This document shows, piece after piece, positions 1 through 64,000 of a stretch of 64,000 bases of DNA (positions within the stretch are counted from its first letter, which is position 1; the number at the start of each line of letters is the position of its first letter). The notes under the pieces are model-generated. The model was not told where the DNA came from, searched no databases, and saw only the letters and a list, made by a program, of their open reading frames with translations. The stretch comes from a phage: the NCBI GenBank assembly GCA_012646185.1, contig GCA_012646185.1_4706.1; one strand, 5' to 3'. Both the position numbers and the translations under genes were made by a program.

Positions 1-1625
1 ACCACGACAAAGACGCTGACTCGCCGCATGAATTCGGTAAAGATGAAGTCACTATCGGATCGATGACCGCAACCGCGGACGACGCTCAGAGTAACTACTA
101 TCCGATTCTGGATGGTCTGGTAAGCTGGCGCGGTGAGGAAGGTAACAATATCGGTCTGCGTTTAGAAGCGCCGACCGCATTGAGCAGCAATCCGACCCGT
201 ACCGACATCATCGAACGCATCGGTGCATTCCTGTATCGCATTCAGTTCGTTGAACGTAAATCGGCACGTACCGCACCGACGGTCATCCGTACCATCAGCG
301 GTATGGAACAAGAAACGTTCGCGTTGCAGACAGGTGTTATCCATCCGGACGACGAGACTGATCTGTCCTTTGATAAAGTCGTTGTTGACGCCTACGAGTA
401 CAATGAAACGGGGAATACTCCGATCTTTGCACCGATGGATCAACTTCACATCTATCAGAAGAATATCGACGAACTGACCAAGCGTCTGTATGATGCTGAG
501 AAAGCGGAAGCAGGAAACCACCTGTTGACCGACGTGGAATTCGTTGAAGGTCAGATGAACATCCTTACCGGTGTTGACTACAACGGTATTCCGTATTACT
601 CGGTGGAAGTCCTGGATGCAGACGAAGGCGGCGTTATCTTTGATGGCGGCAGCACCTTCTACGCGATCGACGGTAGCGATGGCACCGTTGACTGGGATAC
701 CTTCGATGCGTTAGCGCAACAGCAGTTCGAATCGTTCGGCAACATGGGCGAAGATCTGGAAGACATGGCTTTCTATCCGTTCTCCATCGTGTATGACATT
801 GGTTACAAAGTCGACACGAAGAAAGCGATGGCAAACGTCTTGTCTCTGCGTCCGGATGTCATGATCATTGCGTCAACCCATACCTGGAAGGGTGTGGAAC
901 TGAATGTTGATGAAGAAAGCTCCATGGGTGCAATGCTGCGTAACTATTACCGCCTGCATCCAGAAAGCGTGCTTTACAATACCCCAGCTTGCCGTGCTGC
1001 GGTATTCATGCAATACGGTGAAAGCATCGAAGCGCCAAGCCTGGGTAAAGTTCCGTTGACGCTGGAAGTTGCGAATAAACTTGCAACTTACATGGGTGCT
1101 TCGGATGGTGTTATCCGTGGTACCCGCATCGATAACAACCCTGGTAACGTTGTCACAACGATGCGTAAAATCAACAAGACGTATCGTAACGCAACGGTCC
1201 GCGATCGTGATTGGGAAAACGGCTTGAACTATGTTCAGACCTACAACCGTAATTCCAACTTCTTCCCGGCTTGGGGCACGATCTACAATAACGACCGTTC
1301 GGTATGGCGTTCGTTGATCAACGTGATCATCGGTTGCGATCTAACTCGTGTCTGCTATCGTCTCTGGGCAGAAACCACCGGTACAACAGGAATGGATGAA
1401 ACCCTGTTCCTGAAACTGATGGGCGAACGCTTCCTGGAATACACCACGGGCCGTTACAACGACCACGTGACTGTTAAGGGACGTTTCTACCTGGATAAAG
1501 AAGACGGTTACAACGGCTTCAGCTATCACGGCGATATCAGCCTGATCGGCGATCCAGGCATGACCGTGGGTACGTTTACCATCACCGGGCTGCGTCGTAA
1601 CACCGAAGCAGCAGAAGCGGCGTAA
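1..1625 (+). CDS. virion structural protein, 5' end outside window; candidate tail sheath
   Basis: Frame is open from window start to stop at 1625; followed 15 bp later by a ~296-aa ORF with strong RBS, a sheath-tube-like arrangement. No motif confirmation. Confidence 0.3.
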   Translation, partial: HDKDADSPHEFGKDEVTIGSMTATADDAQSNYYPILDGLVSWRGEEGNNIGLRLEAPTALSSNPTRTDIIERIGAFLYRIQFVERKSARTAPTVIRTISGMEQETFALQTGVIHPDDETDLSFDKVVVDAYEYNETGNTPIFAPMDQLHIYQKNIDELTKRLYDAEKAEAGNHLLTDVEFVEGQMNILTGVDYNGIPYYSVEVLDADEGGVIFDGGSTFYAIDGSDGTVDWDTFDALAQQQFESFGNMGEDLEDMAFYPFSIVYDIGYKVDTKKAMANVLSLRPDVMIIASTHTWKGVELNVDEESSMGAMLRNYYRLHPESVLYNTPACRAAVFMQYGESIEAPSLGKVPLTLEVANKLATYMGASDGVIRGTRIDNNPGNVVTTMRKINKTYRNATVRDRDWENGLNYVQTYNRNSNFFPAWGTIYNNDRSVWRSLINVIIGCDLTRVCYRLWAETTGTTGMDETLFLKLMGERFLEYTTGRYNDHVTVKGRFYLDKEDGYNGFSYHGDISLIGDPGMTVGTFTITGLRRNTEAAEAA

Positions 1626-1640
1626 TGAGAGGAGTCCATA

Positions 1641-2531
1641 ATGCGTCCTGATAATACCCTACTCGGTGAACAGGGTGTTGGTGCTCTTAGCAACGCGGCT
1701 ATGGTCGATATTCGTGCAGGTGCCCAAAACGGGTACATCAGCAATATCGGTACGTACGTTGCTAACGCCAACTACATTCCTAACCAAATGTTCTGTCTCC
1801 TGCTGGAGGCACCACGTGGTTTCAACTATCTACCTAACCCGGATGTACAGATTGGTTATCTGAAGGCGTTGGTAGAAGAGGTTGCGCATTCGATTACCGG
1901 TCTGCAACGCGGATTGGAAGTTGAATTCGTTAGCGTCCCGGTTTCTGGTTCCGGTGAAATCCAGGAAGAAGTTTCTGACGTTAAACGTCCTCGCTCTAAC
2001 CCGACTTTCGGGATCTATGAGAAAGAAGGTCGTTCCGTTAGTTACTTCCTGGAACAATGGATCACGTATCTGTTGATGGATCCGGATGCCAAATATCCGA
2101 TGTTGTCGTCTATCGTATCCACCGGTGGTCCAACCGACCTGCTGGCGGATTATCGTAGCGCAACAATGCTGTTCGTTGAGCCAGACCGTCAACACAAGAA
2201 AGTGGTTAACGCCTGGCTGTGCACGAACATGATGCCTCATGGTACCGGCGACTGGACATCACGTCGTAACAAGAACGATGCGCCAAACGTGGTAGAATTG
2301 AGCATTCAGTTCACCGCGTTAACACAGACCAACTACGGCGTGCGTGCTTTTGCACAACGTCTGCTGGATAAGATGAACCTGCTTAAAGTGAACCCGGATT
2401 TCCGTCCGGCTTATCTGAGCGACATCGATCCGGCTGTGGCAGCGCAGAAGGTTGGCTATACCTTCGACTTTGATAACAACGATACCTTTGAGGTACCGAA
2501 TACTTATCAAAACGTAACACCTCGCGTGTAA
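1641..2531 (+). CDS. hypothetical virion protein; candidate tail tube
   Basis: ATG at 1641 preceded by GAGAGGAG; position directly after the candidate sheath gene. Function is by context only. Confidence 0.3.
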   Translation: MRPDNTLLGEQGVGALSNAAMVDIRAGAQNGYISNIGTYVANANYIPNQMFCLLLEAPRGFNYLPNPDVQIGYLKALVEEVAHSITGLQRGLEVEFVSVPVSGSGEIQEEVSDVKRPRSNPTFGIYEKEGRSVSYFLEQWITYLLMDPDAKYPMLSSIVSTGGPTDLLADYRSATMLFVEPDRQHKKVVNAWLCTNMMPHGTGDWTSRRNKNDAPNVVELSIQFTALTQTNYGVRAFAQRLLDKMNLLKVNPDFRPAYLSDIDPAVAAQKVGYTFDFDNNDTFEVPNTYQNVTPRV

Positions 2532-2557
2532 CGTAAAAAAAAAAGCATATTAACCTC

Positions 2558-2594
2558 CCTTCCTTCCCCGGCCTTGACGGCTAGGGAAGGAAGG
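2558..2594. terminator. bidirectional intrinsic terminator hairpin, family 1 (UUGAC loop)
   Basis: 16-bp stem ccttccttccccggcc/ggctagggaaggaagg with one mismatch; A-run upstream, T-rich run downstream; lies between convergent genes. Confidence 0.6.
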
Positions 2595-2606
2595 TTTATG
2601 GTTTAT

Positions 2607-3146
2607 TTACTGTTTGTTCGTGGCTTCACGAATGAAAATAACATCAGGATATTCTTGGGATTCAATGAATTCAGGATTACGATAACGACGAATGTGACGC
2701 ATTGTCGTACAAGCAAGTTTGTAAAGATGTTCCTCCTCACGTTGTGTTAATAACATCAGTTGCGCGTCTGGAATCACGAATGGGAGTCTTTCATTCACGT
2801 ATTCCCGAAGGTCATCGAGATCATCGTGATGAATGCCCTCTGAGAGCTTATATAACGCTTCCAGCAATTCTAATCCACCGAACTGGTAACTTCCTATTGT
2901 CGTCTTAAACAATGCGCCAGAACGCGTGGTGGATGCTCTATCGGCGACATCGTATTGTTCTAACATATATCCGTAGACCATGCTACGTCGATCCAGTGTA
3001 TCCGTAACGAGATTACGCCACCGTTCTAGTCTTTTGAGCGCTTTGTCGATAGAGTAAACGATCATGCCATGTTCATCCAACTCTTCCGCAATACCCAATA
3101 GTTCATTGTTGTTAGGTTTTGCTGCACCGATAAGAAAAACACTCAT
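2607..3146 (-). CDS. hypothetical protein
   Basis: 179-aa ORF; start overlaps the upstream stop as TAATG. Confidence 0.55.
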   Translation of the reverse strand: MSVFLIGAAKPNNNELLGIAEELDEHGMIVYSIDKALKRLERWRNLVTDTLDRRSMVYGYMLEQYDVADRASTTRSGALFKTTIGSYQFGGLELLEALYKLSEGIHHDDLDDLREYVNERLPFVIPDAQLMLLTQREEEHLYKLACTTMRHIRRYRNPEFIESQEYPDVIFIREATNKQ

Positions 3147-3559
3147 TACTCAAACTCCTTATTCCAAAACTCGATTAATGAATCGAGCTGTTCCTTACTG
3201 GTTATCTCACCTCCCCTAACAAAATGAAATCGTTCTTGAATGGCGATCTTTTCAAGGATATCGGTAAGCGAATGACGGTGACAGAAATTTCCTGCAGGAC
3301 AATAACACCCTAACACCACAACCGGATGGGAGAATAAAGCCAGCCACTCCGATGTATGATCAACAAAGCTTTTACGCATAAGCGTGTAGTAGCCTGCGGT
3401 ATATTCATCCTCGGTTAACGTTTTTGATTTGATTCCTGTAACAAGTTCCCATGAAGGTGCGAAGAGCGGGTTACCTGTTTTCACCGTCGTGTCCAGTAGG
3501 AACGCTCGTGTGTCTGAAAGCCAACGATATTTGGCTAATTGAAGGGTGTATAAAAACAC
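3146..3559 (-). CDS. hypothetical protein with CYCPAGNFCHRH Cys/His motif
   Basis: 137-aa ORF with a conserved-looking Cys/His cluster; family not verified. Confidence 0.5.
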   Translation of the reverse strand: MFLYTLQLAKYRWLSDTRAFLLDTTVKTGNPLFAPSWELVTGIKSKTLTEDEYTAGYYTLMRKSFVDHTSEWLALFSHPVVVLGCYCPAGNFCHRHSLTDILEKIAIQERFHFVRGGEITSKEQLDSLIEFWNKEFE

Positions 3560-3602
3560 AGCGCTAACCCCAAAGGATAAAAATAAAACCTTGACATAAC
3601 CA

Positions 3603-3632
3603 CCACCGTAGCCCCATACAGGGCTACGGTGG
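3603..3632 (-). terminator. intrinsic terminator hairpin
   Basis: Perfect 12-bp stem ccaccgtagccc/gggctacggtgg, loop cataca, U-rich tract on the minus strand, directly after the 3663..4142 gene. Confidence 0.55.
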
Positions 3633-3662
3633 GGTCATACAGAGAGACGTGTTAAGTTACAA

Positions 3663-4142
3663 TCAGTCTTTCAGCAGCTCAGCTGCATACGCACTGATGT
3701 TGTCGCGAATATGCTTAACCTGAGTTGTCGGGAAAGATTTCTTATACGCGGTAGTCAGGCGTCCGTAAACCTGTTTCTTCTCGTTAGAGCCGAAACCAAC
3801 TTCAGCGCTACGTTGAACCGTTGCAGACACAACGTCTTTGCCCAGCGGCAGGGTTACAGAAACAACGTCAACCTGTTTGTTATCCGCCATGAACTGCGCG
3901 CCAACGCGGCCAACCGCCAGACCGTGAGCCAGACCGATATCGGTGGTCAGTTTCTGTGCTTTTTCCAGGATTTCTTTTTCTTCCGGCGTTACCAGAGTAC
4001 CCAGGAAATCACTGCCTAACTTCTGGCTACCAGATTCGTCCAGTTTAATACCAGCGGCGATTTTATCAGAAAGAGCCTGAACTTCCGGACGTACGTTAGA
4101 AGTGGTTTCAGTCGCTACGGTGGTTTCTACAGCTTCAGACAT
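3663..4142 (-). CDS. hypothetical acidic protein, likely abundant
   Basis: 159-aa ORF, GGAG RBS, codon usage dominated by preferred codons, downstream of a CTATATTAC promoter motif. Confidence 0.6.
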   Translation of the reverse strand: MSEAVETTVATETTSNVRPEVQALSDKIAAGIKLDESGSQKLGSDFLGTLVTPEEKEILEKAQKLTTDIGLAHGLAVGRVGAQFMADNKQVDVVSVTLPLGKDVVSATVQRSAEVGFGSNEKKQVYGRLTTAYKKSFPTTQVKHIRDNISAYAAELLKD

Positions 4143-4259
4143 GTTAATACTCCAATTAGTTTTTTCGATCGATCAAAAGGATAAAATCAGAAGATTCTTT
4201 CTTCATAGGGAAAACACAAGTCGGTTAAGGTTTACTTCTTAAACTCCTTGCGTTCTATC

Positions 4260-4290
4260 AGTTAGGTAATATAGACCTCAACTTTTTTCC
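4260..4290 (-). promoter_or_regulatory. early-type promoter candidate (CTATATTACC motif)
   Basis: Minus strand reads AAAAAAGTTGAGGTCTATATTACCTAA; same motif at three other sites, all upstream of minus-strand genes. Confidence 0.5.
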
Positions 4291-5078
4291 AATAATGCTG
4301 CAACGTTCCGCGCGAAACGAATTACCTTGTAATTGCGGGTCTGTTTGATATCTTCTTCCCCATCACTGTCACCTTCAGACGGATCTTCCCACATGAAGTC
4401 TTGTTCGTCCGCTTTCTGTAAGTAGCGGTATAACTGCACCATGCTGCGTGCGGTCGGAGAGATAGCGCGAAGCTCATCCAATTCTTCATCCGTGAGCAGA
4501 ACATGCGGTGAACGCAGTGGTTCCATTGTCGTATTACACAACAGACGAATCAGCAGATCGACGCACGGAATAACCGAACCTGGTGAGGCGATTTCTGGGT
4601 GTAATGTATAACCCCAATATACAGTGTTAAAATACGTCAAAACAGCAGGTAGTGACGGATGTTCCATCGCACGGCCAATTTGTTGTCTTACGATAGATGC
4701 ACGATCGTTCAATACATCGAAAGTAATCTGCTGCGGTTCCATAACCGCAAGTGAAATACCGTATGCGTCAGCCACACCCAGGATTTCATGAAGGGCCGAA
4801 CGTTCTTCTTCGGTGGATATTGTCCCGATTGCCTTACGCCCTGCAAGGTCAATCAGCATCGGTGAAACAGCTTCTTTAACCGCATTAAAAGAAGCCTGGT
4901 AAGCGTGTTTGTGAATATACAGCGTCCACGCTAATGCGCGCTCAGCCGCATGAAGCAGATCGACATAAGACAGTTCTTGATGGCATGGGCCATACACACT
5001 CACAGCAAGCTTGGTGGCTTTCTCAGAGGCTTGCATAATAACATCCGGTGATTTAGGCATATCGCGTTCTTCTTGCAT
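4278..5078 (-). CDS. hypothetical protein
   Basis: 266-aa ORF. Confidence 0.55.
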   Translation of the reverse strand: MQEERDMPKSPDVIMQASEKATKLAVSVYGPCHQELSYVDLLHAAERALAWTLYIHKHAYQASFNAVKEAVSPMLIDLAGRKAIGTISTEEERSALHEILGVADAYGISLAVMEPQQITFDVLNDRASIVRQQIGRAMEHPSLPAVLTYFNTVYWGYTLHPEIASPGSVIPCVDLLIRLLCNTTMEPLRSPHVLLTDEELDELRAISPTARSMVQLYRYLQKADEQDFMWEDPSEGDSDGEEDIKQTRNYKVIRFARNVAALLEKS

Positions 5079-5182
5079 CTTTTAAATTCCTACTTAACAA
5101 TAAAGTTCATATACGGCGTATGTATCCGTAGAATAATGAGTTCCGGTAAGATCTTACATCAAAATGACGGCATAAAAAGTAC

Positions 5183-5207
5183 CTCCTTACCCACATGGGT
5201 AAGGAGG
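5183..5207. terminator. hairpin, candidate terminator
   Basis: cctccttaccc acat gggtaaggagg; U-rich on the minus strand after it. Confidence 0.4.
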
Positions 5208-5359
5208 TTCGTCCATCACGACGAAAGGACGTTATGTGACGCGGTGTCCATAACGGCCCTGGTAGCAGGCATCAAAGATAACAAAAAGGATGTAAGTTGA
5301 GCTAAACCACCTAAATACGGTAACGATTACTTCCGTACACAATATAACGCAACATCTTT

Positions 5360-6169
5360 TTACCAATGATTAAAGCTGCCCGCTTTAACGACGTCACAGC
5401 GCAGATGGTTACGTAACTGATCCAGGAAGACAACCGGACTGTCGCCAGACAACATGGCCAGCGCGTGTTGGCCACCGGAACGAACAACAAGCTCATCAAC
5501 CATTGGTGCTGTAATCGGAAGATCATACGCATCCATGATTGCTTTGGCTTCCTGTTCTACGTCTTTCTGGAACCCTTCCATCGTCGGAGAGTCATATTTG
5601 GTTGCAAACTCGATCCCAGGCAAGTTAACGTAATCGTAAGTCATGACACGGGTCATAACACGACGGCGCTCACGTTGCCAGATCTGAGGATCGGTTAACG
5701 CGCGAACCGAAAAACACACGTTCACCAACGGCGTTTCAAAATCTTTACGTAATGGATCACCGTACGGCCCGCAAGGAATAACATCCCCCATCACCATCAC
5801 GACAGGACGACCACGACGATCACGTCCAGCTTCCTCTAGCCAAATCTTAGAAAAACAATGGCTTACCTTCGTTTCTTCGATTCGTAATGCTCGCTGCAAA
5901 AAGCTGGTTGCATCCTGACCGATCTCTGGTTTAGGGTGACCGTATTCACCTTTCAACGAACGATTGCGTGCGTTTGTTTGCAATAAGCTGTTTTCCAGGA
6001 ACAGCGGTTTCGAACGCTCAAGTTCGTAATATTCTTCGGTATTGTTAAAACAGTTAAATCCGCCTATAACACAGGTGTAGGCACCGTCAGCATTAGGACG
6101 GATAATACCTTTCTTATTCACACCAAGATAACTGGTGCAAACAAGATTACTAATTGGTGGTTGCATCAT
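5360..6169 (-). CDS. hypothetical protein
   Basis: 269-aa ORF. Confidence 0.55.
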   Translation of the reverse strand: MMQPPISNLVCTSYLGVNKKGIIRPNADGAYTCVIGGFNCFNNTEEYYELERSKPLFLENSLLQTNARNRSLKGEYGHPKPEIGQDATSFLQRALRIEETKVSHCFSKIWLEEAGRDRRGRPVVMVMGDVIPCGPYGDPLRKDFETPLVNVCFSVRALTDPQIWQRERRRVMTRVMTYDYVNLPGIEFATKYDSPTMEGFQKDVEQEAKAIMDAYDLPITAPMVDELVVRSGGQHALAMLSGDSPVVFLDQLRNHLRCDVVKAGSFNHW

Positions 6170-6248
6170 AACCCCTTTATAAGCAACTGAATGAAAAAAG
6201 CGTTACATTCCCGCTTTTACGTCAAGAAGGTGACGCGTAAGCGTTATA

Positions 6249-6980
6249 TCACCATTCATACGATCCGGCGCACTGATGCCCCAATAGTACCAACGCGTCG
6301 TCTTTGGCAGCCAGGTATTTTTCTAACGTTATCCGTGAAACAGACACATTAGAGAAATCCATCACACCTAAGCGATGATCGTAATGGTTAATTTGCATCC
6401 GGTAATAACCTTTCTTTACCACCAGAAACTCACCTTGACGCAACCATAGCGGAACGTTATCAACCTCCGCATGGATATAAAACACCGGACATTCTGTCGT
6501 AACGGAGTTTTCCTTCCCATCGCTATCTGTAATCTTCCCTTTGGGGACAGCCGCGATAAAACATTCTCCGATACGCTCGGTTTGGTACCCGTTGGGGTAA
6601 CGCGGATCGTGAAACAACCAATGTTCATCGCTAATATCCACATCGGATAATAACGTACGATGTGGACGTAAGGCGATATCAAACGGAACACGATAGATAA
6701 CGTACCCGCCTAACCAATGGGCTAAGTGACCGCCAGAAAAATACTGCTTGATTGCGGTACTGTAGCCGTATATACAACCCATCAAACTGCTGGACACACA
6801 GATCCTTGGAAACGACCCGTCTTCCATACGCAAGGTACGTTGAGGGATACGCGGCATCATCGTTTTCAGTTCGGTATCGGTGCTAATATGCAATAAACCG
6901 AAAGGAAGCGTTTTGCTCGGCACCCACGCACAACGTTCCATAATCGCTCTTGGGACAATAGTCTCGATAGACGATAACAT
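6249..6980 (-). CDS. hypothetical protein
   Basis: 243-aa ORF, tightly packed with neighbours. Confidence 0.55.
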   Translation of the reverse strand: MLSSIETIVPRAIMERCAWVPSKTLPFGLLHISTDTELKTMMPRIPQRTLRMEDGSFPRICVSSSLMGCIYGYSTAIKQYFSGGHLAHWLGGYVIYRVPFDIALRPHRTLLSDVDISDEHWLFHDPRYPNGYQTERIGECFIAAVPKGKITDSDGKENSVTTECPVFYIHAEVDNVPLWLRQGEFLVVKKGYYRMQINHYDHRLGVMDFSNVSVSRITLEKYLAAKDDALVLLGHQCAGSYEW

Positions 6981-6981
6981 A

Positions 6982-7692
6982 TCACCCCCTCAGAATCGCT
7001 TCTGTTTCGCTGATCGTATCCGCAGGATAAACCAAACTACTATCGATTGCGTTATTCACGTAACCACCCATTAAGTTGGTGATGGTGTTTGTACCGCTAT
7101 CGATAATGTTTCGTAATCCGATGTCGATGGCTTTTAAGGTGCTGCGTTCCTCATCCGAAAGCAAACGCCATGCTCGACGACGATCGTTGGGGTCACGTGT
7201 GGTGATAGACGCCAGAACAGAATAGATGCTGCTATCCGCATTCAATTTAACACCAGCCAATTTCGCTGACGTGTAGAGCAGCTGATATTTTTCTTTTTCG
7301 GTGTACCACCACGGCACTTTACCGAGCGTATAGATCTCGTTATACATCAGCCATGGGAAAGAGTTTCGCATCACGACATCGGTTGACACCAACACCGTGT
7401 CGCCGGGAAGAAACACAAATTCATAAAACGGCTGACCATCCATGGTAATCTCACGGATGTCAGATGGGTCGATATGGAGCTGGGTCAATGCGTGGCTGAC
7501 ACCATACTGACCATCAGGAAGAATAATCGGGCAGCACGCACAAACCCGGTTCTCACTCCCGATGATAGATAAACCCAATCCCTCGTAACGGACGGGTGTC
7601 AGAATCGAACACCCGCCACGAGTAACAACAGATTTATCTTCTTGTATGTCCCAGTCCGCAAGCACCGCAGCACCGTTGCGGACAAGCGCCAT
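6982..7692 (-). CDS. hypothetical protein
   Basis: 236-aa ORF abutting neighbours in an operon-like run. Confidence 0.55.
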   Translation of the reverse strand: MALVRNGAAVLADWDIQEDKSVVTRGGCSILTPVRYEGLGLSIIGSENRVCACCPIILPDGQYGVSHALTQLHIDPSDIREITMDGQPFYEFVFLPGDTVLVSTDVVMRNSFPWLMYNEIYTLGKVPWWYTEKEKYQLLYTSAKLAGVKLNADSSIYSVLASITTRDPNDRRRAWRLLSDEERSTLKAIDIGLRNIIDSGTNTITNLMGGYVNNAIDSSLVYPADTISETEAILRG

Positions 7693-9216
7693 TTACACCT
7701 CGCTAATCTGGATAACGTAAAGCTGCTGGGCCACGTAATCGGTGGTCAGATGCATCGTTGCGATGGTTGCTGCTTCGAATACCGTGAGTTCAGGACGTTC
7801 ACGCATAATCAAATCGATCTCATCGATGAGACGGTTAACGCCTTGAGCGTCTTCGTGATGCATGGTTTTCACGTACAGCGTACGGAAATACTGCTGGAAG
7901 TTAGCTACGTCGGTATCGGTAAGGGTAGCAACTTCACCACGCACAATTTCCATGACCTTCTTACGGGCATCTTCATCGAGGTCCACCGTAATCAGGTCAG
8001 CAAATACACCCTGCAACGCCAACGCGTATGCACGTAAGCGGTTTGCGGCTTGCTGGCTGGCTTTCATGTTAATGTAGTTACGGTAATGCTGCATGAAGCC
8101 CGCACCGTTAGCCAACAGTTCATCTTTACTGATGAGTTCACGTTCTAACAGGACAGCTGCGGTCAGTGCTTCCGGCGAACCACCTTCTTGCAGATAACCC
8201 ATGTAGACGTCTGCGTTAACGAAAATCGTCATCGTTGACGCGTCTTCAGCACGTTGAATCTGAGAAGCCGACGGTGCAGAAAGAATCAGCTCACCACGCT
8301 CCATACGCAGGATACGATCACGACCGACGCGGGCCATCCCGTTGATCGCCGCAGCACGAGCTTGTTGCATTTTAGCGCGGTAGTTTTCAAGCATCATGTC
8401 GTTGCCGTCCTGGATATCTTCCAGCAGGTTAACGGCCCACATATAGCAGAGGAATGCAGGAGTTGCCGCCGCGCGGGAACCGTGGAATGCAACGTTATCG
8501 CTATCCGGATATGTAATCAGATAAGCGGTGTTGTTCGAAGAAGGAGCGGAACCACGGAAGAAATAGTTGTAGATGTCTTCCAGTGCCTGATCGCTCATCC
8601 CTTCCGTTGCTTGCTGTACAAAACGATCCAGGTTTTCATTACCGGTATACAGCAACGTACGCAGCTTATCACCGGTGATAAACGCAAGCTTTCCGGTTGG
8701 AGTGAAATCGTTATTAATCGAAATCAAGCCATTGAGGTCATAATCGCTAACTAAGGCCTGGTACTCTTCGGAGTTATAAAACTCAGGATAGTAACTCAGA
8801 CTTACTGTCGGGATCAGTTTCGGTGCCAGGATGATCGAATCGATACGTTTTTCCAGTTCCGGGTACAGCGCACGGCATTTCGGCAGGATGGTATTACGCG
8901 CCAACTCTTTGGCATACACCACTTTTTCCACCACGTCTTGAACTGCGGTCTGTAAAACTTCATCGTGGATATAAACCTCGCGTTCGCTGGCAGGTGCTAC
9001 AGCGCCATCTTCGGTTTCATCAAGTGTTTCAGCAACAACCACACGTTCAGCACTAAGCTGTACCAACGCATCCGCGTCTTCCGGTGGCTGGTTCCAGTGC
9101 ATGGTTTCACAAACCGCGGCTAACGGAGTACCTGGAATCGCAGCGACGATTTGGTTACGTTTGATAAACCCTTCGACAATAGGCTCAACAGCATAAACGG
9201 TTTTATTGGTGATCAT
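7693..9216 (-). CDS. hypothetical protein
   Basis: 507-aa ORF in the same tightly coupled run. Confidence 0.6.
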   Translation of the reverse strand: MITNKTVYAVEPIVEGFIKRNQIVAAIPGTPLAAVCETMHWNQPPEDADALVQLSAERVVVAETLDETEDGAVAPASEREVYIHDEVLQTAVQDVVEKVVYAKELARNTILPKCRALYPELEKRIDSIILAPKLIPTVSLSYYPEFYNSEEYQALVSDYDLNGLISINNDFTPTGKLAFITGDKLRTLLYTGNENLDRFVQQATEGMSDQALEDIYNYFFRGSAPSSNNTAYLITYPDSDNVAFHGSRAAATPAFLCYMWAVNLLEDIQDGNDMMLENYRAKMQQARAAAINGMARVGRDRILRMERGELILSAPSASQIQRAEDASTMTIFVNADVYMGYLQEGGSPEALTAAVLLERELISKDELLANGAGFMQHYRNYINMKASQQAANRLRAYALALQGVFADLITVDLDEDARKKVMEIVRGEVATLTDTDVANFQQYFRTLYVKTMHHEDAQGVNRLIDEIDLIMRERPELTVFEAATIATMHLTTDYVAQQLYVIQISEV

Positions 9217-9449
9217 TACTGCGCTCCCTCCAACGCATTACTACCTACGGGTTCTTTGGTTTCCAGACGGCTGTTTAAGCGCGCAGCAACCGCATCTTCC
9301 AATCCCAACGGCATAACCTTTTTGTTCACGTCAGGATCGGCGGCATCATTACCAACGGTTTGACGTACGACCTCAGCAACCAACGTTACCGCGTTCGTCA
9401 GCGCAACAAAGCTCGCTGCCCGAGCCGTGTTAAGTTGTTCTTGGTTCAT
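9216..9449 (-). CDS. small hypothetical protein
   Basis: 77-aa ORF whose stop overlaps the start of the 507-aa gene by 1 nt. Confidence 0.4.
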   Translation of the reverse strand: MNQEQLNTARAASFVALTNAVTLVAEVVRQTVGNDAADPDVNKKVMPLGLEDAVAARLNSRLETKEPVGSNALEGAQ

Positions 9450-9480
9450 TCACTTTTCCTTTTAATGTCAGAGCATCGCA

Positions 9481-9500
9481 TTCTTGACGTACGTCAAGAA
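9481..9500. promoter_or_regulatory. perfect 20-bp palindrome TTCTTGACGTACGTCAAGAA, candidate operator
   Basis: Read directly; a related half-site TACGTCAAGAAGG occurs at 6218-6230, also upstream of a minus-strand gene. Confidence 0.4.
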
Positions 9501-9524
9501 GGTACTGCGTTCAGCGAAATAAAC

Positions 9525-9550
9525 GAGCAGGGGCATGAAGCCCCCTGCTC
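9525..9550 (-). terminator. intrinsic terminator hairpin
   Basis: 9-bp stem gagcagggg/cccctgctc immediately after the stop of the 9551..13897 gene, followed by a U-rich tract on the minus strand. Confidence 0.5.
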
Positions 9551-12500
9551 TTATTTGGCGTCGTTAAAATAAATATCAACAGCTCGTTCCGTTGCGTAGA
9601 GGAGACCAAGATTCACAGTCCCAACCACTTCCGGTGAACCGATGATACGGTTAGCGATACTGGTGCCACTGAAGATAGCATCAAGGGTGTGCCCGTCTTC
9701 GGTTTTGTTCACACCATGACCCACGGAAGAGACAACGGATTTCGCTTGAGCTGCGAAGGTACCTTTATCACCCATCCCCGCACCAAGGTCGTAACGCATG
9801 AAAATACGGATAGCGATCTGGTTCTCGCCTAACGGATTACCGTCTATTCTCACGTTACTGTTATTGATACGCCCCGTAGTTGCTTCGTTGAGTTTCAGTT
9901 CCTTAACGCGTTTAGCTCGTGCTTTATCTGCCTCACCGACGAGCGCTGCCATGGTTTCACTCATATCCTCAATCTGAGCGCGGTACAGTACATCGATCTG
10001 TACAACTTCACCATGAACGTCAGCACGTGGGTTATACTGACTCATACGACGTAATGCTTCAACGGCTTCCTGACTCTCATCACTCAGATCGGTCGCAATC
10101 GGTTCTTCCAGTGTTGCAAGGATCGTTCGTGGTTCAACATGATCGCCGATTTTCACGAGACCACGAATGTTGAGATGGGCGTCAACGATGAGCGTACGGC
10201 TCTTAATCGATGGTGTTACGAGACGATCAGCAAGATTGTCGAAGATATACGAACTGTCCTCGTGAGTCTCTGGAATATCCAGAATACCGACAAGAGACAG
10301 AACACCTGCGCGCCAAACAACCTGACCTGGGTTCCACCAATCGCGTTTAAAATAAAGACGATGGAAAACCACCACATCCTGATCCTTAACGCGATCCCCG
10401 ACTTTATAATCGGTAATGAGATCGTGAGGATAATACTTACCTGGTCCTTTCCCGATTATCGTACCGAGCTGGAAAACCTCTTCCCCTAACTCTGGATCGT
10501 CGTATTGTATCGTAAGCGCAGTTTTGGTGACCTTCTTAACAACACCATCGCCTTGGGCAGCTGCTGCAAAGAGCTTACCAACACGATGCGCGATGACAGT
10601 CTCACCGCCTGTGCGCCATGGTTGTACATCGTAACCTTCAGCAGCAATCATGCGGTTGTGTTGGATCCCGACGAAGACCAGACGTTTTCCATCATCACGG
10701 TCTACAGCCGGAACAGCTAACGCTGACGTACTCATTACCGATGAGATGCCGTCTGTCTTTTCATCGAATGGTCGTGTTTCACCATACACCGACACGATAT
10801 TAGCATTAGGTGCAAGGTAAGCAGAGATACCCACATCCCCACTATCTTTCGTACCCTCTGACACAATACCAACATCGGACTTGTCGTATTCACGATCGCG
10901 TGCGCGTCGAAGCGATGTCTTTGAACGACCCCCGATACCGGTCATCGTTGCTTCTTCACCCTGCTTGATATCCAGCATCGGGTTGGTTTCATCGATCACG
11001 ATGGACGCGCTGTCGTCGAGAATTTGGTTCCAGACGCTTACCGGACTGATTGAGATTTTCTGACGATTTCCTTGACTGCTGTTCTCATTCTGACGAATAG
11101 CGCCAACCAGATCCTTATACACCAATTCAGCGAACTTATCGTACGTTTTAAAACGTTGATAGTTCACATCGTTGGTGTTAGGTGCCCAGTCATCCAGAAG
11201 CAGTTCAACAGCACGCAGTAACAACATGGCGAAATCGGTAGGTTCTCCCATGTTCTGTAGCAACGTACGGCTTACCGGATCAACGAAAAGACGCTCCATG
11301 AGTTCAAGTTCGCGTAAATGACGAACCTTAAGTCCGGCACCATCGACAACGTTAAAATAGATATCTCGATTGTCGAAAGCACCGCGAGCGTAACCGATGT
11401 AGTTACGGTACTCGTTAAATCCGCCCAGCAACAACGTCGTCATGCGATCGTCTTTACTGAAGATCAAACTTTCGTCATCAAAGCTCACCGCGAATTCATC
11501 GGGCGCTAGACCCATACGAGAACCGCGAGGTACCGTACGATAGTTCGCTTTAAGATGTTCTAATAACGGGGTAAGTCCACCCAGATAACTTAGAACAACA
11601 CCAACCGGAATACGTACACCCATGAATTCAAGATCGGCGGCTTCGATCGGCATCTTAGCCGCATTGATACCGAAGAAATCGGGGAACGTCCCTACAGGTG
11701 TTGGTGTTTGTCCTGACTGACAGATATAGAGCTGATTGCGTTTATCGATTGCTAAGAATTCACCCAGCGTGTTACGCGCAAACGTCAGGAGCCCTTCGGC
11801 TAACTGTTCGTTGAACCGATCTTCCCCGATGAACTCCGGCAATGTCTTTGTATCAAGACGTATATCCCAATCAGCAAATTGGATTTGGGTATAGTTGCGT
11901 GCAAGCACAGCGAAGTAATACGGGACTTTGACGGCCGGATCAAAGACGTTACCACGTTTTAACGTGGTTAAGGGCGAAGACTTATCGTAATACATCGCTG
12001 TAAGTTGGCGTGTTAGCCAACGACCGGCGTTATTAACGACACGCTCTGAACGTTTAACAAACACCTTACCGTAGGCGGTACTCAACGCAACTTCGGATGA
12101 TGATACCTTTCTAATAGGTTTATCAACACGTTGTTTACGCATCCGGTATTTGATGCCGTTAACAACATAAATGCCGTCCTTACGAACCTTCGGCAACATC
12201 ACCGGGAACGTGGTTGGGACACCGCCTACAGGAGCCAGTTTAATCGTGATGACTTGATAATCCCCCATCACGTCAACAACATCTTCAACTTTATATCCCG
12301 TGACAGGGTAACCTGCCTGTTGTACGGCAACAACAGCGGCTGCGATGTCCTTTTGCATCACGTGTTCAACGTAATGTTTATCCCACACCGCAAGCGTCGA
12401 TTTACATAGGCTCTTATCGACGATAACATCCGCTTCCGGCATAACCTTTGCTGGCGCTAATTTCGCGGCTTTTGGTTTAACTTCAACATACTCAGCAAGT

Positions 12501-13897
12501 GTTAATCCAGAACCGTCGGGTGCTTCGATTTCGTGAATGGCGTCAGCATTACGCATCGCTGCTTTATATTGGACGCCGCTTAACTGACCCGCATCAGCCA
12601 GATCGCTCGCGCGTACCAACACCGCATCCGATAACGACTGAATATATTCACCGTGTGTTTTCGGTAGCGTTGCTGCGTCAAAGACATCAACCTTTTCTTC
12701 TTCGGTATCGTCGGTAACGACTTCGAAGAGATCGTCGGTAATGTCCTGATCTTCATCGGGTTGGAAATCTGGTTGTACTTCTACCCCGGGTACTTCACGG
12801 ACATCTTCGAACGAGCGTTCTACAATGGCGTTCCACGCATCAGCGTCATCGTCTTCATCCGACCCGCCGACCAACTCCGCTTCTAACTCATCGGGATCAA
12901 GAACGGTAGCCAGATCCTCACCGTTAGGAAGCACGACGTCGCGATCATCATACTCCGCATCCGGGCTGTCTGCAAGAATATCTCGCTCTTGACGAAGAAC
13001 CTGTTCCTCTTCTTGTTTCTGTTCTTCTTCATTCGCACTCTGCGACCACAAACGTGTTACCGCCATCATCCAACGACGCTGGAAGGTTTCAAGTGTCGTT
13101 TTATCGAGTTCTTCCCCTTCCTTAACAAGCCCGGTACGCCATTCCTCCAGCAGGCCCAGATTCAGCGTAAAGAAGTACACACCGTCCGTAAATACAACGT
13201 TAAGCTTATCCAGCGTGGCTCTGTCTAACGAAGCCATCGTACTGTTCTCACGATCGGTTCCCAACCAGCGGAAGAAGTCAAAGAACGACAGCTCCTCCGG
13301 CGTAGCGAAATTCATGAGGTTGTTACGGGTCGGTGCCTGTTGCGTGGTACGCATCAACGAAATCTTCGGCAATGTTGACGGTATACGGAACAACAGAAAG
13401 TGTTGACGATCGCTTTGCTGTGCGATTTCGTTGGCTTTCGACCAAATTGTTTTACGTACGTTGAACCATTCATCATACCAACGGGTGAGCGTTGGACGAT
13501 AAATGTACATGTGGTTAAGATGCGCGTAGTTAGCCACGATCTGAGCGTTGATGTTTTTCTCCACCGTACTTAGATCAGTGACCAAACGAAAACGACGATG
13601 CGATGCACGGTAATCCAGTTTCGCACGCGGTAGCTGGAATCGCTGATCCCGTCGAGGTGCGCCTTGCTTGGTTGCAAGGTCATCCGCGAACGATATCCAA
13701 AGCTGGGCACTTTCTTTGCTCAGCATGTATTCGTTTTCTGGAGGACCTATCAATGATGGATCCGTTGCGGTGTAATGATAGACAGCATAACGCGGCAGCT
13801 GCAATAGCTGCACTAAACGTAATCTCGGTGACAATAGCTCTTGGTAGCGTCTGACACCGAACTGTCGGTAGTAATCAAGGTATTTAAGTTTTGCCAT
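9551..13897 (-). CDS. multisubunit RNA polymerase beta-prime-like subunit, C-terminal part
   Basis: 1448-aa ORF with ATG and GGAG RBS; contains a bridge-helix-like NNAGRWLTRQL (compare E. coli ANSGYLTRRL) and a possible trigger-loop-like TMTGIGG; follows the DFDGD exon. Highly diverged. Confidence 0.5.
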   Translation of the reverse strand: MAKLKYLDYYRQFGVRRYQELLSPRLRLVQLLQLPRYAVYHYTATDPSLIGPPENEYMLSKESAQLWISFADDLATKQGAPRRDQRFQLPRAKLDYRASHRRFRLVTDLSTVEKNINAQIVANYAHLNHMYIYRPTLTRWYDEWFNVRKTIWSKANEIAQQSDRQHFLLFRIPSTLPKISLMRTTQQAPTRNNLMNFATPEELSFFDFFRWLGTDRENSTMASLDRATLDKLNVVFTDGVYFFTLNLGLLEEWRTGLVKEGEELDKTTLETFQRRWMMAVTRLWSQSANEEEQKQEEEQVLRQERDILADSPDAEYDDRDVVLPNGEDLATVLDPDELEAELVGGSDEDDDADAWNAIVERSFEDVREVPGVEVQPDFQPDEDQDITDDLFEVVTDDTEEEKVDVFDAATLPKTHGEYIQSLSDAVLVRASDLADAGQLSGVQYKAAMRNADAIHEIEAPDGSGLTLAEYVEVKPKAAKLAPAKVMPEADVIVDKSLCKSTLAVWDKHYVEHVMQKDIAAAVVAVQQAGYPVTGYKVEDVVDVMGDYQVITIKLAPVGGVPTTFPVMLPKVRKDGIYVVNGIKYRMRKQRVDKPIRKVSSSEVALSTAYGKVFVKRSERVVNNAGRWLTRQLTAMYYDKSSPLTTLKRGNVFDPAVKVPYYFAVLARNYTQIQFADWDIRLDTKTLPEFIGEDRFNEQLAEGLLTFARNTLGEFLAIDKRNQLYICQSGQTPTPVGTFPDFFGINAAKMPIEAADLEFMGVRIPVGVVLSYLGGLTPLLEHLKANYRTVPRGSRMGLAPDEFAVSFDDESLIFSKDDRMTTLLLGGFNEYRNYIGYARGAFDNRDIYFNVVDGAGLKVRHLRELELMERLFVDPVSRTLLQNMGEPTDFAMLLLRAVELLLDDWAPNTNDVNYQRFKTYDKFAELVYKDLVGAIRQNENSSQGNRQKISISPVSVWNQILDDSASIVIDETNPMLDIKQGEEATMTGIGGRSKTSLRRARDREYDKSDVGIVSEGTKDSGDVGISAYLAPNANIVSVYGETRPFDEKTDGISSVMSTSALAVPAVDRDDGKRLVFVGIQHNRMIAAEGYDVQPWRTGGETVIAHRVGKLFAAAAQGDGVVKKVTKTALTIQYDDPELGEEVFQLGTIIGKGPGKYYPHDLITDYKVGDRVKDQDVVVFHRLYFKRDWWNPGQVVWRAGVLSLVGILDIPETHEDSSYIFDNLADRLVTPSIKSRTLIVDAHLNIRGLVKIGDHVEPRTILATLEEPIATDLSDESQEAVEALRRMSQYNPRADVHGEVVQIDVLYRAQIEDMSETMAALVGEADKARAKRVKELKLNEATTGRINNSNVRIDGNPLGENQIAIRIFMRYDLGAGMGDKGTFAAQAKSVVSSVGHGVNKTEDGHTLDAIFSGTSIANRIIGSPEVVGTVNLGLLYATERAVDIYFNDAK

Positions 13898-13900
13898 GGG

Positions 13901-14101
13901 TTAGGCTCCACGAGGTCCCGTTAAGTTGCGTAACAGGAACGCAACTGTATCGTAACCAATATCAATGTTGAATTTATTTTTACCGCTTACCCAGAAAGCA
14001 CGCTTCTTGTGTGAGTTGGTAATTTCGTCAATAGCTTCCATGGAATAAAGAACGTTAACCGAGACCGTATCACCGTCGAACCTTGTCTTCGCCTCAGGTC
14101 G
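13901..14101 (-). CDS. RNA polymerase beta-prime-like N-terminal subunit, exon 2 (catalytic DFDGD-type motif)
   Basis: Open frame encodes RPEAKTRFDGDTVSVNVLYSMEAIDEI...NIDIGYDTVAFLL, matching the beta-prime NADFDGDQMAVHVPLSLEA...QDVVLGLYY region; bounded upstream by in-frame UAG inside the intron core; stop UAA lies 2 codons before the ATG of the next gene. 5' boundary approximate. Confidence 0.6.
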   Translation of the reverse strand, partial: RPEAKTRFDGDTVSVNVLYSMEAIDEITNSHKKRAFWVSGKNKFNIDIGYDTVAFLLRNLTGPRGA

Positions 14102-16060
14102 CTACGCTGAGACCGCCTGCATGGATACGTACATCACAGGCTGCTTGCACTTTCATGCAAGAGGAGACTATATCAAACCGGCAGCGCAACCTGCTACGGT
14201 AACCTACACTTCGAAGACGCTCGTCCTCTACAGGGTGGTAAATCCCTTAGTCGTTGAACCTGCGTTGTTTCACATTCTTGTTTGTAAGAATGTCGTATTA
14301 CTACGCAACAACCAGGCTGCTGATTGCCCATTGTTTCGCACCTTAGCACCGCTTACGCGGCTTTTCTTTCAGCCTAAGCCTCTTACGGAGGTAGTGCATC
14401 TCAACTGTTGTTTCTGCCTTTCGGCACCTCATGGGTCGTTGAGCTTTAGGGGTTCCCAGCATTTCGTAGGTTTTTCAAGCACTCCCTTTCGGGAATACCG
14501 GACTCATTATTAGCTTATTTATTCAAGTATCTGAAATCCCACTTATCTTTACGTCGTTTATCGCACTTGATGTCAGGATGATTAACACGATGCCTAATAG
14601 TTGTTGCCGATAGCTGGCTGAGATTCTCAGCAGATCGTGCGCCAAGAACAACGAGTTTTGTGTCGTCTGGACGCGTAACTTCTACTGCCCGATAATGCTT
14701 ACGTAACACATCACGCCAATATTCACGACGTTCTGGTTCAGCATACTCAAGCATGTAACCGTTAACATCTACTAAACCGTAGCTTTCGTTTAATCGAGAG
14801 GTAGCGGCTGGTTTACTAATACCGATTGCTTTAGCCGCATCGACCACGGTTTTATACGGGGTCTCATTACCGTCTCTATCTACAACCACAATGAAATCTG
14901 GACGTGAATCGAGTAGCTGCTGTCTGCGTTCGACGGCTTGTTGATGAAGCACCATGTTAACGTGTTCGAACCCGTAACCTTCTGGACCGTGCCACCCTGG
15001 ATTGTTATTCGCTCGATAAAGTACCGTCGCAGATTTCACTCCAGTCTGACGTGACGCCTCGTTTGCACTATGAACAACCGTGGTAGAGCCGTCAGGGTGA
15101 TATATCCGTATCTGGTTCATTATACCGGAACCAATGAAGTTACCATCAGCTGATTTAATATCCGGCCATGGTTGAGGATCATCTTTGAATTTAACCACCC
15201 AGCGGTTATTAAACAGTTTGACTTTTCGAACATGTTTGCCCATTGTCGTATCCGTAACACCTGCGACTACTGATGCCTGTGTGATACTCAGGTACTCAGT
15301 AACGGTATCGTTCCATGTATCCCAAAGCAGAACCGGTTTATTGTCGTCGCGTAAACCGTATTCGATGGCGTGTAGAACGTTACGACTTCTGGTCGCCCAT
15401 TCAAGATTATCGAGAGAGTAATTCCATTTGTCGGCATCGAGATGATTAACGTCCAACTTATCGACATTAGCCGGATATTCCCGCCACGCCAACATCAAGC
15501 AGCGATGCAGAACCTTAGTTCTCGTTACATCCCGACAATCATGACGTAGACTAATGAATACGTAATTATCCTTTTTCGGATACGATCTACATTCCTGACC
15601 GTCTTTGCGGCGAATAACTCGTCCTTTCTCATTTATCAGATAACGGGTGTGTCCAGGAATGACACGATAACCAGGGTACTTAGCGATTTCGTAAGCAGGC
15701 TCGAACCGATAGGATAAATTATCAACATCCCAGTTAGATTCGTCACCATCAACAAACATCGCTTTGACGTACTTCTGTGTTTCAATATCAACCAGGATGT
15801 TTTTGTGTGCGATACAAATCAATGCTGGGATATTGAATTCACGACCGGCTAAGATAACCATGTCGCCATTTCTCGGTATCACGACGTGGGTATCACGATA
15901 CCGTAAATTTCCATAGCCGTCTATTTCAATCCAGCTTAGAAACGGAATGGATATAAACTCTTTTTCAGATACTCGCCATTTAAACATCTTAATACCTATT
16001 TAATACTAAACATCATATTAATAGGTTTAAAAGTTAAAAATGACAGAAAATGGCTAAATT
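14102..16060 (-). mobile_element. group I self-splicing intron carrying an HNH homing endonuclease gene
   Basis: Canonical P, Q, R, S core elements in correct order on the minus strand: P ~14366-14381 (GGCUGAAA), Q ~14312-14326 (AAUCAGCAGCC), R ~14244-14259 (GUUCAACGACUAAGGG), S ~14163-14176 (UUGAUAUAGUC); P4 and P7 pairings are complementary. 5' splice site not resolved. Confidence 0.7.
14515..15987 (-). CDS. HNH homing endonuclease (intron-encoded)
   Basis: 490-aa ORF with HNH-type motif DVNHLDADKWNYSLDNLEWATRSRNVLHA, a NUMOD4-like N-terminal segment and three helix-turn-helix-like repeats in the C-terminal half. Confidence 0.8.
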   Translation of the reverse strand: MFKWRVSEKEFISIPFLSWIEIDGYGNLRYRDTHVVIPRNGDMVILAGREFNIPALICIAHKNILVDIETQKYVKAMFVDGDESNWDVDNLSYRFEPAYEIAKYPGYRVIPGHTRYLINEKGRVIRRKDGQECRSYPKKDNYVFISLRHDCRDVTRTKVLHRCLMLAWREYPANVDKLDVNHLDADKWNYSLDNLEWATRSRNVLHAIEYGLRDDNKPVLLWDTWNDTVTEYLSITQASVVAGVTDTTMGKHVRKVKLFNNRWVVKFKDDPQPWPDIKSADGNFIGSGIMNQIRIYHPDGSTTVVHSANEASRQTGVKSATVLYRANNNPGWHGPEGYGFEHVNMVLHQQAVERRQQLLDSRPDFIVVVDRDGNETPYKTVVDAAKAIGISKPAATSRLNESYGLVDVNGYMLEYAEPERREYWRDVLRKHYRAVEVTRPDDTKLVVLGARSAENLSQLSATTIRHRVNHPDIKCDKRRKDKWDFRYLNK

Positions 16061-17529
16061 GAATCACCGCCTAAACCGGCGAGGTACGGGGCAGGAACAA
16101 TAGTAGTTTCTACGAATGATGCATTAGGTAACCAGTCGGGGTATTCCCATGCGATAAATCGTTCATCCGTTATTGGTTCCCAGTTACTATCCAGTTCGGT
16201 TTTCGGTTTTGCCGCAACGGTTGTACGTGCGTAACAGGTTAACGGGATAACGGATTGCATACCGGATACCGGATAACGTGTTACCATCGCAGCCAGGTTA
16301 TTCCAGTACTTATAACCAGCGATATAAATAAGCTCGGTGTAAGTAATGGGGTGAACATCCGCACCAGGCTTATTCAACATCTCCGGAGGTAATTCACTCA
16401 TACCACGGAATAACCGAAACGAATCATTGTTCACATAGACGAGGCAAAGATATCGTCCATTGACCATGATAGGCTCGTTACGCACGCCAGGATCGCTTAA
16501 GGTGTTCAGTAAACGTTCTATTCCGTCCCAGGTTGTAAAGTCATCGATGGTGTCTGGATCAAGCGTGACACGTTCACGTTCCATCGTTTCGGTATCAATA
16601 AGTTCAACTTCTGTAACGTCACGAACAAATATTTCCTGCAAAATACCGGTACGTAACGCATGTTGCGTTACTGGGAGAGCAGCTTTACTCATCTGGTATA
16701 ACCCTAACTGAACTGCGGTACAGGAAGGCTGGTTAGGCGACCCTAATACCTCCGTTGTGGGGTTAATTGCCGAAATAACGTTACGGGTTGAGTTCCAAAC
16801 GCGACGTGAACCAAACTTCCCTTGGAAGATCCCTTTCTTACCTTGGAACATATCCAACAACAAAGCGTAGATATCGTTAAACGTTCTCTGTAAGCTCCAG
16901 CGTTGGCCGTCGTAAACGGGATCGGAATAATCTTTTAATCCATCAGGGACGGTGTTAGAAATTGCAAGGAAACGACGATACAACTCCGTGATTTCTTGCT
17001 CGCTTTCATACCCACCTTCTTTTACTTCTATTTCACGTAAACCCGCAGGTAAAACCAGTAGATGACGAGTCATCGCTTTGAACATGTTCTCTTCGACGAC
17101 TTTAATTCGTAGCTCTCGTTGAGCTGAACCCGTTGAAACGAACTTAATATCAGCGACGTGTTGTGCAAAGAACCCGTACCCTGTCTGTCCTGTTAACGCA
17201 TCAGACGCAACGAAGTCGCGTTGTTCAGGATCCCAACGCGCGTACGCCTTCCCCGACATGATATCGCCATAGAGGTGTTTTAGTCGAATGAGACGATCGT
17301 AGATGACAGGATGTAGGATTTCAACCTTGCATTCAATCACCGCAAATCGACGGTCTCGATCTTCACTACCCGCACTACCAAAGATGGTGTATGAATAGAA
17401 ACCGTCATCGTGGAAATTACCGGTGCTTGGATCACGAATGCTCATGCTCGTGATCTTGGGGAGAAAACGTAACTGCTGTTTATCGAGGTGTAAAATACTA
17501 ATATTAAACGGCTCTCTGACTTTAGCCAT
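16054..17529 (-). CDS. RNA polymerase beta-prime-like N-terminal subunit, exon 1
   Basis: Start ATG at 17529 with AGAGGAG RBS (ORF-track start 17571 is an upstream extension). N-terminus FNISILHL...DGFYSYTIFGS aligns with beta-prime FDAIKIAL...DGLFCARIFGP; KGIFQGKFGSRRVWNSTRNVISAINP aligns with the [26 protein letters not shown] region. Frame stops at 16054 inside the presumed intron, so the true 3' end of exon 1 is uncertain. Confidence 0.6.
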   Translation of the reverse strand: MAKVREPFNISILHLDKQQLRFLPKITSMSIRDPSTGNFHDDGFYSYTIFGSAGSEDRDRRFAVIECKVEILHPVIYDRLIRLKHLYGDIMSGKAYARWDPEQRDFVASDALTGQTGYGFFAQHVADIKFVSTGSAQRELRIKVVEENMFKAMTRHLLVLPAGLREIEVKEGGYESEQEITELYRRFLAISNTVPDGLKDYSDPVYDGQRWSLQRTFNDIYALLLDMFQGKKGIFQGKFGSRRVWNSTRNVISAINPTTEVLGSPNQPSCTAVQLGLYQMSKAALPVTQHALRTGILQEIFVRDVTEVELIDTETMERERVTLDPDTIDDFTTWDGIERLLNTLSDPGVRNEPIMVNGRYLCLVYVNNDSFRLFRGMSELPPEMLNKPGADVHPITYTELIYIAGYKYWNNLAAMVTRYPVSGMQSVIPLTCYARTTVAAKPKTELDSNWEPITDERFIAWEYPDWLPNASFVETTIVPAPYLAGLGGDSI

Positions 17530-17774
17530 GGAGACACTCCTCTTTACCACCACCGGCTGCGGCGGTATCATCTGAACACACGAGAGACGTAATGGGTGAT
17601 GGCGTCACCCATCGCTTCCTTGCTTGAGGCGAGGAAGTTACTAGGTTACGTACCTGCCTGATTTTATCAGGTGGGCGATGTGTGAAGTTATGCTTCAACA
17701 TTATCAATGCCGAAGGTAAACTTCGTGCATCACGTTCCAACGTAACATGGGAACGTATCGAACTGGAGGTATAC

Positions 17775-20700
17775 ATGGTAGATAAAACCCGTGTTGAGGG
17801 TGATGATAATTGGGACAACTGGGATGAAGACTTCTCCCTGGATCTCGATTTTAACGAACCCAAAGACGATCGTAAACCGATAACACGCTTTGCGATAGGA
17901 GCGGTTAAAGGTGCTGCTGAAGATCTTACTTCCTACGAAAGAATGAGGGAGATCGCCAGAAACGCATTGCCTAAGGGCTACAGCGACGGTATGGATCTTA
18001 TCGATTCCGCCGTCGGATCCACGAAGGAACTATACAATGAAGCCGTTCGTGACGTTCTTCCTAAGGTCCAAAGCTCAAAACGGTTAGCCGCACAACTGAC
18101 CAAGAAATACCGTGCGAGCATGCCCGATTTCTCGAAGAAAATTCTTGAGCAATGGGAGCAAGAAGCCAAGGAAGAAGACGAACGTAAAAAAGCTGAAGAA
18201 ACCCTTCGTCAACGCATGGCGAGCGCAGGGGACGATGAGATCGCCCGCAAGGTTGCCGAGGCATTAGGCGAATCAGCAAACCAAAGCGCGGATCAGTTCG
18301 CTGAACAGCAAGCGAAAGAGAGTATCCGTGACGATATCGCTGACAAACGGTACGCTGTAACCAACAAACAAATGAGTGCGATGCAAGAAGGCGTCGCCAA
18401 GATGGTTGGTTTCAACAATGAATTCGCTGCGCGCTACATGCGTAAAAGCCTGGAACTGAAATATCGTTCCTTAGCGATTCAGCGTGCAAGTTTCGACCAG
18501 CATAAAAAGTTAGCCGAAGTCTATATCGGTTTATTACAAAACATCCAGAAGAATACGGCTTTACCTGATGCGGCTAAAGCGAAGATGTCGGAAGAATTCC
18601 GTCGTAGTGCATACCAACGTTTCTTTGGTAATGCGTTAGATGCGATGGGTTCTTTCGAGAACCGTTTCTTTGCCGATGTTAAGAAGAACCTCGCCACCAA
18701 CGCATTAGGTGCTTTAAAAGGCGTCGTGTCTGGCGCAAACGATGCGTTATACGGTTTAAACGAAGCACGTGACTCGATGTCCATGATGGACGGGATGGGG
18801 TCAGAAGGCGATATTAAGGAAATGCAAGGAAAGATGTTGGGTCAACTTATCGGCTCAACTGTCGTACCATGGATGGCTGATAAAGGCAGGATGGCGTTAC
18901 GCGATTTAGCAAAACGTCACCCCAATGCTAAATTCGCTAGCGCGTTAAAAGCCGTGGATCAAGGTGGTGAGGCTGCCGCTTACACGACGCGTAATCTCGG
19001 TAAACTGCTCCAGGAAGATATTCGTAAAAACGAATTCAATCTTAGCGATCCGTTTTACAAGCAATTGTTACGCGGTGCAGGGCGTTGGGCTTTCAACATG
19101 GATAGCGGACGTAACTTCCGCGTGATGAACGACACCGCTGAAACACTGGCGGAGCAAACGTCTTTCGACGGTTTAACCTACCGCAGCATCAACGAAGTTA
19201 TTCCAGGCTTTCTTGCACGCATTCTGAAAAGCAGTGAAGGTATCCGCACCGGAAACAGCGATCCTGATTACGAGGTCTATGACGGCATCAGCGGGCAATT
19301 CGTGTCTCAGCGCACGCGTGAACAAAGCGTCAATGACACGCTGTTTAACAAACGTACATTTGGTTATTACGCCAGCCGTTTCAACGAGGTTATCTCGGTC
19401 ATCGATCCCGATAAACAATTATCGGAAAAAGCCAGGAAGGCACTGGCTAAACAGTTGGCACGAGATAGCGACGCGAACATCGCATTCGACCCGGCTCGTT
19501 TTACGGATGAAAGCAACTTCGATCGTAGCATTGACCGTGACGCTATTAAGGAACTTTCCACGTACTTTCGTGACCGTTACGGTATTCGTGATGATGTCAA
19601 CGATAAGGGCGAACGTCATCAGGTCATTGGAAACCGCGGGCAATATTACACGGAACGTAACCGAGCCGACCTTCGCTACGGTAATTTGAAATCGTTACAA
19701 CCGGATATCCAGCGTAACCTTAACCTACTGAAACGTACTGGTGACGTCCAATATCTGGAACGTATTGGTATTGTAACGAGAAATAGCGACGGAAGTTACT
19801 CGGTTAATCACGATAGGTATTTCTCTGAAATCGATCGGTACATCGACCGACCGGAGTACGCTGAACGTAGTGATGTTAATACGCGATTAACCGCTCAGGA
19901 AACAAGAGCGCTGGCGTTGGGTTATCGTGACGCAAAACCATCAGTTGATGACGTCCAAAATGCGGGTCTGCCGAACATCGATCGTAAGGCTGTTGGAACA
20001 GTAACCGTTGATGAAAACATCGGCTACGATAAATGGTGGAACGACACAGGTGTTATCACCACATCGCTTGAAGAACAGAATCGAGCATGGCAAGAGCTTT
20101 ATCTCGAAGCGTTATCTGAAGCATCCGAACAACGTGTTGAGATGCTTGCGTTGCTGAAAGCCATTTCTGAGAAAGACTGGTCTAATAACGTTTCGCTGGA
20201 TGGTGAAGACGTGCCTGAAGGCGCAGCACCTATTTCATTTATTGATCGTGCCAAACAAAAACTTGGCGGACGCAACCTCTTTAAAGGTGGCCGTAATCTC
20301 CTCTGGAAAGGAATTAAAAATACCGCACGTTTAGGTGTTAAAGGCGCGCGCTGGGGTGCAGAACGCACGTTGGGTAGTTTGGTAAATTCCGGCCGACGCA
20401 TTATCAACTTCAACCGCTTCGTGTTCGGTGCGTTATCCAAGGTCGATCAGGTTCCGTTTGACATTTACGTTAAAGGGGAATCCCAACCACGCATACTGGC
20501 TGCCAAACTTCGTCAGGGGTTATACTTCGACGAGGCGACAGGAAAAGCCGTCAAACGGATGAAGGATATCAAAGGCCCACTCGTTGATGCAGATGGAAAC
20601 ATCGTAATCAGCAACGAGGATATCGAGAAAGGGTTGGTCACTCGCGCCGGTCGTGCCTTTGAGAATTCAGGACTTAAAGCATGGGCGCGTGAAGGTCTTA

Positions 20701-23700
20701 ATGGAATCACGACGGTATTAAGTCTCCCACGGATGTTAAAACGCGGTGCGGTCGAGATCTACAAGCAGCTTGACAAAACACCCGACGTTTACGTCAAGGG
20801 AGAATCAACGCCTCGTCTGTTGTCCATGGTGTTAGCAGCGGGTGGGTATTTCCGTCGCTCGGATGGACAAGTCATCAAAAATCTTGAAGACATCGATGGT
20901 GATGTTGTTGATGCACAAGGTAACGTCGTACTTACGCTTGCCGACATGCAGAAAGGACTTGTCGATAAATACGGTAAAGCGATTCGTCGCTTAAAAGAAA
21001 AGCTCATCAACTTCGGTGTGAAAGCTTTCACGTTACCGTTAACGCTGCTACGTAAGACAAAGGACATCCTTAAAGCCCTTCCAGGTAAAACCGTTAACGG
21101 TCTACGACGGATGGGATTAAATGTCCAATCACCCGACGCATTACTGGTGGGAACAACGTCGAGCATGGTAGATCGGCTCGATGCGATTTACCAGCTTCTT
21201 GACCAGCGTATGCCGGGTGGTGATAAGGATTATCGCGATTGGAATGGGGATGGCGTTCGAGAAGGATCGTTGGAAGACCTGAAACGTAAGCGTGAAGCCA
21301 AGGAAAACGGTAAGGATGACACCGGCAAAGATTCCAATAAAGGAGAAGAAAAGGAGAAGAAACGAGGATTACTCGGAAGCCTTTTCGATATGCTTGGCGA
21401 TACCGCATTAGGTAAACGACTCATGGCGAGTCCGCTTGGAAAAATTCTAGGCGGTCTTGGGGCGGTGTTAAGCGGCGGAGCATCGTTAACCGGATTGTTG
21501 GGCAAGGGTCTCATTAGTGGAACCGGCGCGCTAGTCAAGGGAGGACTAAGTGCGGCAGGATGGTTAGGACGTGGTGCGTTAATGGCGGGTGGGGCTGCAT
21601 TGAACGCCGTTGGTGGGTTATCGGGATTAGGTGCATTCCTCATCTCACCTGTTGGGCTTGCTATCGCTGGCGGTGCATTGGCTGCTTATGCTGGATGGAA
21701 GATCTATCAGCATTTCGCCGAGAAGCCTGACCCGATGCAGAAGCTCCGTCTTATTGCATACGGTGCAAAAGGGGACGATAAAGACTTCAATAAGAAGCTG
21801 CTTGCGACAGAAACATACCTCACCGACCATGTGGTTATGACCGGGGATACCATCGGATTCGATCCGAAAGCCGACTCGGAAAAGATTCTCGAAATCTGGG
21901 AATTGTCCCTGGAAGATTCCGACCGAATGAACGAATGGAAACGCTGGTATCTGCATCGTTTTATTCCTGTTTTCGCTCGTGCGTACAAACTCTGGAAAGA
22001 GCATATGCCGGACGAGAAGAAATACATGGAAATGGATAAATATCCGAACGGTGAGAACAAAGTGAAATGGTCGGAAGCGTTTATCTGGCCTTCCGATAGT
22101 CCTGACGGTCCGTATTACGTCGAAGCTAACCCGTTGGGTTCTTCTGGTGCGACGCGTTATATTGCTGGTCAAGACGTCAAAACCTTGATGCTGAAACAAC
22201 TCGAAGCCATCAAGAAAGAGTACCAGAATCAGATCAAACAATACTCTCATGATGAGGCTATTGCTGATTGGTCACGGATGTCTGACACACAGCGTAAATC
22301 CGTTGCGCCTAACGCATTACGTGGTCAGAAAGCGTCGTTACGTTTTAACGATAAACGTTACAACAGCGCTGGTGCTAAAGGACGACAGAAACTGGATGCA
22401 ACCGCGGTTATTGAAAGCGTAGACCGCCGTGGTAGAAAATGGGTTGCCGGTGGATACATCGATGAACTCACCAGTCTCCGTGTTCGCGCGTACGGTATCA
22501 AGGTTCCGTTGTTAAGCCAGATAAAAGTGCTGATGGAACTTGAAGACGCTGTAGAACCTGGCGTTGTCGCTGAAGGTAAAGGTGTTAAATACGGTGGCGA
22601 TCTTGTCGCGCTCTACAAGAAATTCGCGACGAAGTTCGGAAGAGACGTTAACAGCAAGCATGATCAGGATATCTGGTTTGCTTGGATGAACAACCGTTTC
22701 CTGCCCGTCTTTTTAACCTATTACCAACAAGTTAGCGAAATGGGCGGTCAAGGACTTCTGTCCGACGTGGTACAGAACCTGAAAGACAGCCAACGCTGGG
22801 AAATCGGTGAAGCACTTGTCGCAACACAATACCGTGATGAGAAAGGTACACTGCAGCCTGTATGGTCCTGGAATAGTTGTGGTTTCTCCGGTACTGAAGC
22901 TAACACCACCAGCAGTTCAACAAAGAGCCAACTCGATCTGTTAAAAGAATATGCGGATAAAGAGAAGGTTCGTGAGAAGAACGCGGAAGCATCGCAAGAG
23001 GATACCGATAAATTATCGAAGATCCAAGAGCTGATGATGAAGCAGGCTGGGTACGAGAAGAAGGACGGTGTCTGGCAGAAGAAATCTCGCATTACCGGCG
23101 GGATGAGTAACTCCGAAGCGAATTACAACCCCAATAGGAATAAGGTCGGTGAAAGCAGCTTTACGGCTTCGGCTACTTCCAATGCGGGATTGGGATCAAC
23201 CGGCGATCTTACTGGATTGCCTAACATGGGCTTACAGAAACCGGCAATGGGACCAGGTCCTGAAGCTGGACGTCGTGCGCTTGTTAAATCCGCTGTAAAA
23301 CGCGGCATTACCGATCCAATGGAAATGGCGATGTTCCTTGCGAACATCGAACATGAATCGGGGAACTACACTCACGTACGTGAGGGGAACTACAAGACGC
23401 CAGAGCGTCTTAAACAGGTCTTCCCTTACAAATTCCGTGATGTGCAGGATGCCGCACAGACGATCAGCATGGGGCCGGAAGCGGTATTCGAACGTGTGTA
23501 TGGTAATCGTAAAGATCTCGGAAACACACAGAAAGGAGACGGGGCGAAGTATTTAGGACGCGGCTTCATTCAGGTTACCGGTAAAGCTAACTACGCTCGT
23601 CTGTCTAAGACCTTGAATAAGGATCTTGTCAGCGATCCGACCTACCTGGAAACGCCGGAAGGTGCGGCGGAAGGTAGTGTTGCATGGTGGCTCAACCGAG

Positions 23701-24440
23701 GTAACGTATTACGCGATCCCGCAAAACGGGGTGACGTACGCCAAGTTCGTTATCTGGTTAACGGTGGGTTTAACGGATTACGTGATGTTGAACAACGTTC
23801 AGCTTATTGGATTCAGGCGGCTAAGAATGGCACCCTGAAGAAAATGATGGACGAGTTATCAGGGTCAACATCAGACGATCAAGCTGAAGGACCAACCACT
23901 GCCGAACAGGTGAAGAACGAAGCAGCACAAGAGGCAAACGGAACACCTGCTGTAAGCAACGATCCGCAAGCCCCAGCATCTTCTACTACCCCTGAAGCTA
24001 AACCGTCTGCGGCTGCCGGGACGGCCCCAGCACCTGGAGAAGCATCACCAACGCCCGGAAGTTTCGAAACAGCAAAAGCCGCGGCAGGACAACCGACATC
24101 AACTCCAGCACCTAGCGATTTGCCGTCAAACCCGGGTGCAAATCGAGGGATATCGGTTCCGAATACACCTGCACAGGTTGCGCAGTCTGCGACACAAACG
24201 TCGGCTGCAAGTGAGAACTTCTACGGTAGCGCAGGTGAAATTCTCCGACAGCAGCTGACCACGCAGCAGAACATCGAGAAGAACACCGGTAGAACGAATG
24301 AACTTATTTCGGAATTAATCCAAGCCGTTAAGGGTTCTTCTATCGGTAAGGGTTCTGCAAGTCCTTCTCAACAACAGGCGATGTCGCTACCTAATCGTCC
24401 GCAAGGAATCTCTCCAACACGGACAAGGTACGCACAGTAG
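17775..24440 (+). CDS. giant virion protein (~2221 aa) with embedded lysozyme-like peptidoglycan hydrolase domain
   Basis: Start ATG at 17775 with GGAGG RBS (track start 17682 is GTG). Glycine-rich hydrophobic segment; GH19-like motifs FLANIEHESG and YLGRGFIQVTGKANY; Pro/Ala/Ser/Thr-rich C-terminus. Confidence 0.7.
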   Translation: MVDKTRVEGDDNWDNWDEDFSLDLDFNEPKDDRKPITRFAIGAVKGAAEDLTSYERMREIARNALPKGYSDGMDLIDSAVGSTKELYNEAVRDVLPKVQSSKRLAAQLTKKYRASMPDFSKKILEQWEQEAKEEDERKKAEETLRQRMASAGDDEIARKVAEALGESANQSADQFAEQQAKESIRDDIADKRYAVTNKQMSAMQEGVAKMVGFNNEFAARYMRKSLELKYRSLAIQRASFDQHKKLAEVYIGLLQNIQKNTALPDAAKAKMSEEFRRSAYQRFFGNALDAMGSFENRFFADVKKNLATNALGALKGVVSGANDALYGLNEARDSMSMMDGMGSEGDIKEMQGKMLGQLIGSTVVPWMADKGRMALRDLAKRHPNAKFASALKAVDQGGEAAAYTTRNLGKLLQEDIRKNEFNLSDPFYKQLLRGAGRWAFNMDSGRNFRVMNDTAETLAEQTSFDGLTYRSINEVIPGFLARILKSSEGIRTGNSDPDYEVYDGISGQFVSQRTREQSVNDTLFNKRTFGYYASRFNEVISVIDPDKQLSEKARKALAKQLARDSDANIAFDPARFTDESNFDRSIDRDAIKELSTYFRDRYGIRDDVNDKGERHQVIGNRGQYYTERNRADLRYGNLKSLQPDIQRNLNLLKRTGDVQYLERIGIVTRNSDGSYSVNHDRYFSEIDRYIDRPEYAERSDVNTRLTAQETRALALGYRDAKPSVDDVQNAGLPNIDRKAVGTVTVDENIGYDKWWNDTGVITTSLEEQNRAWQELYLEALSEASEQRVEMLALLKAISEKDWSNNVSLDGEDVPEGAAPISFIDRAKQKLGGRNLFKGGRNLLWKGIKNTARLGVKGARWGAERTLGSLVNSGRRIINFNRFVFGALSKVDQVPFDIYVKGESQPRILAAKLRQGLYFDEATGKAVKRMKDIKGPLVDADGNIVISNEDIEKGLVTRAGRAFENSGLKAWAREGLNGITTVLSLPRMLKRGAVEIYKQLDKTPDVYVKGESTPRLLSMVLAAGGYFRRSDGQVIKNLEDIDGDVVDAQGNVVLTLADMQKGLVDKYGKAIRRLKEKLINFGVKAFTLPLTLLRKTKDILKALPGKTVNGLRRMGLNVQSPDALLVGTTSSMVDRLDAIYQLLDQRMPGGDKDYRDWNGDGVREGSLEDLKRKREAKENGKDDTGKDSNKGEEKEKKRGLLGSLFDMLGDTALGKRLMASPLGKILGGLGAVLSGGASLTGLLGKGLISGTGALVKGGLSAAGWLGRGALMAGGAALNAVGGLSGLGAFLISPVGLAIAGGALAAYAGWKIYQHFAEKPDPMQKLRLIAYGAKGDDKDFNKKLLATETYLTDHVVMTGDTIGFDPKADSEKILEIWELSLEDSDRMNEWKRWYLHRFIPVFARAYKLWKEHMPDEKKYMEMDKYPNGENKVKWSEAFIWPSDSPDGPYYVEANPLGSSGATRYIAGQDVKTLMLKQLEAIKKEYQNQIKQYSHDEAIADWSRMSDTQRKSVAPNALRGQKASLRFNDKRYNSAGAKGRQKLDATAVIESVDRRGRKWVAGGYIDELTSLRVRAYGIKVPLLSQIKVLMELEDAVEPGVVAEGKGVKYGGDLVALYKKFATKFGRDVNSKHDQDIWFAWMNNRFLPVFLTYYQQVSEMGGQGLLSDVVQNLKDSQRWEIGEALVATQYRDEKGTLQPVWSWNSCGFSGTEANTTSSSTKSQLDLLKEYADKEKVREKNAEASQEDTDKLSKIQELMMKQAGYEKKDGVWQKKSRITGGMSNSEANYNPNRNKVGESSFTASATSNAGLGSTGDLTGLPNMGLQKPAMGPGPEAGRRALVKSAVKRGITDPMEMAMFLANIEHESGNYTHVREGNYKTPERLKQVFPYKFRDVQDAAQTISMGPEAVFERVYGNRKDLGNTQKGDGAKYLGRGFIQVTGKANYARLSKTLNKDLVSDPTYLETPEGAAEGSVAWWLNRGNVLRDPAKRGDVRQVRYLVNGGFNGLRDVEQRSAYWIQAAKNGTLKKMMDELSGSTSDDQAEGPTTAEQVKNEAAQEANGTPAVSNDPQAPASSTTPEAKPSAAAGTAPAPGEASPTPGSFETAKAAAGQPTSTPAPSDLPSNPGANRGISVPNTPAQVAQSATQTSAASENFYGSAGEILRQQLTTQQNIEKNTGRTNELISELIQAVKGSSIGKGSASPSQQQAMSLPNRPQGISPTRTRYAQ

Positions 24441-24452
24441 TCATTAGTTAAG

Positions 24453-24470
24453 GGCGGGAGATTCCCGCCC
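24453..24470 (+). terminator. intrinsic terminator hairpin
   Basis: gggcggga gatt cccgccc followed by tcttcttg, 13 nt after the stop of the giant gene. Confidence 0.5.
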
Positions 24471-24489
24471 TCTTCTTGAGGAATGTTAC

Positions 24490-26634
24490 ATGGGTATTCT
24501 TGTTCAAAACGCCCTAATCACCAAACAGGCATTTTTATTACCGGGCGATAGCAGCACGCTGAGTGCCGACATGATTAAAGCGAGACATACACCGTATTCC
24601 TACGATAACGTCGATGATACCACCTTAGGTGGGAACTGGGTGCTTAACCCGCCGCCGCAATATACAAAATTTGCCGACATCAAAGAACGCCGACGTGCGG
24701 TTATGCCGGGATCAACGGGTATGGGTCGAGGCTATAGTGAAAGCATTAACAGCTTTAAAGAAGTCGTTACGTTACGATTCGGTAAACCTCGCTTTACAGG
24801 CGCAAGTATCTTCTTTACTGATTTCTACGATGCGGATGTTGCCGTAACGGTTAAAACCGGTCGCGATCCCGGTATTCTTTATTACGCGGCCAAAGCGTAT
24901 ACCACCGTTCTTTCTTACCTCACACCGCTACCTTACTTGTATATGGTTGGACGTATCGGTCGATATTTCCTGGGTAAGCCAACCAGTCAATATTACTATC
25001 AAGTACCAACCATGCATGTGTATTGGGCGTCTTTCCAGACGTTGGTAAACCAAACAGCGATAAACATGGGTCTTATCGCCGGTGCCGGTAAAGATAAAGG
25101 CTACGTGGAAGAAGGAGGTACCGTACTCCACCAATATTCAATCGGTGGTCAGAACGTTGAAGAATTCATCAACTACGCCTCTAAGACGCTACCGGGGATT
25201 TATAAGAAAGGTGGTGGGATCGATATCTACCAGATTGCAACACGTCGTCAGCGCATACAGAACGCATGGGTACGTCGTATTCAATCCATGATGGAAAACG
25301 ATTACTCGTCTTACGAGGAGTTCTGGAACGATCTTGATAAACGACTTGATAGTGGAGCATTTCCATCGGATGTAACCGGTCGTACGTTAACGCAGTATCT
25401 CGCCGATGTGCAGAAATCTAAAGTTTATAGCGTCGAAAACAAAGGCGATAATAAACAAACAATGGACGACCTTTTATTCGGAAGGGCCACATACACCAAC
25501 AAGGATGCTGATGCCAACTTCAATGTCTCAGCGGCTACCTCCGACGGTGGTACGTCAACACAGAGTCAGGGCACAACAGCCAATGTCGGTAATTCGACGT
25601 CAGGGACAACGCAGGCTTCAACAGCAGCATCGACGGCTGGAGGAGCGAACGTACAGAGCAAAGGAATCGGTCAAACAAATGCGGCCGAGGAAGCTAAGTT
25701 TCTTGATCTGATGGATGCTGAACTGGCCGATGGCGCTCAGTTTATCAGTTTTCGAGTCGACTCTGTCACCAGTGTAACCGAAACGTTTTCAAACAGTGCT
25801 TCAGAAAGTTCAATCGCGCAGACGATGAACAGTCGTGCGCAAGCGAACATCGAACGTCGTTTCACCCTTTCCGGTGGTAATACAGGTTGGGCTATATTGG
25901 ACGAAGCCATCAAAGCCGGTTCCGATCTCGTTAATGGTGCTATTTCCGGGATGGGCCTGGATGGTATTTTTGGTGCCTTCATGGGTTCCGGCTTCGCTGA
26001 CATTCCGAAATTCTATTCCGGATCATCGGTAAGTCTTCCACGCGCAGATCTAACGATGGAATTGCGTTCTTGGAGTGGGGACCGCTGGTCGATCTTTACG
26101 AACCTCATGGTACCTCTTTTAGCGATCCTTGCAGGTGGTTTACCTCAGGCTACCGGTAAATCGTCCTACGGGATGCCATTCATGTGTGAGTGTTATATTC
26201 CCGGTAAAGTTCAGATTAAAATGGGCCTTATCGACAACATCACTGTGACGCGTCATGTTGGAAACGTACCATCGACACGCGAGCGATTACCGTTGGGTAT
26301 CGACGTCAGCTTCAGCGTTTATGACCTGTCGTCCATCGTCGCCATGCCGATCACAACGACGGCCGCATCGATCGCAAAACTGGATCCTCGCGGCTTCTTA
26401 AGTGATCTTCTTGCTGACGATACGCCGCTCAACAACTATCTTGCTGTATTATCGGCATTGACACTTACGGAACAAGTTTACATGATTCCGGATTTAAGTC
26501 GTCGCATGCATAAAACCATGGCTGATATCGATAGTTTCTGGAGCAAAGGTAATTTTGCTAGCTGGTTGTCTGACACCATGCCTGGCAGGATAGCATCAGG
26601 GCTGTTATGGAAACGTACAGAACGACCGTTCTGA
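24490..26634 (+). CDS. hypothetical protein, probably structural
   Basis: 714-aa ORF, ATG with GAGGA RBS, directly downstream of the giant virion protein. Confidence 0.6.
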   Translation: MGILVQNALITKQAFLLPGDSSTLSADMIKARHTPYSYDNVDDTTLGGNWVLNPPPQYTKFADIKERRRAVMPGSTGMGRGYSESINSFKEVVTLRFGKPRFTGASIFFTDFYDADVAVTVKTGRDPGILYYAAKAYTTVLSYLTPLPYLYMVGRIGRYFLGKPTSQYYYQVPTMHVYWASFQTLVNQTAINMGLIAGAGKDKGYVEEGGTVLHQYSIGGQNVEEFINYASKTLPGIYKKGGGIDIYQIATRRQRIQNAWVRRIQSMMENDYSSYEEFWNDLDKRLDSGAFPSDVTGRTLTQYLADVQKSKVYSVENKGDNKQTMDDLLFGRATYTNKDADANFNVSAATSDGGTSTQSQGTTANVGNSTSGTTQASTAASTAGGANVQSKGIGQTNAAEEAKFLDLMDAELADGAQFISFRVDSVTSVTETFSNSASESSIAQTMNSRAQANIERRFTLSGGNTGWAILDEAIKAGSDLVNGAISGMGLDGIFGAFMGSGFADIPKFYSGSSVSLPRADLTMELRSWSGDRWSIFTNLMVPLLAILAGGLPQATGKSSYGMPFMCECYIPGKVQIKMGLIDNITVTRHVGNVPSTRERLPLGIDVSFSVYDLSSIVAMPITTTAASIAKLDPRGFLSDLLADDTPLNNYLAVLSALTLTEQVYMIPDLSRRMHKTMADIDSFWSKGNFASWLSDTMPGRIASGLLWKRTERPF

Positions 26635-26650
26635 TATTCACTGCATAAAC

Positions 26651-26682
26651 CCCTCTCCCTTCCCTTACGGGTTGGGAGAGGG
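26651..26682. terminator. bidirectional terminator hairpin, family 2 (UUAC loop)
   Basis: ccctctcccttccc ttac gggttgggagaggg, 14-bp stem with two central T-T mismatches; between convergent genes. Confidence 0.55.
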
Positions 26683-26688
26683 ATTATG

Positions 26689-27756
26689 TTAACCTAATGA
26701 CACCGTCGGTAAATCAGGATAAAGTTTCTTCAAACCCGCCATCGTGGTGGTAGTTGTATAATTCTTACCCATCGCAGCAAGAGATGCGTATTTCCTACTG
26801 CGGGAGAAAAGAGAATAGAACCCACTGGATGTTTCCATCCACATCGTGAGGAGTTCCGCATCATTACCGTGGTAGTTCGTTTTACCCCATCCAGGTTTAA
26901 ACGCATCGGCAAAATCAATTAAACGCGAGGCTTCAGCGTCGTATTCTTTAAGGGTAATGTACGATGGAATGCGGTAGTTACGAAACAGTAACGTAATGAG
27001 TTCAGGGACAACGCTACGGGCACGTTCGGCAGTAATGAGTTCGGTGATCACAGCAGCCGTACGGAAATCGCCGTTGAGGCCAACGCTGCTTAACGATTCC
27101 GCTAAAGTGGTCGCCATCGCCACTTTATCCTCCGCTGACCCAGAGTCATACAGACTACGCACATCGATGTAGTTGCCTGCTAATGCAGCTTGACGAATCA
27201 ACGACGTGACAACCGTCCGGTTCGTCTTATAGTCGTTGTAACTGAATTCGGTTCGCGTTTTCCCTTGATCGTCGAGATACCGATCGACAATCGTTGAAAG
27301 TTTATAATACTCATCGCCCGACATCAGACTATCGAGAAGCTTAACGTTTCCATCTTTATCAATAAGCTTCCCTAACGCGCCATTGGATTGCTGGTTAATG
27401 GTACTGTAAATCTGGTCTTTTACTTGCGATAGGATGTTATCGGTTGACGATATATTCAGGCCAGTAACATCTTTGATCTTATTCATCAACGCGTTTTCAT
27501 TCAGGGAGATTTTGCCTCCGCTGATATCGATGAAAGAATTAAGATCGCTTATGGAAATCAGGTTTCCTGTTAACGCCGATAATGTACTATTGATACTGTT
27601 CGTAATACTGCTACGAAAACTGGTTAACGCATCAGCCGCTGAAACAGCGGTACCGCTAACCGCTTTAAGGAGCGTATCACGCCCTGTCGAAAAATCGCTG
27701 GTAATGGTTTTGATCTTGGACGTATCTATACTCGGCAGTTTGTCGTAAAGACTCAT
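26689..27756 (-). CDS. hypothetical Ser/Thr-rich protein
   Basis: Start reassigned to ATG at 27756 with AGGAGGA RBS (MSLYDK...). Confidence 0.55.
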   Translation of the reverse strand: MSLYDKLPSIDTSKIKTITSDFSTGRDTLLKAVSGTAVSAADALTSFRSSITNSINSTLSALTGNLISISDLNSFIDISGGKISLNENALMNKIKDVTGLNISSTDNILSQVKDQIYSTINQQSNGALGKLIDKDGNVKLLDSLMSGDEYYKLSTIVDRYLDDQGKTRTEFSYNDYKTNRTVVTSLIRQAALAGNYIDVRSLYDSGSAEDKVAMATTLAESLSSVGLNGDFRTAAVITELITAERARSVVPELITLLFRNYRIPSYITLKEYDAEASRLIDFADAFKPGWGKTNYHGNDAELLTMWMETSSGFYSLFSRSRKYASLAAMGKNYTTTTTMAGLKKLYPDLPTVSLG

Positions 27757-27794
27757 CACGTCCTCCTGAAAAAGAAAAAAGAAATACGGCATAA

Positions 27795-27822
27795 AGCCTA
27801 CCCACACAATGGTGGGTAGGCT
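27795..27822 (-). terminator. hairpin, candidate terminator
   Basis: agcctacccac/gtgggtaggct stem with U-rich tract on the minus strand. Confidence 0.45.
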
Positions 27823-27838
27823 AAGATCAACATCGATG

Positions 27839-28351
27839 TTAAACTTCTTCGTTTTCCGAACCTAACGATTCAGCATCTGGATCATCAACGGGAATGGTTG
27901 CGTCAAAATACCGCTTCGTATGCGTGGTTGTATAACCTACGCTATCTGTGATGGAAATCGTAAACGTGACTTCCCTTGCACGGATTAAGCGTAGTTTATT
28001 CATGAAGTTACGGAACGGCATCGATCCCCGATTCAACTCCTTAATGACGTTTCCTCGAATACTGGAAATGTCTTTATTCGTTTTATCAGGGTGTCGTTTC
28101 TTCACATCACGCATATGTCGGGTAATATACGAATTGAGCTGATTTGCGCCGATCCCTCTCTCCGTATAAATCTGCAACAGGAACTCCGTAAGGAAATCCT
28201 GTCTACCCGTAGGCGTCCAGAAATTGTTACCGTGATGGTAGTTAGTCGCTCGTCCTCGATTGCTTTGAGGATTTTCATCATCGCTCTCATCACGACGCTT
28301 AAGCGGATTAATGCGTGCGCGGAAAGAGACTTCATTATATTTATTTGTCAT
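27839..28351 (-). CDS. hypothetical protein
   Basis: Start reassigned to ATG at 28351, which forms an ATGA overlap with the upstream stop. Confidence 0.55.
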   Translation of the reverse strand: MTNKYNEVSFRARINPLKRRDESDDENPQSNRGRATNYHHGNNFWTPTGRQDFLTEFLLQIYTERGIGANQLNSYITRHMRDVKKRHPDKTNKDISSIRGNVIKELNRGSMPFRNFMNKLRLIRAREVTFTISITDSVGYTTTHTKRYFDATIPVDDPDAESLGSENEEV

Positions 28352-28863
28352 AATACACCAGTGTACTGACTGAGTGCGAAGGTTAGGAGTTCGCAACAGT
28401 CTCTCGCTAGTTTCCTTGTTTTGCGTAATCCATAAGCCGCATCCAAATCGTCACGTTCCGCCAGCGCGTCTAACCACGTCGCAAGTATGCGTCCATACTC
28501 GATAACGTCACGCATGAGAACGTCGAACTGGATAACACGACCATCGGCATCAGCAAGCCAACGATTGAATGTGATTTGTGGTGCTAGTATTGCATATGTT
28601 CTCTCCTCTAATGCGATTATGTTTATGTTGCCTTCGTTATCGAACGCTTGATGCCAACGGCGAAGGTCAAGCATCAACGACTCAGCGTCCATATACCACA
28701 ACGGTAAATACGTTTTACGTGCAACGCGTATATCGTAGATGTTGTGAACCCAGGACGTTGTTTTGTAAAGCAACAAGAGTTCGTTTAACCGTTGCCTATC
28801 ATCTTGAAACGTCTTCCTTTTATAACGTTGGAACGCACGCCTCAAGAAAAAGCGATGTAACAT
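28348..28863 (-). CDS. hypothetical protein
   Basis: 171-aa ORF, first gene downstream of the promoter motif at 28955. Confidence 0.55.
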   Translation of the reverse strand: MLHRFFLRRAFQRYKRKTFQDDRQRLNELLLLYKTTSWVHNIYDIRVARKTYLPLWYMDAESLMLDLRRWHQAFDNEGNINIIALEERTYAILAPQITFNRWLADADGRVIQFDVLMRDVIEYGRILATWLDALAERDDLDAAYGLRKTRKLARDCCELLTFALSQYTGVL

Positions 28864-28944
28864 GGCATCACCTATGTATCATTCTTGCAGGCATCAATGA
28901 AGCCATCACAAGAAGGTAACGTTATACGTCGCCTTCATGACAGT

Positions 28945-28985
28945 CATCATGAAGGTAATATAGTCCTGTTATTTTTTTCAATACG
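28945..28985 (-). promoter_or_regulatory. early-type promoter candidate (CTATATTACC motif)
   Basis: Minus strand reads GAAAAAAATAACAGGACTATATTACCTTCA. Confidence 0.5.
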
Positions 28986-28996
28986 GAGAATGTAAA

Positions 28997-29626
28997 ATGA
29001 GCGAATATGGTGTTGCCCCCGTAGATGATGAACCGCAAGAAGCACCTGATAAATTCGAGGTCCGTCTTGACGAAACCCGTAATATCCGCCAACGATTTAT
29101 TCAACGTCTTGAAATGCTGTTAGATAGCGAATTCAAGGAATTTGAGCATAATCCTGGCGCTGATAACAAAGCCATCGTCGACGTCGAAAACGTCGACCGA
29201 ATAGGTAAGCTGTTGTTGAAATCGTTGGGCGATAACGACAAAGTCGACTTAACATTGAAACGTATCAGTGCCGACCAGGCCATGAACGACAGCGCACTGA
29301 AAACAGCACAAGCCCTAACCGAAACCATGCTGCGCCGCTTAGGTCAGATGGATCAACATCCTCTCGCAGCAGGGGCTGTTTATGAAGGCGAAGTCGTGAA
29401 ACCCGTCACACCTGAAGAACGTGATCGTCGACTTGGTTTTGCGTCATTGGAAGAGTTCGATAGCAAGGAGTTTTCACCAGGCGTTCTCATCCAGGGACGT
29501 GTCGAAGAAACCAGCGATGCTTTCTACGCTAGAATGGCTCAACTGACGGCGTCGGTTCGTGAGGAGGTATCTCAGAAGATGGCTGCAGATCATCAGTCTT
29601 CGGAGGCGTCACACGAGGAGGAATAA
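28997..29626 (+). CDS. hypothetical acidic protein
   Basis: 209-aa ORF, ATG with GGAGA RBS. Confidence 0.55.
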   Translation: MSEYGVAPVDDEPQEAPDKFEVRLDETRNIRQRFIQRLEMLLDSEFKEFEHNPGADNKAIVDVENVDRIGKLLLKSLGDNDKVDLTLKRISADQAMNDSALKTAQALTETMLRRLGQMDQHPLAAGAVYEGEVVKPVTPEERDRRLGFASLEEFDSKEFSPGVLIQGRVEETSDAFYARMAQLTASVREEVSQKMAADHQSSEASHEEE

Positions 29627-30317
29627 AATAACTGAACCATTTTATTCCAAAGAACCGCATGAACATCACAGGTGCGTTAGAAAGTTCGATTGCTTCGTAA
29701 AGTTTGTCATAAGCCAGATCGGAATCAGGGATGGTTTCACTGATTCGTCTGGCTACAACCAATACGTTACAAATCGGATTGTCTTCTAACAGCATCTGAT
29801 TGGGGAGGTGCCAGCGTTTGAAATCGTAAAAGAACATCGCATTATACGTCTTACGGATTTCTGACGGATGCAGTGTGGCCGGATGACGGTAAATAACCTC
29901 AACGCTATCTTGCGCGCCGAGGTATTGCTGGATGCCTTCTTTTAACGCAATTGCAGCATCTCCCACAAATTCAAACGGGTACGTATTCACATGAACCGAA
30001 AAATCCGGTGCAGCAATCCCTGTCAAGCGGTCTTTCATGTAGTCCGCTACCACGTAACATAATCGCCACATCAACTCCGTCGGAATGCATTTATCGAGAA
30101 TGGTTTCATCGATATTTGCCAACGCACCCTTAAACTCTTCGTAAGTGTAAGTAACACCCGCCTGCTTCTCCGGCTCCAGGTTATAGGGTCGGTAATGCCA
30201 TTTCTTCCCCCACTTTCTGATAGCCTCCGGATCCAACGTTGTTGCTACCGCCATTTCGATATCAAGCAGCGCCTCGAGTTCTACGTACACCGTCACTAAC
30301 GCCGCATTTCCAGTCAT
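29529..30317 (-). CDS. hypothetical protein
   Basis: 262-aa ORF; its 3' end overlaps the convergent 28997..29626 gene by 98 nt. Confidence 0.5.
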   Translation of the reverse strand: MTGNAALVTVYVELEALLDIEMAVATTLDPEAIRKWGKKWHYRPYNLEPEKQAGVTYTYEEFKGALANIDETILDKCIPTELMWRLCYVVADYMKDRLTGIAAPDFSVHVNTYPFEFVGDAAIALKEGIQQYLGAQDSVEVIYRHPATLHPSEIRKTYNAMFFYDFKRWHLPNQMLLEDNPICNVLVVARRISETIPDSDLAYDKLYEAIELSNAPVMFMRFFGIKWFSYFIPPRVTPPKTDDLQPSSEIPPHEPTPSVEPF

Positions 30318-31021
30318 CGTTGCTCTCCAGCTTCACCGGTTAACATCTGCATATCGGGAGACGTTTTAATTTTCTTCTCGTACTCTTTTGTTTGTTTGAA
30401 TACCAACTCACCGATTTCTTCCAATTCTTCAACGGTGACGGTATGCAAATAGAGCAACGGAATAATCCAGGTATTCGCACGAAGCATATCCCGAATATCA
30501 TCAACGGTGGGTAACTCCGTAAAGAACTGTTCGTCTACCGCAAATAAATCCCGTGCGATACCATCCACCAGTTTATGATCGCTTTCATGGATCCATGCAA
30601 AACTTCCAGCAAGATGATCGATAAGCATATCGATGTCATCGACCGTTGAGAACACTGTACGCCGAACGTGCGTTGTGAGGTCCATCGTAAAACCCATTAA
30701 CGAAGGGGTTTCCTCAGAACGGAGTTCACGCCAAAGACGGATCATGTTTTCAGGGATAAACAAATCATGGATGAACGTCACACTGAATTTCGTAACCCAA
30801 TCACGAATTGTTGCCCCTTTGGAATATTGTTGCGGTGGGGAATACAAATACACCCAGCGTTTCGTGTACGCGATAACTTCCTTTCGCATCGCCGCATCTA
30901 AAACAAGCACGTAACGATCGGAAGCAAGCTCTTCTAATAAAAGCTCGAACGCAGTATCACTCTCTGGGGAGAACGATCGTTTTATTTCTGCGATACGTCG
31001 TGATAACCGACCACGTAACAT
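30314..31021 (-). CDS. hypothetical protein
   Basis: 235-aa ORF, 4-nt overlap with the downstream gene. Confidence 0.55.
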   Translation of the reverse strand: MLRGRLSRRIAEIKRSFSPESDTAFELLLEELASDRYVLVLDAAMRKEVIAYTKRWVYLYSPPQQYSKGATIRDWVTKFSVTFIHDLFIPENMIRLWRELRSEETPSLMGFTMDLTTHVRRTVFSTVDDIDMLIDHLAGSFAWIHESDHKLVDGIARDLFAVDEQFFTELPTVDDIRDMLRANTWIIPLLYLHTVTVEELEEIGELVFKQTKEYEKKIKTSPDMQMLTGEAGEQR

Positions 31022-31023
31022 AA

Positions 31024-31698
31024 TTAGCCCTCATCAAGGTTATTCTGGAGATGCATTGCGGTGAGGATAACGCCAACCGCCGAAACCGATTTTGCCTTGC
31101 TGTCTTCAGGGAGCTGCTCCAAGCTTACGGTACCTGTTTCTAACAGCATGCGGTTCATCGCGTTGAACTTCTTATCATCACCACCACGAGCCTGCATCAG
31201 CTCTCGGTTCACGTTCGGCATCGACCGTCCTAACGTCGCTTGCATTTCCGGCTGGCTCCAAGTGGAACCTTTACTATCACCCGTCGGCTGATTGGTGAGC
31301 TGGTCCTTGGTGTTGTTGTTTTTCGGAATCGATATTTTAGCACTCAACGTTTCGGCTTGTCGGCGGTTTGGAATCAGGTACAATCTGGTTGGGCGGTCAC
31401 GAAGCACCAATTGCCCTGTTTTCTGGTCGGTGAGATAAATGCGCTGGAAGAAGGGGAAACCGTATTTCTTACCAACTTCCAACGCACGTTTTATCGTCAC
31501 CTCGTTTTTGTTCATGTTGGGTACCCAGATGGGTAGAATCTCTTTCTTATCCCGACATAAACGCATATAGGCATCAAACGTCTCATCATCGATTTCAGCA
31601 AAACGTTTTTTGTAAATAGCGTAAGTCGGGCTCGATTCACCCACCAGGTCTTTGATATACCCAAGAATGAATTTTTCTGCTGCAGCGCGGTTGGACAT
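31024..31698 (-). CDS. hypothetical protein
   Basis: 224-aa ORF. Confidence 0.55.
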   Translation of the reverse strand: MSNRAAAEKFILGYIKDLVGESSPTYAIYKKRFAEIDDETFDAYMRLCRDKKEILPIWVPNMNKNEVTIKRALEVGKKYGFPFFQRIYLTDQKTGQLVLRDRPTRLYLIPNRRQAETLSAKISIPKNNNTKDQLTNQPTGDSKGSTWSQPEMQATLGRSMPNVNRELMQARGGDDKKFNAMNRMLLETGTVSLEQLPEDSKAKSVSAVGVILTAMHLQNNLDEG

Positions 31699-31707
31699 AA
31701 ACGTCTC

Positions 31708-32049
31708 CTATTGTCGTGTCTGTTGCGGAAATACCCGAAACACCTGGACAATGATGTTCTTGTCCTCGCGGTTGGCGATGTCGATCATGTGTTTTGTTCC
31801 AGGACTTTTGAAATCCCAGAACGCAATTAAATGCGTAATGACATCGCCCATCCACTCATTGCGTCTGAATCCAGCACCTTTACGATAAGGGCCATCCCAA
31901 TCGGCAGGAAACGTGGTGTATTTGAACCCGTAATCCTTCGCATAGCGGCGCACATGCAAATCAGCACCTGAATGCGCACCGCCAGCAATGAGATGAACTT
32001 TGTCGTGAGGAAGGTTGTGTAACATCTGGTTCATACGCTTTTCGAACAA
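31708..32049 (-). CDS. hypothetical protein
   Basis: 113-aa ORF; GGAHSGADLHVRRYAKDYGF segment is loosely reminiscent of a Rossmann-like nucleotide-binding fold, not verified. Confidence 0.45.
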   Translation of the reverse strand: MFEKRMNQMLHNLPHDKVHLIAGGAHSGADLHVRRYAKDYGFKYTTFPADWDGPYRKGAGFRRNEWMGDVITHLIAFWDFKSPGTKHMIDIANREDKNIIVQVFRVFPQQTRQ

Positions 32050-32102
32050 GGGATAATCATCCCAGTAGCGTGATCCTGATACCCCTACACGATAGGGTTC
32101 GC

Positions 32103-32423
32103 TTATCTTCCACCGCGCAATGACTTTACGTTGCGTGCGATAAAGGGTGCAACGTAATCACGGAAATTATGGATCCATCCTTTAATGGGTTGGTTGTCGA
32201 GTAAGCACTCACGTACCGAAAACGTACTTACTTCTAATACACCAAACTGTAGTCGCCAATAGCGATTGATTTCAGCTTGGGTATGTTCTAATGTCATGTA
32301 CTCAGGAACACGAGCCAATAGGTCGTGTTTGAATTGCTCAGCAATCGCTGGTTGATGTGACGCAATTGTCTGCGTGATAACATCAATCAGTTCATGTGCA
32401 TGCTTGATAGCAGGTGCGGTCAT
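32103..32423 (-). CDS. hypothetical protein
   Basis: 106-aa ORF. Confidence 0.5.
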   Translation of the reverse strand: MTAPAIKHAHELIDVITQTIASHQPAIAEQFKHDLLARVPEYMTLEHTQAEINRYWRLQFGVLEVSTFSVRECLLDNQPIKGWIHNFRDYVAPFIARNVKSLRGGR

Positions 32424-32435
32424 TTATTTAGCCTT

Positions 32436-33926
32436 TTATTTTTTACTCGGACGATTCAATGCGGGTACCGGGTTCTTTGGTTGTTTTGTCTTTTCATCCA
32501 TCCAGTACGGGAAGTACTCACCAGTACGCATACGCAATAAGTCCATTGTGGACAGGAACGGCAGCGGGTTAGGATCGTCCAAATACGTCCAGTAACCACG
32601 CGTGTTTAACAATACATCCCAATCGAAACCTTTTGCTTTAAGATCGTCGTACAGTTCCTGTGGGGTGCAATACAGCTGTGGGTTTTCGTAAACCTCTTGA
32701 CGCCAGAGATTATGCATCTGACACAGCTCCGACGTGATTTCCAGAGCGCGCTGTAAATACTCATCCTCTTCGCAAAGAGAACGAATGGTCGTACGCTGCA
32801 ACGCAACATCCGGATAAATATCCAAATATACCGTTGAAGCACCATCAGCTGATTTACCACCTGACGCATGCATACCCCAACCACGCATCCAATCTTTATC
32901 ACGCAGGTAGTGGTATTCTGTTAATGATGGTTTAACCCCTTCGCTCTGACTAACCACAATCGGGAACGGTAAGCCGGTGGGTCCGTTTTTAGCACGCATG
33001 TTGAAGACTTGAATCAACTGCAGATCGGTATCCCCGATAAGGTTGTCACCAGGCCCACGCGGATAAAGGACGCGTTTATCGGCGTTCTGAAGAATCGTCA
33101 GTTTATCGATTTTCCAGAGGTTATTCGTATAAAACGTGAAGCGTTCCGGGACGTTCTTAAACTTCTCATCGCCCTTAAACCCTTTCAGTTTTCGTACCGG
33201 CTGCTGTCCCGGCATACCACCGACGTTTACACCGTCACCAAGGTGGGCGGTCATGGTAATGTAGATACCCGCCGACGCTGTGAGTACTGGCATCTGTGAT
33301 AAAATCTGGCTTTTTGCTGCTGCTGAACGCATCGCTTCAGCATTCAGTTTTGCACCACCGGCGGTTTCTTTATCAAACAGTGCATCAACAGCATCGATTG
33401 GTAATCCAGAGAAACTGTCGATGAGTACAACGGTCGGCAACCACCAGGTATAGTTCTCACCATGTTTATTAATAAACGGAACGGCTTTGCGTTGAGATTT
33501 ATCTTTGACCTTGTCGTCACGGAATTTCTTAATCGCATCAAACCAAATGTTACCGCTCATCTGAACAGCATCGGTGATAAACACACGTTCTTCTTCGAAA
33601 AGATCGACACCTGCGATATTAGACATGTTCATCGCAAGCGTTAAGATACGTGTTGTCGTTAACGACATTTCTGTGTCGTAAACGCTACTATTGCTGTTTG
33701 CGTAACGATCGATAACGCGTAACAAGCGAAACATTATGAACGTGGTTTTGTTCATGTTGCCGCGAGCGCCTGCGCCCTCAACAAGCATCATGCCGCCGTT
33801 ACAAATGCTTTCACCGTGTTTACCGACATAGTACCGACCACCAGATGTGGGAATATCCATTAAGCAACCAATGTTGAGATTAAAACGCATCTCTTCACCA
33901 GGAGAAAGGTACTTATTAAGATTCAT
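32436..33926 (-). CDS. RecA/UvsX-like recombinase candidate
   Basis: ATG with AAGGAG RBS; Walker-A-like GGMMLVEGAGARGNMNKTT and VVLIDSFSGL...AMRSAAAKSQ resembling the RecA IVVDSVAAL...ARLMSQA region. Diverged. Confidence 0.45.
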   Translation of the reverse strand: MNLNKYLSPGEEMRFNLNIGCLMDIPTSGGRYYVGKHGESICNGGMMLVEGAGARGNMNKTTFIMFRLLRVIDRYANSNSSVYDTEMSLTTTRILTLAMNMSNIAGVDLFEEERVFITDAVQMSGNIWFDAIKKFRDDKVKDKSQRKAVPFINKHGENYTWWLPTVVLIDSFSGLPIDAVDALFDKETAGGAKLNAEAMRSAAAKSQILSQMPVLTASAGIYITMTAHLGDGVNVGGMPGQQPVRKLKGFKGDEKFKNVPERFTFYTNNLWKIDKLTILQNADKRVLYPRGPGDNLIGDTDLQLIQVFNMRAKNGPTGLPFPIVVSQSEGVKPSLTEYHYLRDKDWMRGWGMHASGGKSADGASTVYLDIYPDVALQRTTIRSLCEEDEYLQRALEITSELCQMHNLWRQEVYENPQLYCTPQELYDDLKAKGFDWDVLLNTRGYWTYLDDPNPLPFLSTMDLLRMRTGEYFPYWMDEKTKQPKNPVPALNRPSKK

Positions 33927-34024
33927 TGGGTAAAGACTCCTTCGATTCTTCGACTAATTCTTAGTGTTCAGAGAATAACTATTTTTAGTTAAGACTGACA
34001 ACCGCTATTTCCACGAGGACAATC

Positions 34025-34867
34025 ATGCATAAATTTACCATTCCTGAAGACCCGATTACACTGCAGACCCTTTGGGATTCACATCGTGCTTTATCAATGG
34101 AAGGCTTTGCGCAAGACTTCGCTTCACTTACCGCAGTAACGAACCTTCGTAGTATGTTTACTAACGGTAAGAAGTTCGTTACCGATTGGCTTAAAAAACG
34201 TGATGAGACGGTTTATCCTAAAGTCTTCGATGACCTCGACACCATCTTTAGCAACAACGCTTACAGCGATCTCATTGGGTATCGCGCTTTTATTCCGAAT
34301 GGTTTAAATGCGCCGATGTCAGATTATGTTGTTGCTTTAACCCAGAGTCTGGATAGCGTAATTGGCACCATCCTACCTGATTTGGATAAGTTGACCGTAA
34401 CGTGCGCTAAAGCCGTCAACGACGTTAACTTCCGCCGTAGTAGTGGTATGGCTCAAACGCTACCTAAAAACGATCCAGAGAACGTTCTAGAGACGTTACG
34501 TGCGATGTTCAAACAAGGGACGGTAACACAGACCACTGTAGGCCGTGCATATAAGAACGAAGACGATATTCGTCAGATCGGAAAAGATCTGGATGCTTCC
34601 CGTATCCGTGCGCTTGACGTTAATCCTAAAGACGTGAAGAAGGCAATCGAACGTTTCATGGAGGTGGCTGACCGTTTAACCGAAATCCTGGTTCAAGACT
34701 ACAACGAAGGTGCGGTGAGCAACGCGATGATTCGCGATATTAGCGACGCTATCTACCAAACAGCCAAGCAGGCTGAACTGTACGCGTTTCTCGTGAACGC
34801 TTTGGCTGAGGCGATCATCGCATATAACGATACCTGGGACGCCGTTAAAAAGAACGCGAAAAAATAA
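34025..34867 (+). CDS. hypothetical protein
   Basis: 280-aa ORF, ATG with GAGGA RBS. Confidence 0.6.
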   Translation: MHKFTIPEDPITLQTLWDSHRALSMEGFAQDFASLTAVTNLRSMFTNGKKFVTDWLKKRDETVYPKVFDDLDTIFSNNAYSDLIGYRAFIPNGLNAPMSDYVVALTQSLDSVIGTILPDLDKLTVTCAKAVNDVNFRRSSGMAQTLPKNDPENVLETLRAMFKQGTVTQTTVGRAYKNEDDIRQIGKDLDASRIRALDVNPKDVKKAIERFMEVADRLTEILVQDYNEGAVSNAMIRDISDAIYQTAKQAELYAFLVNALAEAIIAYNDTWDAVKKNAKK

Positions 34868-34875
34868 CATAATAA

Positions 34876-34911
34876 CCCACCCTACTACCCCGTTAAGGGC
34901 GGTAGGGTGGG
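34876..34911. terminator. bidirectional terminator hairpin
   Basis: cccaccctac ... gtagggtggg outer stem with an inner ccc/ggg stem; AT-rich flanks on both sides; between convergent genes. Confidence 0.55.
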
Positions 34912-34918
34912 ATAAGGT

Positions 34919-35350
34919 TTATTTGCCGTATAGTTGTACCACTCGTTGTGTCGTAGGAACGCAGACTCTTACCAGAAGCTTTTTAATCTCCTGACGAATC
35001 GTTGCTTTATCGTCATAATAAAGCCATGGCGGAACGCGTTGCATTATGCACTGCACGGCTTCATCGTAGTTCGTCGTCCCATTAAGTAACGTCTCACTAT
35101 CCAGATCTTTCCACGCAGTAATACCAAGTCGCGCAGCAAACATCAACGCTGAAACCGACTCAGCTATCTCCAATCGCTCATTCATATCCGCAAGACCTTT
35201 TAGCATGATGTAATTATCATCATGCTGATGTAAGGTGCCATACAAACTTCCGAAGAGAAGTATACGTTTAGCTTTTGCGGTTAAGAGGAACGATAGGAGA
35301 GCGTGTTTCAACGGTTGTTTCTCACGTTCTACCTGTTCGACCATCACCAT
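34919..35350 (-). CDS. hypothetical protein
   Basis: 143-aa ORF. Confidence 0.5.
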   Translation of the reverse strand: MVMVEQVEREKQPLKHALLSFLLTAKAKRILLFGSLYGTLHQHDDNYIMLKGLADMNERLEIAESVSALMFAARLGITAWKDLDSETLLNGTTNYDEAVQCIMQRVPPWLYYDDKATIRQEIKKLLVRVCVPTTQRVVQLYGK

Positions 35351-35353
35351 TGA

Positions 35354-36880
35354 TTACTCCAACACATAACGTGGGTTACTGTATATGTTAGCCCATATAC
35401 CAACGTCGGCACCTGACTCAATAATCACGGCGAAACGAAACGCAACATCAGACTCACGATAAGTTACCGCGTACGCTTTCGTTTCCGGTGATGCTAAATA
35501 GCTCAAGTTCAGACGTTGAGGCAGGTCTAACCCCAAGGACATGGTACAAGACGTAACGCCCTGCTTATCGGGGTTCAGTCTGTAATTCACGTCCACCTTC
35601 AAGCTTTTCGTAACCTGCGTAATCGCACTATGCACTTTGGTAACCGTTTTGCCTTTCTTATCCTTTTCTGTTTCGAAAAGAACGTCGGTAATTTCGGTTA
35701 CAACCAGACGCGGTGTGGATTCGCGGTTAGCGTCAAGCCATTCATCCAGTAACGTCTTTAAGAAGTTCAAGGAATCAATTGCACGCCAAGCAAGGTTAGG
35801 CGGGTTGCACGCTTCCATTAAAATGGCTGTGTTCGATCCACCTAGCGGAAGATGCACGCTCTTACCGAGGCCTGTCGGACGCATCGTAAGATCGCACTCA
35901 CCCTCAAGAATATCGCGATGATATTGACGATGATGAAGGTTATCCGTGTATGCGATATACACTGACTCCGTTGTCCCATGCTCTAATACCCGAGATGCAT
36001 GCGTACGCATAATCTCAACAGCATCATCCGGCTTGCTTAGATAGATAACACTGTACGCACTATCGCTAATCCTTTTCCCTAACTCAAGACGTCCCTTGTT
36101 GTCTTTATCAGTGTTACCACCGAAATAGATGTAGCGGCCATCTTTCGCACGCTCTTGCTGCTGGTTGGTGGTAAAGTAGCAGCGTGAGAACGTAAAGAAC
36201 GGGCTTATTTCCGGTTCGGGGCTCCAATACCCCTTAGCCGGAAGTTCGCGGCGTATTTGGGTTCTTACAGCCCAGTCCTGGTTTTGTGACAGATATGTTC
36301 CACGCGTTGCCAGCATATCCGCACGTTCGTTACCAACATTGCCCTCATGTCCAGGAACGTAGCGCAGCGAAATATCGATAGCGTCACGCTTCGCATCCCT
36401 TATCGCGCTATCGAGTTTCCGCCACCGTTCCGCATTCATTAACGGTTTATTGTCGGATTTAACCCAGTTGTTCTCTCGCCAGTTAGCAAGATGGTTGGTG
36501 GCACCTACAACAACATATTGGCTGTCCGACAACAGCTGGATCCGTTTTGCCCCCTTTGCTTTTCCAAGTTCAATCGCACGTATTGCAGCATCCAACTCAG
36601 CCTGATTGTTCGTTACGTTGAAACCCAAAGCCTCTAACTCATCCACGTATTCCTTGGGTTCGACCAGCACAGCGTCTTTAGGAAAGTCGAGTTTAGGGTC
36701 AACATAACCGTATTGCGTTGGTTTGGGCTTCCCGCTTTTTGAGGGTTCCAAGGTGCCTTTTATTTCTTTCACCATATCGTAGGTGTAGCCGTGCACGCCA
36801 TAGCCACCATACCCACTCGATGTTGGACGGGATCCTCCATCGCAGTAGAAAACGGCACCAAGCTCAGTATTTCCTGCCAT
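35354..36880 (-). CDS. RNase H1-domain protein with ~300-aa C-terminal extension
   Basis: Start ATG at 36880 with GAGG RBS. RNase H motifs FYCDGGS, NNQAELDAAIRAIE, LLSDSQYVV, HEGNVGNERAD match the E. coli RNase HI catalytic residues. Confidence 0.7.
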   Translation of the reverse strand: MAGNTELGAVFYCDGGSRPTSSGYGGYGVHGYTYDMVKEIKGTLEPSKSGKPKPTQYGYVDPKLDFPKDAVLVEPKEYVDELEALGFNVTNNQAELDAAIRAIELGKAKGAKRIQLLSDSQYVVVGATNHLANWRENNWVKSDNKPLMNAERWRKLDSAIRDAKRDAIDISLRYVPGHEGNVGNERADMLATRGTYLSQNQDWAVRTQIRRELPAKGYWSPEPEISPFFTFSRCYFTTNQQQERAKDGRYIYFGGNTDKDNKGRLELGKRISDSAYSVIYLSKPDDAVEIMRTHASRVLEHGTTESVYIAYTDNLHHRQYHRDILEGECDLTMRPTGLGKSVHLPLGGSNTAILMEACNPPNLAWRAIDSLNFLKTLLDEWLDANRESTPRLVVTEITDVLFETEKDKKGKTVTKVHSAITQVTKSLKVDVNYRLNPDKQGVTSCTMSLGLDLPQRLNLSYLASPETKAYAVTYRESDVAFRFAVIIESGADVGIWANIYSNPRYVLE

Positions 36881-36930
36881 TGTAAACCTCATTAATCATT
36901 GTCCGTATGATAGCCCAAAGTTGTACGGTA

Positions 36931-37482
36931 TTACCGATTACCGTCGGTTGACGTCGGTTGATCGCGATTGACTTTCATTGACCGCAGTTTTCCACCGTTA
37001 ATTACGCATTGATTGCGTTGTTTGGCGGAGGTCAGACTATTGCAGACGTAATAGGTATCGATAAAACGTTCAACGCGTTCTTGAAACTCCCTCTCGTCAA
37101 CTTTATCTTTTTCAAAGGTTCGTAACGCTCGATCAACCTCACCCTGGAGAATCCGGTTCTGTTCAACCATACTGTCGATTAAACGGCCTCGTACTTCGTT
37201 CGATGTGTAAAGTTGACGAATCAGTTCTCGGTTGGTGTCTCGCGCATAACGCAATGTTGCATTTTCCTGACGTAAACTACTCACGTCAGCCATCAAGGTA
37301 ATGATTTTTTCGCCAGCGAATAACGTCACGATACCCAATACGATGAAAAAGCCCGTAATCAAGAATATCGAGGACTGTCGAGCTCCATCTCGACGATAGC
37401 GTGTGGGCGGTCGCTTACTTCGCCGAAACAACTCGCGAAGAAAAGGGAAAAGCCAGGGCAACGCCTTGAGTGTAGTAAACAT
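36931..37482 (-). CDS. membrane protein with N-terminal TM helix and coiled-coil
   Basis: Start reassigned to ATG at 37482 with AAGGA RBS; hydrophobic SSIFLITGFFIVLGIVTLFAG followed by charged coiled-coil-like sequence. Confidence 0.45.
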   Translation of the reverse strand: MFTTLKALPWLFPFLRELFRRSKRPPTRYRRDGARQSSIFLITGFFIVLGIVTLFAGEKIITLMADVSSLRQENATLRYARDTNRELIRQLYTSNEVRGRLIDSMVEQNRILQGEVDRALRTFEKDKVDEREFQERVERFIDTYYVCNSLTSAKQRNQCVINGGKLRSMKVNRDQPTSTDGNR

Positions 37483-37536
37483 GCGTGTGTCCTTGATAGT
37501 ATGAAATTTCCAATACAACTTAACCGAGGACGTCGA

Positions 37537-38877
37537 ATGATTAGTATTTTTGGTTTTTATACGTACAAAGGGTACGCTAATAACCACCCAAAAACCACGG
37601 CGAAATTCGGTGAGTTCAGTCAGCACAGTGCTACGTTCAGTCGCGAAATCGGCATCTATACCAACACGGCGTACGCACGTACGACCTTATTAGTGTTGAA
37701 TGCCGAAAACGAAGCTGGTGAAGCACAAACGCTGAATGACGACACCGCAGGCCGTATTCTTCAGGTTGGTCAATGGTTGCTGGAAAAAGCCGCATCGGGC
37801 GAAATCCAGGAAGACCGAGACCAGGTTATCAGTTACCTAAAAGACGACTTCACAACGTATCTGGATTCTATCGACATCCCAACACCCACCACCGATGGTA
37901 CAGTCTATCTACCGGCGTGGATCAGTTTCAAGATAACCGCCACCGGCGATGTCGTCAAGATTTGGTTGTCTGATAGCGTATTCCAAAGTCAATATCCAAA
38001 ATACGAATATGAAGTCGTTCCCCCTGTTCCTAAGGATCAGTTAGATACCTTCTTCGAAGATCTGGCAACATTGAAGAAACTGGTTGACAGTCGAAGCAGC
38101 GAGAAACTGACCGAAGAAATCAACGAGGTGCGCGACCAATTCCCAGACACACAATTGTGGACGAAAACCTATAAAGCGTACGATTACACCGACGATTCGA
38201 AATACATTAATACCGATTGGACGGTGATTATCTACGGTGCAGCAGGTAACAACATTGATAATATCAAGGAGTTCCTGCAAAACTGGATTCTTAGCAATAG
38301 TACGCATGGACGTCCAGACTGGGAAATCGTTCTGCCGGATCTTTTTATCCCGACAGAACACATCTTCATTCCAATCTGGAACCGCCACAGTGCGCCAGAA
38401 ATGACCAATCAGGCACGTATCTATAGTCCTATCTTCGATGATTCGTTGATGGATACCTACCTGAAAAACTTTGCTGATGGTTACGGCGAAACCGCCGAAG
38501 TCCGTAAATCGCTTCAAGCGGTGCCGACGTTGTGGCGCTCGATCGGTTTCTTAAGCGTTGGTAACTCACGTAACCGAGACGGTAAACTTAAGTTCTACGA
38601 TCGTTGGCCGCAATACGCGCTCATCAGCACAACCAGCATCGATATTAACCGTATCGATGATGCGACACGTGAATTCATCACGTTCACTTACGAAATGCTG
38701 AAACTGGCAGAATCGCTGACCGAAGACGACCCGGTACCGTTGGGTTATAGTCGTGTTACGCGTGGTAGCAATAGCTTCTTAGCGAAAAGCCACAACGATG
38801 TTCAGTATCTCTTCTTAACAAAAGAAGCGTTCCTGAAGAAAATGCCGGATGAAGCCGACACGCCTGTTGGAGGTTGA
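37537..38877 (+). CDS. hypothetical protein
   Basis: ATG at 37537 with GAGGA RBS. Confidence 0.6.
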   Translation: MISIFGFYTYKGYANNHPKTTAKFGEFSQHSATFSREIGIYTNTAYARTTLLVLNAENEAGEAQTLNDDTAGRILQVGQWLLEKAASGEIQEDRDQVISYLKDDFTTYLDSIDIPTPTTDGTVYLPAWISFKITATGDVVKIWLSDSVFQSQYPKYEYEVVPPVPKDQLDTFFEDLATLKKLVDSRSSEKLTEEINEVRDQFPDTQLWTKTYKAYDYTDDSKYINTDWTVIIYGAAGNNIDNIKEFLQNWILSNSTHGRPDWEIVLPDLFIPTEHIFIPIWNRHSAPEMTNQARIYSPIFDDSLMDTYLKNFADGYGETAEVRKSLQAVPTLWRSIGFLSVGNSRNRDGKLKFYDRWPQYALISTTSIDINRIDDATREFITFTYEMLKLAESLTEDDPVPLGYSRVTRGSNSFLAKSHNDVQYLFLTKEAFLKKMPDEADTPVGG

Positions 38878-38879
38878 TT

Positions 38880-39506
38880 ATGGCTGTAACACGCATGACG
38901 CCAAGTCCCGGTGCGGTCGGGGTATTCACAGTATCAGCGCCGTTTACCGTTGGTGCGTCAACGCTATATACCGTTACAGCGTTGCGAAGATTCAGCGAAG
39001 TCATCGGTAGTGGAATCGATCTATTTGCGGAACTGTACGAACCGTTATCAATAGACAAATCCACATTCGAAGCGCATCTCGAAGCGAATGCTTATCTCGT
39101 CACGTTGCAACCGGATTACGGTGCACCCGTACTGGTACCTGATACGTATATCACGTCGTACCCAAAGAACGATTCCTTGCGGTATCGTCGCATTATTCTG
39201 GGTATCGATTTCGGGCCTCTTCCTCCCGGTCTTGACCTTTCGTATTTAACAACGATATTGAAAGGTAAGGCTAGTGATATTCTTGGTGTCGAACCTGAAG
39301 TTAAAACGATGGAAATCACTCTCGATGATACCGTTACTCAGGAACAACATCAGATAAACGAAGCCTGTCGTCAGGCTGCGATAAAAGAGCGGGATACCAT
39401 TTACGCACGCTGTGAAACGCAAGAGAAGCAGATAACGGCTTTACTTGCAACCCAAAAGCAACTTATTAAATTGCTTCAAGACGCCGGTATTAATCCGACA
39501 CCTTAA
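38880..39506 (+). CDS. hypothetical protein
   Basis: ATG at 38880 with GGAGG RBS embedded in the end of the upstream gene (track start is TTG). Confidence 0.55.
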   Translation: MAVTRMTPSPGAVGVFTVSAPFTVGASTLYTVTALRRFSEVIGSGIDLFAELYEPLSIDKSTFEAHLEANAYLVTLQPDYGAPVLVPDTYITSYPKNDSLRYRRIILGIDFGPLPPGLDLSYLTTILKGKASDILGVEPEVKTMEITLDDTVTQEQHQINEACRQAAIKERDTIYARCETQEKQITALLATQKQLIKLLQDAGINPTP

Positions 39507-39512
39507 CATATT

Positions 39513-39544
39513 CCCTCCTCCTTCCCTGTTGGGTTGGAGGAGGG
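39513..39544. terminator. bidirectional terminator hairpin, family 2 variant
   Basis: ccctcctcc ttccctgttgggtt ggaggaggg; between convergent genes. Confidence 0.55.
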
Positions 39545-39614
39545 TTATGCCGTCAAGCAAAAAAAAAAATGATAGTCACAGGCTCTCCAATGAAGGAGAG
39601 CCGTGACCGTCAGT

Positions 39615-40316
39615 TTAAGATGCAGATAATCTCGCGTACTTCTGGCGAACATGGTTCTTACGGCGAACTTCGTCGTCCTCGTCACGCCATTCGAGGTAAG
39701 CAACGAATCGACGTAACTGCGCCGCCGTCATCGTTGACGAGTGGTCTTCTACGTCTAGAACAACGTAACGAACGTCACCAACACCATCACAATCAACGTA
39801 ACTGAATACCAAAAGACCATCACCGTATTCAACGATGGTAACTTCGAATCGTTTATCGAACAAATAAAACAGTTCCGATTCAATGATCATCGGAATGACG
39901 CACATATCAGCACGATTGAGGATTTCCATCATCACCCGTAACGCGCGAGGAGTATGGCGAGCGAACTGGTCGTTAAAACGTTGTTTCATCGCTTGTTCCA
40001 CGCCATCTGTTTTTGTTCCAAACCACGGACGTACTACAGATTTCGGTGGTGTAAGACGAAAGCGATATGCTTGTATAAACAACAGAATATCAGCGACGTT
40101 GGGAAATTCTTCCTGGTCTTCGTATATCTTGCGGATAATATCCGGAATCGTAACCATCAAGTATTTCTTATCGCCTCCCACTTTCTCGAGATTAGCAATA
40201 TGCCCTTCTACCACCGGCTGGTAAATGAAATTATACCAATGACGGTATCTTGCAGTACGTTGGTAGTTTGGGATAAAATTAAGAATAATACTCACTGCGC
40301 GTTTTAACGGGTTCAT
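39615..40316 (-). CDS. hypothetical protein
   Basis: 233-aa ORF. Confidence 0.55.
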   Translation of the reverse strand: MNPLKRAVSIILNFIPNYQRTARYRHWYNFIYQPVVEGHIANLEKVGGDKKYLMVTIPDIIRKIYEDQEEFPNVADILLFIQAYRFRLTPPKSVVRPWFGTKTDGVEQAMKQRFNDQFARHTPRALRVMMEILNRADMCVIPMIIESELFYLFDKRFEVTIVEYGDGLLVFSYVDCDGVGDVRYVVLDVEDHSSTMTAAQLRRFVAYLEWRDEDDEVRRKNHVRQKYARLSAS

Positions 40317-40330
40317 CGAAAGGATCCTTC

Positions 40331-40765
40331 TTATGTTTTAATATGCACATCGTCAATCCCCTCGGTAATCCAGCCGATGGGAAGGACAACCGTTGTTATC
40401 CTGTTATGGGTGTAGTGGTTGAGAAAATGGAAATAGTAATTTTTGTTAGACTGTTCGATCCGTAGGTCGAGGTGCGCGTCTTCAGGTAACCGTAACCAAG
40501 CACCGTACAGCTCATTAAACTTACGCTGAATTTTACCGGGGTTCATTGGAACCCCACGACCACGACGATGTAGCTGACGTAATGATTCAATCAAACACTC
40601 AGAGATACCCGTTGTCGTTCCGTTATCGCTTGTATCAATAACGATGAACTCTCGTGACCCACGACCGAGATAAAACCCAGCGACAAAAGCTGCAGCAACA
40701 AAAATTATCGTACCGATACCAATATACCAATAGTAAGTATCCATAACGACCTCACTTATACCCAA
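40331..40765 (-). CDS. small membrane protein
   Basis: N-terminal hydrophobic helix YWYIGIGTIIFVAAAFVAGFYLG. Confidence 0.5.
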   Translation of the reverse strand: MGISEVVMDTYYWYIGIGTIIFVAAAFVAGFYLGRGSREFIVIDTSDNGTTTGISECLIESLRQLHRRGRGVPMNPGKIQRKFNELYGAWLRLPEDAHLDLRIEQSNKNYYFHFLNHYTHNRITTVVLPIGWITEGIDDVHIKT

Positions 40766-41289
40766 TAGTCGGCAAGCGGTTTTACCTTATTAATGGGCAA
40801 CTGTACTTTACCGATGTTCTCTACATCCGCATCAGCGTAGAGAACAATTTTATCATCGTCTCTTTCCCAACGAATAGTAAATCGACCAGGAAGAAGATTA
40901 CTCTGTTCAAGAGACGCAGTAACCTGCTGCGTCAAAACAGACAACCAAGCAGGCATCAATGTTGCAATATCTAAGTCATTTGACCACTCAGCACGTTGCT
41001 CCACTGGGCGTAACATACGTTCGACGGTGCGTTGAACCGTTGCGGTGATATAGCCTTTATCTTCGTCACTGATTGGATCAGGACGAGACACAAAACGTTC
41101 AGCAGGTTTACGGGAAATATGCTCATGCAAATCGATGAGTGGTGTTGTCATAGTACTCGCTCCATCAGAATGTAATTGGGTAACCCGTAGGGTTGTCTGC
41201 ATGCTATTCAGAAGCGCAAAAGCGCCATAAACAACAACGATACCAAGTATAGCCAAAACAGAAATCATTAACGTGTATTGCATTGTCAT
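40756..41289 (-). CDS. small membrane protein
   Basis: N-terminal hydrophobic helix LMISVLAILGIVVVYGAFALL. Confidence 0.5.
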   Translation of the reverse strand: MTMQYTLMISVLAILGIVVVYGAFALLNSMQTTLRVTQLHSDGASTMTTPLIDLHEHISRKPAERFVSRPDPISDEDKGYITATVQRTVERMLRPVEQRAEWSNDLDIATLMPAWLSVLTQQVTASLEQSNLLPGRFTIRWERDDDKIVLYADADVENIGKVQLPINKVKPLADYWV

Positions 41290-41350
41290 CTCCCCCTACA
41301 TACGCATCTTGAAGATCGGTTAAAAACAACAAAAGAAAAAACGATATAAA

Positions 41351-41380
41351 GCAAGGTCCTCTGATATCAGAGGACCTTGG
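41351..41380 (-). terminator. intrinsic terminator hairpin
   Basis: Palindrome caaggtcctctga tat cagaggaccttg followed by a U-rich run on the minus strand, after the 41386..42042 gene. Confidence 0.6.
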
Positions 41381-41385
41381 ATCAA

Positions 41386-42042
41386 TTAGCTTGCAGCTTC
41401 TTCATTTGTATCAGGTTTGCTTCCCCCTAACAAACCGTCAAACAGACCCGTATGTTTCAGGTAGAAGAGAGCGATAGCGCCCATTGCTGCTGCGCTCGTC
41501 GCCGTTAACGCAACCCCGGCACGATACTGCCATTTACGGTCAGGCTTTTGATCGAGAGCCATACGACGCATGTATTCAGCCTCTGCTTCATTCCGATGAA
41601 TTTCGGATTCAGCCAAGCGGGCTAAGGTATCGCGGTCAAGGTTATCATAACGTACGTTCATGGTGGTTTCCTCTTGTTTGGAAGTTGATTGCTTAGTGGA
41701 TTCTTGGTCAACAGTCGTTTCAGATGGTTCAAACGGCTGGTTGTTCATTTTCTGATCTTTATTGGTCATGATAGACTCCTTCAATTTTTGAGACGAAATT
41801 GATTTAAACCATCGTGGATGACGGTATTCAGTTTTACATGTGCAGTTAAGTTTCTCGTGCAGGAAAGCGTAAAAACGTTTTGCGCCTACACGTAAGGCTT
41901 TCAGCATTACCCATCCACGAGCACTCAAACGGTGTAGCTGTTGCGGTATGTCGAGTTTCCTAGCCAAGCGAAAGTATCTTTCAATCACTTCGATAGGAAA
42001 CCATTGTTGTTCCACATCGGTGAGACTGAAAGTCTTATCCAT
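41386..42042 (-). CDS. hypothetical protein with C-terminal hydrophobic segment
   Basis: 218-aa ORF; first gene after the promoter motif at 42074. Confidence 0.5.
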   Translation of the reverse strand: MDKTFSLTDVEQQWFPIEVIERYFRLARKLDIPQQLHRLSARGWVMLKALRVGAKRFYAFLHEKLNCTCKTEYRHPRWFKSISSQKLKESIMTNKDQKMNNQPFEPSETTVDQESTKQSTSKQEETTMNVRYDNLDRDTLARLAESEIHRNEAEAEYMRRMALDQKPDRKWQYRAGVALTATSAAAMGAIALFYLKHTGLFDGLLGGSKPDTNEEAAS

Positions 42043-42067
42043 GAATGAAATCTCGCTGGCTTACTTC

Positions 42068-42100
42068 ACTTAAGTAATATAGCCGTGAAAAATGTTGGAT
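42068..42100 (-). promoter_or_regulatory. early-type promoter candidate (CTATATTAC motif)
   Basis: Minus strand reads CATTTTTCACGGCTATATTACTTAAG. Confidence 0.5.
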
Positions 42101-42192
42101 TAAGTTAAATACCGCAACCGCAGCTAATTTTATAGGCTTTTAGCCTAAACCAATCATCTTCGGAATCATCATCTTTGAAACAGGAATCTATC

Positions 42193-43014
42193 ATGGAAAA
42201 AGTATTTGTTTGTAAGTTGTTTACTAACGGCAATAGCCAACCAATGTACCTGACCGATCCAGTTCTAGGTAATCGGAACAGCACCGTATTCAAAGAAGCT
42301 ATCGAATACGCTAAAAATAAAGCCGTGAGAACACTGACGTCCGATGACTGTATCAACGGTATCACGTGGGCAGAGTTATTCGGTGATGCTGTTAGACACT
42401 TCGTTCGGGACGCAAGAAAACGGGAAATCTGTCTCACGACTATCGTTGTGCGTGAAAATGCAGAAATTTTATCAAACGTTTTGGTTGATTTTAATGACGT
42501 TTGCGTGTTTAATCCAGAGAACACGTTTGAACAATACCTTACTGCCCTGAACAACCAGCTCGGTAAAGATATTCATCCCGAATTCGCCAAGTTAACATAT
42601 CAGTTACTTTTTGACGACGACGATCCAAATACGAATATCGATACCAGCTTATCGCCCCTGGTAAAGAAATACGGATCGGTTCTCGCTACGGCAACACCCA
42701 CCACCGATGGCGGTTATGATATCGAATTGGATGGTCCATTAAAAGAACAAGAGCCTACTGGGGTTAGGGCGGTACATCACAACCTCGTCGTTAAATCTGA
42801 TGGGTGCGATGAACATTACGCTATGATAAACGATGAAAACAATTACCGTTTAAGTCAAGCGATTGGTGTTCTACGCTATACCGAACCCACTGTTGTAGAC
42901 GATTATACATCGACAACAACGCACACCACGTGTTTCATTTTCATCTATCCCAATGAAAGTGTGTACATTACTGACTGCTACGGCAATACCGTAGATAGCT
43001 TACGTCGTTACTAA
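42193..43014 (+). CDS. hypothetical protein
   Basis: ATG at 42193 with AGGA RBS (track start 42175 is TTG). Confidence 0.55.
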   Translation: MEKVFVCKLFTNGNSQPMYLTDPVLGNRNSTVFKEAIEYAKNKAVRTLTSDDCINGITWAELFGDAVRHFVRDARKREICLTTIVVRENAEILSNVLVDFNDVCVFNPENTFEQYLTALNNQLGKDIHPEFAKLTYQLLFDDDDPNTNIDTSLSPLVKKYGSVLATATPTTDGGYDIELDGPLKEQEPTGVRAVHHNLVVKSDGCDEHYAMINDENNYRLSQAIGVLRYTEPTVVDDYTSTTTHTTCFIFIYPNESVYITDCYGNTVDSLRRY

Positions 43015-43020
43015 TCGTCG

Positions 43021-43042
43021 AGCCTGTCCTTCGGGGCAGGCT
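43021..43042 (+). terminator. intrinsic terminator hairpin
   Basis: agcctgtcc ttcg ggggcaggct followed by tttt. Confidence 0.55.
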
Positions 43043-43122
43043 TTTATGCTGTTAAATATCAGGAATAAGAATTAACAAAATAGGAAAATGGTGTGAATAT
43101 AACACAAAGGAGGGAGATGATC

Positions 43123-43239
43123 ATGTTACTCATTCTAATGGAGAGAGCATTGCTGGCGGGTATCTGCGCATTCTCTGTTAAACACGCTGTTGCTATCATG
43201 GCTGAAGAAAGGCGTAATACGCATAATGTATTACGCTGA
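43123..43239 (+). CDS. small ORF (38 aa), candidate small protein
   Basis: Strong RBS AAGGAGGG 7 nt before ATG; not in the ORF track (below size cut-off); its 3' end sits in a 9-bp inverted repeat gcgtaatac/gtattacgc. Confidence 0.35.
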   Translation: MLLILMERALLAGICAFSVKHAVAIMAEERRNTHNVLR

Positions 43240-43349
43240 AAACACTGTGTGCATTAGTGTATGACGAGAAATCGTCGAGGCCCCCGTCTTCACGAGGGCC
43301 AACACCTATGCATGATTATTCATCGTCTGTTAAACAAAAGGTTATAAAC

Positions 43350-43658
43350 ATGAGCAATTTGAACGTTGAATTTACTTCAACAACGCCTGTCATGAATGGT
43401 GTTGGCACTGAAACCAAAATCGTATTAGAACCCATTCCAGGGTTACGCGATCTCGGTGATTTTTATCCACTGATGCCGCGTATACGGAAGGCCTTAAATA
43501 GTATCGATCTTGATTCCAATAAAGATTTCCAACACGATACAGAAAATACCGATCATGTATTGCTGCCATCGGGGATCGCAAAATTCACCTACACGCAAAC
43601 ATTGAAAGCCTCCGATGGTGAAATCCGTCGTTTTATCGTTGAAGTAGAAAGCGCATAA
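43350..43658 (+). CDS. hypothetical protein
   Basis: Start assigned to ATG at 43350 (MSNLNVEF); the ORF-track N-terminal extension begins with GTG and spans a GC hairpin. Confidence 0.5.
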   Translation: MSNLNVEFTSTTPVMNGVGTETKIVLEPIPGLRDLGDFYPLMPRIRKALNSIDLDSNKDFQHDTENTDHVLLPSGIAKFTYTQTLKASDGEIRRFIVEVESA

Positions 43659-43662
43659 AAAC

Positions 43663-43694
43663 CATCCTCCCTTCCCTTACGGGTTGGGAGGATG
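43663..43694. terminator. bidirectional terminator hairpin, family 2 (UUAC loop)
   Basis: catcctcccttccc ttac gggttgggaggatg; inner 20 nt identical to the hairpin at 26651-26682. Confidence 0.55.
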
Positions 43695-43711
43695 AAATAT
43701 GCCGTTAAACG

Positions 43712-44341
43712 TTATTCAACAAACCCTGCATTCAACAGATTGTCGTAAACACGATTAGCGACATCAACAGGAGAATGTGTGTTACTGGTGTCTATACACA
43801 ACGTTTTCGCATCGCCGAGATAGTCCATAAAATCCATGTAACGATAACGTCGTTTATTGAATGTCGCTTCATCGATGTTATCAAACATCTGATGTTTAGC
43901 GTGACGAACACGGAACCGTCTTAAATACGTAGGATAGTCAATATCCAGATAAACATAGTAAGACGGCATGATAATCGACGGTAGGTTCGGCAACAACGCG
44001 TCAAACAACTTAACGTTAGCGTCATTAACCTGGTAAACATACGTCGAAGCAATCGAACGATCGCTAAGCACAGTCTTCCCTTCGTTAAGGGCTGGATGAA
44101 TCACCTTGTTGAAGAGATGATTACGTTGCGACATCATCGCCAATAGTTCAGTTTCTGGATCGAATCTGTTTGTTGGTGTTTGGTCTTCCAGGATAAGTTT
44201 ACGAATGGCTTCTCCGTAGAGAGTACCACCGGGTTCACGTACAACACAAACATTGTTTAAACGACTGTGTAAAGACGAGATAACCGAACTCTTTCCTGAA
44301 TAATCCAGACCTTCAATAACGATATATTTATTACGAGACAT
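43712..44341 (-). CDS. tmk: thymidylate (dTMP) kinase
   Basis: Start reassigned to ATG at 44341 with GGAG RBS (track start is TTG). P-loop YIVIEGLDYSGKSS and REPGGTLYGEAIRKL match the thymidylate kinase signature. Confidence 0.7.
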   Translation of the reverse strand: MSRNKYIVIEGLDYSGKSSVISSLHSRLNNVCVVREPGGTLYGEAIRKLILEDQTPTNRFDPETELLAMMSQRNHLFNKVIHPALNEGKTVLSDRSIASTYVYQVNDANVKLFDALLPNLPSIIMPSYYVYLDIDYPTYLRRFRVRHAKHQMFDNIDEATFNKRRYRYMDFMDYLGDAKTLCIDTSNTHSPVDVANRVYDNLLNAGFVE

Positions 44342-44357
44342 TCCCCGCTCCAATTAA

Positions 44358-45536
44358 CTACTTCGTTTTCGCCGTTATCGGCTGCGATACTGTAATCTCG
44401 ACCCGATCGACATCGGTACGTTTAACGATGATAAGGCTGCGTTCATCACCGAATGGTTCTGAGATCTTACAAGCCTCTTTAAGATTTTCGAGAATCGTGC
44501 CATGGGGTTCAAACACCGCAAAACCGGAACTAGCGTCGATTTTTACTAAATATACACGCACATTGTTTACGGTAATGGTGTCATCCGTCTTGAACCCACA
44601 GCAGGAGGGTAGACAGAACTGGCCGGGAATACCGGCTACGTATGCCTCACCACCGAACATTTCTATTAACGTCACCGGTTTAAATGTTTTCTCTGGGAAA
44701 GCATTATTAAGGATATCGTTTCCATTCACAAACCAGATCGTCACTTTATCTTCAGAATACGCTAGTCGGTATGGTTGAGTTGCGGACGCTTGCGCTTTAT
44801 GCTGGTTAAATAATTTTGATTTTGTCGCAATCACAGCACGGCCTTGGGCGTCAAAGTACAGAACTTCATACCCAACACATCCGATAAACACGCGACGGTT
44901 ATTAAGTTCCGGAATTCTGACTAATAATGCTTCACCGTTGTATCCAGTAGGAACAATACCACGTAGGATGATAGATTCGTTATTCAATACTGAGTTGTCC
45001 ACGACGATGCTTCGCATTACCGCTGGGGTTACTGTTTTATCTGCGGTAGGTTCAGGTTGCTCAGCAATACGGTCAAAAGGTTCGATGGATACCATGGGAA
45101 CGAAGTATTCAACTATATGCTTGTTTTCAGCACCAACGTCCATGACGGTGATCTGCAAACGCGTAGCATCCGAATTCAATGCTTGTTTCACACGTTCTGC
45201 ATTAGGAGTATCACGGTCAATATGAATCAAGGCTTTTACCACACCGTCGTCTTCCAACCATCCCGTTAAAACGCGACCGACGATATCATTCACATCACGA
45301 ATCGGGAAGCACAGTTCAGCACCATCGAGCACCGCTTCGATTTTACTGCTAATGACGGGCACCTTACCGTCGTTAAGATGCGCCAGCAGACCGGTTACTG
45401 CACCTTCACTAACCGGATGTTTTGTCGTCGTACTGACCAACGGTACGATAAAACGATCTTCGCTGTATTTCTCTGCACCACAGATAACCGGGACTTGAGG
45501 ACAATAATCAACCAGCCCCCATTCAACAGTATTCAT
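44358..45536 (-). CDS. hypothetical protein
   Basis: 392-aa ORF. Confidence 0.55.
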   Translation of the reverse strand: MNTVEWGLVDYCPQVPVICGAEKYSEDRFIVPLVSTTTKHPVSEGAVTGLLAHLNDGKVPVISSKIEAVLDGAELCFPIRDVNDIVGRVLTGWLEDDGVVKALIHIDRDTPNAERVKQALNSDATRLQITVMDVGAENKHIVEYFVPMVSIEPFDRIAEQPEPTADKTVTPAVMRSIVVDNSVLNNESIILRGIVPTGYNGEALLVRIPELNNRRVFIGCVGYEVLYFDAQGRAVIATKSKLFNQHKAQASATQPYRLAYSEDKVTIWFVNGNDILNNAFPEKTFKPVTLIEMFGGEAYVAGIPGQFCLPSCCGFKTDDTITVNNVRVYLVKIDASSGFAVFEPHGTILENLKEACKISEPFGDERSLIIVKRTDVDRVEITVSQPITAKTK

Positions 45537-45568
45537 AACGTTTTCCTTCTTGGGTTTTGTACGTGTTG

Positions 45569-46183
45569 CTAACGGCGTTTCGTACCGACCTTCCCATTTC
45601 GATGGTCATCAAGAATACGCCATTCTTCGAACAGGAGTTCAGCAGCGAAATAACCTACAGCGATGCTGTCTATCGCATGCTCATCAAGATTCGCTAACAC
45701 AACACCATTCCTGGGTGTGATGTTCATGAGGTTCAATACTTTCTGGCGAACATCGTCCTTACCAACACGGGACGTCATGATCCCAACGGCGCGTTTTGCG
45801 CTTCGGTTATCAACCCCTAAGAAAGACACCGTAGGGTCAAAATCGATAACCGTTGTCTGAATCGCTGAAAACAGCTCGCTGAGCGCCATACCGCTTTGCT
45901 TGAAACGACCGATGAATGGCGTCTCACAAGCGACCGCTTGCGGCTGGTACTCTTGCAATAACGTTGTCAGCGAACGACGGTGTTCTTGGATACGTGCGGC
46001 ACGATTACCGTATCCAAGCGCAATATCGCCATCGGGATCATATCGACGTGAAGCGTGCCATGTCCCTGCATACAGCAGTTCAATATCTTCGACACGCACG
46101 TCCAAACGTAGTAACGACGCACCGAGTGTATCGGTGCCAGGGTCGATTGCCAGAATATCGTAAGCGTATTCTGGTGGGATCAT
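45569..46183 (-). CDS. RuvC-like Holliday junction resolvase candidate
   Basis: Start reassigned to ATG at 46183 (ATGA overlap with upstream stop); N-terminal YDILAIDPGTDTLGASLL resembles the RuvC catalytic ILGIDPG segment. Confidence 0.45.
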   Translation of the reverse strand: MIPPEYAYDILAIDPGTDTLGASLLRLDVRVEDIELLYAGTWHASRRYDPDGDIALGYGNRAARIQEHRRSLTTLLQEYQPQAVACETPFIGRFKQSGMALSELFSAIQTTVIDFDPTVSFLGVDNRSAKRAVGIMTSRVGKDDVRQKVLNLMNITPRNGVVLANLDEHAIDSIAVGYFAAELLFEEWRILDDHRNGKVGTKRR

Positions 46184-46995
46184 GGTGTTACAACAGCCTC
46201 TACTGACCATGGGAAGGTTTTCGCAATAACACCTTCCAGGAAGCGTTCAACTTCCGATTGCTCATACACCGAAAGCTTTTCAAACGGCGTTTGGTCTTCG
46301 GTTAAACCTACCGCATGAATAGGACCCAGGTCTTTAACCAGGGTAACTTCGCCTTTAACGCCTTCGCGCTTAACGATGATCGCGTGGTCATTAACCTTAG
46401 GATCGTACAGCACGCGCATCATGGTTACGGCGTCATCCGGTTCATGACCGAAATCGATGGCAACACGAGCATTCGTCCCTTCATCATCCAGAAGCTTGCT
46501 CAGCGCTTTACAACGGTCTTCAATCCAATCCAACGCAACCACGGTTTCTTGGCGTAGCTGAACCTCAACTTCTTTTCCTTGTTCGTCGATACGTTTCACG
46601 GTAACAAAATCGTGTAATAGGCGGTCAGGAAGGAGGGAAGCAATAAGCTCAACGTCGGGTTCAGGTTTTTCGTTTTCCAGAATGATAGTCGCTTGTGCGT
46701 CCAGATGTTCTTTAAAACGGATGTAACGTGTTAATCGCAGAACTTCATCTTGGGATTTTGCGTCTTCGGGAATAATCTCCGTCATGACGTTATAAATCTT
46801 TTCAGCGAACGTCGGAATTACGGTGATTGTAATTCGTGCTGGTGTACCACGCTCCTGGTACTCATCGGCTAACTTCTTCGCCATCCCGTTAAAATAAGTC
46901 TGGAGAAACGGTTGCTGCGTTAAAAACATTTTCTCCAGATCGGAATAGCGATGCTTGCGTGCATGGCCTAGCTTCTTCATGGGCTTTTTCATCAA
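46180..46995 (-). CDS. hypothetical protein
   Basis: 271-aa ORF between the Rad50-like and RuvC-like genes; no Mre11 phosphoesterase motifs seen. Confidence 0.55.
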   Translation of the reverse strand: MMKKPMKKLGHARKHRYSDLEKMFLTQQPFLQTYFNGMAKKLADEYQERGTPARITITVIPTFAEKIYNVMTEIIPEDAKSQDEVLRLTRYIRFKEHLDAQATIILENEKPEPDVELIASLLPDRLLHDFVTVKRIDEQGKEVEVQLRQETVVALDWIEDRCKALSKLLDDEGTNARVAIDFGHEPDDAVTMMRVLYDPKVNDHAIIVKREGVKGEVTLVKDLGPIHAVGLTEDQTPFEKLSVYEQSEVERFLEGVIAKTFPWSVEAVVTP

Positions 46996-47013
46996 CAGAA
47001 ATCCTTATTTGTC

Positions 47014-49470
47014 TTAAATAATCGTGACGTGTTCGTTATATGTTTCAGGGAGAATGATGTTCGTTTTATCAAGAACCATACACTCGGCTTTACGGAACGA
47101 CGCATGGTTGATAACATAGTGGCTGATGAACCACACCTGGCTTACGCGGTGACCATCAACCAAACGACGAACAAAATCCATGGCATTAGATTGGTGCTGT
47201 GGATCAAATGTTGATGCGAATTCGTCTAACATCAACGGATAATCCGTGAACCCTTTGTAATGCATCATCGCGATGATGAACGCGATATTGATAATTTCCT
47301 TTTGTCCCTTACTCCCATAAACAATATCTTTTCGCGGTGTCGGATACTTCTCAGTTAAAAGCGGAAAACGATAGTTCAATCCTTGCGCGTCGATAGCACA
47401 CGGGAGTATCTGAAGTTGGTATTCCCAAATACTTGCAATGATGCCGTTCATGTACTCAACGAACGCGTTGATGGGACCCGCGATTGTTTCGGCAATCAAT
47501 CCGTTAGATGGACTTAACTCATCCAGAACAAGTTGTGCGTAACTGAGCTGTTCTTCCACCTCTTTTTGTGTCGTTTCCAACTGAGCCAGAAGCTGCTGGT
47601 CGGTTTTAGCTTCCTGTAACTGCTGTTCGACATGACTTATTCGGCGAACCGTATCAGACATCGCAGCACGTAACGATTTCGTGTAGAGGTGTTGCAGATA
47701 CTCTAACCACAGTTGCGTTAACGCTTTATCGCTGTTATCAGAACGTACCTGATCTTCCATAATCGCCGTAATGGTTTCCAATCTACCTTCCGTGGCTGTG
47801 ATAGCTTGTGTTAACCGCTCAACGGTTGTTAACAACTCTGTCCTGTTCTTATAAAGCAATTCTCGACGTTGCTGTAACGGTTCAACATCAACCGCTTGTA
47901 CCCGTTCGAGCATACCTTGAAGATGCTTCCGTTCCTGTTCGGCTTGTGTGTAACGCGCGAGTTTCTCAAACGCAAGCAACCAGTCATTAATGATTCCAAT
48001 GCTGCGGAATCCTAAACCGTTTTTACGTCCTTCTTCCAGCAGATTGTCCCACATGGGTTTAATGGCGTAATAATCTTTCGTCCAACGTGTTAACTGACGA
48101 TGCTGTTCCATCCAGAGCGTATAGCGCTGAACCTTCTCACTAAGCTCGGTTAACGATTTCTCCTGTTCTTCAACCCAGGCACGGCCCTTCTGAATACGTT
48201 GTTCAATACCCGCTTTGCTGGTCTTTTCTGTCTCACCAACATGAAAGCGATAATTGCATTTTGGACAGCTGGTCTGGGGTTGATGATTCAGGTGGTCAAG
48301 ATGCGCTTCCAAATCGGCTAACGCATGTTTCGCGTTACGCAAACGCATTCTTGCCGCCTCTTCCTCCTTGATGTAAGCTTCAGCATCGTAAACATGATAG
48401 GTGTTGTCGGTATCAATCCATTCTTGCAGTAATTCCGTTAACGGAGCCTGAACTTGCGTGAGCTGTTGTAAACAAACCGCAGCGTCCAGATTCATTGTTA
48501 AAAGCTCACCTGGATGATCTTGCTGAAGTTGTTCGTCTAAACGTGCAATGCGGGCTTTAATTTGATCGATATCACCTTCGCCAGACTGTTTCAACTGGTC
48601 AAGGATATTATCGATACCCAACAGCTCGTCAACCTGACTTTCGAGTTTTGCATTCGCATTCGCGAGTTGCTCTCTTAGTTCAGCCAGATTCTGCTGTTCT
48701 TGTTGCGATGTTCCTCCTTGGTAACGAACAACCGCACGAAGAAGCTCACGATTAAAATGATGGGCGCGTTGTGCGGATTCCAGAAGCTGTCGTTGATCAA
48801 CATCGCTATCGAATAACGGCAATCCCATCATCGCTTCGAGCGCTGAGCGTTGCTGTTTTAACTCTGCTTCCAATCCCTGGTGGTCGGTGCCGGTGTATTT
48901 CGCTTCGATGCGCTGTGATGTTTCAACCAACTTATTCAGTGTATGCTCATTCACCGCTTTCAGTGAACGTACTTGTTGCTTAACCACCTGAAACAACTCG
49001 AGTGCGTAATCGACGTTAACCGGACATATCTGCGTTAATCGTTCGCGACGTTTCATCGGTCCCATTTCGGTGAACTGGTAAGCCGTTTCGTAACCTAACA
49101 ACAAACGAATAGTGTCATCATTAAGTTCGAAATGTTCTTCGATCAGTTTCCACTGAGCGGGTTGTGTGCCACCACCATTCAGGTTCTCGCTGTCGTTAAC
49201 GTAGAACTCATGCTTAAACCCTTTTTCTAAACGACTGATAAGACGGTATTGCTTATTACGGTGTTCGCAGCGGTACTCGTAATACCCGTCTTTATCAAAA
49301 TCGGCACGCTCAGGAACGGTCGGATACAGCAAAGGCAATAGACTACTCTTACCCGAACCGTTGCTGCCTAAAATGAGTTGTACGGGATTATCTGGCCGGA
49401 TGACCAGCTCCCGAATCATCCCGGTATCAAAACGATTGAATCCACGTAAGTGGAGATAGGTGCATCGCAT
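47014..49470 (-). CDS. Rad50/SbcC-like ATPase
   Basis: Start reassigned to ATG at 49470. Walker A LILGSNGSGKSS, long central coiled-coil with CPKC zinc-hook-like motif, C-terminal LMLDEFASTFD plus SHY. Confidence 0.7.
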   Translation of the reverse strand: MRCTYLHLRGFNRFDTGMIRELVIRPDNPVQLILGSNGSGKSSLLPLLYPTVPERADFDKDGYYEYRCEHRNKQYRLISRLEKGFKHEFYVNDSENLNGGGTQPAQWKLIEEHFELNDDTIRLLLGYETAYQFTEMGPMKRRERLTQICPVNVDYALELFQVVKQQVRSLKAVNEHTLNKLVETSQRIEAKYTGTDHQGLEAELKQQRSALEAMMGLPLFDSDVDQRQLLESAQRAHHFNRELLRAVVRYQGGTSQQEQQNLAELREQLANANAKLESQVDELLGIDNILDQLKQSGEGDIDQIKARIARLDEQLQQDHPGELLTMNLDAAVCLQQLTQVQAPLTELLQEWIDTDNTYHVYDAEAYIKEEEAARMRLRNAKHALADLEAHLDHLNHQPQTSCPKCNYRFHVGETEKTSKAGIEQRIQKGRAWVEEQEKSLTELSEKVQRYTLWMEQHRQLTRWTKDYYAIKPMWDNLLEEGRKNGLGFRSIGIINDWLLAFEKLARYTQAEQERKHLQGMLERVQAVDVEPLQQRRELLYKNRTELLTTVERLTQAITATEGRLETITAIMEDQVRSDNSDKALTQLWLEYLQHLYTKSLRAAMSDTVRRISHVEQQLQEAKTDQQLLAQLETTQKEVEEQLSYAQLVLDELSPSNGLIAETIAGPINAFVEYMNGIIASIWEYQLQILPCAIDAQGLNYRFPLLTEKYPTPRKDIVYGSKGQKEIINIAFIIAMMHYKGFTDYPLMLDEFASTFDPQHQSNAMDFVRRLVDGHRVSQVWFISHYVINHASFRKAECMVLDKTNIILPETYNEHVTII

Positions 49471-49584
49471 GCTATGATAATCCTTCTTCGATACCTTCTG
49501 AACCACGGGTTCAGAATGCGAAGCTGAAGCCATACTTCAGCGTTATTTTCTATATCGTTATTTAAATCAGTAGGAGATTACAGC

Positions 49585-50673
49585 ATGAGCGACCTGGCAA
49601 CAGACAATCGCACAAAAGGGAGTCAGCTAGCTCCAGACAACAACGTAAGCGTTTTCCGTATCTATGCCTTGGGTACTGTTGCTGCCGACTTTTCCAATAA
49701 AAGTCTGGAGGAAGATCCTAACCAGGCGCTGGAGGTCTTTCTTGATGAGATGATGTCAGGCGCTGATGGGAAAGTTGAAGCGGCGGGAAGCGTGAAAGAA
49801 GTCAGTGCAACAGACGCTCAAGGGAACAGCTATACGGCGAAAGCGGCAACAACAACCAGCGTACAGTGTTATTGGTTACCTTTCGGTAGTAACCGGATGA
49901 CAGCACCTAACTTGAGGAAAGGTCAACGTGTGGTGGTCTGGCGTACCGCCGATGAAGAACAACTCTACTGGCAGCCCAAAGGAGGGGATAGTGAGCTGAT
50001 GACCATGGAATCGGTTATCCTCACCGTCAGCGCACGTCCTAGCGCTAAGAAGGACCGTAAATCGATTTCAACGGAAGACTGCTATTACCTAATGGTTGAT
50101 ACCTTCCTCAAGAAAGCGGTTATCGGTACAAGCGCACAGCTTGGTGAAGTTACCCAAGTCTACATGGAACTTAATCTGGACGAGGGTTACCTACAGGTTG
50201 CGGACAGCGTCCATCAAAATCTGTTGTTACTCCATTTTGTCGAGCATATGCTGCGTTATCAAAATCAGGATGACAGCATCATCGACGTGACAAAAAAGAA
50301 CATCACATTCCAATGCGAGGATACGCTCAAAGCAATCGCTAAGAACGATATCCGAATGAAAGCAAAAAATATTTATACCGAATGTGAGAACTTTGAACGT
50401 ACCAGCAAAACAGAAAGCGTTACGAGTCAGAATGTTTCTTTGAAGTGTGATCGTTACACCGCGCAAGTATCAGGACAGACCACGTTTAAATGTCCGAATA
50501 CGGTATTCACTGGAGCTGTAAGCTTCACAGGTGAAGACGGAAACACGATGACGTTGAATGGAAACTTCATACACATCGCAGGCTCTTGGCGTTCACCAAC
50601 CGGAACAAACGTATACACCCACGATCACGGCGGTGTAGATCGTGGTAGCGGTCGCACAGACCCGTTCCAATAA
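49585..50673 (+). CDS. hypothetical protein
   Basis: 362-aa ORF, ATG with AGGAG RBS. Confidence 0.6.
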   Translation: MSDLATDNRTKGSQLAPDNNVSVFRIYALGTVAADFSNKSLEEDPNQALEVFLDEMMSGADGKVEAAGSVKEVSATDAQGNSYTAKAATTTSVQCYWLPFGSNRMTAPNLRKGQRVVVWRTADEEQLYWQPKGGDSELMTMESVILTVSARPSAKKDRKSISTEDCYYLMVDTFLKKAVIGTSAQLGEVTQVYMELNLDEGYLQVADSVHQNLLLLHFVEHMLRYQNQDDSIIDVTKKNITFQCEDTLKAIAKNDIRMKAKNIYTECENFERTSKTESVTSQNVSLKCDRYTAQVSGQTTFKCPNTVFTGAVSFTGEDGNTMTLNGNFIHIAGSWRSPTGTNVYTHDHGGVDRGSGRTDPFQ

Positions 50674-50699
50674 ACAAAAGAAAAAGAAATGCTATATAA

Positions 50700-50735
50700 C
50701 CTCCTTCCCTAGCCGTCAAGGCCGGGGAAGGAGGA
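50700..50735. terminator. bidirectional terminator hairpin, family 1 (loop inverted relative to 2558-2594)
   Basis: cctccttccctagcc gtcaa ggccggggaaggagg; inner 21 nt is the exact reverse complement of the inner part of the 2558 hairpin while flanks keep the same orientation. Confidence 0.55.
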
Positions 50736-50749
50736 TTATAGTTTATTTA

Positions 50750-51139
50750 TTAACGCGTTGCATTCTGGATGATTTCTTTTCCGATCTTAACCAAAGCGGG
50801 TATCTGTACAGCGGTTGCGCCTCGATGACGAAACGCGGTCGTTAACGCGGTATCGATACTCACCGCACGTCCGTGAAGACGATCGAAATAGACTTGAGTG
50901 ATTGCGGTAGCGTAATCCTTTCGCTGTTTCTTGGTTTGGCTCAACAGCACCGCACTATGACTAACGATGAAGTAAGCGATTAAGAAGAACGCTGCTGACC
51001 GCGAACCGGGTAGAAAACCTTGTCGCTTAGGGAGCATCTCACAATCGCGAACACTATTATCGTTCGCAAGATCTTCCATATCAACACAGCATAATTTTGC
51101 ATAGGTGTGGAGATAGTGGGTAAAAGTTGAATTTAACAT
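50750..51139 (-). CDS. hypothetical small protein
   Basis: 129-aa ORF, last in a run of small minus-strand genes. Confidence 0.5.
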   Translation of the reverse strand: MLNSTFTHYLHTYAKLCCVDMEDLANDNSVRDCEMLPKRQGFLPGSRSAAFFLIAYFIVSHSAVLLSQTKKQRKDYATAITQVYFDRLHGRAVSIDTALTTAFRHRGATAVQIPALVKIGKEIIQNATR

Positions 51140-51244
51140 TTTCTTTCCTCGATTACAATGAGTTCAATGTATAGCTTAAACGTCACAGAACGACGTATAA
51201 CAGTTTGTTTTAATTTCTAAGGGGTTTCCCTATCTAAGATTGAT

Positions 51245-51607
51245 TTAAAGCGTTCTGAAGAGTTCTGTCGCGTTCTCGTCACGTAAACAGGCTTCGTTCA
51301 ACAATTCAGCTAACAGCTTCGACCGAACTTCAACAAATGTCCTGAGGCGATGCTCCCATTCTAAACGGATGGTGTACGTATTATCCAGGTTTTTGTAATC
51401 AACGACAGATGTAGAACAACGGGCTTCGCGTTTGTTCACGGCACCCCAAACATCACGGATAACCGTCACGCCTTTCTTGGTGCATGTAAACGTTAAAATA
51501 AAGCGATTATTCGCAGCTTCTTCACGGACGCCAACAAATTCACTTCGTAACGATGAGACTTTGATCAGTCGGTCAATAGCTAACGATAAACCGATACGTT
51601 GTTGCAT
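51245..51607 (-). CDS. hypothetical small protein
   Basis: 120-aa ORF. Confidence 0.5.
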   Translation of the reverse strand: MQQRIGLSLAIDRLIKVSSLRSEFVGVREEAANNRFILTFTCTKKGVTVIRDVWGAVNKREARCSTSVVDYKNLDNTYTIRLEWEHRLRTFVEVRSKLLAELLNEACLRDENATELFRTL

Positions 51608-51608
51608 A

Positions 51609-52034
51609 TCAAATCCCCTCTTTCAGAATCTCATTAAGACCGTCAGTAATCCAGTCGAACTTCGTCTTAATCATGGCTGGGTTCAATCCATATACTTCCC
51701 ACACAAGCTGGGGTTTATGTGTTCCATCGTCCAAACAAAGCACATCGATTGAGAGTACCATACCACCCGTCAATTTCATGTTCTCGCAACTACGAAGATA
51801 TGCGGATTCTAGCAATACTTTCCCTAACGCAGTGCAAGCAAATGTTAACCGGGAAGAGTACAGGTACGATGACGTTTTACAGTAGGTTGCTGATATCGGT
51901 TGAATATGTTTGCGGAGTTTGGCGTCTTCACGTAAAAGCAATAACGTGTGATGTAACCGCGTATGCTCGGTAACCGATGAGCTATACTCACCGATACACT
52001 CTTCGGCGACTGATTTAGGCCATTTAATTTTCAT
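51609..52034 (-). CDS. hypothetical small protein, paralogue of 52050..52493
   Basis: N-terminus MKIKWPKSVAEE resembles MEIKFCKSIAIV of the adjacent gene. Confidence 0.5.
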   Translation of the reverse strand: MKIKWPKSVAEECIGEYSSSVTEHTRLHHTLLLLREDAKLRKHIQPISATYCKTSSYLYSSRLTFACTALGKVLLESAYLRSCENMKLTGGMVLSIDVLCLDDGTHKPQLVWEVYGLNPAMIKTKFDWITDGLNEILKEGI

Positions 52035-52049
52035 GTTCGATTCCTCGTA

Positions 52050-52493
52050 TTAACACTGTGTTCCATTCGATAAGCGGGTGGTATCAAAACGATCCAGTTG
52101 GTGTACAATGCTATCAGCAACACGATGCAAATAGTGTATTTTGTCCATTCGTGAAATCGCAGAAATCGTCCAGCAAGCCTCTGACGTCCAATAGGTGCCG
52201 TCTTCACTAAGGCTAACGTTATAAACTAACTTCGTCATCACATTTCTCGCCTTATGCTCAGCAGACCAGAATATGTTTTCTAACACATCCTTCCCCGTTT
52301 GTGAAAACACGAACCCAAGCTTCACGTCGAAGTCGGATGCTTCAAGATTAACGCAGTGAAGATGATTCTCTAACGGCGCAAAAGAGGCTAAACGTTCCAG
52401 CGCATGTTGCAGTGTGGGATGATCGAGCTTTTCGAGATCGTCCACAGGTTGTTCAGGTACAATCGCGATCGATTTACAGAATTTAATTTCCAT
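52050..52493 (-). CDS. hypothetical small protein, paralogue of 51609..52034
   Basis: 147-aa ORF; see neighbouring paralogue. Confidence 0.5.
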   Translation of the reverse strand: MEIKFCKSIAIVPEQPVDDLEKLDHPTLQHALERLASFAPLENHLHCVNLEASDFDVKLGFVFSQTGKDVLENIFWSAEHKARNVMTKLVYNVSLSEDGTYWTSEACWTISAISRMDKIHYLHRVADSIVHQLDRFDTTRLSNGTQC

Positions 52494-52605
52494 GGTAGGT
52501 TCCTCTTGATAGTGGTTGATGATAGTAACGGGGACGGCGATGTCCCCTTGGTTTCTTATTGCCCCGCCCGAACCCGATGGGGTACAGGCGGGTGATGTTG
52601 ATGCG

Positions 52606-53013
52606 TTATAGCGGCATCAGACGTTCTTTAAGTTGGGTTAACTTATTTGCAACGATGTTCTCAACGTCGATCATCTTGTTCATGTTGTCGAGGGTATCCT
52701 GCCAGATGAAAATATCCACGGAACCGGTTCCGACTAACGCGTTCTCAGGACGATGGTCACGGGTCACGTAGCGTGGTCTCTGCGGGCAGGTTTGTAACTC
52801 GATCCAAAGCGCATCTAACGGACCGTGGTCCGTGACACCTAAGGCGAAGAATTCACCTCGTACGACCAGAACATCATCAGCCGTCCTGACACGGGTTGAT
52901 CCTTCGTACACCAATTCCATCTTTGCTCGACAGGCTGGGTTCTCGTTCCACGCCTGGACGGCATCGGCAAGGGCTATTGACGTTGCGGTGGTGTTCGTTT
53001 GATCATGTTGCAT
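52606..53013 (-). CDS. hypothetical small protein
   Basis: 135-aa ORF. Confidence 0.5.
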   Translation of the reverse strand: MQHDQTNTTATSIALADAVQAWNENPACRAKMELVYEGSTRVRTADDVLVVRGEFFALGVTDHGPLDALWIELQTCPQRPRYVTRDHRPENALVGTGSVDIFIWQDTLDNMNKMIDVENIVANKLTQLKERLMPL

Positions 53014-53091
53014 TCTAAGCTCCTCAATCGTTCTACAACGAACTTTTAATGGAAGGGAATATGTTTCCCTTCCTTGGGTTAGGTTATTGCG

Positions 53092-53367
53092 TTACACGGC
53101 TTTACAGCTTGCGTAAACCACAACTGTTCCGTTGTTGATTGCTTCAACCACATCCCGGGTTAACACAACGGCGTTATCGCTTCGAGACGACGGTGCGTAA
53201 TACCCTTCACCGTTCTCGGTAATCAGGCGATAACGGACTAAGCCTATGCTCGGTTCAACACGTAGCACCTTCTCAAGTTTGTATTTGATGATCTTCGTCA
53301 GGCTGACTGTGTCTGACGCGTAGATTGCTTTATAAACCTTGTTCTTTGCTGTCGGTTTCATCAACAT
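53092..53367 (-). CDS. hypothetical small protein
   Basis: 91-aa ORF. Confidence 0.45.
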   Translation of the reverse strand: MLMKPTAKNKVYKAIYASDTVSLTKIIKYKLEKVLRVEPSIGLVRYRLITENGEGYYAPSSRSDNAVVLTRDVVEAINNGTVVVYASCKAV

Positions 53368-53407
53368 GATTTCTGTTGTATTTTCCTTTTCGCTTGTTGG
53401 TGTTGGA

Positions 53408-53707
53408 TTAAGGTTTAGGTTCCGTTTTGTATTGTGCGAGTAATGTGTTGATCTGCTCCCGTTGTTCTTTTAAGTATGCGGGAAGCTGGTCTTCCCGTAC
53501 CGTTCCGATTTCCAACGTGATGTACCAGCGTTGTTCGGAAGCCTGCCATTGAAAACTGCTCTGTAGCCGTAGGATGCTAGGATCACGTACCTTGCTTGCA
53601 CTGTAGTGATCGAACCAATCCAGGTATTCTGCTTTCCCTTCCTCATCGGCAACGTAACGCTGCACGCTGTTCTTCCCTTTGTTTTCGTATCCCGTTGCAC
53701 GTATCAT
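53408..53707 (-). CDS. hypothetical small protein
   Basis: Start reassigned to ATG at 53707, forming an ATGA overlap with the upstream stop. Confidence 0.45.
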   Translation of the reverse strand: MIRATGYENKGKNSVQRYVADEEGKAEYLDWFDHYSASKVRDPSILRLQSSFQWQASEQRWYITLEIGTVREDQLPAYLKEQREQINTLLAQYKTEPKP

Positions 53708-54486
53708 GCGAACGTTTCTCCTGTAATGTGTTGCGGATGGCGTAGCATGGTAGCATCCCATTGTACGATCCGGCTCCGGCTTACCAGCATCATGACGGAT
53801 TCATCGTCAAGCCCTGGCTGCGCAACCGGCAACCAACGTTCGTTAAGCACCTTCGCTTCAACACGTTTCTTGCGGGGATTGTAGCGCACTTCGCTAACCC
53901 AAGCGAATCCAAGTGGATGCACAACCCGTGGATAATACATGCGAAGCAATTGATGCATCCGATCCGTTGCCTCCAGATTGCAATCCACCATGTAAGGTTT
54001 CACCATGGTAAGCTTTTTGGTGTAATACGTTCCAACGGTATGGTTACGCCAACTTGGCAAGGCATGATCCCCTTCTCTCAGTTTGCTATCCGAGTTCATC
54101 GGCCAGACCTGCTGTTTACCGGCCAGCATCGCGTACTGCCGATCAACGCAACGAACCTGATCGGCGAACAATGGATCCAGAACATCATCCACCGCACCCT
54201 TATTGCGATAACCGTGATGTACCACCAACCTGCTTGCGCTCATCGATGCGGGATGCTGGCTCTTATGCGCATACAGCCCACCGTCACCGCGAGGGTCGTA
54301 AAGATAGCCGCATGCGCCACGCCATATCACCTTGCCTACGGTTCTCTCGTTTTCAAGCAGCATCGTCGGCCCATCAAGCAAATTGGTGAACCACTGCACC
54401 TTCACGCATTCCGCTTGGACATGCTCAGGTAATGCCTGATACTCTTTTTGGGTGTATAAGGTATCAAAAATGATTTCATCGTTCAT
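53704..54486 (-). CDS. hypothetical protein
   Basis: 260-aa ORF with GAGGAA RBS; first gene after the promoter motif at 54577. Confidence 0.55.
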   Translation of the reverse strand: MNDEIIFDTLYTQKEYQALPEHVQAECVKVQWFTNLLDGPTMLLENERTVGKVIWRGACGYLYDPRGDGGLYAHKSQHPASMSASRLVVHHGYRNKGAVDDVLDPLFADQVRCVDRQYAMLAGKQQVWPMNSDSKLREGDHALPSWRNHTVGTYYTKKLTMVKPYMVDCNLEATDRMHQLLRMYYPRVVHPLGFAWVSEVRYNPRKKRVEAKVLNERWLPVAQPGLDDESVMMLVSRSRIVQWDATMLRHPQHITGETFA

Positions 54487-54569
54487 TTAAAAAGTTCCTC
54501 TGTTTTTCACGTTAATTAAACAACGTATTGATTTCTATTTGACGCAATACGAACATTGTACGTATGCAT

Positions 54570-54610
54570 CACTAAGGTAATATAGTCGTGAAAGGATTTG
54601 TGTTACAGAA
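54570..54610 (-). promoter_or_regulatory. early-type promoter candidate (CTATATTACC motif)
   Basis: Minus strand reads AATCCTTTCACGACTATATTACCTTAG. Confidence 0.5.
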
Positions 54611-54901
54611 AGGGTTTTGTTGTGTTTTAAGAAGGGATGGATTTAGAAGAGGTGTTTCATGGAAGGTAAACGAGGATAGGTATTTTGATTTAAGTAAGTA
54701 AGATGTTATCTGTATTCGTTAAAAGTGTATTGTTTATCTTAGGTTATGTCTTATTGTTTAATCGTTTAATATTTTTATCTAAGTAGGTTTAACTCTATCT
54801 TGTTTGTATATTTAAATTAAATCAATAAGCTTATCTTCAAAACAATGGATAACATGTGTTTACTACCTTAACGGTAACACATGTCATCTGTGCATTACAC
54901 T

Positions 54902-55110
54902 CCGTTATCACTTCGTTACATGCTTATAAGTTGGATAACTCAAAAAAACATTTGTGATACTCTTCTTCACGTTGTTCATCAGAGTATCTCGTCTATACTC
55001 ATTGCATTCGTATACGACATAACCGTTATACGCTAACGCTACGCTTATAGCTTGATAACTCTAAGGATAAAAACATAAACTCGCTTCGCTCGTTTAGTTT
55101 TTCTTTTTCT
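54902..55110. repeat. imperfect ~45-bp direct repeat pair plus a 12-bp inverted repeat in an AT-rich non-coding region
   Basis: ccgttat...gcttataRSttgGataactc at 54902-54940 and 55023-55066; gataactctaag at 55055-55066 and its reverse complement cttagagttatc at 55099-55110. Confidence 0.5.
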
Positions 55111-55287
55111 TAGAGTTATCCTGTTGCTCGTCTCTAAAGGACTTCGCTCCTCCCCCGTCCCCCGAAGGGGCCGGAGTCGTGGAAATTTTACTTTCCAAAT
55201 ACATTTACAACATCTGTAAACTTTTACTCCAGGTACTTAATCTTATCATTAGAAATTATAAAGAGAAGAATAAACACAAACATAAAC

Positions 55288-55319
55288 CTTCCTCCAACCC
55301 AACAGGGAAGGAGGAAGGG
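55288..55319. terminator. terminator hairpin, family 2 variant (inverted copy of the 39513 element)
   Basis: ccttcctcc aacccaacagggaa ggaggaagg; loop is the reverse complement of the 39522-39535 loop, stems differ by compensatory changes. Confidence 0.5.
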
Positions 55320-55334
55320 AGAGCTTGATTTTAA

Positions 55335-56228
55335 TTAATCGGCGGTGTTATAACCGAATACTGCTTTACCGTAGGTGTGAGTACCGTTAGCTAACGACAG
55401 CACCAGCACATGGTTGTACGTAGCGTTAACGCCCTTGTCAGTAGACTCGGTGGTAGCACCGTTATAGACAAAGGTAGCCGTTTGCAGATTGGCTTTCAGC
55501 TCGGTGATGATCTCATCACTGACACCTGTCTGCTCTTTGATCAGCGTAGTCAGGTTACCTGCCAGGCTTGCATCGATATTTACTTCGTTGCCAGTAATAG
55601 CTTGTAAACCTGCGGTGTAAGTACTGAAGTCTAACGGATAGGTTAACAGACGTGCTGACGTTTTGGTACCATCGCCATCATCAACGTAGGTTAAGTTACC
55701 CAGGTTGGTAACCTTGATGATGTTAGCCAGATCCAGCGTGGTGTTATAAACTTTAACTTGAACAGAGCCATACCACGCCAACGAATCTTCTTTGGCTTCC
55801 AGGGTGATCGTCTGGATACCATGCTGGTCGAAGGTAACCGGCGTAGCTAACGTTTCGGCTTTGATGTCTTTATCTTTATCCAGGAACTTCTCACCGGTCG
55901 GCGTGATCATACCGTAGCGTTGAGCTACAAGGTCAACCACATCACCGATGGTGGTGTCAGCAGTAACGTTAACACGTACAGCGATTTTCTGGAACCACTT
56001 AGCCAGATCCAGACGATGGTAGGTAACATCGCGGTTATTGAAGTAAGGTGTACCATCACCAGGGCTAAGCGTTAAAGTTGCTTCTGGAGCAGAAGCGCTT
56101 TTGGATTTAAGAACGTATTTAAGATCACTGTATTGGAAGCTGGCACCAGTGTCGGCGTTGAGCTGATTGATCTCATCAACGATAAGTTGCCAAGGTGTTT
56201 TTAAAGTAAGCGATACTTGAGTTGCCAT
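55335..56228 (-). CDS. hypothetical protein, likely abundant structural protein
   Basis: 297-aa ORF with GAGG RBS and strongly biased codon usage. Confidence 0.55.
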   Translation of the reverse strand: MATQVSLTLKTPWQLIVDEINQLNADTGASFQYSDLKYVLKSKSASAPEATLTLSPGDGTPYFNNRDVTYHRLDLAKWFQKIAVRVNVTADTTIGDVVDLVAQRYGMITPTGEKFLDKDKDIKAETLATPVTFDQHGIQTITLEAKEDSLAWYGSVQVKVYNTTLDLANIIKVTNLGNLTYVDDGDGTKTSARLLTYPLDFSTYTAGLQAITGNEVNIDASLAGNLTTLIKEQTGVSDEIITELKANLQTATFVYNGATTESTDKGVNATYNHVLVLSLANGTHTYGKAVFGYNTAD

Positions 56229-56369
56229 TTTCTACCTCTATGGTTGTTACATCACTCTCAAAAGATGTAACTGTTTACAGAAATTAATATATTTTATATT
56301 AACGTAAATAATATGGAGAACGACTCCGAATCTCCTTTTCGACCATCAAAAATCAGAGGACACATTATC

Positions 56370-56912
56370 ATGGCCTTAGACTTTAACAAAGCAGCGAAAT
56401 CCCTTCTGCTTGATCTTATCAACACCAAAGCAACCCGCCCACTGACTGAAGAAGAACTGCAGTTCGGTACTCCGGGAGCATCTTCCGAACATGAAAAGAA
56501 CACCGTTATTCAGCTGGATGCTGCAGTTGGTGCAGAAAACCTGCAGGGTAGTCAGCAGTTCTACTACGATCGTCTGGCTCTGTCCGAAGTTTTCGCTGAA
56601 GTAACCGGCGATGTTACTTTCGAACTGCCGCACGGTACCGACAGCATCCAGGCTTCTGAACTGGTAAGCAAGCTGGTCACCAAATTCGGCCTGGCTTCCC
56701 TGACCGGTGAAATCAAAGAAGAAACCTTCCAGCTGTCTGCAGGTACTGTTGCTCAGGTAACTCTGAACGCGATCGAGAACGGTCTGGTATATACCGGCAC
56801 TCTGCAGGTTGCCCTGACCTATGCAGCAGCACCGAAAGACCAACTGGCAACCGTTCTGGCGGATAACGTAGCTGATGGCTTCGTGAAACCGACCGTTAGC
56901 GTTGTTGGCTAA
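56370..56912 (+). CDS. hypothetical protein, likely abundant structural protein
   Basis: ATG at 56370 with AGAGGA RBS; strongly biased codon usage; divergent from 55335..56228. Confidence 0.55.
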   Translation: MALDFNKAAKSLLLDLINTKATRPLTEEELQFGTPGASSEHEKNTVIQLDAAVGAENLQGSQQFYYDRLALSEVFAEVTGDVTFELPHGTDSIQASELVSKLVTKFGLASLTGEIKEETFQLSAGTVAQVTLNAIENGLVYTGTLQVALTYAAAPKDQLATVLADNVADGFVKPTVSVVG

Positions 56913-57107
56913 TAAGCACATAGAGCAATAGTATGGGTTTTGTACAGCTCGGCTATTGCTCTTCTACAATTTGGTTGTAACAATCTGCGTGGTTGCACGC
57001 TTATCTTTCTCATTGAGCGCTTCGTATGAAGCGTGGTGTTGAAAGGGTTGTGGATCTCCTCAAGCGGCCAGGGACCCAGACCAACCTGAATAAACACGAA
57101 CACCTGT

Positions 57108-57146
57108 TAAGCCCCTCCTCATCCGTTATTGGGTGAGGAGGGGTCT
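57108..57146. terminator. hairpin, candidate bidirectional terminator
   Basis: cccctcctca ... gtgaggagggg between convergent genes; a second hairpin agagcaatag...ctattgctct lies at 56916-56960. Confidence 0.45.
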
Positions 57147-57206
57147 TATACGTCTTTATGCGTTCCGTTCGTTCTGGAGCGTTTTAGGACGGTTTACGGC
57201 AGGGTT

Positions 57207-57842
57207 TTATTCAACACTGAAACCGTTCAAACGAATAGCTTCATAACGCTTACGTTCACGTCGTTTACGCGCCTGCCAGCCGTAAATGAACTTCTCGTCT
57301 TTCTCACGACGTTCAGCTAATTCGATGTAATAGGTGCTCTGCATGTCCAGCATCGCGTCGATGAGATAATCCTTACCGGTTGCACCACGCTTAGAGATGT
57401 AAGCATCAAGAGCTGCCAGTGATTTGGGGCCCATTGCACCATCAGCATCAATATCTTTCCAGTAAGTTTGACGGTTATTCATGACGTTCAGATAACGCTG
57501 GAGGTTCTTAACCGCAACCGTTTTACCTGCATTGATACCCAGGTCAAAGAGACGGTCAGCTAAAAACACAGAACGTTTCATGACTTCGTCAAGTTTCATC
57601 TTATCCCAGAAGTGGGTCTTGTAGATAAAGAACGCCATTTCCGTGGTAAGGTTACGCATGTTACCGTCCCAGCCGAATTTCGTTTTCAGCGTGGTTTTGT
57701 ATTGATTGGCAAGCGCTTGCGTCACGCCGTGGTTCGTGATTCCGCCCGAGTCATCTGGATCGTCGACATAACCTGCCTCGATGCTGGTCTTGTCGCGAAT
57801 GATGAATTCGCAGGTGAAATCTTTTTCAGTAATCTTAGCCAT
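57207..57842 (-). CDS. endolysin, GH108-type muramidase with C-terminal peptidoglycan-binding domain
   Basis: ATG with GAGGAG RBS. N-terminal EAGYVDDPDDSGGITNHGVTQ matches the GH108 signature; C-terminal half resembles a PG_binding_3-type domain. Confidence 0.65.
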   Translation of the reverse strand: MAKITEKDFTCEFIIRDKTSIEAGYVDDPDDSGGITNHGVTQALANQYKTTLKTKFGWDGNMRNLTTEMAFFIYKTHFWDKMKLDEVMKRSVFLADRLFDLGINAGKTVAVKNLQRYLNVMNNRQTYWKDIDADGAMGPKSLAALDAYISKRGATGKDYLIDAMLDMQSTYYIELAERREKDEKFIYGWQARKRRERKRYEAIRLNGFSVE

Positions 57843-57968
57843 TAGAACTCCTCGTTGGAATAACGATTTAGAGGAACAGGAAGGGTCTAGAACGCGATAA
57901 ACGATTTAATCCAAGCAAACCCCAGACTAAACTTTTCGAAGCGTTAGAACGCGTTCTAGAGTGCAATA

Positions 57969-60017
57969 TCAAATACCCTTGGTTCCTTTCACGTGATGTG
58001 CGATTTCTTCAACCATTGCACGCAGAGCACGAAGCTGTTGGTCGTGTTCGTACCAACCACCTAACAGAACCCCGCTATACACCATGGTGTCAAGACTTAA
58101 CAGTCCTTTATCTGATACGTTGATCATTTCAGGGAACTGTTCTTGAACACGCTGTGCGATAACACCGATCTTCTCGACATCAGGATCGTAGTTGTGACGG
58201 AAACGGGCAAGCCCGCTGCGCGCCATTTCACGTAAACGTTCACTGAGAGATTCCGGATGATCTTTCAGATAACGGATGTCGTGTTTACTACGCTCATCCG
58301 AGCGAATGTAAGCGTTAGGAACATCGATATTGCTGTTGAAGTACAGCGCACTACCACCGCCTGCAGAGTTCCCCCAATAGAAGCGTGTGATCTCACCGCC
58401 GCCATTTTCCGTGATGATAACATGTTTACCTAAACGCGTACCACCATTACCATCAACGAAGACCAGTTTGTTTCCGCTGTAAGAACCCCAGAACAAGCGT
58501 GTATCGATGATGTGCGTCGCAGCGAGACGGGCGTTACGTGGTGTAGAATACACGGTGTTCACATCTTGCTGTGCATGCGCATCGGAAGCGATACCGTAGT
58601 TCTGTACGTTACCCAATCCTACCTGCGCTTTTGTAACAGCATGTGGGTTGTCTCGACGGTTAGCGTGAGCGTTAACCAGATCACCCGCTAATTTCTGAAT
58701 TGCCCAGTTGGTAGACTGTGGCGTCATGTAACGGTTCGTTGCAGAACCACCTTGCGCTTCAGCTTGGTTAGCGGTTGGATAGTTCTCAACACTTCCTAAC
58801 CCTACTTGTGCTTTAGACACTTGGTGTGGGTTATTCTTGTCAGCGATGTGTGCATTAAGCGGAACTAACGCAAAGGTCTCAATGGACGCTTTGGTTGTGT
58901 TCGGTGCCATTAATCGGTTAGCTGCAACACCGGCACGCGCTTCTTCTTCAGACGCCATTGGGTAGTCTTGCACATTCCCTAACCCAACCTGTGCTTTGGT
59001 CACCCTGTGTGGGTTGTTGTAATCGGCTTTATGCGCATTAAGTGGAATCAATGCGAACTGTTCGATCGCGGCAACGGTACGTAGCGGTGTCATGAAACGG
59101 TTGTTCGCTGTTCCGGCTTTCGCCTCATCATCCGAAGCGGTCGGGAAGTTATCAACGTTCCCAAGGTTAACCTGTGCTTTGGTGACGCTATGCGGGTTAT
59201 CCCGACGGTTAGCATGCGCGTCGACTAGATCGCCCGCCAGTTTAGCAATCGCCCATCCAACCGTTTGTGCGGTCATGTATCGGTCAGGTGCAGTACCGGC
59301 TTCTGCCTCCGCCTTGTTGGCGGTAGGATAGTTCTGTACGTTACCTAGTCCGACTTGGGCTTTTGTTACTTCGTGCGGGTTATCGGTACGGTTAGCATGC
59401 GCGTAATGCAGATCGGTCAGATCTTTATCCGCTGCTTGCATGTCTTTGCGTAGCTGATCGATTGCCGCCCAGAGACGGTTATCGGATGCGGCGTCACCGA
59501 TAAGTATTGCGGCTTTCAGTGAATAGATCGCTAAGCAAAGATGTTCGGTACCGTAGATAGCACTAACGTGGTGGATGTGTGGTTCAGGCGGATAGAGTTC
59601 CGGTTTGTTCTTGATGTCATCCCAGTTGATCGGACGATCGTCAAGTTTGAGTTCTTCGATAGCCTGATATAACGCGTCAATAAGACTTACGTAAACACCA
59701 CCGATGATACGATAGTCGTTAACTAATGTACCCTCGATATCATCGTTGATAATGGCGATGGCTGCACAGATTTCTTTACCCGCGTAAAGCGTTGCATCCT
59801 GATACAAGAAGATGGGTTTATAATCCACGCCTCGTACCAGTGTCTTACCGGTAAGCTTTTCAGTGATGACCAGACTTTCGGTGAAGAACGGTCCGCCATC
59901 GAGGGCGTAACATTTATTCTCGGTTCGTGGAACGGTATGCTCTTCACCAACGATGTGGTTGCTGGCGAGTGTACCGGTCCAGTCCTCGGGGTACTTCAGG
60001 GTAATTGGTGTCGACAT
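57969..60017 (-). CDS. tail fibre protein with tandem repeats and C-terminal intramolecular chaperone domain
   Basis: Five ~60-aa repeats each carrying HxxxxxNPHxVTKAQVGLGNVxNYP; C-terminal SDERSKHD...GGWYEHDQQLRAL resembles the autoproteolytic chaperone domain of phage fibres and endosialidases. Confidence 0.75.
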   Translation of the reverse strand: MSTPITLKYPEDWTGTLASNHIVGEEHTVPRTENKCYALDGGPFFTESLVITEKLTGKTLVRGVDYKPIFLYQDATLYAGKEICAAIAIINDDIEGTLVNDYRIIGGVYVSLIDALYQAIEELKLDDRPINWDDIKNKPELYPPEPHIHHVSAIYGTEHLCLAIYSLKAAILIGDAASDNRLWAAIDQLRKDMQAADKDLTDLHYAHANRTDNPHEVTKAQVGLGNVQNYPTANKAEAEAGTAPDRYMTAQTVGWAIAKLAGDLVDAHANRRDNPHSVTKAQVNLGNVDNFPTASDDEAKAGTANNRFMTPLRTVAAIEQFALIPLNAHKADYNNPHRVTKAQVGLGNVQDYPMASEEEARAGVAANRLMAPNTTKASIETFALVPLNAHIADKNNPHQVSKAQVGLGSVENYPTANQAEAQGGSATNRYMTPQSTNWAIQKLAGDLVNAHANRRDNPHAVTKAQVGLGNVQNYGIASDAHAQQDVNTVYSTPRNARLAATHIIDTRLFWGSYSGNKLVFVDGNGGTRLGKHVIITENGGGEITRFYWGNSAGGGSALYFNSNIDVPNAYIRSDERSKHDIRYLKDHPESLSERLREMARSGLARFRHNYDPDVEKIGVIAQRVQEQFPEMINVSDKGLLSLDTMVYSGVLLGGWYEHDQQLRALRAMVEEIAHHVKGTKGI

Positions 60018-60030
60018 AACCTGGAGGTCC

Positions 60031-62634
60031 TTATAACGTGACTGTACCTAATTTGGTTGTCTTATTGAGATTAATGACAGAGATCTGGGTATCGCTGGTC
60101 GTGATGGTGCCAATATTAACGCGCTGTCCTTTATCATCTTCTTGCTTGTAGATGGTTAACTCCAGTTCTAACTGGTCGCCATTAGGAACAACGGAAACGT
60201 ACCATGTTTTATTACCTGGTGAACTATTATAGTCTTTTAGGTTATAATGACCTTTAGGTAAGGTCATGACCTTACCGGCAAACAAGCAAGTGATGTCTTC
60301 GTTGATGTAGATATCGTAACCGGAAGCAGCAACGACCGTAGAAACCATGTAACGGCTTTTAACAGCGAGAGCTTTATATTCCGCAACGGAATTACCGACA
60401 GCACTAAAGACCTGACCACCATTACCCATCACCGTAGAGACTGCGGTATCAACATAACCGATTCCCCACACTGGATGCACGTTCCAGCGCCAGCCGCTTG
60501 TCTGTAGGTAAGCATACATACCTTCAAATGCGATGGTTGTCCAGTTCCCATCGTTTTGTCGCCCAGCTCGGAACTGGTAGGTGTTCTGGTTCCCTGCAGC
60601 CTGCCGGGAATACGGAACATGTCCCGCAACAAGCCACCCATCACTCACCTTCTTGTAAGCTAATGCACCCCAGGCAGCATACTGACTACCGATAGTTGTT
60701 GTATCGGCTTCCTCGACATAACCCAGCAGTTTGGTTACACCCGTCACCGTAATAGCACCTTTACGTGCGGATACGGTAACTTCCGCAGCGATTCGTCCAT
60801 GTACGCGCGTGCTGTTATTACAGCCAGCAACAAACAGAATACAGGGTGCGTTTGTACCATCTGGAGGTACGGCTAACGCATGCTGCCACTGACTTACCCC
60901 TGATAACTTAGATCCTGTATATGCGTTCCACACGAGCTGTCCGCCTGCTTGCAGGTTGGCTGCGGTTATGCTGACGGCTTCACCGGAAGGTGCGAGTTTG
61001 GTGGCGTCATATCCGATATTACCGGATAAGTTTGAATCGGTTAAATAAGACCCGCTAACTACCGTATTGTCGTCACTTAAATGTACGGTTAGGAAAGGTC
61101 GCGACAACTGACCTGCGCTAACCACCACGTTGTTGGAAGGTGGAAAACCGTAAACGTCTATACCCTCACCTCGATAACGATAGCTAAGGTTCCAATCGTA
61201 GGTCACCAAACGGGCTTCGAAATTACCTTGCCCGCCAGCCGTACGCGAGTTAACGAAAACCTTGTTTTTAGCAAAGAAACCCAGGTAACCATGGGACGCA
61301 AGTGCACCGACGATACGATCGTCAACGCTTTTCCAGTTTGAGTCGTACTGTATTCCACCAGTAGGACCGAGTTTGGCAAGTTCGTCAAACACGTTTCCAG
61401 AGAAACCTCTGATAGTGTACGATCGTGCGTAGGGGGCGGATAAGTTGTCGTTTTGAATCACAGCGACTTGACCACGTTCATCGATTTCAATATTTCCCGT
61501 ACTGTTACCCGAACCCCACTGCCAGAAACCGTCATTATACCCGCTTGTCCCCGCCGTCGTGTTGGAAGGTCCTACCCAGTCTATTCCGCTATCGGTTGAC
61601 ACGTACGTGGATTGTCCAGCACCTGGGTTCATGCTGTAACTGTTGTTGGTGGTTTCAAAATCCAGATAGAACTGATGTACCCCGTTCTTTTGCTGATTTT
61701 TGCGGTTGTTTGTCCACCATGACGAAGCAATCAGAATACGTGCTTTCGTGCCTTTGGTTGCTGCATGCAGACGAATCTGAGCACGCCAGACGATTTGACC
61801 GATCCCGTCAGAAGGGAAATCATTCGTAGTTATGCGGTTGCAGACAATCATCTCGGCACTGTTGCTTATCGCCGTTCCTTCTATCGTTCTACCGCTAATA
61901 TTCGTAAGCTGCGTAGCCGCTACGCTGCCACCGCTGGGACCGATGGAAGATTTAGTTACGGTATAAACATTTAAGTAGAGTTTATAACTGTTAGTGCCAG
62001 CAATAGCGATGTAGATTTTACCGTTAATTTCCCAACAGCAGATATGCGGTGACGTATCAACAAAGTTGGCAAGACTACCATCGAGATACATGGCGACGTG
62101 TTTGGATGCATCAAACGTTCCGTCTGTCAATGCGATAAACATTTTAGGGCTGCTACCGTCTTCAAAAGCAGCTTGACCTAACATGATACCGTTCTGGTGA
62201 CAGTATATCACCGTAGGAATACGATCGAGCGTTGCGGGCTCATAGCGACGGCTGGTTGGAATAACTTCAGTGATCTGTCCGTTTTGATTTGTTTTACAGA
62301 TAACGTAGTAAACCCCTTTCTTTACGCTGTTCGTTGCCGAACGCAGTAACACGATAGTACCGTCGGATTCACGACATACGCCGTAACGACGATAGTCGAC
62401 GGTTAAGGCGATAGCACCATCAGCGGAGCCTTCGATTGCCAGAGGAAAATAACTTTGGTCCCCAACCTGTTCGATATCGGTTACGCCAATATCGATGTAT
62501 TTTTCCATCTCAGTGTTGAACTCAGCGGTACTGTAGGCACCGAGATCGCTCGCGTTTAGTCCCGTTGGATTGTTGCGACTGGCGATACGCGTAGTAACGC
62601 TATTCACCAGCTCGCTGAACTTTTTCATTGCCAT
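60031..62634 (-). CDS. tail fibre or tailspike protein candidate
   Basis: 867-aa ORF with GAGGTG RBS located inside the fibre cluster; no catalytic motif identified. Confidence 0.45.
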   Translation of the reverse strand: MAMKKFSELVNSVTTRIASRNNPTGLNASDLGAYSTAEFNTEMEKYIDIGVTDIEQVGDQSYFPLAIEGSADGAIALTVDYRRYGVCRESDGTIVLLRSATNSVKKGVYYVICKTNQNGQITEVIPTSRRYEPATLDRIPTVIYCHQNGIMLGQAAFEDGSSPKMFIALTDGTFDASKHVAMYLDGSLANFVDTSPHICCWEINGKIYIAIAGTNSYKLYLNVYTVTKSSIGPSGGSVAATQLTNISGRTIEGTAISNSAEMIVCNRITTNDFPSDGIGQIVWRAQIRLHAATKGTKARILIASSWWTNNRKNQQKNGVHQFYLDFETTNNSYSMNPGAGQSTYVSTDSGIDWVGPSNTTAGTSGYNDGFWQWGSGNSTGNIEIDERGQVAVIQNDNLSAPYARSYTIRGFSGNVFDELAKLGPTGGIQYDSNWKSVDDRIVGALASHGYLGFFAKNKVFVNSRTAGGQGNFEARLVTYDWNLSYRYRGEGIDVYGFPPSNNVVVSAGQLSRPFLTVHLSDDNTVVSGSYLTDSNLSGNIGYDATKLAPSGEAVSITAANLQAGGQLVWNAYTGSKLSGVSQWQHALAVPPDGTNAPCILFVAGCNNSTRVHGRIAAEVTVSARKGAITVTGVTKLLGYVEEADTTTIGSQYAAWGALAYKKVSDGWLVAGHVPYSRQAAGNQNTYQFRAGRQNDGNWTTIAFEGMYAYLQTSGWRWNVHPVWGIGYVDTAVSTVMGNGGQVFSAVGNSVAEYKALAVKSRYMVSTVVAASGYDIYINEDITCLFAGKVMTLPKGHYNLKDYNSSPGNKTWYVSVVPNGDQLELELTIYKQEDDKGQRVNIGTITTSDTQISVINLNKTTKLGTVTL

Positions 62635-62646
62635 TATTCACCTCGA

Positions 62647-63132
62647 TTAAATAGGCGAGTCAGGAAGCTGTCCGTCGTCGATTTCAACGGTGCCGATCTT
62701 ACGTGTTGCCGCGAGGTGCACGGTACCCTGAATTTTGTTCCATGTCCCGATACGCATCACGTTTCTGTAATTACTGTTGCTATCTGTTAACGTGTAGGCG
62801 AAACCGCTATCGGTGACAGCAAGATAAACCCAGCCAACAGATTCACTTACACCAGACACATCCAACGTCGTTGCAGGAACAACACCCTCTTTGGTATTGT
62901 ATTCGGCAACACCTTCCGACAAACTTATTCTTCCGTTGTTGTAAGAACCAGACGGTACGATACGATCGCGACTGAAAAAAAGAAAGGGAAGGTAACGCTG
63001 GGTAACAAGCGGTGCAAGTTTAGGAGCCACTTCGGTCTTAACGTAGACATTTGTTTGTGCTGGCGTTACCTCGTGAGGGTTCTTTTGGGTGAGATACGCT
63101 CCCCATTCAGAAAGCAATGTTGATAGCTTCAT
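62647..63132 (-). CDS. small tail-fibre-related protein
   Basis: N-terminal KNPHEVTPAQTNVY shares the NPH-VT-AQ motif of the fibre repeats. Confidence 0.45.
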   Translation of the reverse strand: MKLSTLLSEWGAYLTQKNPHEVTPAQTNVYVKTEVAPKLAPLVTQRYLPFLFFSRDRIVPSGSYNNGRISLSEGVAEYNTKEGVVPATTLDVSGVSESVGWVYLAVTDSGFAYTLTDSNSNYRNVMRIGTWNKIQGTVHLAATRKIGTVEIDDGQLPDSPI

Positions 63133-63136
63133 GCGG

Positions 63137-63646
63137 TTACCCCATGTAACGTTTTTGGCCGAGGATGAAGACTTTGTTAAATACCACCGAAGTGATTCCT
63201 GTTGCGTTACAGCTCACCTGCCCGACGCGAATTGCTGTTGACGTATCGACCCCAGCACTACTCTGCCAGATCCAATCGATCGATCCGTCTTTCTGACGAA
63301 TGAAAAGATAACCGGTTTTGTTCGCCCAGTCGGAAGTAAGTTTTTTGATGTCTAGCGTTCCTTTCGCCAGAATATAGTCGGTACCGGCGATCATGACGGG
63401 TATTTCAGGATACGAGATTACCGTACCGCTGGCGGTAACGTTGCTGATGCGATCACTACGAATATCGGTACAGTCACCGAAATACGCTACGGGGAGTATC
63501 CCCTTAGGGAGCTTTTTGCCGATTCTCGTATCGATCGTGTTTTTATCGGGTGCGTCGATTTGCGCTGCAGTGACTTGGTTAGGGTTATCCTTCCTTGCGT
63601 ACCATGCCGTCATGCGAGCACCCAATTCACTCATTTTTGTGCCCAT
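63137..63646 (-). CDS. small tail-fibre-related protein
   Basis: Start assigned to ATG at 63646 (track start 63652 is GTG); N-terminal KDNPNQVTAAQ motif. Confidence 0.45.
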   Translation of the reverse strand: MGTKMSELGARMTAWYARKDNPNQVTAAQIDAPDKNTIDTRIGKKLPKGILPVAYFGDCTDIRSDRISNVTASGTVISYPEIPVMIAGTDYILAKGTLDIKKLTSDWANKTGYLFIRQKDGSIDWIWQSSAGVDTSTAIRVGQVSCNATGITSVVFNKVFILGQKRYMG

Positions 63647-63680
63647 TTTCACATCCTATCGAAAAATAAAAAGAAGGAAA

Positions 63681-63698
63681 GGTGGGTAGAACCCACCC
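63681..63698 (-). terminator. intrinsic terminator hairpin
   Basis: ggtgggt agaa cccacc followed by a long U-run on the minus strand, directly after the stop at 63704. Confidence 0.6.
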
Positions 63699-63703
63699 AT
63701 CCG

Positions 63704-64000
63704 TTATAACGTTTCGAAGTCGGTTGCTTTGATAACCGCGTTGAAGTTGGCAAGGAATTCCTTAAGCAATGCTTGGAAGACATCACGAAACGCTGTGTTC
63801 GTCTGCAAGCTGGTTAAATAATCGTTCTTAAGGTAATCGCTCAGCTTACCGATCTTCTGCATCTTCTCGCCGTCTTGGTTCTCTCCAGGTTCTTGGCTGT
63901 TGATGTTAACCCATTTGATCCCTTCGAGATCGCCATCGGCAAGGAAGTTAGCGGGCGTCTCATCGTCGTTCAGGATTTTAATCGTGTCGCTGGATTCAAT
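63704..64000 (-). CDS. hypothetical protein, 3' end only (start outside window)
   Basis: Minus-strand frame open from the window edge to TAA at 63704-63706; not in the ORF track because it lacks a start in the window. Confidence 0.5.
   Translation of the reverse strand: MESSDTIKILNDDETPANFLADGDLEGIKWVNINSQEPGENQDGEKMQKIGKLSDYLKNDYLTSLQTNTAFRDVFQALLKEFLANFNAVIKATDFETL

Follow-up and report, generated by a model that had tools for sequence, protein, structure and literature searches.

Adjacent genes that abut, or that share a stop-start overlap of the ATGA or TAATG type, are a textbook feature of prokaryotic and phage operons, and overlaps of the -4 and -1 classes are the usual prokaryotic pattern. 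In E. coli, termination-reinitiation works only where neighboring cistrons overlap or are separated by a very short gap, and subunits of heteromeric complexes are over-represented among the products of overlapping gene pairs (PMC10666635). Escherichia phage Goslar is a nucleus-forming jumbo phage, and a concept of core gene blocks has been put forward for its family, the Chimalliviridae (Prichard et al. 2023, PMC10299810). The block of interest here is phiKZ gp178-gp177-gp176-gp175 and its counterparts.

The window, i.e., the whole stretch of 64,000 nucleotides of phage DNA that was analyzed (contig GCA_012646185.1_4706.1 of GenBank assembly GCA_012646185.1), contains a run of four minus-strand genes of this block (Table 1), whose coordinates in the initial annotation are all exact. 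The closest described counterpart is HOV27_gp208-gp211 of Escherichia phage vB_EcoM_Goslar (NC_048170.1, 203922-207122), with nucleotide identity of 97.6% over the region; it has the same four ORFs, of 77, 507, 236 and 243 amino acids, and the same boundaries, junction sequences and upstream terminator. About 86 substitutions, or 2.4% of the 3,601 nt queried, separate the two phages, and the 84 codons that differ in the four genes (79 synonymously and 5 non-synonymously) indicate purifying selection across all four. The packed operon is real; it is ordinary for phages, and the published Goslar genome, the gene names of which are used below, already carries the same annotation.

Table 1. Coordinates of the four-gene run, its neighbors, junctions and putative signals in the window
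Feature	Coordinates	Strand	Description
Gene 1, Goslar gp208 orthologue	9216..9449	-	77 aa; SD AAGGA 7 nt 5' of start
Gene 2, orthologue of Goslar gp209 and phiKZ gp177	7693..9216	-	507 aa
Gene 3, orthologue of Goslar gp210, phiKZ gp176 and SPN3US gp244	6982..7692	-	236 aa
Gene 4, Goslar gp211 orthologue	6249..6980	-	243 aa; low-copy, virion-associated
Upstream neighbor, virion RNA polymerase (vRNAP) subunit (Goslar gp207; phiKZ gp178 orthologue)	9551..13897	-	1448 aa; syntenic in relatives
Downstream neighbor, head maturation protease, Peptidase_S80 (phiKZ gp175 orthologue)	5360..6169	-	Pfam PF20034, E 1.3e-78; PHROG 3014
Intrinsic-terminator-like hairpin	9525..9550	-	GAGCAGGGGGCTTCATGCCCCTGCTC then GTTTATTT; just 3' of the stop of the 1448-aa vRNAP gene
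Motif ACCTTCTTGACGTA within 20-nt perfect palindrome TTCTTGACGTACGTCAAGAA	9479..9502	-	about 40 nt 5' of gene 1
Junction 1, gp208/gp209	9214..9231	-	SD GGAGGGAG (9231-9224) inside the gene 1 CDS, then TAATG; 1-nt overlap
Junction 2, gp209/gp210	7690..7701	-	SD GAGGTG (7701-7696), TAA 7695-7693, ATG 7692-7690; spacing 0
Junction 3, gp210/gp211	6978..6991	-	SD GAGGGGG (6991-6985), TGA 6984-6982, T 6981, ATG 6980-6978; 1-nt gap
3' boundary of the unit	6190..6230	-	second motif copy CCTTCTTGACGTA (6230-6218), then weak hairpin and T-run AAAAGCGGGAATGTAACGCTTTTTT; Goslar identical

The four-gene unit is bounded on its 5' side by the hairpin at 9525..9550. The stem is 9 bp long with 7 GC pairs, and the identical Goslar sequence carries an annotated terminator. 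The palindromic motif that follows is a possible regulatory or promoter element: ACCTTCTTGACGTA occurs in two exact copies and one with a single mismatch, and when up to two mismatches are allowed there are 7 matches against 1.47 expected. The Goslar palindrome has one mismatch, and the substitution in the window perfects the palindrome and removes Goslar's TATG. Goslar-like phages transcribe with their own polymerases, and a scan for sigma-70 promoters found no enrichment (5 found versus 6.8 expected). The element at the 3' boundary sits in the 82-nt gap preceding the prohead protease gene; its hairpin was not flagged in the terminator scan because the loop exceeds 8 nt. The four genes themselves are on the same strand with 0-1 nt between them, and a terminator-like hairpin is found only upstream.

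The genes had initially been described as abutting or overlapping by 1-2 nt. The tight contacts are exact, and the actual spacings are -1, 0 and +1, with no 2-nt overlap. Anti-SD pairing at junctions 1, 2 and 3 amounts to -9.8, -7.7 and -12.5 kcal/mol, and the SDs of the three downstream starts rank within the top 0.1-2% when set against the coding background (junction 1, top 0.4%). At junction 1, the stop TAA (9218-9216) and the start ATG (9216-9214) are identical in Goslar. The SD of junction 3 is made of the rare codons AGG-GGG (AGG, 3.0% of Arg codons; GGG, 14.9% of Gly codons), corresponding to the conserved gp210 C-terminus ...LRG, and an AGG Arg codon precedes the gp210 stop in the window and in six other lineages. 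Relative L022, with a gp211 homologue 46% identical to ours, builds the same geometry from other bases, TAA-C-ATG.

Three ATGA overlaps noted elsewhere in the window, at 28348-28351, 46180-46183 and 53704-53707, are all present and correspond to the Goslar-annotated 4-nt overlaps gp200/gp201, gp011/gp010 and gp021/gp020, respectively. A further ATGA at 30314-30317 (gp197/gp198) and a further TAATG at 3144-3148 (gp215/gp216), not listed initially, were also seen. The three ATGA sites had been offered as support for the chosen starts; this holds for gp010 (SD -5.8 versus +0.1 at an upstream ATG) and mildly for gp020 (SD -7.4 versus -5.8, with AGGAG and ATGA kept amid 6 substitutions), while the SD of gp201, with its start at 28351, is not better than that of the upstream alternative, an in-frame TTG at 28396 (-2.8 versus -3.8). 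Comparing synonymous with non-synonymous changes in the upstream extensions at these three sites was uninformative: two extensions do not differ from Goslar, and in the third both frames vary. Transfer of 59 genes from the Goslar annotation gives 43 same-strand junctions in the window. Twenty-three of them have a spacing of 21 nt or less, and nine a spacing of 1 nt or less (-4, n = 4; -1, n = 2; 0, n = 1; +1, n = 2), so that all six overlaps in the window belong to the -4 and -1 classes. Three consecutive junctions with spacing of 1 nt or less occur in 14% of permutations (P = 0.14, not significant). The four-gene run is not unusual for this genome, yet its junctions are true gene boundaries, as opposed to places where ORFs end by chance.

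The proteins on the two sides of junction 1 are abundant virion components and form a heterodimer in AF3 prediction (bioRxiv 10.64898/2026.04.21.720040). Goslar virion MS puts gp208 (94.8% coverage) at about 256-604 copies per virion, with a mid estimate of 384, and gp209 at about 185-437, mid 278. Goslar gp209 is packaged in the capsid and not injected (bioRxiv 10.64898/2026.04.21.720040); phiKZ gp177 is cleaved and injected (PMC10449902). Homologues of gp208 are found among the small genes at its position in 15 phage genomes, and gp209 matches PHROG 3841 (E 2.7e-43), has tblastn matches in 33 jumbo-phage records, and differs from its Goslar ortholog by 41 synonymous and 5 non-synonymous codons.

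Judged by its homologues, gp210 belongs to the multisubunit RNA polymerase that is packaged in the virion, and makes up the C-terminal segment of its beta-prime subunit. The role of its family as a vRNAP subunit has been described (PMC5105663, PMC7618050, and the Goslar preprint), and SPN3US gp244 is lost along with other vRNAP subunits in a gp241 mutant (PMC5105663). The protein matches PHROG 2926 (E 3.7e-56), has tblastn matches in 275 phage records, and aligns over its full length with homologues at 21-34% identity (alignment A1); the annotation of PhiPA3 gene 206 notes a similarity to phiKZ gp176, and Eowyn gp188 is labeled ORF176. Compared to Goslar, gp210 has 13 synonymous and 0 non-synonymous differences, and there are about 6-13 copies of it per virion (mid 8.4, Goslar virion MS). 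A sequence search for a solved gp210 structure found none, and searches of Pfam and PDB sequences with gp208-gp211 gave nothing meaningful.

T4 Alt is a virion-packaged ADP-ribosyltransferase (ART), and it bears some likeness to the last protein of the run. Gp211 is likewise a low-copy virion protein (mid estimate 4.9 copies per virion, Goslar virion MS) and a member of a large uncharacterized jumbo-phage family, which may have an ART-like fold; the signal is weak and comes from a model-based fold search with matches mostly to ART-fold proteins. ARTs have catalytic H-Y-E (or R-S-E) residues in their NAD pocket; in 130 members of the gp211 family, conservation at the sequence level alone singles out four near-invariant residues, H31 (99%), Y73 (85%), Y96 (89%) and E119 (100%). 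Comparison of 11 members with Pfam at E <= 10 gave unrelated single matches and no ART family; the family profile had no match in PDB, and Foldseek against PDB no significant one. In BFVD, gp211 finds uncharacterized jumbo-phage homologues only, and the cluster look-up returned no names. A first AF2 model, with 3 sequences as input, was too poor for use (pLDDT 44). The gp211-type domain is also found as a C-terminal module in larger jumbo-phage proteins. Derivation of gp211 from a diverged duplicate of gp210 was considered and rejected (hhalign probability 0.2%).

We compared the locus in 16 annotated genomes and about 5-6 metagenomic contigs; a single-protein scan of IMG/VR added near-identical Goslar-like contigs only. 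The gene order of the phiKZ gp178-gp177-gp176-gp175 block is kept in all 16 annotated genomes and in 5 metagenomic contigs, and runs vRNAP subunit, small ORF, ~500-aa protein, ~240-aa vRNAP beta-prime C-terminal subunit, optional gp211-like protein, and protease. The extra gp211-like gene, of ~240 aa, lies between the gp176-like gene and the protease in the Goslar lineage, Eowyn, RAY, PhiEaH1 and 2050HW (in the latter, as two ORFs), and is absent from this position in phiKZ, EL, OBP, RP12 and SPN3US-like phages. Conservation of the overlaps in related genomes, suggested initially as a check, turned out to depend on the junction. With spacing of +3 or less taken as tight, the junction of the small gene with the gp177-like gene is tight in 18/21 lineages and that of the gp176-like with the gp211-like gene in 9/11, but the junction of gp177-like with gp176-like genes in only 6/20, and the one between the gp211-like gene and the protease in 0/10; these spacings were taken from gene calls, deposited or automatic, that are biased to short overlaps, and the lineages are phylogenetically non-independent. 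The pattern matches virion copy numbers, with gp208 and gp209 at ~300 each versus 5-8 each for gp210 and gp211.

If the tight junctions were an artifact of annotation, produced by choice of the longest ORF or by the liking of gene callers for short overlaps, the true starts would lie downstream. Short same-strand overlaps are indeed rewarded by gene callers, and the weak SD at the separate gp201 site is in line with such an error. Within the run, however, the start codons have good support. No ATG, GTG or TTG lies between any of them and the in-frame upstream stop; the next in-frame candidates are 9-38 codons downstream with much weaker SDs, and a search for a better in-frame start that would remove the overlaps found none, every alternative being at -6.4 kcal/mol or weaker. 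The N-termini of the proteins in the run align with homologues from other genera, and the N-terminal 'MI...' of gp209 is kept in 10 genera. The Goslar virion peptides AVEPIVEGFIK(R) represent residues 9-20 of gp209; only the overlapping ATG can supply them, since the next candidate is codon 39, and the high MS coverage of gp208 likewise speaks against misplaced starts. We therefore consider an artifact highly unlikely. Still less credible is recoding, i.e., a frameshift at the TAATG that would produce a gp208-gp209 fusion, as in some phage tail-chaperone genes. It is suggested by geometry only, in that a large ORF directly overlaps the small ORF before it; a slippery heptamer is absent at GCGCAGTAATGATC, gp208 and gp209 are quantified separately in similar molar amounts, and the form of the overlap varies among relatives (TAATG, ATGA, 0, +1 to +11 nt), as it could not if a frameshift were conserved there.

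The packing had been taken initially to indicate translational coupling. This goes too far: the junction geometry permits termination-reinitiation, and coupling within the run is plausible, most so from gp208 to gp209. On balance we favor, with some reservation, the view that the run is a late-gene unit of a Goslar-like chimallivirus that uses termination-reinitiation to make partner proteins in matched amounts. The four genes would be read from a single mRNA, as there is no space for internal promoters or terminators. A ribosome that ends one gene would be positioned to re-initiate on the next, because the start is within 1 nt of the stop and the final codons of the gene before it encode a strong SD; free ribosomes might also load at the same SDs. 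The likeliest role would be matched production of the partners gp208 and gp209, at a few hundred copies per capsid each, and gp210 with gp211, at a few copies each, may be a second such pair. Like the termination-reinitiation pairs of Huber et al. (2019, PMC6728339; 2023, PMC10666635), the run combines spacings of -1, 0 and +1 with an SD in the upstream 3' end, its best-conserved pair is likewise predicted to be heteromeric partners, and its host is E. coli, in which the distance dependence was measured. Unlike those pairs, where coupling itself was measured, the run is known from sequence, and at one of its three junctions the two proteins differ greatly in abundance. These are, too, phage genes with mRNA that is made in a protein 'nucleus' and translated only after export, which leaves coupling at the ribosome level among the few means of matching partner output.

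Pure genome compaction, in which genes are packed because phages keep non-coding DNA to a minimum, each cistron is translated from its own SD and the closeness of stop and start has no regulatory role, appears possible, though distinctly less probable than coupled synthesis. The strong SD at each junction would allow independent initiation, more than half of the same-strand junctions in the window are short, the run of three is not significant in permutations, and the spacing in relatives drifts from -11 to +20 nt. In phiKZ, an antisense block of one cistron of a polycistronic mRNA leaves the downstream cistron expressed (PMC12571901), i.e., the knock-down is cistron-specific. Across the abutting gp209 and gp210, virion copies are about 33-fold apart, though virion content differs from synthesis rate; this abutment in the Goslar lineage is probably mere compaction. 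In predicted RNA structures, the unpaired probability of the start region is only marginally lower at tight junctions than at other starts (means 0.41 and 0.47, P = 0.05), a difference that we do not count as evidence. Against compaction as the sole cause, uniform shrinkage predicts otherwise than the observed concentration of tight spacing at the matched-abundance junctions; the overlaps are limited to the -4 and -1 classes; and re-initiation at such junctions is efficient in E. coli (PMC10666635). A more elaborate scheme, with two conserved coupled pairs of physical partners, gp208-gp209 and gp210-gp211, and with gp211 as a capsid-carried enzyme of the ART fold (H31/Y/E119), seems to us unlikely, though not as improbable as either artifact or recoding.

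The practical value of the analysis is in quality control, in that the gene starts in 6249-9449 can be trusted. The gp211 lead is of interest since enzymes carried in the virion influence the first minutes of an infection; if the lead is true, this protein, packaged at a polymerase-like copy number, would act on host or phage targets as infection starts. A modest biological point is that tightness is kept across the family at those junctions whose two proteins are similarly abundant in the virion.

Across the full length of positions 6100-9700, the window is 97.6% identical to Escherichia phage vB_EcoM_Goslar, a 237-kb nucleus-forming jumbo phage (chimallivirus). Gene models come from the RefSeq annotation of Goslar, carried over by BLAST: 58 genes have unbroken frames in the window, and gp206, added by hand, brings the total to 59. 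The boundaries of gp208, gp209, gp210 and gp211 are exactly those of Goslar, and the codon differences in the four genes together, almost all at third positions, comprise 79 synonymous versus 5 non-synonymous. The four-gene run is a known operon, already annotated identically in Goslar; its junctions are ordinary stop/start overlaps that fit the described class in every respect. Similarity to Goslar varies between genes of the window: identity is 96-99% for most of them and 80.7% for the gp027-like gene, and the gp021-like gene, whose C-terminal tail changes fast, aligns over only part of its length at 92.9%.

The initial annotation, which had these genes abutting or overlapping by 1-2 nt, was right about positions and tightness and slightly loose about distance, the real spacings being -1, 0 and +1. 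The three ATGA overlaps that it cited elsewhere are present and equal Goslar's annotated 4-nt overlaps; two further overlaps had been overlooked. Among the 43 same-strand junctions in the window, spacing -4 occurs four times, -1 twice, 0 once and +1 twice, and 23 are at <=21 nt. Every overlap belongs to the -4 or -1 class, as is usual in prokaryotes (PMC6728339, PMC10666635). A three-junction run at <=1 nt is reached in 14% of permutations of the window junctions: the junctions of the four-gene run are real, and the run itself is nothing special for this genome.

Features of the window, and tightness of the homologous junctions in 16 annotated genomes of jumbo phages from different genera plus 5 metagenomic contigs (starts in relatives are deposited or automatic calls, and lineages are mutually non-independent)
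Feature	Coordinates	Strand	Form or context	Lineages with spacing <=+3 nt
gp208, gp209, gp210, gp211	9216-9449, 7693-9216, 6982-7692, 6249-6980	-	four-gene run	
gp208/gp209 junction (small gene to gp177-like)	stop TAA 9218-9216, start ATG 9216-9214	-	TAATG, final A shared, spacing -1	18/21 (TAATG, ATGA, 0, +1, +3, longer overlaps)
gp209/gp210 junction (gp177-like to gp176-like)	stop TAA 7695-7693, start ATG 7692-7690	-	directly adjoining, spacing 0	6/20 (commonest +9 to +20)
gp210/gp211 junction (gp176-like to gp211-like)	stop TGA 6984-6982, start ATG 6980-6978	-	single T between, spacing +1	9/11
gp211-like to protease				0/10
ATGA, previously cited	28348-28351, 46180-46183, 53704-53707	-	gp200/gp201, gp011/gp010, gp021/gp020	
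ATGA, additional	30314-30317			
TAATG, additional	3144-3148			
CTATATTAC copies	4266-4274, 28955-28963, 42074-42082, 54577-54585	-	intergenic, upstream of gp214, gp200, gp004, gp021	
CCTTCTTGACGTA copies	6218-6230, within 9479-9502	-	~40-50 nt upstream of protease and gp208 starts, respectively	
gp206-like ORF	14515-15987	-		
Group I intron	14144-14530	-	after gp206-like ORF	
Open segment past intron	~13900-14100	-	unannotated	
gp207 ATG	13897	-		
gp021-like gene	53704-54486	-		
gp027-like gene	62647-63132	-		

The reassigned starts of the run are upheld by Shine-Dalgarno (SD) pairing, N-terminal alignments and gp209 peptides. Each is the earliest start codon past the in-frame upstream stop. 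Pairing with the 16S 3' end at the gp209, gp210 and gp211 starts reaches -9.8, -7.7 and -12.5 kcal/mol (top 0.4%, 1.8% and 0.1% of random coding positions), against -6.4 or weaker for other in-frame candidates; a better in-frame start that would abolish an overlap was sought in the run and none was found. The N-termini of the three proteins line up with homologues of other genera. Goslar virion peptides AVEPIVEGFIK and AVEPIVEGFIKR correspond to gp209 residues 9-19 and 9-20 (Table S4, 2026 preprint 10.64898/2026.04.21.720040), and since no other in-frame start precedes codon 39, the overlapping ATG is the gp209 start. Peptide coverage of gp208 in the Goslar virion is 94.8% (Table S4, 10.64898/2026.04.21.720040). 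At the other three ATGA sites, the gp010 start is supported, that of gp020 mildly so, because AGGAG and ATGA are kept despite six substitutions nearby, and that of gp201 is undecided.

Gene order is common to all surveyed relatives: vRNAP (virion-packaged RNA polymerase) subunit, small ORF, ~500-aa protein, ~240-aa protein, optional gp211-like protein, protease. Exact spacing varies among them, but tightness shows a pattern by junction. In one relative (L022), whose gp211 homologue is 46% identical, the 1-nt gap is kept with other bases, TAA-C-ATG vs TGA-T-ATG. In the window and in six further lineages, the conserved C-terminal ...LR of gp176-like proteins is written with AGG, a rare codon (3.0% of Arg codons here), and this codon supplies the SD of the next gene. 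Some relatives have irregular annotation: in PhiPA3 (940-1182) the small gp208-like ORF (MQKLSSNVAHGQN...) is present without annotation, and in SPLA1a (3971-4699) the annotated gp176-like gene begins at an internal start codon, a 242-aa GTG-start ORF fitting the family alignment. In a Goslar-like Logan contig (SRR28368703, 1-5430), the gp207-like polymerase gene is broken into pieces of 1069+ and 375 aa by a 403-aa ORF that may encode a homing endonuclease, judging by a faint NUMOD1 match; downstream of it, the four-gene run is unaltered.

Upstream of the run lie a gp178-like vRNAP subunit gene and then a strong terminator hairpin; downstream is the prohead protease gene (Peptidase_S80). CCTTCTTGACGTA has exactly two minus-strand copies, and the upstream one lies within a 20-nt palindrome, TTCTTGACGTACGTCAAGAA, that is perfect here; in Goslar the sequence reads ACGTATGT, which breaks the palindrome and creates TATG. 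CTATATTAC occurs four times, vs 0.36 expected, always on the minus strand. It resembles the phiKZ early-promoter core, TATATTAC, and its copies are likely early (vRNAP) promoters. Past the group I intron (Rfam RF00028, 56.3 bits), the open segment encodes ...FDGDTVSVNVLYSMEA...NLTGPRGA and a stop 3 nt ahead of the gp207 ATG, and aligns with the C-terminus of Eowyn RNA polymerase subunit gp184 (ADFDGDTGSVTAVYSPEA...NITGH, stop). Given the intron and the segment, gp206 probably represents the first exon of a spliced gene for a vRNAP beta-prime-like protein, the catalytic-motif exon of which is absent from the Goslar annotation.

gp210 (PHROG 2926, E 3.7e-56), with homologues across 275 phage records, is orthologous to phiKZ gp176 and SPN3US gp244; genetics together with proteomics identified this protein as the C-terminal portion that had been missing from the vRNAP beta-prime subunit (PMC5105663); gp176 is on the phiKZ vRNAP subunit list (PMC7618050), and gp210 is named a vRNAP subunit in Goslar too (Goslar preprint). 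gp209 (PHROG 3841) is the counterpart of phiKZ gp177, a head protein that is processed and injected (PMC10449902). Of the Goslar virion proteins absent from the atomic model, gp208 and gp209 are among the most abundant; they are packaged and not injected as GFP fusions, and are predicted by AlphaFold 3 to form a heterodimer (10.64898/2026.04.21.720040). Mid estimates of copies per Goslar virion are 384 for gp208, 278 for gp209, 8.4 for gp210 and 4.9 for gp211, with 159 for the protease gp212 and 13.6 for vRNAP gp207.

gp211 matches nothing in Pfam or PDB by sequence, and a paralogue relationship to gp210 was rejected. A profile search gave 627 representative clusters, including proteins of 400-1000 aa with the domain at the C-terminus, some with a SUKH-1 domain and some on ~250 kb contigs. 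Among 130 members, H31, R59, E119 and W121 are conserved at 99-100%, and S33, R48, E53, D54, Y73 and Y96 at 85-97%; from the alignment, these look like a putative active site. Independently built BFVD models of homologues, all of them uncharacterised, match the AF2 model from 11 sequences (pLDDT 76.5, pTM 0.78) at TM 0.7. We hypothesize that gp211 may be an ADP-ribosyltransferase-like enzyme packaged at polymerase-like copy number. In Serratia phage 2050HW (4717-5431), the family is represented by two ORFs, of 105 and 110 aa, the first aligning to its N-terminal part and the second to its C-terminal part; the split may reflect a frameshift, a pseudogene or a sequencing error.

The four genes would form a single late polycistronic unit, in which a terminating ribosome would stand on or beside the next start, behind an SD encoded in the coding sequence of the upstream gene. 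Junctions of this kind support efficient reinitiation in E. coli, which drops away sharply when the gap is ~20 nt; heteromeric-complex subunits are over-represented among the products of overlapping pairs (PMC10666635). Against coupling, strong SDs permit independent initiation at each downstream start, the start sites are predicted to be only marginally occluded by RNA structure, and in phiKZ an antisense block of one cistron does not silence the next (PMC12571901). Junctions that are tight family-wide link proteins whose virion copy numbers match (gp208 with gp209, gp210 with gp211), and the usually loose gp209-to-gp210 junction joins proteins ~33-fold apart in copies. For this reason we favour functional coupling from gp208 to gp209; coupling possibly extends to gp210 and gp211, and plain compaction is the favoured reading of the gp209-to-gp210 junction in this lineage.

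Follow-up and report, generated by a model that had tools for sequence, protein, structure and literature searches.

The interval 9551..17529 of the analysed DNA (a stretch of 64,000 nucleotides, hereafter the window) is, at a probability of about 0.93, the core virion RNA polymerase (vRNAP) operon of a Goslar-like chimallivirus, a phiKZ-like, nucleus-forming jumbo phage. The initial annotation had proposed a multisubunit RNA polymerase of the split, phiKZ-like kind at this locus, and genes of the gp180 and gp178 types are indeed present; the idea of a split polymerase is right, and the subunit assignment given to the 1448-aa protein is wrong. The split vRNAP arrangement has already been described for phiKZ-type phages, and the locus holds nothing new in this respect. 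By DNA comparison, the window is ~93% identical to Escherichia phage Goslar over the whole interval and shares its gene order, and the Goslar record carries an annotated group I intron in the matching region. Three minus-strand ORFs are found in the interval (9551..13897, 1448 aa; 14515..15987, 490 aa; and 16054..17571, 505 aa), and the features assigned to them, together with the other polymerase genes in the window, are listed in Table 1. The arrow in sequence motifs marks the splice point.

Table 1. Coordinates of the vRNAP operon, its intron and the further vRNAP genes of the window.
Feature	Position	Strand	Remarks
Beta-prime N exon 1	16063..17529	-	489 codons; ATG 17529; ends ...GGC GGU GAU↓; contains the 'GKKG...R...RNVI' region
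Group I intron	14081..16062	-	1,982 nt; Rfam RF00028; absent from the intron-less allele L008
Putative intron-encoded HNH homing endonuclease, 490 aa	14515..15987	-	Goslar gp206 / phiKZ gp179 class
Group I catalytic core (P1 3' strand, P2-P9)	14144..14530	-	Rfam match
Beta-prime N exon 2	13901..14080	-	59 codons + TAA; opens ↓UUC GAC GGU GAU = FDGD, Mg-binding aspartate motif
vRNAP beta N subunit, 1448 aa	9551..13897	-	phiKZ gp178 / Goslar gp207 / SPN3US gp241
Intrinsic-terminator-like hairpin	9525..9550	-	immediately 3' of the beta N gene
Proposed beta-prime C piece, 236 aa	6982..7692	-	Goslar gp210 / phiKZ gp176 / SPN3US gp244
vRNAP beta C subunit, 224 aa	31024..31698	-	Goslar gp196 / SPN3US gp218 class

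Exons 1 and 2 together encode a 548-aa protein, the counterpart of phiKZ gp180 and Goslar gp205. Judged by sequence comparison and a predicted structure, this product is the N-terminal piece of beta-prime, with the double-psi beta-barrel and its catalytic aspartates. A Shine-Dalgarno sequence (AAGAGGAG) sits 7 nt 5' of the ATG at 17529, marking it as the true start codon and bearing out the right-hand boundary first proposed for the locus. The protein matches PHROG 2986 (E 3e-161), and its homology to the gp180 family extends by tblastn to 310 jumbo-phage records (phiKZ, 37% identity, E 2e-85), in which intron-less homologues align in a single piece (residues 7-567). A profile of 49 sequences matched only beta-prime chains, among them the beta-prime N fragment of the AR9 non-virion RNAP (E 1.6e-17), and in the second stretch aligned by that profile DFDGD stands opposite the DYDGD of AR9 beta-prime. 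In addition, the AF2 model (pLDDT 85) found AR9 beta-prime N as its best Foldseek match (E 1.9e-17), followed by cyanobacterial gamma and plastid RpoC1 chains and by bacterial beta-prime. Pfam found no RNA polymerase domain in this protein or in the 1448-aa protein, and single-sequence searches of the PDB returned a weak match to the AR9 beta-prime N fragment for the former (phmmer, E 2e-3) and nothing for the latter; the identity of both polymerase proteins thus rests on profiles and predicted structures.

The splice point lies inside the catalytic motif itself (GGD↓FDGD). The insert matches RF00028 over the full model (positions 1-253), scoring 56.3 bits where the gathering score is 50 (E 1.9e-12), and the HNH ORF follows the 5' splice site and precedes the internal guide sequence. 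The last base of the 5' exon is U (16063) and the last base of the intron is G (14081). For P1, we infer from the sequence a pairing of 5'-GAU↓UCA (16065..16060) with UGAGUC (14506..14501), in which the Rfam-aligned guide-position G 14503 can pair with U16063. This candidate helix is short, at 6 bp, and by energy alone the 5' splice site has equal or better pairing partners elsewhere in the intron; one compensatory change distinguishes its version in the window from that in Goslar.

Comparison with intron-less relatives places the exon borders precisely. Across the junction, intron-less homologues read LGGD↓(F/Y)DGD, and two natural 548-aa proteins, P0154 and P0156, equal the predicted spliced product bar one and two residues, respectively. 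In locus L008 the beta-prime N gene is uninterrupted, and the 1448-aa gene begins 3 nt past its end; L008 lacks exactly 16062..14081, and the joined exons of the window align to it over 1647/1647 nt, gap-free and at 95.1% identity. We infer that splicing takes place in this phage. The contrary view is that the insertion stays unspliced, so that either a mobile HNH gene has broken the beta-prime N gene and its product is cut short at 491 aa, lacking the catalytic motif, or the FDGD tail is made as a small polypeptide of its own; this is very improbable. It can draw on the frame of exon 1, which meets a stop two codons past the junction, the point at which both GenBank and RefSeq end Goslar gp205. 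Homing endonuclease insertion is also known to split genes in other phages, for example nrdA of Aeromonas phage Aeh1. However, the group I ribozyme core in the insert is complete and exceeds the Rfam gathering score, the borders of the insert follow the U↓ and G↓ rules, and exon 2 has no start codon ahead of FDGD. The protein sequence of exon 2 is identical to that of the intron-less allele. The catalytic aspartates are indispensable, and phiKZ gp180 has been reported with DFDGD (PMC10612078), even though the phiKZ motif also lies in exon 2.

The 490-aa ORF contributes no coding sequence to the polymerase. It matches Pfam HNH_3 above the gathering score (E 1.7e-8) and PHROG 59 ('HNH endonuclease', E 1e-26), shares 32% identity with phiKZ gp179 (E 2e-31), and shows weak NUMOD1 and I-HmuI-like matches at its C-terminus. 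By these similarities it is a putative HNH homing endonuclease that lies inside the intron and not in an exon. By analogy with PhiPA3 gp210, which has been shown to act in this way in the beta gene, one may speculate that the intron and HNH gene at GGD↓FDGD act as a weapon between co-infecting Goslar-like phages, a reading that we regard as possible but rather unlikely. Under it, alleles that lack the intron, as in L008, would be cleaved by the endonuclease. Silent substitutions cluster around the insertion site, with 7 falling within +/-15 nt where 1.5 would be expected, and the cluster would then represent either an intron-less allele that is resistant or a tract of co-conversion. Between Goslar and the window, the HNH gene is also more diverged (blocks of ~72-94% DNA identity) than the exons (~95-98%), and such faster evolution would fit a conflict of the weapon type.

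Could these genes instead belong to the non-virion polymerase (nvRNAP)? Both enzymes are built of split beta and beta-prime pieces, and the closest solved structure to beta-prime N is that of the non-virion AR9 enzyme. The latter match says nothing against a virion assignment, because no virion-polymerase chain is among the PDB matches listed. The proteins have syntenic orthologues in phiKZ, gp180-gp179-gp178; these carry the annotation of structural head proteins and adjoin gp177-gp175 (head protease). As a subunit of the vRNAP, phiKZ gp180 co-purifies with gp178, gp80 and gp149, and it is packaged in the virion (PMC10612078). Moreover, the window's proteins are 99-100% identical to Goslar gp205 (99.8% over exon 1) and gp207, both of which were detected in virions, as were gp78, gp196 and gp210 (bioRxiv 10.64898/2026.04.21.720040). 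The second gene also encodes a long N-terminal extension such as has been described for the vRNAP beta N of SPN3US. An nvRNAP origin is very improbable, and we treat the genes as those of the virion enzyme.

The principal correction concerns the second gene of the operon, which starts 3 nt past the exon 2 stop codon in the same orientation as the beta-prime N gene. The initial annotation had read the two genes as the two halves of beta-prime. Its N-terminal gene in two exons stands; its C-terminal assignment does not. Profiles and structure prediction alike identify the 1448-aa protein as the N-terminal four-fifths of beta, preceded by a ~420-aa N-terminal extension of non-polymerase type. By tblastn it aligns with phiKZ gp178 over its full length (query residues 1-1435), a protein described as the vRNAP beta subunit homologue (PMC11620839, PMC5105663), and it matches PHROG 3148 with an E of 0. 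A 43-sequence profile gave 51 matches in the PDB, of which 48 are distinct bacterial or plastid beta chains, the best being Thermus thermophilus beta (E 1.2e-16). With T. thermophilus beta it forms four collinear stretches (117-139, 394-464, 529-656 and 822-872), such that aa ~560-1448 correspond to residues ~117-880. The RpoB motifs (fork-loop region GG..R, DDxxR and GDK...K) occur in the right order, at GIGGRS (987-992), DRDDGKR (1066-1072) and GDKGTF (1376-1381). The AF2 model (pLDDT 91, pTM 0.87) agrees: beta chains make up the whole of the top 50 Foldseek matches in the PDB (E 1e-27 to 4e-24, TM ~0.5), and no beta-prime chain is among these 50.

The profile search thus places the protein in the beta (RpoB) family, the kind of outcome that the initial annotation had itself named as a refutation. 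What had been taken for large insertions into a beta-prime half is the N-terminal domain of ~420 aa, which shows no polymerase similarity and contains an acidic tract at aa 281-400. Nearly all of the best 150 of 2,214 gp178-family cluster representatives measure 1,300-1,590 aa; the conserved core in these 150 starts at about residue 300-560. The string NNAGRWLTRQL, suggested to be a bridge helix, is present at aa 622-632, ~35 residues past a beta-type 'NG..R..Q' motif (aa 580-589). The claim that the protein is the C-terminal half of beta-prime, with bridge helix, trigger loop and large insertions, has next to no probability: the two genes are adjacent, and NNAGRWLTRQL does fall in a predicted helix (model residues 205-218), but this helix lies in the region aligned to the N-terminal part of bacterial beta, none of the 51 profile matches is a beta-prime chain, and both the Foldseek matches and the orthology to gp178 point to beta.

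Further vRNAP genes lie outside the operon. A further piece of beta is found within the window itself, at 31698..31024. The 224-aa protein encoded there is 100% identical to Goslar gp196, matches PHROG 3233 ('RNA polymerase beta subunit', E 1e-65) and corresponds to about residues 1163-1310 of Escherichia coli beta; a 10-sequence profile of it had only beta C-termini among its top matches, at an E of only 0.018. The 236-aa protein is proposed to be the beta-prime C piece. It is 100% identical to Goslar gp210, one of the five vRNAP subunits identified by mass spectrometry of virions (bioRxiv 10.64898/2026.04.21.720040), belongs to PHROG 2926, and matches phiKZ gp176 (28.6% identity, E 7e-26, tblastn) as well as SPN3US-like phages. 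A 13-sequence profile of this protein showed no similarity to beta-prime in the PDB, and the proposal that the gp244 family is beta-prime C was made on a weak HHpred match (E 0.05; PMC5105663). Of the five vRNAP genes, the window holds those for beta-prime N, beta N and beta C and, as the fourth, that for the proposed beta-prime C; the gene for the middle piece of beta-prime (Goslar gp78, phiKZ gp80) lies elsewhere.

Taken together, these features suggest how the locus would work. Transcription on the minus strand would begin 5' of 17529 and end at the terminator (9550..9525), a hairpin with a 9-bp stem (7 G-C pairs) followed by GTTTATTT; Goslar has an annotated terminator at the equivalent place, and the hairpin is probably the end of a two-gene operon. 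The first gene supplies the beta-prime N piece, its Mg-binding motif codons being interrupted by the intron and HNH gene, and splicing would join ...LGGD to FDGDTVSV... in the 548-aa protein. The second supplies the ~420-aa extension followed by beta from its N-terminus through the 'GDK...' motif; an extension of this type has been proposed in the SPN3US literature to target the complex into the capsid. The active enzyme would be an assembly of five polypeptides. Packaging in the head, injection with the DNA and transcription of early genes without host RNA polymerase are known from published work on phiKZ, SPN3US and Goslar.

Our findings repeat the picture established for those three phages, in which a host-independent, injected polymerase of five pieces starts infection, and their importance lies mainly in correct annotation. 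Database records in this phage group label every polymerase piece 'beta subunit', and in these records the beta-prime N gene is truncated at the intron, so that the deposited protein lacks the catalytic aspartates. The corrected map defines the splice borders exactly, together with the 548-aa product and what each subunit truly is, and this information is needed for expression, structural work or the engineering of Goslar-like phages.

The closest known system is Goslar gp205-gp206-intron-gp207, in which the gene order, intron site and splice-site sequences are those of the window and the proteins are 99.4-100% identical. The Goslar intron differs in having 47 extra nt in its 3' part, and the Goslar records do not join exon 2 to gp205; RefSeq names both polymerase genes 'beta'. 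The layout of phiKZ gp180-gp179-gp178 is likewise the same: the intron interrupts the equivalent codons (...GAD↓FDGD...), the HNH protein is homologous, and gp178 is a ~1450-aa beta piece with a similarly long N-terminal extension. However, protein identity between phiKZ and the window is only 34-37%, gp179 is shorter (357 aa, versus 490 aa), and some phiKZ-species isolates, fnug and PaZh_1 among them, are without the intron. SPN3US shares the scheme of five polypeptides (gp240 beta-prime N, gp241 beta N, gp218 beta C, gp42 beta-prime M and gp244 beta-prime C; PMC5105663), four of which have counterparts in the window, and its gp241 also carries an N-terminal domain of ~400 aa with no beta homology (PMC5105663). 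In relatives of SPN3US the tblastn match continues uninterrupted past the junction (query 26-552, one piece), which suggests that their beta-prime N gene has no intron.

Beyond the jumbo phages, beta-prime is also cut shortly after the double-psi beta-barrel in cyanobacteria and plastids (gamma or RpoC1 plus RpoC2). The end of the 548-aa protein coincides with the cyanobacterial gamma/beta-prime split site, a coincidence remarked on previously (PMC7598289), and gamma and RpoC1 chains are its best near-full-length structural matches (TM normalised to target ~0.45). Unlike the cyanobacterial and plastid enzymes, the phage enzyme splits beta as well and cuts the remaining beta-prime again, and according to the literature it has no alpha, omega or sigma homologues. 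Finally, the intron with the HNH endonuclease gp210 in PhiPA3 (PMC11620839) offers a parallel, since in that chimallivirus, too, a group I intron with an HNH gene sits in a vRNAP gene at invariant codons of the catalytic centre. The PhiPA3 intron differs in lying in the beta gene, after DD, where the equivalent DRDDGKR of the window is uninterrupted, whereas the intron of the window lies in beta-prime N at the aspartate motif.

The polymerase locus has the layout seen in Goslar and phiKZ, and the initial annotation correctly recognised it as a split, phiKZ-type enzyme. The interval 9551..17571 shares 93% DNA identity across its entire length with Escherichia phage Goslar, a phiKZ-like, nucleus-forming jumbo phage. 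In the Goslar records the genes are arranged as in the window, with two genes named 'RNA polymerase beta subunit' in RefSeq flanking a 'hypothetical protein'; a group I intron and a terminator are annotated as well. A Pfam search over the three long ORFs and the spliced protein placed HNH_3 in the 490-aa ORF only; the 1448-aa, 505-aa and spliced proteins, too diverged for Pfam, gave no polymerase domain. A scan for sigma-70-type promoters returned 15 sites, not above the 12.5 expected from shuffling; these phages are not known to use such promoters.

Features of the polymerase locus, and collinear stretches shared by the 1448-aa protein and Thermus thermophilus beta
Feature	Position	Strand	Basis or counterpart
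Long ORF, 505 aa	16054..17571	-	PHROGs family annotated 'RNA polymerase beta subunit'
Long ORF, 490 aa	14515..15987	-	PHROGs HNH endonuclease families; Pfam HNH_3 domain
Long ORF, 1448 aa	9551..13897	-	PHROGs family annotated 'RNA polymerase beta subunit'
Group I intron, 1,982 nt	16062..14081	-	Rfam core and intron-less allele
gp196 counterpart, beta C, 224 aa	31698..31024	-	PHROG 3233
gp210/phiKZ gp176 counterpart, 236 aa	7692..6982	-	Homology; PHROGs label only 'virion structural protein'
Collinear stretch 1, 'NG..R' motif	T. thermophilus beta 117-139		Window protein NGIKYRMRKQ 580-589
Collinear stretch 2, GG..R/fork region	T. thermophilus beta 394-464		Window protein GIGGRS 987-992
Collinear stretch 3, around DDANR	T. 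thermophilus beta 529-656		Window protein DRDDGKR 1066-1072
Collinear stretch 4, GDK...NKG	T. thermophilus beta 822-872		Window protein GDKGTF 1376-1381

The 1448-aa protein is the beta N-terminal subunit, not beta-prime. It aligns with phiKZ gp178 over its full length. A single-sequence PDB search gave a chance match only, and word-index searches found three relatives each for this protein and the 236-aa protein. An exhaustive representative search of a 1.8-billion-protein library, with aa 420-1448 as the query, recovered 2,214 cluster representatives, and nearly all of the best 150 of these are 1,300-1,590 aa long. Searched against the PDB, a 43-sequence profile matched 48 distinct beta (RpoB) sequences and no beta-prime, which overturns the initial assignment of the protein to the C-terminal half of beta-prime; T. 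thermophilus beta was matched in four collinear stretches (E 1.2e-16). Structure prediction, which had been proposed as a check, gave the same answer: AlphaFold modelled aa 420-1448 with confidence (pLDDT 91, pTM 0.87), and the best 50 PDB structure matches to the model are all beta chains (50/50; E 1e-27 to 4e-24). The NNAGRWLTRQL segment (aa 622-632), once read as a bridge helix, is helical in the model and lies about 35 residues past the first beta motif. Large insertions had been inferred from the length of the protein, but the excess is instead accounted for by residues 1 to ~420, which show no similarity to polymerases and include an acidic tract (aa 281-400) with 44 D/E versus 7 K/R. 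For the SPN3US homologue, a role of this N-terminal domain in directing the polymerase to the head has been proposed (PMC5105663). The beta gene is intact at the conserved DD codons (12688..12708; DRDDGKR, aa 1066-1072); PhiPA3, in contrast, carries its own intron and the gp210 endonuclease at these codons, and PhiPA3 gp210 cuts phiKZ gp178 at this site (PMC11620839).

In the virion polymerase, beta-prime is divided into three polypeptides (N, M and C) and beta into two (N and C) (PMC5105663); the five Goslar proteins are listed, in numerical order, as gp78, gp196, gp205, gp207 and gp210, all detected in virions (bioRxiv 10.64898/2026.04.21.720040). A search for other beta fragments, as initially suggested, identified within the window the 224-aa beta C ORF, the only further member of a polymerase-annotated family in PHROGs scans of 22 other window ORFs. 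A 10-sequence beta C profile matches E. coli beta 1163-1310 (E 0.018), and the 224-aa protein picks up roughly where the 1448-aa protein ends. For the gp176-like protein, a beta-prime C identity was proposed from a weak published HHpred match (PMC5105663), which the profile of the 236-aa protein did not reproduce against the PDB. A gp78 counterpart was not present in the window.

Several observations concern the surroundings of the locus. Divergent from the operon, 17682..24440 (+) encodes a 2252-aa protein that corresponds to the tail-associated endolysin gp181 of phiKZ; its N-terminal part belongs to a tail-fibre family, and aa ~1866-2100 form an endolysin/chitinase-like domain (PHROG 3201, 181). 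At thresholds of 1e-5 and 1e-3, no PHROG family was matched by the ORFs at 44358..45536 (-; 392 aa) and 30314..31021 (-; 235 aa), which correspond to the hypothetical proteins gp009 and gp197 of Goslar. The window also extends past the end of the linear Goslar record and on into its start, passing from gp187 to gp001-gp028, the beginning of that record (window ~39600..64000, ~39.6-64 kb). Because this passage is continuous in the window, the start of the deposited record is arbitrary relative to the window sequence.

The gene upstream of the 1448-aa ORF is beta-prime N in two exons, as initially annotated. The initial start coordinate was also correct: the ATG at 17529, with AAGAGGAG 7 nt upstream, is the true start, the same start codon being used in intron-less genes. 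A 49-sequence beta-prime N profile matched only beta-prime chains in the PDB, the top match (E 1.6e-17) being the beta-prime N fragment of AR9 non-virion polymerase, with DFDGD opposite AR9 DYDGD in the second aligned stretch. Similarly, the AlphaFold model of the intron-less protein (pLDDT 85) matched AR9 beta-prime N (E 1.9e-17), cyanobacterial gamma/plastid RpoC1, and bacterial beta-prime.

A short frame 3' of the ribozyme core reads ...RFDGDTVSVNVLYS... and ends in a TAA stop 3 bases ahead of the ATG of the 1448-aa ORF. The motif L(G/A)xLG(G/A)D(F/Y)DGDT(V/M)S is uninterrupted in intron-less homologues of Proteus phage 10, Erwinia phage RAY, PhiPA3 and the phiKZ-species phage fnug, which places the end of exon 1 after ...GGC GGU GAU (16063) and the start of exon 2 at UUC GAC GGU GAU (14080). 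Group I introns require U at the 5' exon end and G at the intron end; here the last 5' exon base is U and the last intron base is G (14081). Removal of 1,982 nt would join GGCGGUGAU-UUCGACGGU at 16063|14080, and the predicted protein would read ...YLAGLGGDFDGDTVSVNVLYSMEAIDEITNSHK across the junction. The strongest evidence for this predicted junction is a natural intron-less allele: on L008, a contig of 39 kb obtained when Salmonella Enteritidis was sequenced, the uninterrupted gene is followed by the 1448-aa gene 3 nt on. The joined exons align with it gap-free over 1647/1647 nt (95.1% identity), and two intron-less 548-aa proteins, P0154 and P0156, differ from the predicted product by one and two residues. 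Splicing at the Rfam borders (14521/14143) to fuse the HNH and downstream ORFs in frame was rejected, because a TAA stands 2 codons before ATG 13897 and a TAG lies in the FDGD frame (14104..14102), and because the intron-less allele shows the insert to be the entire 1,982 nt. In the deposited Goslar annotation (NC_048170.1/MK327938.1), the beta-prime N gene, named 'RNA polymerase beta subunit' in RefSeq, stops at the intron as gp205, exon 2 is unannotated and the HNH gene is a 'hypothetical protein'; thus, the deposited protein lacks the catalytic FDGD.

The sole Rfam match within the window is a complete group I core at 14530..14144 (56.3 bits versus a gathering score of 50). The 490-aa ORF, which sits between this core and the 5' splice site, is an intron-borne homing endonuclease. 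A 6-bp P1 (5'-GAU|UCA with UGAGUC) can form in which U16063 is opposite the Rfam guide-position G (14503), and Goslar has C for U at intron +1 and G for A opposite, a compensatory change. This P1 is nevertheless putative, since the helix is short and not singled out by energy alone. An alternative guide near the 5' splice site, GUCAU at 16043..16039, suggested by sequence reading and RNAfold, was rejected as not conserved in Goslar. Antisense to the core lies a 130-aa ATG ORF (14121..14513, +), which most likely arose by chance, as this sequence specifies a structured, non-coding RNA.

Silent substitutions cluster at the insertion site (window 16048..16078 and 14066..14095 versus L008 7453..7482), which reads GGTTTAGGCGGTGAT|TTCGACGGT in the intron-plus window and GGACTTGGCGGGGAC|TTTGATGGT in intron-minus L008. 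No other 30-nt window of the gene is as dense: 7 differences lie within 15 nt on either side, versus 1.5 expected (Poisson P about 8e-4). A co-conversion tract and an intron-less allele resistant to cleavage are each compatible with this pattern. In addition, the HNH gene matches Goslar (L001 13015..14487) in blocks of 72-94% DNA identity, whereas the flanking exons and ribozyme core are far less diverged (95-98%), and the 3' part of the Goslar intron has 47 extra nt near window 14185/14186.

The arrangement of polymerase subunits, intron and HNH gene was known before from phiKZ, SPN3US and Goslar, and what is added here is a corrected, precise annotation. Indeed, introns and a homing nuclease are marked in a figure legend's scheme of the homologous vRNAP (virion-packaged RNA polymerase) subunits of SPN3US, phiKZ and 201phi2-1 (PMC5105663). 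The phiKZ intron lies at the same codon as that of the window: gp180 ends ...PLGAD| and is followed by the HNH gene gp179, 32% identical to the window HNH protein (E 2e-31), then by a 92-bit Rfam match and exon 2, |FDGDTVSFN.

Follow-up and report, generated by a model that had tools for sequence, protein, structure and literature searches.

On the minus strand of the window, the 64,000-nucleotide stretch of phage DNA analysed here, an open reading frame with features of the N-terminal part of an RNA polymerase beta-prime subunit (16054..17529) is separated from a downstream frame that carries the DFDGD-type active-site segment. The question raised by this locus is whether the two pieces belong to one gene and what lies between them. 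The original prediction joined them as exons of a gene interrupted by a group I intron and left the splice sites open. As judged from the sequence, the gene is very probably split by a mobile group I intron of 1982 nucleotides, the splicing of which we infer and which harbors an HNH endonuclease gene. The window belongs to a Goslar-like nucleus-forming jumbo coliphage (chimallivirus) and is ~91% identical to Escherichia phage Goslar (91.4% over 5 kb around the intron-split gene). The coding parts concerned are the following.

16063..17529, minus strand: exon 1, virion RNA polymerase beta-prime N-terminal subunit gene (phiKZ gp180 homolog), from the open reading frame and phrog_2986
13901..14080, minus strand: exon 2, 59 codons plus stop (FDGDTVSVNVLYSMEAIDEITNSHKKRAFWVSGKNKFNIDIGYDTVAFLLRNLTGPRGA), phrog_2986 positions 485-538
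9551..13897, minus strand: next gene of the operon, virion RNA polymerase beta-like subunit (phiKZ gp178 homolog), 1448 aa, phrog_3148 with E = 0

Exon 1 comprises 489 codons, ending with GGC GGT GAT (G-G-D); its final codon supplies the leading Asp of DFDGD. Its likely start codon is the ATG at 17529, which is preceded by an SD sequence (AAGAGGAG) and is also the start annotated in Goslar. As originally proposed, the frame ends before the catalytic motif: it runs through the tail PAPYLAGLGGDSI to a stop at 16054 and covers only positions 3-484 of phrog_2986 (539 positions; E = 3.4e-161). The downstream peptide takes up this profile exactly at the next position (484|485) and follows it from 485 to 538 (E = 1e-10), a contiguity that pairs the two pieces beyond chance. 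The downstream frame (RPEAKTRFDGDTVSVNVLYSMEA) was likewise found as described, extending to a stop at 13901, but the first seven residues of the peptide originally quoted for it, RPEAKTR, are intron, and the first Asp of the motif is the last codon of exon 1, exon 2 beginning with F (TTC) at 14080. Between the in-frame TAG at 14104-14102 and FDGD there is no in-frame ATG, GTG or TTG, the first start codon (14041) being located after the motif.

The predicted spliced product has 548 aa and reads ...LAGLGGD|FDGDTVS... over the junction. One catalytic Asp is thus encoded by exon 1 and two by exon 2, and DFDGD is complete only after splicing. The family search found 630 homologs, and in 40 homologs D489, D491, G492 and D493 are invariant. 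When compared with the PDB, a profile of 40 homologs matched RNA polymerase beta-prime chains only, with the AR9 nvRNAP beta-prime chain as the best match (7S01_d, E = 1e-14), which bears out the assignment of the 16054..17529 frame to the N-terminal part of beta-prime. The alignment of the conceptual spliced protein, suggested together with that assignment, places the junction region (474-520) on residues 438-484 of B. subtilis beta-prime (6WVJ_D). By homology, the split gene is the virion RNA polymerase beta-prime N-terminal subunit of the phiKZ gp180 family. In line with this, the gene is divergent from a gp181-like giant lysin/tail protein gene and followed by the gp178-like beta gene, a position of the beta gene that is common to phiKZ, KTN4 and PhiPA3. 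The beta gene of the window is uninterrupted, and a hairpin resembling a terminator lies past it at 9525-9550. In phiKZ, gp180 is part of the virion and serves early gene transcription (PMC10612078).

The splice sites left open before can now be placed at 16063|16062 (5′) and 14081|14080 (3′). They are fixed exactly because intronless alleles align with the split gene: the Goslar-like relative L008 encodes identical residues over the junction, and the database protein P0001 (548 aa; an intronless allele whose cluster counts 235 members) agrees with the spliced product at 547/548 residues. More generally, intronless homologs are colinear with the motif ...GL[GD][GA]DFDGDT..., and the gene is colinear in 246 of 281 phage records. 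The insertion point thus separates the codon of the first catalytic Asp from the remainder of the Mg2+-binding motif DFDGD. The exon base preceding the 5′ splice site is U (16063) and the terminal intron base is G (14081), as in all seven introns at this site; moving the boundary by 1 nt would give an identical mRNA, but the intron would then end in U instead of G.

14081..16062, minus strand: complete group I intron, 1982 nt, ends placed by aligning intronless homologs and alleles
16060..16065, minus strand: 5′ strand of P1 (exon GAU plus intron UCA) with the 5′ splice site inside, from cofolding with the segment upstream of P2
16053..16057, minus strand: 5′ strand of the P1 extension, UUAGC, pairing with GCUAA at 14514..14510
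14500..14514, minus strand: 3′ strand of P1 with GCUAA (extension), UGA and the internal guide sequence GUC(C), directly 5′ of P2
14478..14499, minus strand: P2 hairpin, GGUAUUCCC-GAAA-GGGAGUGCU, from the MFE fold, kept in Goslar and L010
14144..14530, minus strand: catalytic core from P3 to P9, from RF00028, the MFE fold and covariation
Within the core, minus strand: P3 at 14472/14207, P4 (P element) at 14461, Q at 14325, R/P7 at 14260
Within the core, minus strand: P7.1 at 14247-14232, P7.2 at 14228-14213, P8 at 14200-14177, S/P7′ at 14174, P9 at 14161-14144
14081..14141, minus strand: 3′ peripheral hairpins P9.1 (14141-14115) and P9.2 (14113-14091) with the tail GAAGACAAGG to G14081, from the MFE fold

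A covariance-model search, proposed at the outset as a check of the intron, returned RF00028 at 14530..14144 on the minus strand over the full model (1-253) with 56.3 bits (E = 1.3e-11), above the gathering score of 50, and the 64 kb gave no further Rfam match. As had been noticed from the sequence, the elements P, Q, R and S follow each other in canonical order. At the identical site, six other introns likewise exceed the gathering score, namely those of Goslar (67.7 bits), phiKZ (92.2), L010 (64.9), L012 (75), L013 (68.8) and L014 (81.8). Moreover, the seven introns covary: 96.2% of the cells are paired vs 34-52% with the partners slid, and changes on both sides occur in 17 of 34 core pairs vs 2-7 in the slid controls, with P7 invariant. 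By covariance model and covariation, the interruption is thus identified as a group I intron. An unconstrained MFE fold of the window intron recovers P2 to P9, with large P5 and P6 extensions. Two hairpins, P7.1 and P7.2, lie between P7 and P3′, which we take to be the mark of subgroup IA, and on this general ground the intron is probably of the subgroup-IA type. The 3′ segment 14081..14141 is identical in Goslar. An intein was considered and rejected: exon 1 reads on for just two codons of the insertion before a stop (TAG 16056-16054), the endonuclease frame has its own start codon and an RNA core is present.

In the cofolding, GAU|UCA pairs with UGA|GUC, placing a U.G wobble at the splice site between U16063 and the G of GUCC. 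The same P1 architecture is found in the window, Goslar, phiKZ and L010, all of which have GUCC immediately before P2; the introns of L012, L013 and L014 have a GUCC motif as well, at their 5′ ends. The P1 extension corresponds to GGAAAGGCUA/UAGCUUUUCU in Goslar and to CCUUGAAAAA/UUUUUCAAGG in L010, that is, the sequence is changed and the pairing preserved. Since GAU/GUC, the exon part of P1 in the window and in Goslar, is limited to 3 bp and P10 has at most 2 bp, definition of the splice sites relies on the pairs of P1 within the intron together with the terminal G.

14515..15987, minus strand: HNH homing endonuclease gene, 490 aa plus stop, Pfam HNH_3, filling the P1 loop
15975..16045, minus strand: long hairpin over the endonuclease ribosome-binding region and AUG, MFE -18 kcal/mol, z = -4.0

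The HNH endonuclease gene named by the original prediction is confirmed as an open reading frame of 490 aa with a Pfam HNH_3 match of 34.4 bits (cutoff 24.8) and matches to PHROG HNH families. The endonuclease and the core do lie between the two gene pieces as stated, but the gene is not beside the intron: it is located within it, upstream of the catalytic core in the loop of P1. The best solved relative is I-HmuI (1U3E), with weak similarity (E = 3e-3), to which the intact HNH motif DVNHLDADKWNYSLDNLEWAT aligns; the alignment carries the motif vnHlDadkwNysldNLewat, and there is a weak second stretch towards the I-HmuI C-terminus. NUMOD1 (15.1 bits, cutoff 22.8) and TIGR01453 (20.7 bits, cutoff 56) stayed under their thresholds. 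These alignments identify the embedded frame as a homolog of I-HmuI-like HNH homing endonucleases. It is intact in the window and in Goslar (86% identical), and a dN/dS of 0.14 indicates purifying selection. The frame is mosaic compared with Goslar, as residues 114-250, a segment over the HNH domain, are 68% identical vs 92-96% in the flanks. The hairpin at 15975..16045, which probably represses translation of the endonuclease, has analogs upstream of the start codons of the Goslar endonuclease and phiKZ gp179.

Close Goslar-like relatives occur in three states: without intron (L008, L011), with an intron lacking the endonuclease gene (L010, 510 nt) and with an intron containing it (window, Goslar), while the exons of these alleles are 94-96% identical at the nucleotide level. 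Such presence/absence polymorphism in near-identical phages is the product expected of active homing. Likewise, phiKZ has the intron and KTN4 of the same species does not, with an identical empty site. Group I introns at the identical site are also present in three metagenomic relatives. The two intronless Goslar-like alleles differ at the site itself, with GAC|TTT vs GAT|TTC in the intron-bearing ones, and may not be cleavable targets. L010 has, in addition, an ORF-less intron at a second site, in the beta gene, which is the site of the PhiPA3 gp210 intron.

Taken together, the sequence establishes the intron with its exact boundaries, the restoration of the reading frame and the conserved, covarying RNA fold, as well as the integrity of and selection on the endonuclease frame and the presence/absence polymorphism; self-splicing, endonuclease activity with its target and translational control are what we infer. 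In the proposed sequence of events, the operon would be transcribed on the minus strand and the intron would fold, P1 pairing GAU|UCA at the 5′ splice site with UGA-GUC 5′ of P2 and thereby looping out ~1.5 kb with the endonuclease gene. Exogenous guanosine would attack after U16063, and the terminal G (14081) would next take the G-binding site in P7. The ligated exons, GGT GAT|TTC GAC, would encode the 548-aa subunit with an intact DFDGD, while unspliced RNA would yield a protein of 491 aa (ending in GGDSI) without two of the three aspartates. The I-HmuI-like HNH enzyme would be translated from the P1 loop, probably limited by the hairpin over its ribosome-binding site and AUG. Its presumed targets would be alleles of this gene without the intron, carried by a co-infecting relative, which it would nick or cut; recombinational repair would then copy the intron into them (homing).

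Alternatively, the intron might have decayed and no longer splice, exon 1 giving a truncated beta-prime and exon 2 being dead or contributing nothing. The short exon-guide pairing in P1 would fit such decay, and under the conditions of one long-read transcriptome study no spliced reads were reported for the phiKZ introns, the ortholog of the window intron among them (PMC10914365). However, we consider decay very improbable. Of the three invariant catalytic Asp residues, two are encoded by exon 2, and the spliced protein including exon 2 is 99.5-99.8% identical among four Goslar-like alleles that differ by ~5% in DNA. Between window and Goslar the core has hardly changed, whereas the endonuclease frame has diverged, and the fold is kept by covariation among seven introns. 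Moreover, phiKZ gp180 is described with DFDGD and as assembling into the virion polymerase (PMC10612078).

The interruption could also reflect a further natural split of beta-prime, with the FDGD segment as a small polypeptide of its own and the HNH gene free-standing between two genes. Polymerases of these phages typically have split subunits; those of chimalliviruses are already divided into N- and C-terminal subunits, and in the Goslar record exon 1 is a CDS of its own. This arrangement is still less credible than decay, because the segment lacks a start codon ahead of FDGD, the Asp triad would be shared out between two chains and a full group I core sits exactly between the pieces; in addition, relatives have ORF-less introns at the same spot and intronless alleles are colinear. 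A third possibility concerns only the function of the embedded frame and is compatible with a splicing group I intron: the endonuclease might no longer be a homing enzyme, being inactive or kept for another role such as interference with a co-infecting phage or help in splicing. The related intron HNH enzyme PhiPA3 gp210 nicks phiKZ and confers a competitive advantage (PMC11620839), the Goslar-like alleles without intron carry different codons at the site and the mosaic segment covers the HNH domain. With an intact HNH motif, a frame under purifying selection and a polymorphism of the kind produced by active homing, we regard this possibility as unlikely, yet clearly less so than the other two.

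The element of the window is a further example of one known from phiKZ, for which Mesyanzhinov 2002 and Ceyssens 2014 predicted a group I intron in gp180/gp179 (cited in PMC11512511 and PMC10914365). In phiKZ, the same gene is interrupted at the identical site, GAT|TTC = D|FDGD; an HNH_3 endonuclease, gp179, lies in the P1 loop (32% identity over 46% of the window frame), the guide GUCC is located just 5′ of P2, a hairpin precedes the endonuclease start codon and the gp181-like and gp178-like neighbors are syntenic. In contrast, phiKZ represents another phage lineage with a host of another genus, the last 152 residues of the window protein are ~37% identical to those of phiKZ-like phages and the similarity of the intron cores is below detection by blastn; the phiKZ intron is shorter (1443 nt), without the large P5/P6 extensions, and gp179 has 357 aa vs 490 aa. 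In Goslar, the closest sequenced phage (NC_048170 / MK327938), the same element is already flagged in the GenBank record as the ncRNA feature Intron_gpI together with the hypothetical protein gp206, with the same insertion site and a 490-aa frame. The record leaves the exons unjoined, the exon 1 CDS continuing 13 codons into the intron. The Goslar intron has another 5′ end and P1 extension, a 49-nt extra element in P8 and a divergent HNH segment (aa 114-250).

The Bacillus jumbo phage precedent originally invoked is less apt than phiKZ gp180/gp179 with its identical site and the PhiPA3 gp210 intron (Birkholz et al. 2024, Science; PMC11620839). The latter likewise combines a group I intron with an HNH endonuclease at conserved Asp codons of a chimallivirus virion RNA polymerase gene, and its enzyme acts as a nickase on the allele without intron in a co-infecting phage (PMC11620839). 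Unlike the intron of the window, it is inserted in the beta subunit gene (gp178 homolog) after DD (phiKZ gp178 D1072). The intron of the SPO1 DNA polymerase gene with I-HmuI (1U3E) and the T4 introns in td, nrdB and nrdD reside in other host genes, and the location of the open reading frame in the P1 loop sets the window intron apart from them. They are phage introns of subgroup IA, the probable subgroup of the window intron, and like it interrupt genes of essential nucleic-acid enzymes at codons of the catalytic site.

A reading frame with N-terminal features of the RNA polymerase beta-prime subunit is separated from the catalytic DFDGD motif in the window, and the relevant features are arranged as follows (three dots denote continuing sequence; a slash within a motif marks the splice site).

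Ending at 16054, minus strand: upstream ORF with the C-terminus ...PAPYLAGLGGDSI followed by its stop codon
15987..14515, minus strand: HNH ORF of 490 aa, located after the upstream ORF and before a non-coding stretch
Stop at 13901, minus strand: short open frame ...TRFDGDTVSVNVLYSMEA..., 3' of the non-coding stretch
13897..9551, minus strand: 1448-aa ORF, the beta gene, with its start four bases past the stop of the short frame
17682..24440, plus strand: 2252-aa ORF, divergent from the polymerase operon, counterpart of phiKZ gp181
14066..14071 and 16063..16068: site of the synonymous differences between intron-bearing alleles and the intronless Goslar-like alleles L008 and L011

This gene order corresponds to the phiKZ gp181 / gp180 / gp179 / gp178 arrangement, and the nucleus-forming jumbo phage Goslar (Escherichia phage Goslar) shares 91.4% identity with positions 13000-18000. 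The C-terminal region of the 2252-aa ORF is lysozyme/chitinase-like, and its Goslar homolog is annotated as 'putative chitinase / tail fiber protein' (COG3179). The beta gene is immediately followed at 9525..9550 by a strong hairpin of 9 bp (7 G-C) that resembles a bidirectional terminator and agrees with the terminator annotated in Goslar. An ORF of 130 aa on the opposite strand (14121..14513, plus strand), which overlaps the intron core, is most likely spurious.

Alignment with the PHROG profile phrog_2986 (539 positions) assigns the upstream ORF to positions 3-484 and the downstream peptide to positions 485-538, indicating that the two pieces are adjacent parts of a single protein. Since intronless homologs read across the site (...YLSGLDGDFDGDTAS... 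in an Erwinia phage, ...LAPLGADFDGDTVS... in KTN4, which belongs to the species phiKZ, and ...LAPLTADFDGDTVS... in PhiPA3 gp212), the window must join ...YLAGLGGD to FDGDTVS.... In an alignment of 40 homologs the residues D489, D491, G492 and D493 are invariant; D489 is the final codon of exon 1, and D491 and D493 are encoded by exon 2. The profile of these homologs matched exclusively RNA polymerase beta-prime chains in the PDB, with the AR9 nvRNAP beta-prime as best match (E 1e-14), and the junction region aligns with residues 438-484 of B. subtilis beta-prime. Moreover, the exon-1 frame encounters a stop two codons inside the intron, and in the exon-2 frame a TAG at 14104-14102 is followed by no ATG, GTG or TTG up to FDGD. 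Thus, the motif cannot arise as a separate polypeptide, which argues against independent translation of the DFDGD segment.

The DNA at the junction reads GGC GGT GAT/intron/TTC GAC GGT GAT, with an intron of 1982 nt. The splice sites, left open in the original prediction, are now fixed after U16063, the final base of exon 1, and after G14081, the final base of the intron. A shift by one base, the sole other boundary that yields the same mRNA, was rejected, as the intron would then end in U; group I introns end in G. In L008, a Goslar-like viral contig of 237.5 kb, the gene is uninterrupted, shows 94.3% DNA identity to the joined exons of the window and specifies identical amino acids through the junction. 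Likewise, P0001, a database protein of 548 aa representing a cluster of 235 member sequences, agrees with the predicted product of splicing in 547 of 548 residues. These two entries from public data provide independent confirmations of the splice sites. The product starting from the ATG at 17529, which is preceded by AAGAGGAG and is likewise the start in the Goslar annotation, comprises 548 aa, compared with 550 aa for the intronless proteins of phiKZ-like phages and PhiPA3. The ligated-exon RNA is predicted to contain the junction ...GGCGGTGAT/TTCGACGGTGAT... and would be 1982 nt shorter than the genomic sequence, the peptide spanning the junction would read ...LAGLGGDFDGDTVSV..., and the DNA sequence of the ligated-exon site is GGCGGTGATTTCGACGGTGAT.

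The Rfam group I intron model matched 14530..14144 (minus strand) over its full length with 56.3 bits (gathering score 50; E 1.3e-11), and the Rfam scan of the 64-kb window returned no match besides the group I intron. Together with the near-identity to P0001 and the restriction of the profile matches to beta-prime chains, this result bears out the original prediction of a beta-prime gene interrupted by a group I intron with an HNH endonuclease, both in what had been observed and in how it was interpreted. Unconstrained minimum free energy folding of the 3' 455 nt yielded P2, P3, P4, P5 with a large extension, P6 with a three-way junction, P7.1, P7.2, P8, P9, P9.1 and P9.2. Two hairpins between P7 and P3' are a hallmark of subgroup IA, and we take the presence of P7.1 and P7.2 at this position to be such a feature. 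The P8 loop is plain in the window (14190, between 14191 and 14189 on the minus strand), whereas Goslar and L010, a Goslar-like phage with an ORF-less intron, contain about 49 extra nt in this loop, comprising the two small hairpins GCUGAAGAAUACUUCAGC and UCUCGAUAUGAUCGAGA.

The internal guide sequence GUC(C) is located at 14503-14500, directly 5' of P2. P1 is formed by GAU/UCA with UGA-GUC, placing U16063.G14503 at the splice site, and is extended by a stem of UUAGC (16057-16053) with GCUAA (14514-14510). This pairing of the 5' splice site with a segment before P2 places the entire endonuclease gene together with its leader within the P1 loop. A comparison of the window with Goslar shows that both the initial ~20 nt of the intron and the ~15 nt past the endonuclease stop codon are replaced, yet the replaced strands of the Goslar P1 extension still pair (GGAAAGGCUA with UAGCUUUUCU). 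In the ORF-less L010 intron the P1 extension is a simple hairpin (CCUUGAAAAA with UUUUUCAAGG) capped by an 8-nt loop, and the phiKZ intron shows the same P1 layout as the window. Judged by sequence comparison, these three introns support the proposed P1-loop position of the endonuclease gene. A local guide sequence, GUCAUU at ~16043, a short distance 3' of the 5' splice site, would instead put the ORF between P1 and P2; this candidate was rejected because it is not conserved in Goslar, which contains GGCAAA, whereas every relative keeps the GUCC adjoining P2 and covariation is seen in the P1 extension. The first helix of the Rfam alignment, placed at 14530-14500, shares positions with the end of the ORF and contains non-canonical pairs; this stretch was therefore taken to comprise the 3' strand of P1 and, after it, P2. 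Pairing of P10 with exon 2 is weak, with at most 2 bp possible in every intron compared, and is thus not informative.

Seven introns inserted at exactly the same site were aligned, namely those of the window, Goslar, L010, phiKZ and L012, L013 and L014, the latter three coming from metagenomic contigs of chimalliviruses and, at 375-401 nt, lacking an ORF. All seven exceed the Rfam threshold and share GAT 5' of the intron, TTY GAY 3' of it and the terminal G. Pairs were counted in P3, P4, P5, P6, P7, P7.1 and P7.2; P9 was excluded, as it is misaligned for the divergent introns in alignment A2. Paired cells amounted to 96.2%, compared with 34-52% in controls in which partners were slid by 1-3 columns, and 17 of 34 pairs were changed on both sides, compared with 2-7 in these controls. 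All changes in P7.1 and P7.2 are compensatory, and P7 shows no change. A blastn search with the window intron core retrieved Goslar and short patches only, the latter in Proteus phage 7, Salmonella phage SaP7, Vibrio phage pir03 and a Staphylococcus phage, and did not find phiKZ; a search of E. coli complete genomes gave no match.

The 490-aa ORF exceeds the threshold for Pfam HNH_3, and HNH endonuclease families of PHROG match it as well. Among solved structures its best relative is I-HmuI, a nickase encoded within an intron, with which the catalytic motif aligns. Goslar and the window both have the ORF intact at 490 aa, with 86% identity and an overall dN/dS of 0.14. Within aa 114-250 (15650..15240), which comprise the HNH domain, identity to Goslar drops to 68% with saturated synonymous sites, compared with 92-96% in the flanking segments, and this mosaic pattern suggests recombination with a more distant endonuclease allele. 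A long hairpin (16045-15975; z = -4.0) covers the ribosome-binding region and the AUG of the ORF, and comparable hairpins are present upstream of the start codons of the Goslar endonuclease and phiKZ gp179. By analogy to the T4 intron endonucleases, this structure would act as a translational restraint. We infer self-splicing of the intron, the activity and target of the endonuclease, and its translational control.

The four Goslar-like alleles, with exons 94-96% identical in DNA and 99.5-99.8% in protein, represent three states: no intron (L008), an ORF-less intron of 510 nt (L010) and an ORF-containing intron (window and Goslar). L011 is a second intronless Goslar-like allele with the same junction sequence as L008. 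Similarly, within the species phiKZ the reference strain carries the intron and KTN4 does not, its empty site being identical (GCGGAT/TTCGACGGGGAC). Among the best 120 homolog clusters, 11 end early at about 490 aa; ten of these terminate in ...GL[GDNS]AD followed by a few unrelated residues, i.e. exactly at D/FDGD, and an intron was present at that site in all three that were checked. The region is colinear in 246 of 281 records of the phage collection. With D/FDGD occupied in phiKZ, Goslar-like phages and several metagenomic lineages, this position represents a recurrent homing hotspot within the catalytic centre of the virion polymerase. In L012 (5558-6877) and L014 (5705-6832) an extra ORF of 439 and 375 aa, respectively, lies between exon 2 and the beta gene; Pfam gave no match for either, and the two may be free-standing endonucleases that cooperate with the intron.

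The intronless L008 and L011 read GAC/TTT GAT, as opposed to GAT/TTC GAY in all intron-bearing alleles. In the wider site, GGGGAC/TTTGAT versus GGTGAT/TTCGAC, the synonymous differences are clustered; the L008/L011 form is GGTGGGGACTTTGATGGTGAT, with further synonymous changes nearby. The T just before the splice site is needed for P1. Co-conversion, drift and target-site resistance are all possible causes of this recoding. That the endonuclease, beyond selfish homing, serves as a weapon among co-infecting Goslar-like coliphages, that the recoding is evolved resistance and that D/FDGD is a recurrent chimallivirus battleground appears rather unlikely as a combined proposal, for which PhiPA3 gp210, with its demonstrated role in competition, is the model; in a rival whose virion polymerase gene has no intron, the endonuclease would then damage the codons of the catalytic centre.

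L010 (IMGVR_UViG_3300045988_173921) harbors a second ORF-less group I intron at 9366-9732 in the beta-subunit gene (Rfam 54 bits; 3' end provisional), which directly follows ...AADRDD/, the insertion site of PhiPA3 gp210. The equivalent site in the window, near residue 1069 of the ORF 9551..13897, is uninterrupted (...AVDRDDGKRLVF...). The Goslar-like coliphages offer a natural three-state series in E. coli with almost identical exon backgrounds, which, together with this second intron, lends itself to experiments in a tractable host on homing and on competition between phages through introns.

In the GenBank and RefSeq records of Goslar (NC_048170; 7084-8592 and 4899-5144) an 'Intron_gpI' feature already covers the core; the exons are unjoined, exon 1 being a stand-alone CDS of 502 aa that extends 13 codons into the intron, and exon 2 (59 codons) is unannotated. 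Both polymerase genes are labelled 'beta subunit', whereas the intron-split one is beta-prime. In the annotation of the Goslar-type gene, the 502-aa fragment should give way to a CDS that joins the exons and encodes 548 aa with DFDGD intact; this bears on proteomics, structural work and core-gene counts in nucleus-forming phages.

Group I introns are found in polymerase genes of further phages. Proteus phage 7 (MT679221; 1572-4532) and the likewise SPN3US-like Salmonella phage SaP7 contain one (51.9 bits) with an HNH-like ORF in a different polymerase gene, annotated 'alpha subunit'. This intron is inserted at ...MANG/DFDGDQ... and so precedes the equivalent site by one codon; over 69 nt, its P3-P5 region shows 78-80% identity to that of the window. 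In Vibrio phage pir03 (MT811961; 82895-82946) 52 nt match the R/P7.1 region of the window intron (83%); they are located at the margin of a gene labelled 'RNA polymerase beta prime subunit' and may indicate a further intron in a polymerase gene. The well-studied PhiPA3 gp210 intron follows a conserved DD in the adjacent gene, that of the beta subunit (PMC11620839), and thus differs from the window intron in both gene and site.

The phiKZ reference genome contains the same element at the same place: the gp180 CDS stops at ...APLGAD/TAA, gp179 has an HNH_3 domain and shares 32% identity with the window ORF across 46% of the latter, and a group I core after gp179 (92.2 bits) precedes an exon 2 that begins with TTCGACGGGGAC. 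In the literature, gp180 is regarded as containing an intron and gp179 as the homing endonuclease that this intron encodes (PMC11512511, PMC12676376), and gp180 has been described with DFDGD and as assembling into the virion polymerase (PMC10612078). A long-read transcriptome revealed no spliced reads for the phiKZ introns under the conditions of that study (PMC10914365), and direct evidence for splicing is hence thin even in the type case. Taken together, the findings leave the current picture of phage introns unchanged and add the exact joined CDS, the P1-loop place of the endonuclease gene, the evidence for a recurrent site and the coliphage allele series; the element in the window adds one more example to a class already known and is in fact orthologous to a known intron.

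Follow-up and report, generated by a model that had tools for sequence, protein, structure and literature searches.

How can the catalytic loop of an RNA polymerase be expressed from DNA that offers no start codon for it? The question arises at one locus of the window, by which we mean the whole 64,000-nucleotide stretch of phage DNA analyzed here. On the minus strand, positions 14101..13901 translate to RPEAKTRFDGDTVSVNVLYSMEAIDEITNSHKKRAFWVSGKNKFNIDIGYDTVAFLLRNLTGPRGA followed by a stop, and this short segment includes the most conserved motif of the polymerase. An earlier note on this DNA read the segment as an exon that open reading frame (ORF) calling had missed. We examine this reading, its boundaries, and its competitors. 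The segment from 14080 to 13901 is very probably the 3' exon of a virion RNA polymerase beta'-N gene that is split by a mobile group I intron.

The window phage is a relative of the jumbo phage Goslar (94% DNA identity over 14.5 kb). Goslar is a nucleus-forming chimallivirus of E. coli (genus Goslarvirus). The features of the locus are collected in Table 1, in the order in which they occur on the minus strand; a slash marks a splice site or exon junction throughout.

Table 1. Features of the split polymerase locus in the window.
Feature	Coordinates	Strand	Description
505-aa ORF	17571..16054	minus	First in minus-strand order
Exon 1, virion RNA polymerase beta'-N	16063..17571	minus	Ends ...APYLAGLGGD; last codon GAT 16065..16063
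Group I intron	14081..16062	minus	1982 nt; follows U16063, ends with G14081 (omega G); lies between D and FDGD
P1 5' strand	16054..16065	minus	GAU/UCA plus extension UUAG; from duplex prediction and covariation
Intron leader	15988..16062	minus	75 nt; hairpin at about 16022..15992, kept in Goslar, just before the endonuclease start codon
Gap between the 505-aa and 490-aa ORFs		minus	66 nt
490-aa ORF, HNH homing endonuclease gene (HEG)	14515..15987	minus	Follows the 505-aa ORF; intron-encoded, in the P1 loop
Splice-site-like GGGAU/UUCAG	14531..14540	minus	In the last codons of the HEG; could pair with the P1 guide sequence; shares the frame of exon 2
Ribozyme core P2-P9 (Rfam group I match)	14144..14530	minus	Between the 490-aa ORF and the FDGD segment; RF00028, 56.3 bits against a gathering score of 50, E 7e-13
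Internal guide sequence (P1 3' strand)	14500..14513	minus	CUAA-UAA-UGAGUC-C; directly after the endonuclease stop codon
P9.1 and P9.2 hairpins and terminal G	14081..14143	minus	Includes the 21 nt (14101..14081) earlier called exon
Exon 2	13901..14080	minus	59 codons, FDGDTVSVNVLYSMEAIDEITNSHKKRAFWVSGKNKFNIDIGYDTVAFLLRNLTGPRGA, plus TAA; encodes FDGDTVSVN...GA and stop
GGAG Shine-Dalgarno (SD) sequence	13906..13909	minus	Codons 57-58 of exon 2, 8 nt upstream of ATG; identical in all alleles
1448-aa ORF	9551..13897	minus	Last, after the FDGD segment

A coding exon that lacks a start codon

The frame that encodes FDGD is closed by an in-frame TAG at 14104..14102, directly upstream of 14101, and between this codon and FDGD it offers no ATG, GTG, or TTG. 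The earlier note was right that the segment has no start codon of its own. Its statement that the segment is absent from the ORF track holds for the part that bears the motif; an ATG at 14041, behind FDGD, opens a 46-aa sub-ORF (14041..13901) that lacks the motif and is listed at a 30-aa cut-off. The exon is also shorter than was proposed. It starts at 14080 rather than at 14101, because alignment with an intronless allele (L008, below) leaves a gap of exactly 16062..14081; the intervening 14101..14081 is the 3' end of the intron. The DFDGD motif is thus shared between two exons: exon 2 supplies FDGD, and the first Asp is the last codon of exon 1.

Removal of 16062..14081 restores the frame GGD/FDGD, and the resulting gene matches the intronless allele and 286 homologues along its whole course. 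Splicing would join the last bases of exon 1, ...GGCGGTGAT, to the start of exon 2, TTCGACGGTGAT..., at 16063/14080, so that the product would measure 562 aa when counted from the longest ORF, or about 548 aa otherwise. The predicted ligated junction of the window reads ...TTAGGCGGTGAT/TTCGACGGTGATACG, and its Goslar equivalent ...CTTGGCGGTGAT/TTCGAC.... At its 5' end, ATG 17571 merely yields the longest ORF; homologues and the Logan gene call (491 aa) begin at Met15, and the true start is likely ATG 17529, which has the SD sequence AAGAGGAG upstream. The unspliced 505-aa ORF ends ...IVPAPYLAGLGGD-SI and a stop.

The predicted spliced product shows an end-to-end match with PHROG 2986 (residues 17-557 against profile positions 3-538 of 539, E 2e-179) and aligns in one piece with proteins from 286 phage genomes or records. 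Against five intron-free homologues it aligns without gaps, and D503, D505, G506, D507, and T508 are invariant (alignment A1). In the PDB, the profile built from this beta'-N family (A1) reaches bacterial beta' chains, including that of E. coli (E 8e-6), as well as the beta'-N chain of AR9 (E 6e-12). A second profile (A4), made from the last ~140 residues, aligns ...LGGDFDGDTVS... with the NADFDGDQMAV loop of beta', archaeal A', and Rpb1, and its match in E. coli beta' covers 447-514; these matches are individually weak (E 0.07-0.3), and nearly all of the 60 listed are largest subunits of RNA polymerases, aligned at the same loop.

Family profiles were needed because Pfam and single-sequence PDB searches missed the polymerase similarity. 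Pfam returned no polymerase domain at E <= 1 for the spliced protein, for exon 1, or for the 1448-aa protein. The earlier note had proposed a search with polymerase domain models and would have taken a lack of similarity as refutation. With Pfam such a search comes back empty, and with family-specific profiles it reaches beta'; for so divergent a protein, the Pfam-type test would have misled.

Exon 2 is under strict purifying selection: all variable sites among nine alleles (17/17) are synonymous. The exon 1 protein is 99.8% identical to that of Goslar despite 94% identity of the DNA. Taken with the profile matches, the pattern of substitution bears out the central claim of the earlier note, that a coding segment without a start carries the polymerase motif, and supports a real, unannotated coding exon with catalytic metal-binding residues of the beta' active site. 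Beta'-N is presumably packaged in the virion and transcribes early genes, as judged from orthology and shared gene order with phiKZ gp180 and PhiPA3 gp212.

The group I intron, its endonuclease gene, and its alleles

The intron consists of a 75-nt leader, a 490-aa HEG gene that occupies the P1 loop, and a ribozyme core of roughly 430 nt, in which a consensus fold recovers P3 to P9. The leader holds a conserved motif, AAACCTATTAATATGA, of which the window has no second copy. In blastn searches of phage genomes, the core matched only Goslar, apart from short fragments in other jumbo-phage polymerase genes. A scan of 13500..17800 for sigma-70 promoters and terminators gave no enrichment over shuffled sequences.

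The distant 5' splice site would be recognized through P1, the helix formed by the end of exon 1, the first intron bases, and the guide sequence. In the window, GAU/UCA pairs with UGAGUC, UUAG (16057..16054) pairs with CUAA, and U16063 at position -1 forms a U-G wobble with G14503; the UAG of the extension (16056..16054) doubles as the stop of the unspliced ORF. In Goslar both partners are changed yet matched (GAU/C with GGUC, GGAAA with UUUCU), and in alleles without the HEG GAU/AA pairs with UUGUC. The pair at intron position +1 is accordingly U-A in the window, C-G in Goslar, and A-U in the HEG-free alleles. Such covariation across about 1.55 kb supports a P1 helix with the HEG gene in its loop. 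Against the splicing model, the exon side of P1 is short, at 3 bp (GAU) in both the window and Goslar, and the helix has to bridge this distance. In the core helices P2-P9, 0/126 predicted pairs covary; the five cores compared, at >90% identity, are too alike for compensatory changes to show, and their length differences lie in hairpin loops. Rfam itself draws a P1 that would put the 5' splice site behind U14521 (...YLN/). We discard this placement because the helix contains two mismatches and is not preserved in Goslar, and because no sensible motif results.

The 490-aa ORF matches Pfam HNH_3 over residues 176-204 (NHLDADKWNYSLDNLEW; E 1.7e-8, 34.4 bits against a cut-off of 24.8), PHROG 59 (E 1e-26), and also PHROG 959. 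Its Pfam matches to NUMOD1 (E 0.029) and I-HmuI_NUMOD-like (E 0.12) fall below the cut-off. It is 28% identical to PhiPA3 gp210 (E 7e-16) and 32% identical to phiKZ gp179, and we predict that it acts as a homing endonuclease.

Scans of IMG/VR and of metagenomes yielded seven further Goslar-like genomes. Two of them, L008 (IMG/VR) and L090, are intronless. L008 has an uninterrupted gene for a 100% identical 562-aa protein, and the gap that separates it from the window is the complete 1982 nt. Its site reads GGTGGGGAC/TTTGATGGT; that of the window with the intron removed is GGCGGTGAT/TTCGACGGT. Three others (L010, L091, and L092) have the same ribozyme at the same site without the HEG, in introns of 462-546 nt, and the L010 core scores 64.9 bits against RF00028. 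In L093 and L094 the intron is present, and the 5' parts lie outside the recovered loci. GAT, and with it U at -1, ends exon 1 in all five intron-bearing alleles with a readable exon-1 end, and exon 2 begins with TTC in 7/7 intron-bearing alleles; both intronless alleles have GAC/TTT. The -1 U therefore tracks the presence of the intron. Between L008 and Goslar, five synonymous differences cluster within 8 nt of the insertion site. Together with the coexistence of intron-bearing, HEG-free, and intronless alleles, this is indirect evidence that the HEG may cut or nick the intronless allele near the site. A distant metagenomic chimallivirus, L078, has the same layout and a strong P1 (GGUGAU with GUCACC); its intron sits four codons later, at DFDGD/T.

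The adjacent beta gene offers a second site for an intron, equivalent in position to PhiPA3 gp210, and the distribution of that intron among the Goslar-like genomes is the reverse. At this site, the beta gene is uninterrupted in the window and interrupted in L010 and L008.

In the mechanism that we propose, the terminal GAU of exon 1 (16065..16063), together with the bases that open the intron, would pair across about 1.55 kb with the guide at 14513..14500, and guanosine-initiated self-splicing would join ...GLGGD to FDGDTVSV.... The spliced beta'-N (about 548 aa, or 562 from the longest ORF) would carry all three catalytic Asp. Unspliced RNA would give a product that ends in GGDSI; since this product has only one of the three catalytic Asp, splicing would be needed for an active enzyme.

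Alternative readings of the locus

The HEG itself contains, in its last codons, a sequence that resembles a 5' splice site, and the 490-aa ORF might accordingly be taken for the 5' exon, with GGGAU/UUC (after 14536) leading to ...KDKWD/FDGDTV as a main or alternative product and to the junction ...AAGTGGGAT/TTCGACGG. The site ends in U and keeps the frame of exon 2; it can form 6 bp with the same guide (-6.5 kcal/mol in the window, -6.8 in Goslar), lies only about 30 nt from it, and is identical in sequence in the two phages. The 490-aa ORF, however, is an HNH endonuclease without similarity to beta' (Pfam, PHROG), and the intronless allele places the entire HEG inside the inserted element. 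Where the guide differs between the two phages, the differences are compensatory for the distant exon-1 site; this site also forms the stronger duplex (-9.4 kcal/mol in the window, -7.9 in Goslar), and the HEG-free alleles keep the same core with splicing predicted from exon 1. We consider such a product very unlikely, and HNH identity and the boundaries of the intronless allele rule out the 490-aa ORF as exon 1 (KWD/FDGD). A join of HEG and exon 2 might occur as a minor cryptic product; GGGAU/UUCAG at 14540..14531 is either a relic or a cryptic site. The 3' end of the HEG gene shows only a marginal match to the 5' end of the HEG-free intron (CUUGAAUAAAUAA against CUUGAA-AAAUAA), and 77/2000 shuffles score as well. 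It is highly doubtful that GGGAU/UUC works as a second 5' splice site, where the ribozyme would choose between the exon 1-exon 2 and HEG-exon 2 joins. If it did, the HEG-exon 2 join would yield a fusion protein or serve as a decoy that holds the guide sequence, and endonuclease expression would be tied to polymerase maturation in a phage that keeps transcription and translation physically apart.

Two further readings dispense with splicing. RNA polymerase subunits of jumbo phages are naturally split into several polypeptides (PMC7598289), and exon 2 might be a separate small peptide, the non-covalent partner of a truncated 505-aa product. In favor of this, the equivalent phiKZ intron gave no evidence of splicing in a long-read transcriptome study under its conditions (PMC10914365), which also counts against the intron model. 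Such a peptide would need a start, however, and the first one in the frame is ATG 14041, past the motif; moreover, the locus retains an entire ribozyme core that passes the Rfam threshold, P1 covaries between alleles, and both the -1 U and the terminal G are conserved. We regard genes in pieces as extremely improbable. Least probable of all is a decayed locus, in which the intron has lost splicing and beta'-N is a pseudogene in the window phage. The short exon side of P1 would fit decay, but the exclusively synonymous changes in exon 2 and the near identity of the exon 1 protein to that of Goslar would not, and Goslar, whose locus is arranged in the same way, is a viable isolate. Transposon insertions in phiKZ orf179 were not recovered, which the authors ascribe to polar loss of the essential orf180, and clean orf179 deletions are viable (PMC12676376). 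An intron-split beta'-N gene is the reading that we retain.

The adjoining beta gene, known relatives, and implications

The 1448-aa gene downstream had been taken for a second beta' fragment. It is not, because its family profile matches RpoB chains and its family is linked to phiKZ gp178; judged by these matches, it is a beta-like virion RNA polymerase subunit of the phiKZ gp178 family. The protein falls in PHROG 3148, and a profile built from it together with four homologues (A2) finds, among polymerases, only RpoB (beta) chains, with Thermus beta matched over 533-655 (E 4e-6); a PDB search with the 1448-aa sequence alone gave nothing relevant. Annotation notes in the PhiPA3 record tie the gene family to PhiPA3 gp211/209 and phiKZ gp178, and Birkholz 2024 (PMC11620839) treats phiKZ gp178 as the beta subunit.

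The two genes adjoin closely. The stop of exon 2 (TAA 13903..13901) is followed by CCC and by ATG 13897, so that one codon, not two as first described, separates stop and start, and the GGAG ribosome-binding site lies within the last codons of exon 2, as the earlier note had seen. This tight junction of stop, SD, and ATG is real and conserved across the family: of 56 related loci, most have -4 to +15 nt between beta'-N and beta. Individual gaps measure 2 nt in KTN4, 11 nt in Ea35-70, 5 nt in PhiPA3, and 10 nt in SA002, and Proteus phage 10 has a 4-nt overlap. Translational coupling of the two genes is plausible from this layout; since the exon 2 stop lies 3 nt before the ATG and the SD sequence inside exon 2, ribosomes ending spliced beta'-N would be delivered to the beta start. 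A 6-bp hairpin (UCGUGG/CCAUGG, the slash here separating its two strands) over part of the SD and the AUG is weak, and its fold z-score of -1.4 is not significant. Spacing of this size is ordinary in phage operons.

The closest known parallel is phiKZ. According to later papers that cite the work, a group I intron and a HEG at gp180/gp179 were predicted by Mesyanzhinov 2002 (cited in PMC10914365, PMC11512511, PMC12676376). The phiKZ proteins gp72 and gp179 are intron-encoded HEGs, and orf179 can be deleted (PMC12676376, PMC11512511); introns in jumbo-phage polymerase genes have been described as frequent (10.1101/2020.12.14.422802). PHIKZ180 is annotated with 490 aa and ends ...LGAD and a stop; it is followed by the HEG PHIKZ179 and a group I core (Rfam, 92 bits), and a segment encoding FDGDTVSFN... 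runs up to 2 nt before gp178. The phiKZ and window loci share the insertion point D/FDGD, the order (exon 1, leader, HEG, ribozyme core, an exon 2 of 59-61 codons, and the beta gene within a few nt), HEGs that are 32% identical, and an exon 2 that is unannotated in the public record. Each has an intronless sister genome: L008 for the window, and for phiKZ the same-species phage KTN4, which is intronless at the D/FDGD site. They differ in host and genus (the window phage belongs to E. coli and Goslarvirus), in intron cores without similarity detectable by blastn, and in the HEG-free intron copies of the Goslar-like clade. The HEGs differ as well: that of the window, with 490 aa, is longer than the 357-aa phiKZ protein and includes additional helix-turn-helix-like repeats and an N-terminal region of about 100 aa.

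A comparable case is PhiPA3 (gp211/gp210/gp209; Birkholz et al. 2024, PMC11620839), where the group I intron, its HNH HEG located 5' of the core, likewise cuts a virion RNA polymerase gene at conserved catalytic Asp residues, and the HEGs are homologous (28%, E 7e-16). The PhiPA3 intron lies in the beta gene, after DRDD, whereas that of the window lies in beta'-N. Nicking and a role in phage-phage competition have been demonstrated for gp210 (PMC11620839).

In Goslar (NC_048170 / MK327938), the ncRNA 'Intron_gpI' (HOV27_gs002) is the same element, with a core that is 94% and a HEG protein that is 86% identical; the window intron lacks a 49-nt peripheral insertion, and the P1 partner sequences differ. 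The public Goslar record marks only 429 nt as intron, calls the HEG hypothetical, lets the beta'-N CDS end in intron read-through, and has no CDS for exon 2. In a literature search we found no paper on the Goslar intron or its exon 2, and the paper that describes Goslar does not mention an intron.

The position of the HEG in the P1 loop is established only for chimallivirus examples (the window, phiKZ, PhiPA3, and L078). Phage group I introns with HNH nicking HEGs also occur in SPO1 and SP82 (I-HmuI, I-HmuII) and in Bastille (I-BasI). The RNA polymerase introns of AR9 are a further example (PMC12908238, 10.1101/2020.12.14.422802). These introns share with that of the window an essential nucleic-acid enzyme gene, an active-site motif, and an HNH/NUMOD-type HEG; the host genes and phage families differ.

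Because the same arrangement has been predicted for phiKZ since 2002, the window case corrects annotation and adds no new biology. This correction, which is its main value, has practical consequences. Public beta'-N entries for Goslar and phiKZ either break off at the first catalytic Asp or continue into the intron; structural, proteomic, and phylogenetic work based on such truncated entries is therefore missing two of the three residues that bind Mg and about 60 residues of the C-terminus. The tryptic peptide across GLGGD/FDGDTV is 57 residues long, which may explain why standard proteomics has not reported the junction. Existing Goslar RNA-seq or proteomic data allow a direct check of the exact junction (16063/14080, GGD/FDGD), and the Goslar-like clade offers a way to revisit the reported lack of detectable splicing in phiKZ. 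Another asset is the series of alleles in an E. coli phage: the clade holds all three states of the homing cycle at one site, namely empty, intron only, and intron with endonuclease. It offers a convenient E. coli system in which to ask whether intron endonucleases serve as weapons between co-infecting nucleus-forming phages.

Predicted product of the beta'-N gene

The exon-1 open reading frame (ORF) of the virion RNA polymerase beta'-N gene, taken at its longest, begins with the ATG at window position 17571. The ATG at 17529 has a strong SD sequence, AAGAGGAG, with a 7-nt spacer, and agrees both with the start of all homologues and with an independent call of a 491-aa gene. In view of this support, the predicted mature spliced protein is probably 548 aa in length. 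Cleavage with trypsin would leave the exon junction inside a single peptide of 57 residues (FIAWEY...GLGGD/FDGD...ITNSHK, residues 472-528 of the spliced protein; the slash marks the junction), one that standard trypsin proteomics would probably miss.

Variation within the intron and its endonuclease gene

Between the window and Goslar, the exons and flanking parts share 94-99% DNA identity; the centre of the HNH endonuclease gene carried by the group I intron (window 15700..15200, around the HNH domain) shares only 51-77%, with many amino-acid changes. This pattern suggests recombination, or else fast evolution of the catalytic or recognition region. Over its final ~33 nt, the endonuclease ORF does not differ between the two phages. 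This stretch includes a splice-site-like sequence (see the table) similar to GGGGAU/AAGUCCUUGAAAAAUAAAG, the boundary of exon 1 and intron in the endonuclease-free alleles; the likeness is marginal by local alignment alone and is equalled by 77 of 2000 shuffles. The sequence can pair with the guide sequence of the intron (the 3' strand of P1) and shares the reading frame of exon 2. It is either a cryptic site or the remnant of an earlier 5' splice site. At the other end of the gene, the predicted hairpin in the leader is also present in Goslar, with its stem shifted; it may regulate translation of the endonuclease or mark a transcript end.

The intron also varies in length. A 49-nt segment in a peripheral hairpin after P3' is present in Goslar and in the endonuclease-free introns L010 and L092, and is absent from the window (between 14192 and 14191) and from a third such intron, L091. 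L092 carries an additional 36-nt insertion in a hairpin of the P5 region. Both changes are confined to loops.

Features within the window and at related loci
Feature	Sequence	Coordinates	Strand	Remarks
Leader hairpin, CCUAUUAAUA...UAUUAAAUAGG	Window	16022..15992	Minus	Directly 5' of endonuclease start codon
Splice-site-like sequence, GGGAU/UUCAGAUACUUGAAUAAAUAA	Window	14540..14515	Minus	Within final ~33 nt of endonuclease ORF
phiKZ intron	L096 (phiKZ NC_004629)	5764..7205		1442 nt; gp179 within
phiKZ exon 2	L096 (phiKZ NC_004629)	7206..7391		61 codons; begins FDGDTVSFN
Group I intron with HNH endonuclease	L078 (IMG/VR UViG_3300007803_000004)	5444..6737		After DFDGD, before T
Second insertion, beta gene	L010	9410..9872		Directly after DRDD
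Second insertion, beta gene	L008	After 8902		Directly after DRDD
Equivalent beta-gene position	Window	10688/10687		

Insertion sites in RNA polymerase genes

Synonymous changes that distinguish the intronless Goslar-like alleles (L008 and L090) from intron-bearing ones cluster exactly at the beta'-N insertion site (window 16071..16063 and 14080..14072). L008 differs from Goslar by 5 synonymous changes within 8 nt at this site, against a gene-wide divergence of ~5.6%. The cluster could reflect divergence of the endonuclease site, co-conversion, or a requirement of P1.

The adjacent beta gene provides a second site, filled in two Goslar-like relatives. L010 has a group I intron here (54 bits); the insert of L008 is unlike it in sequence. 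The gp210 intron of PhiPA3 occupies this same site. The beta gene is uninterrupted there in the window and Goslar; thus, the beta'-N and beta insertion sites are mosaic among these genomes.

Beyond this group, other jumbo phages have short intron-core matches (75-83% identity over 50-75 nt) within or next to their RNA polymerase genes; among them are SPN3US-like Salmonella and E. coli phages, Proteus phage 7, and Vibrio phages vB_pir03 and C-ZP2022. The matches hint at related introns in these phages. In phiKZ, the RefSeq record annotates PHIKZ180 with the end ...LGAD* and omits exon 2; the intron and exon 2 are plainly present in the sequence. The intron of L078, a distant chimallivirus, scores 45.5 bits, under the gathering score, and its insertion point is four codons away from that of the window. 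In L084 (5465 onward), the gene also stops short at the motif, and a 327-aa ORF follows. Judging from these sequences, insertions appear to have targeted the DFDGD motif repeatedly.
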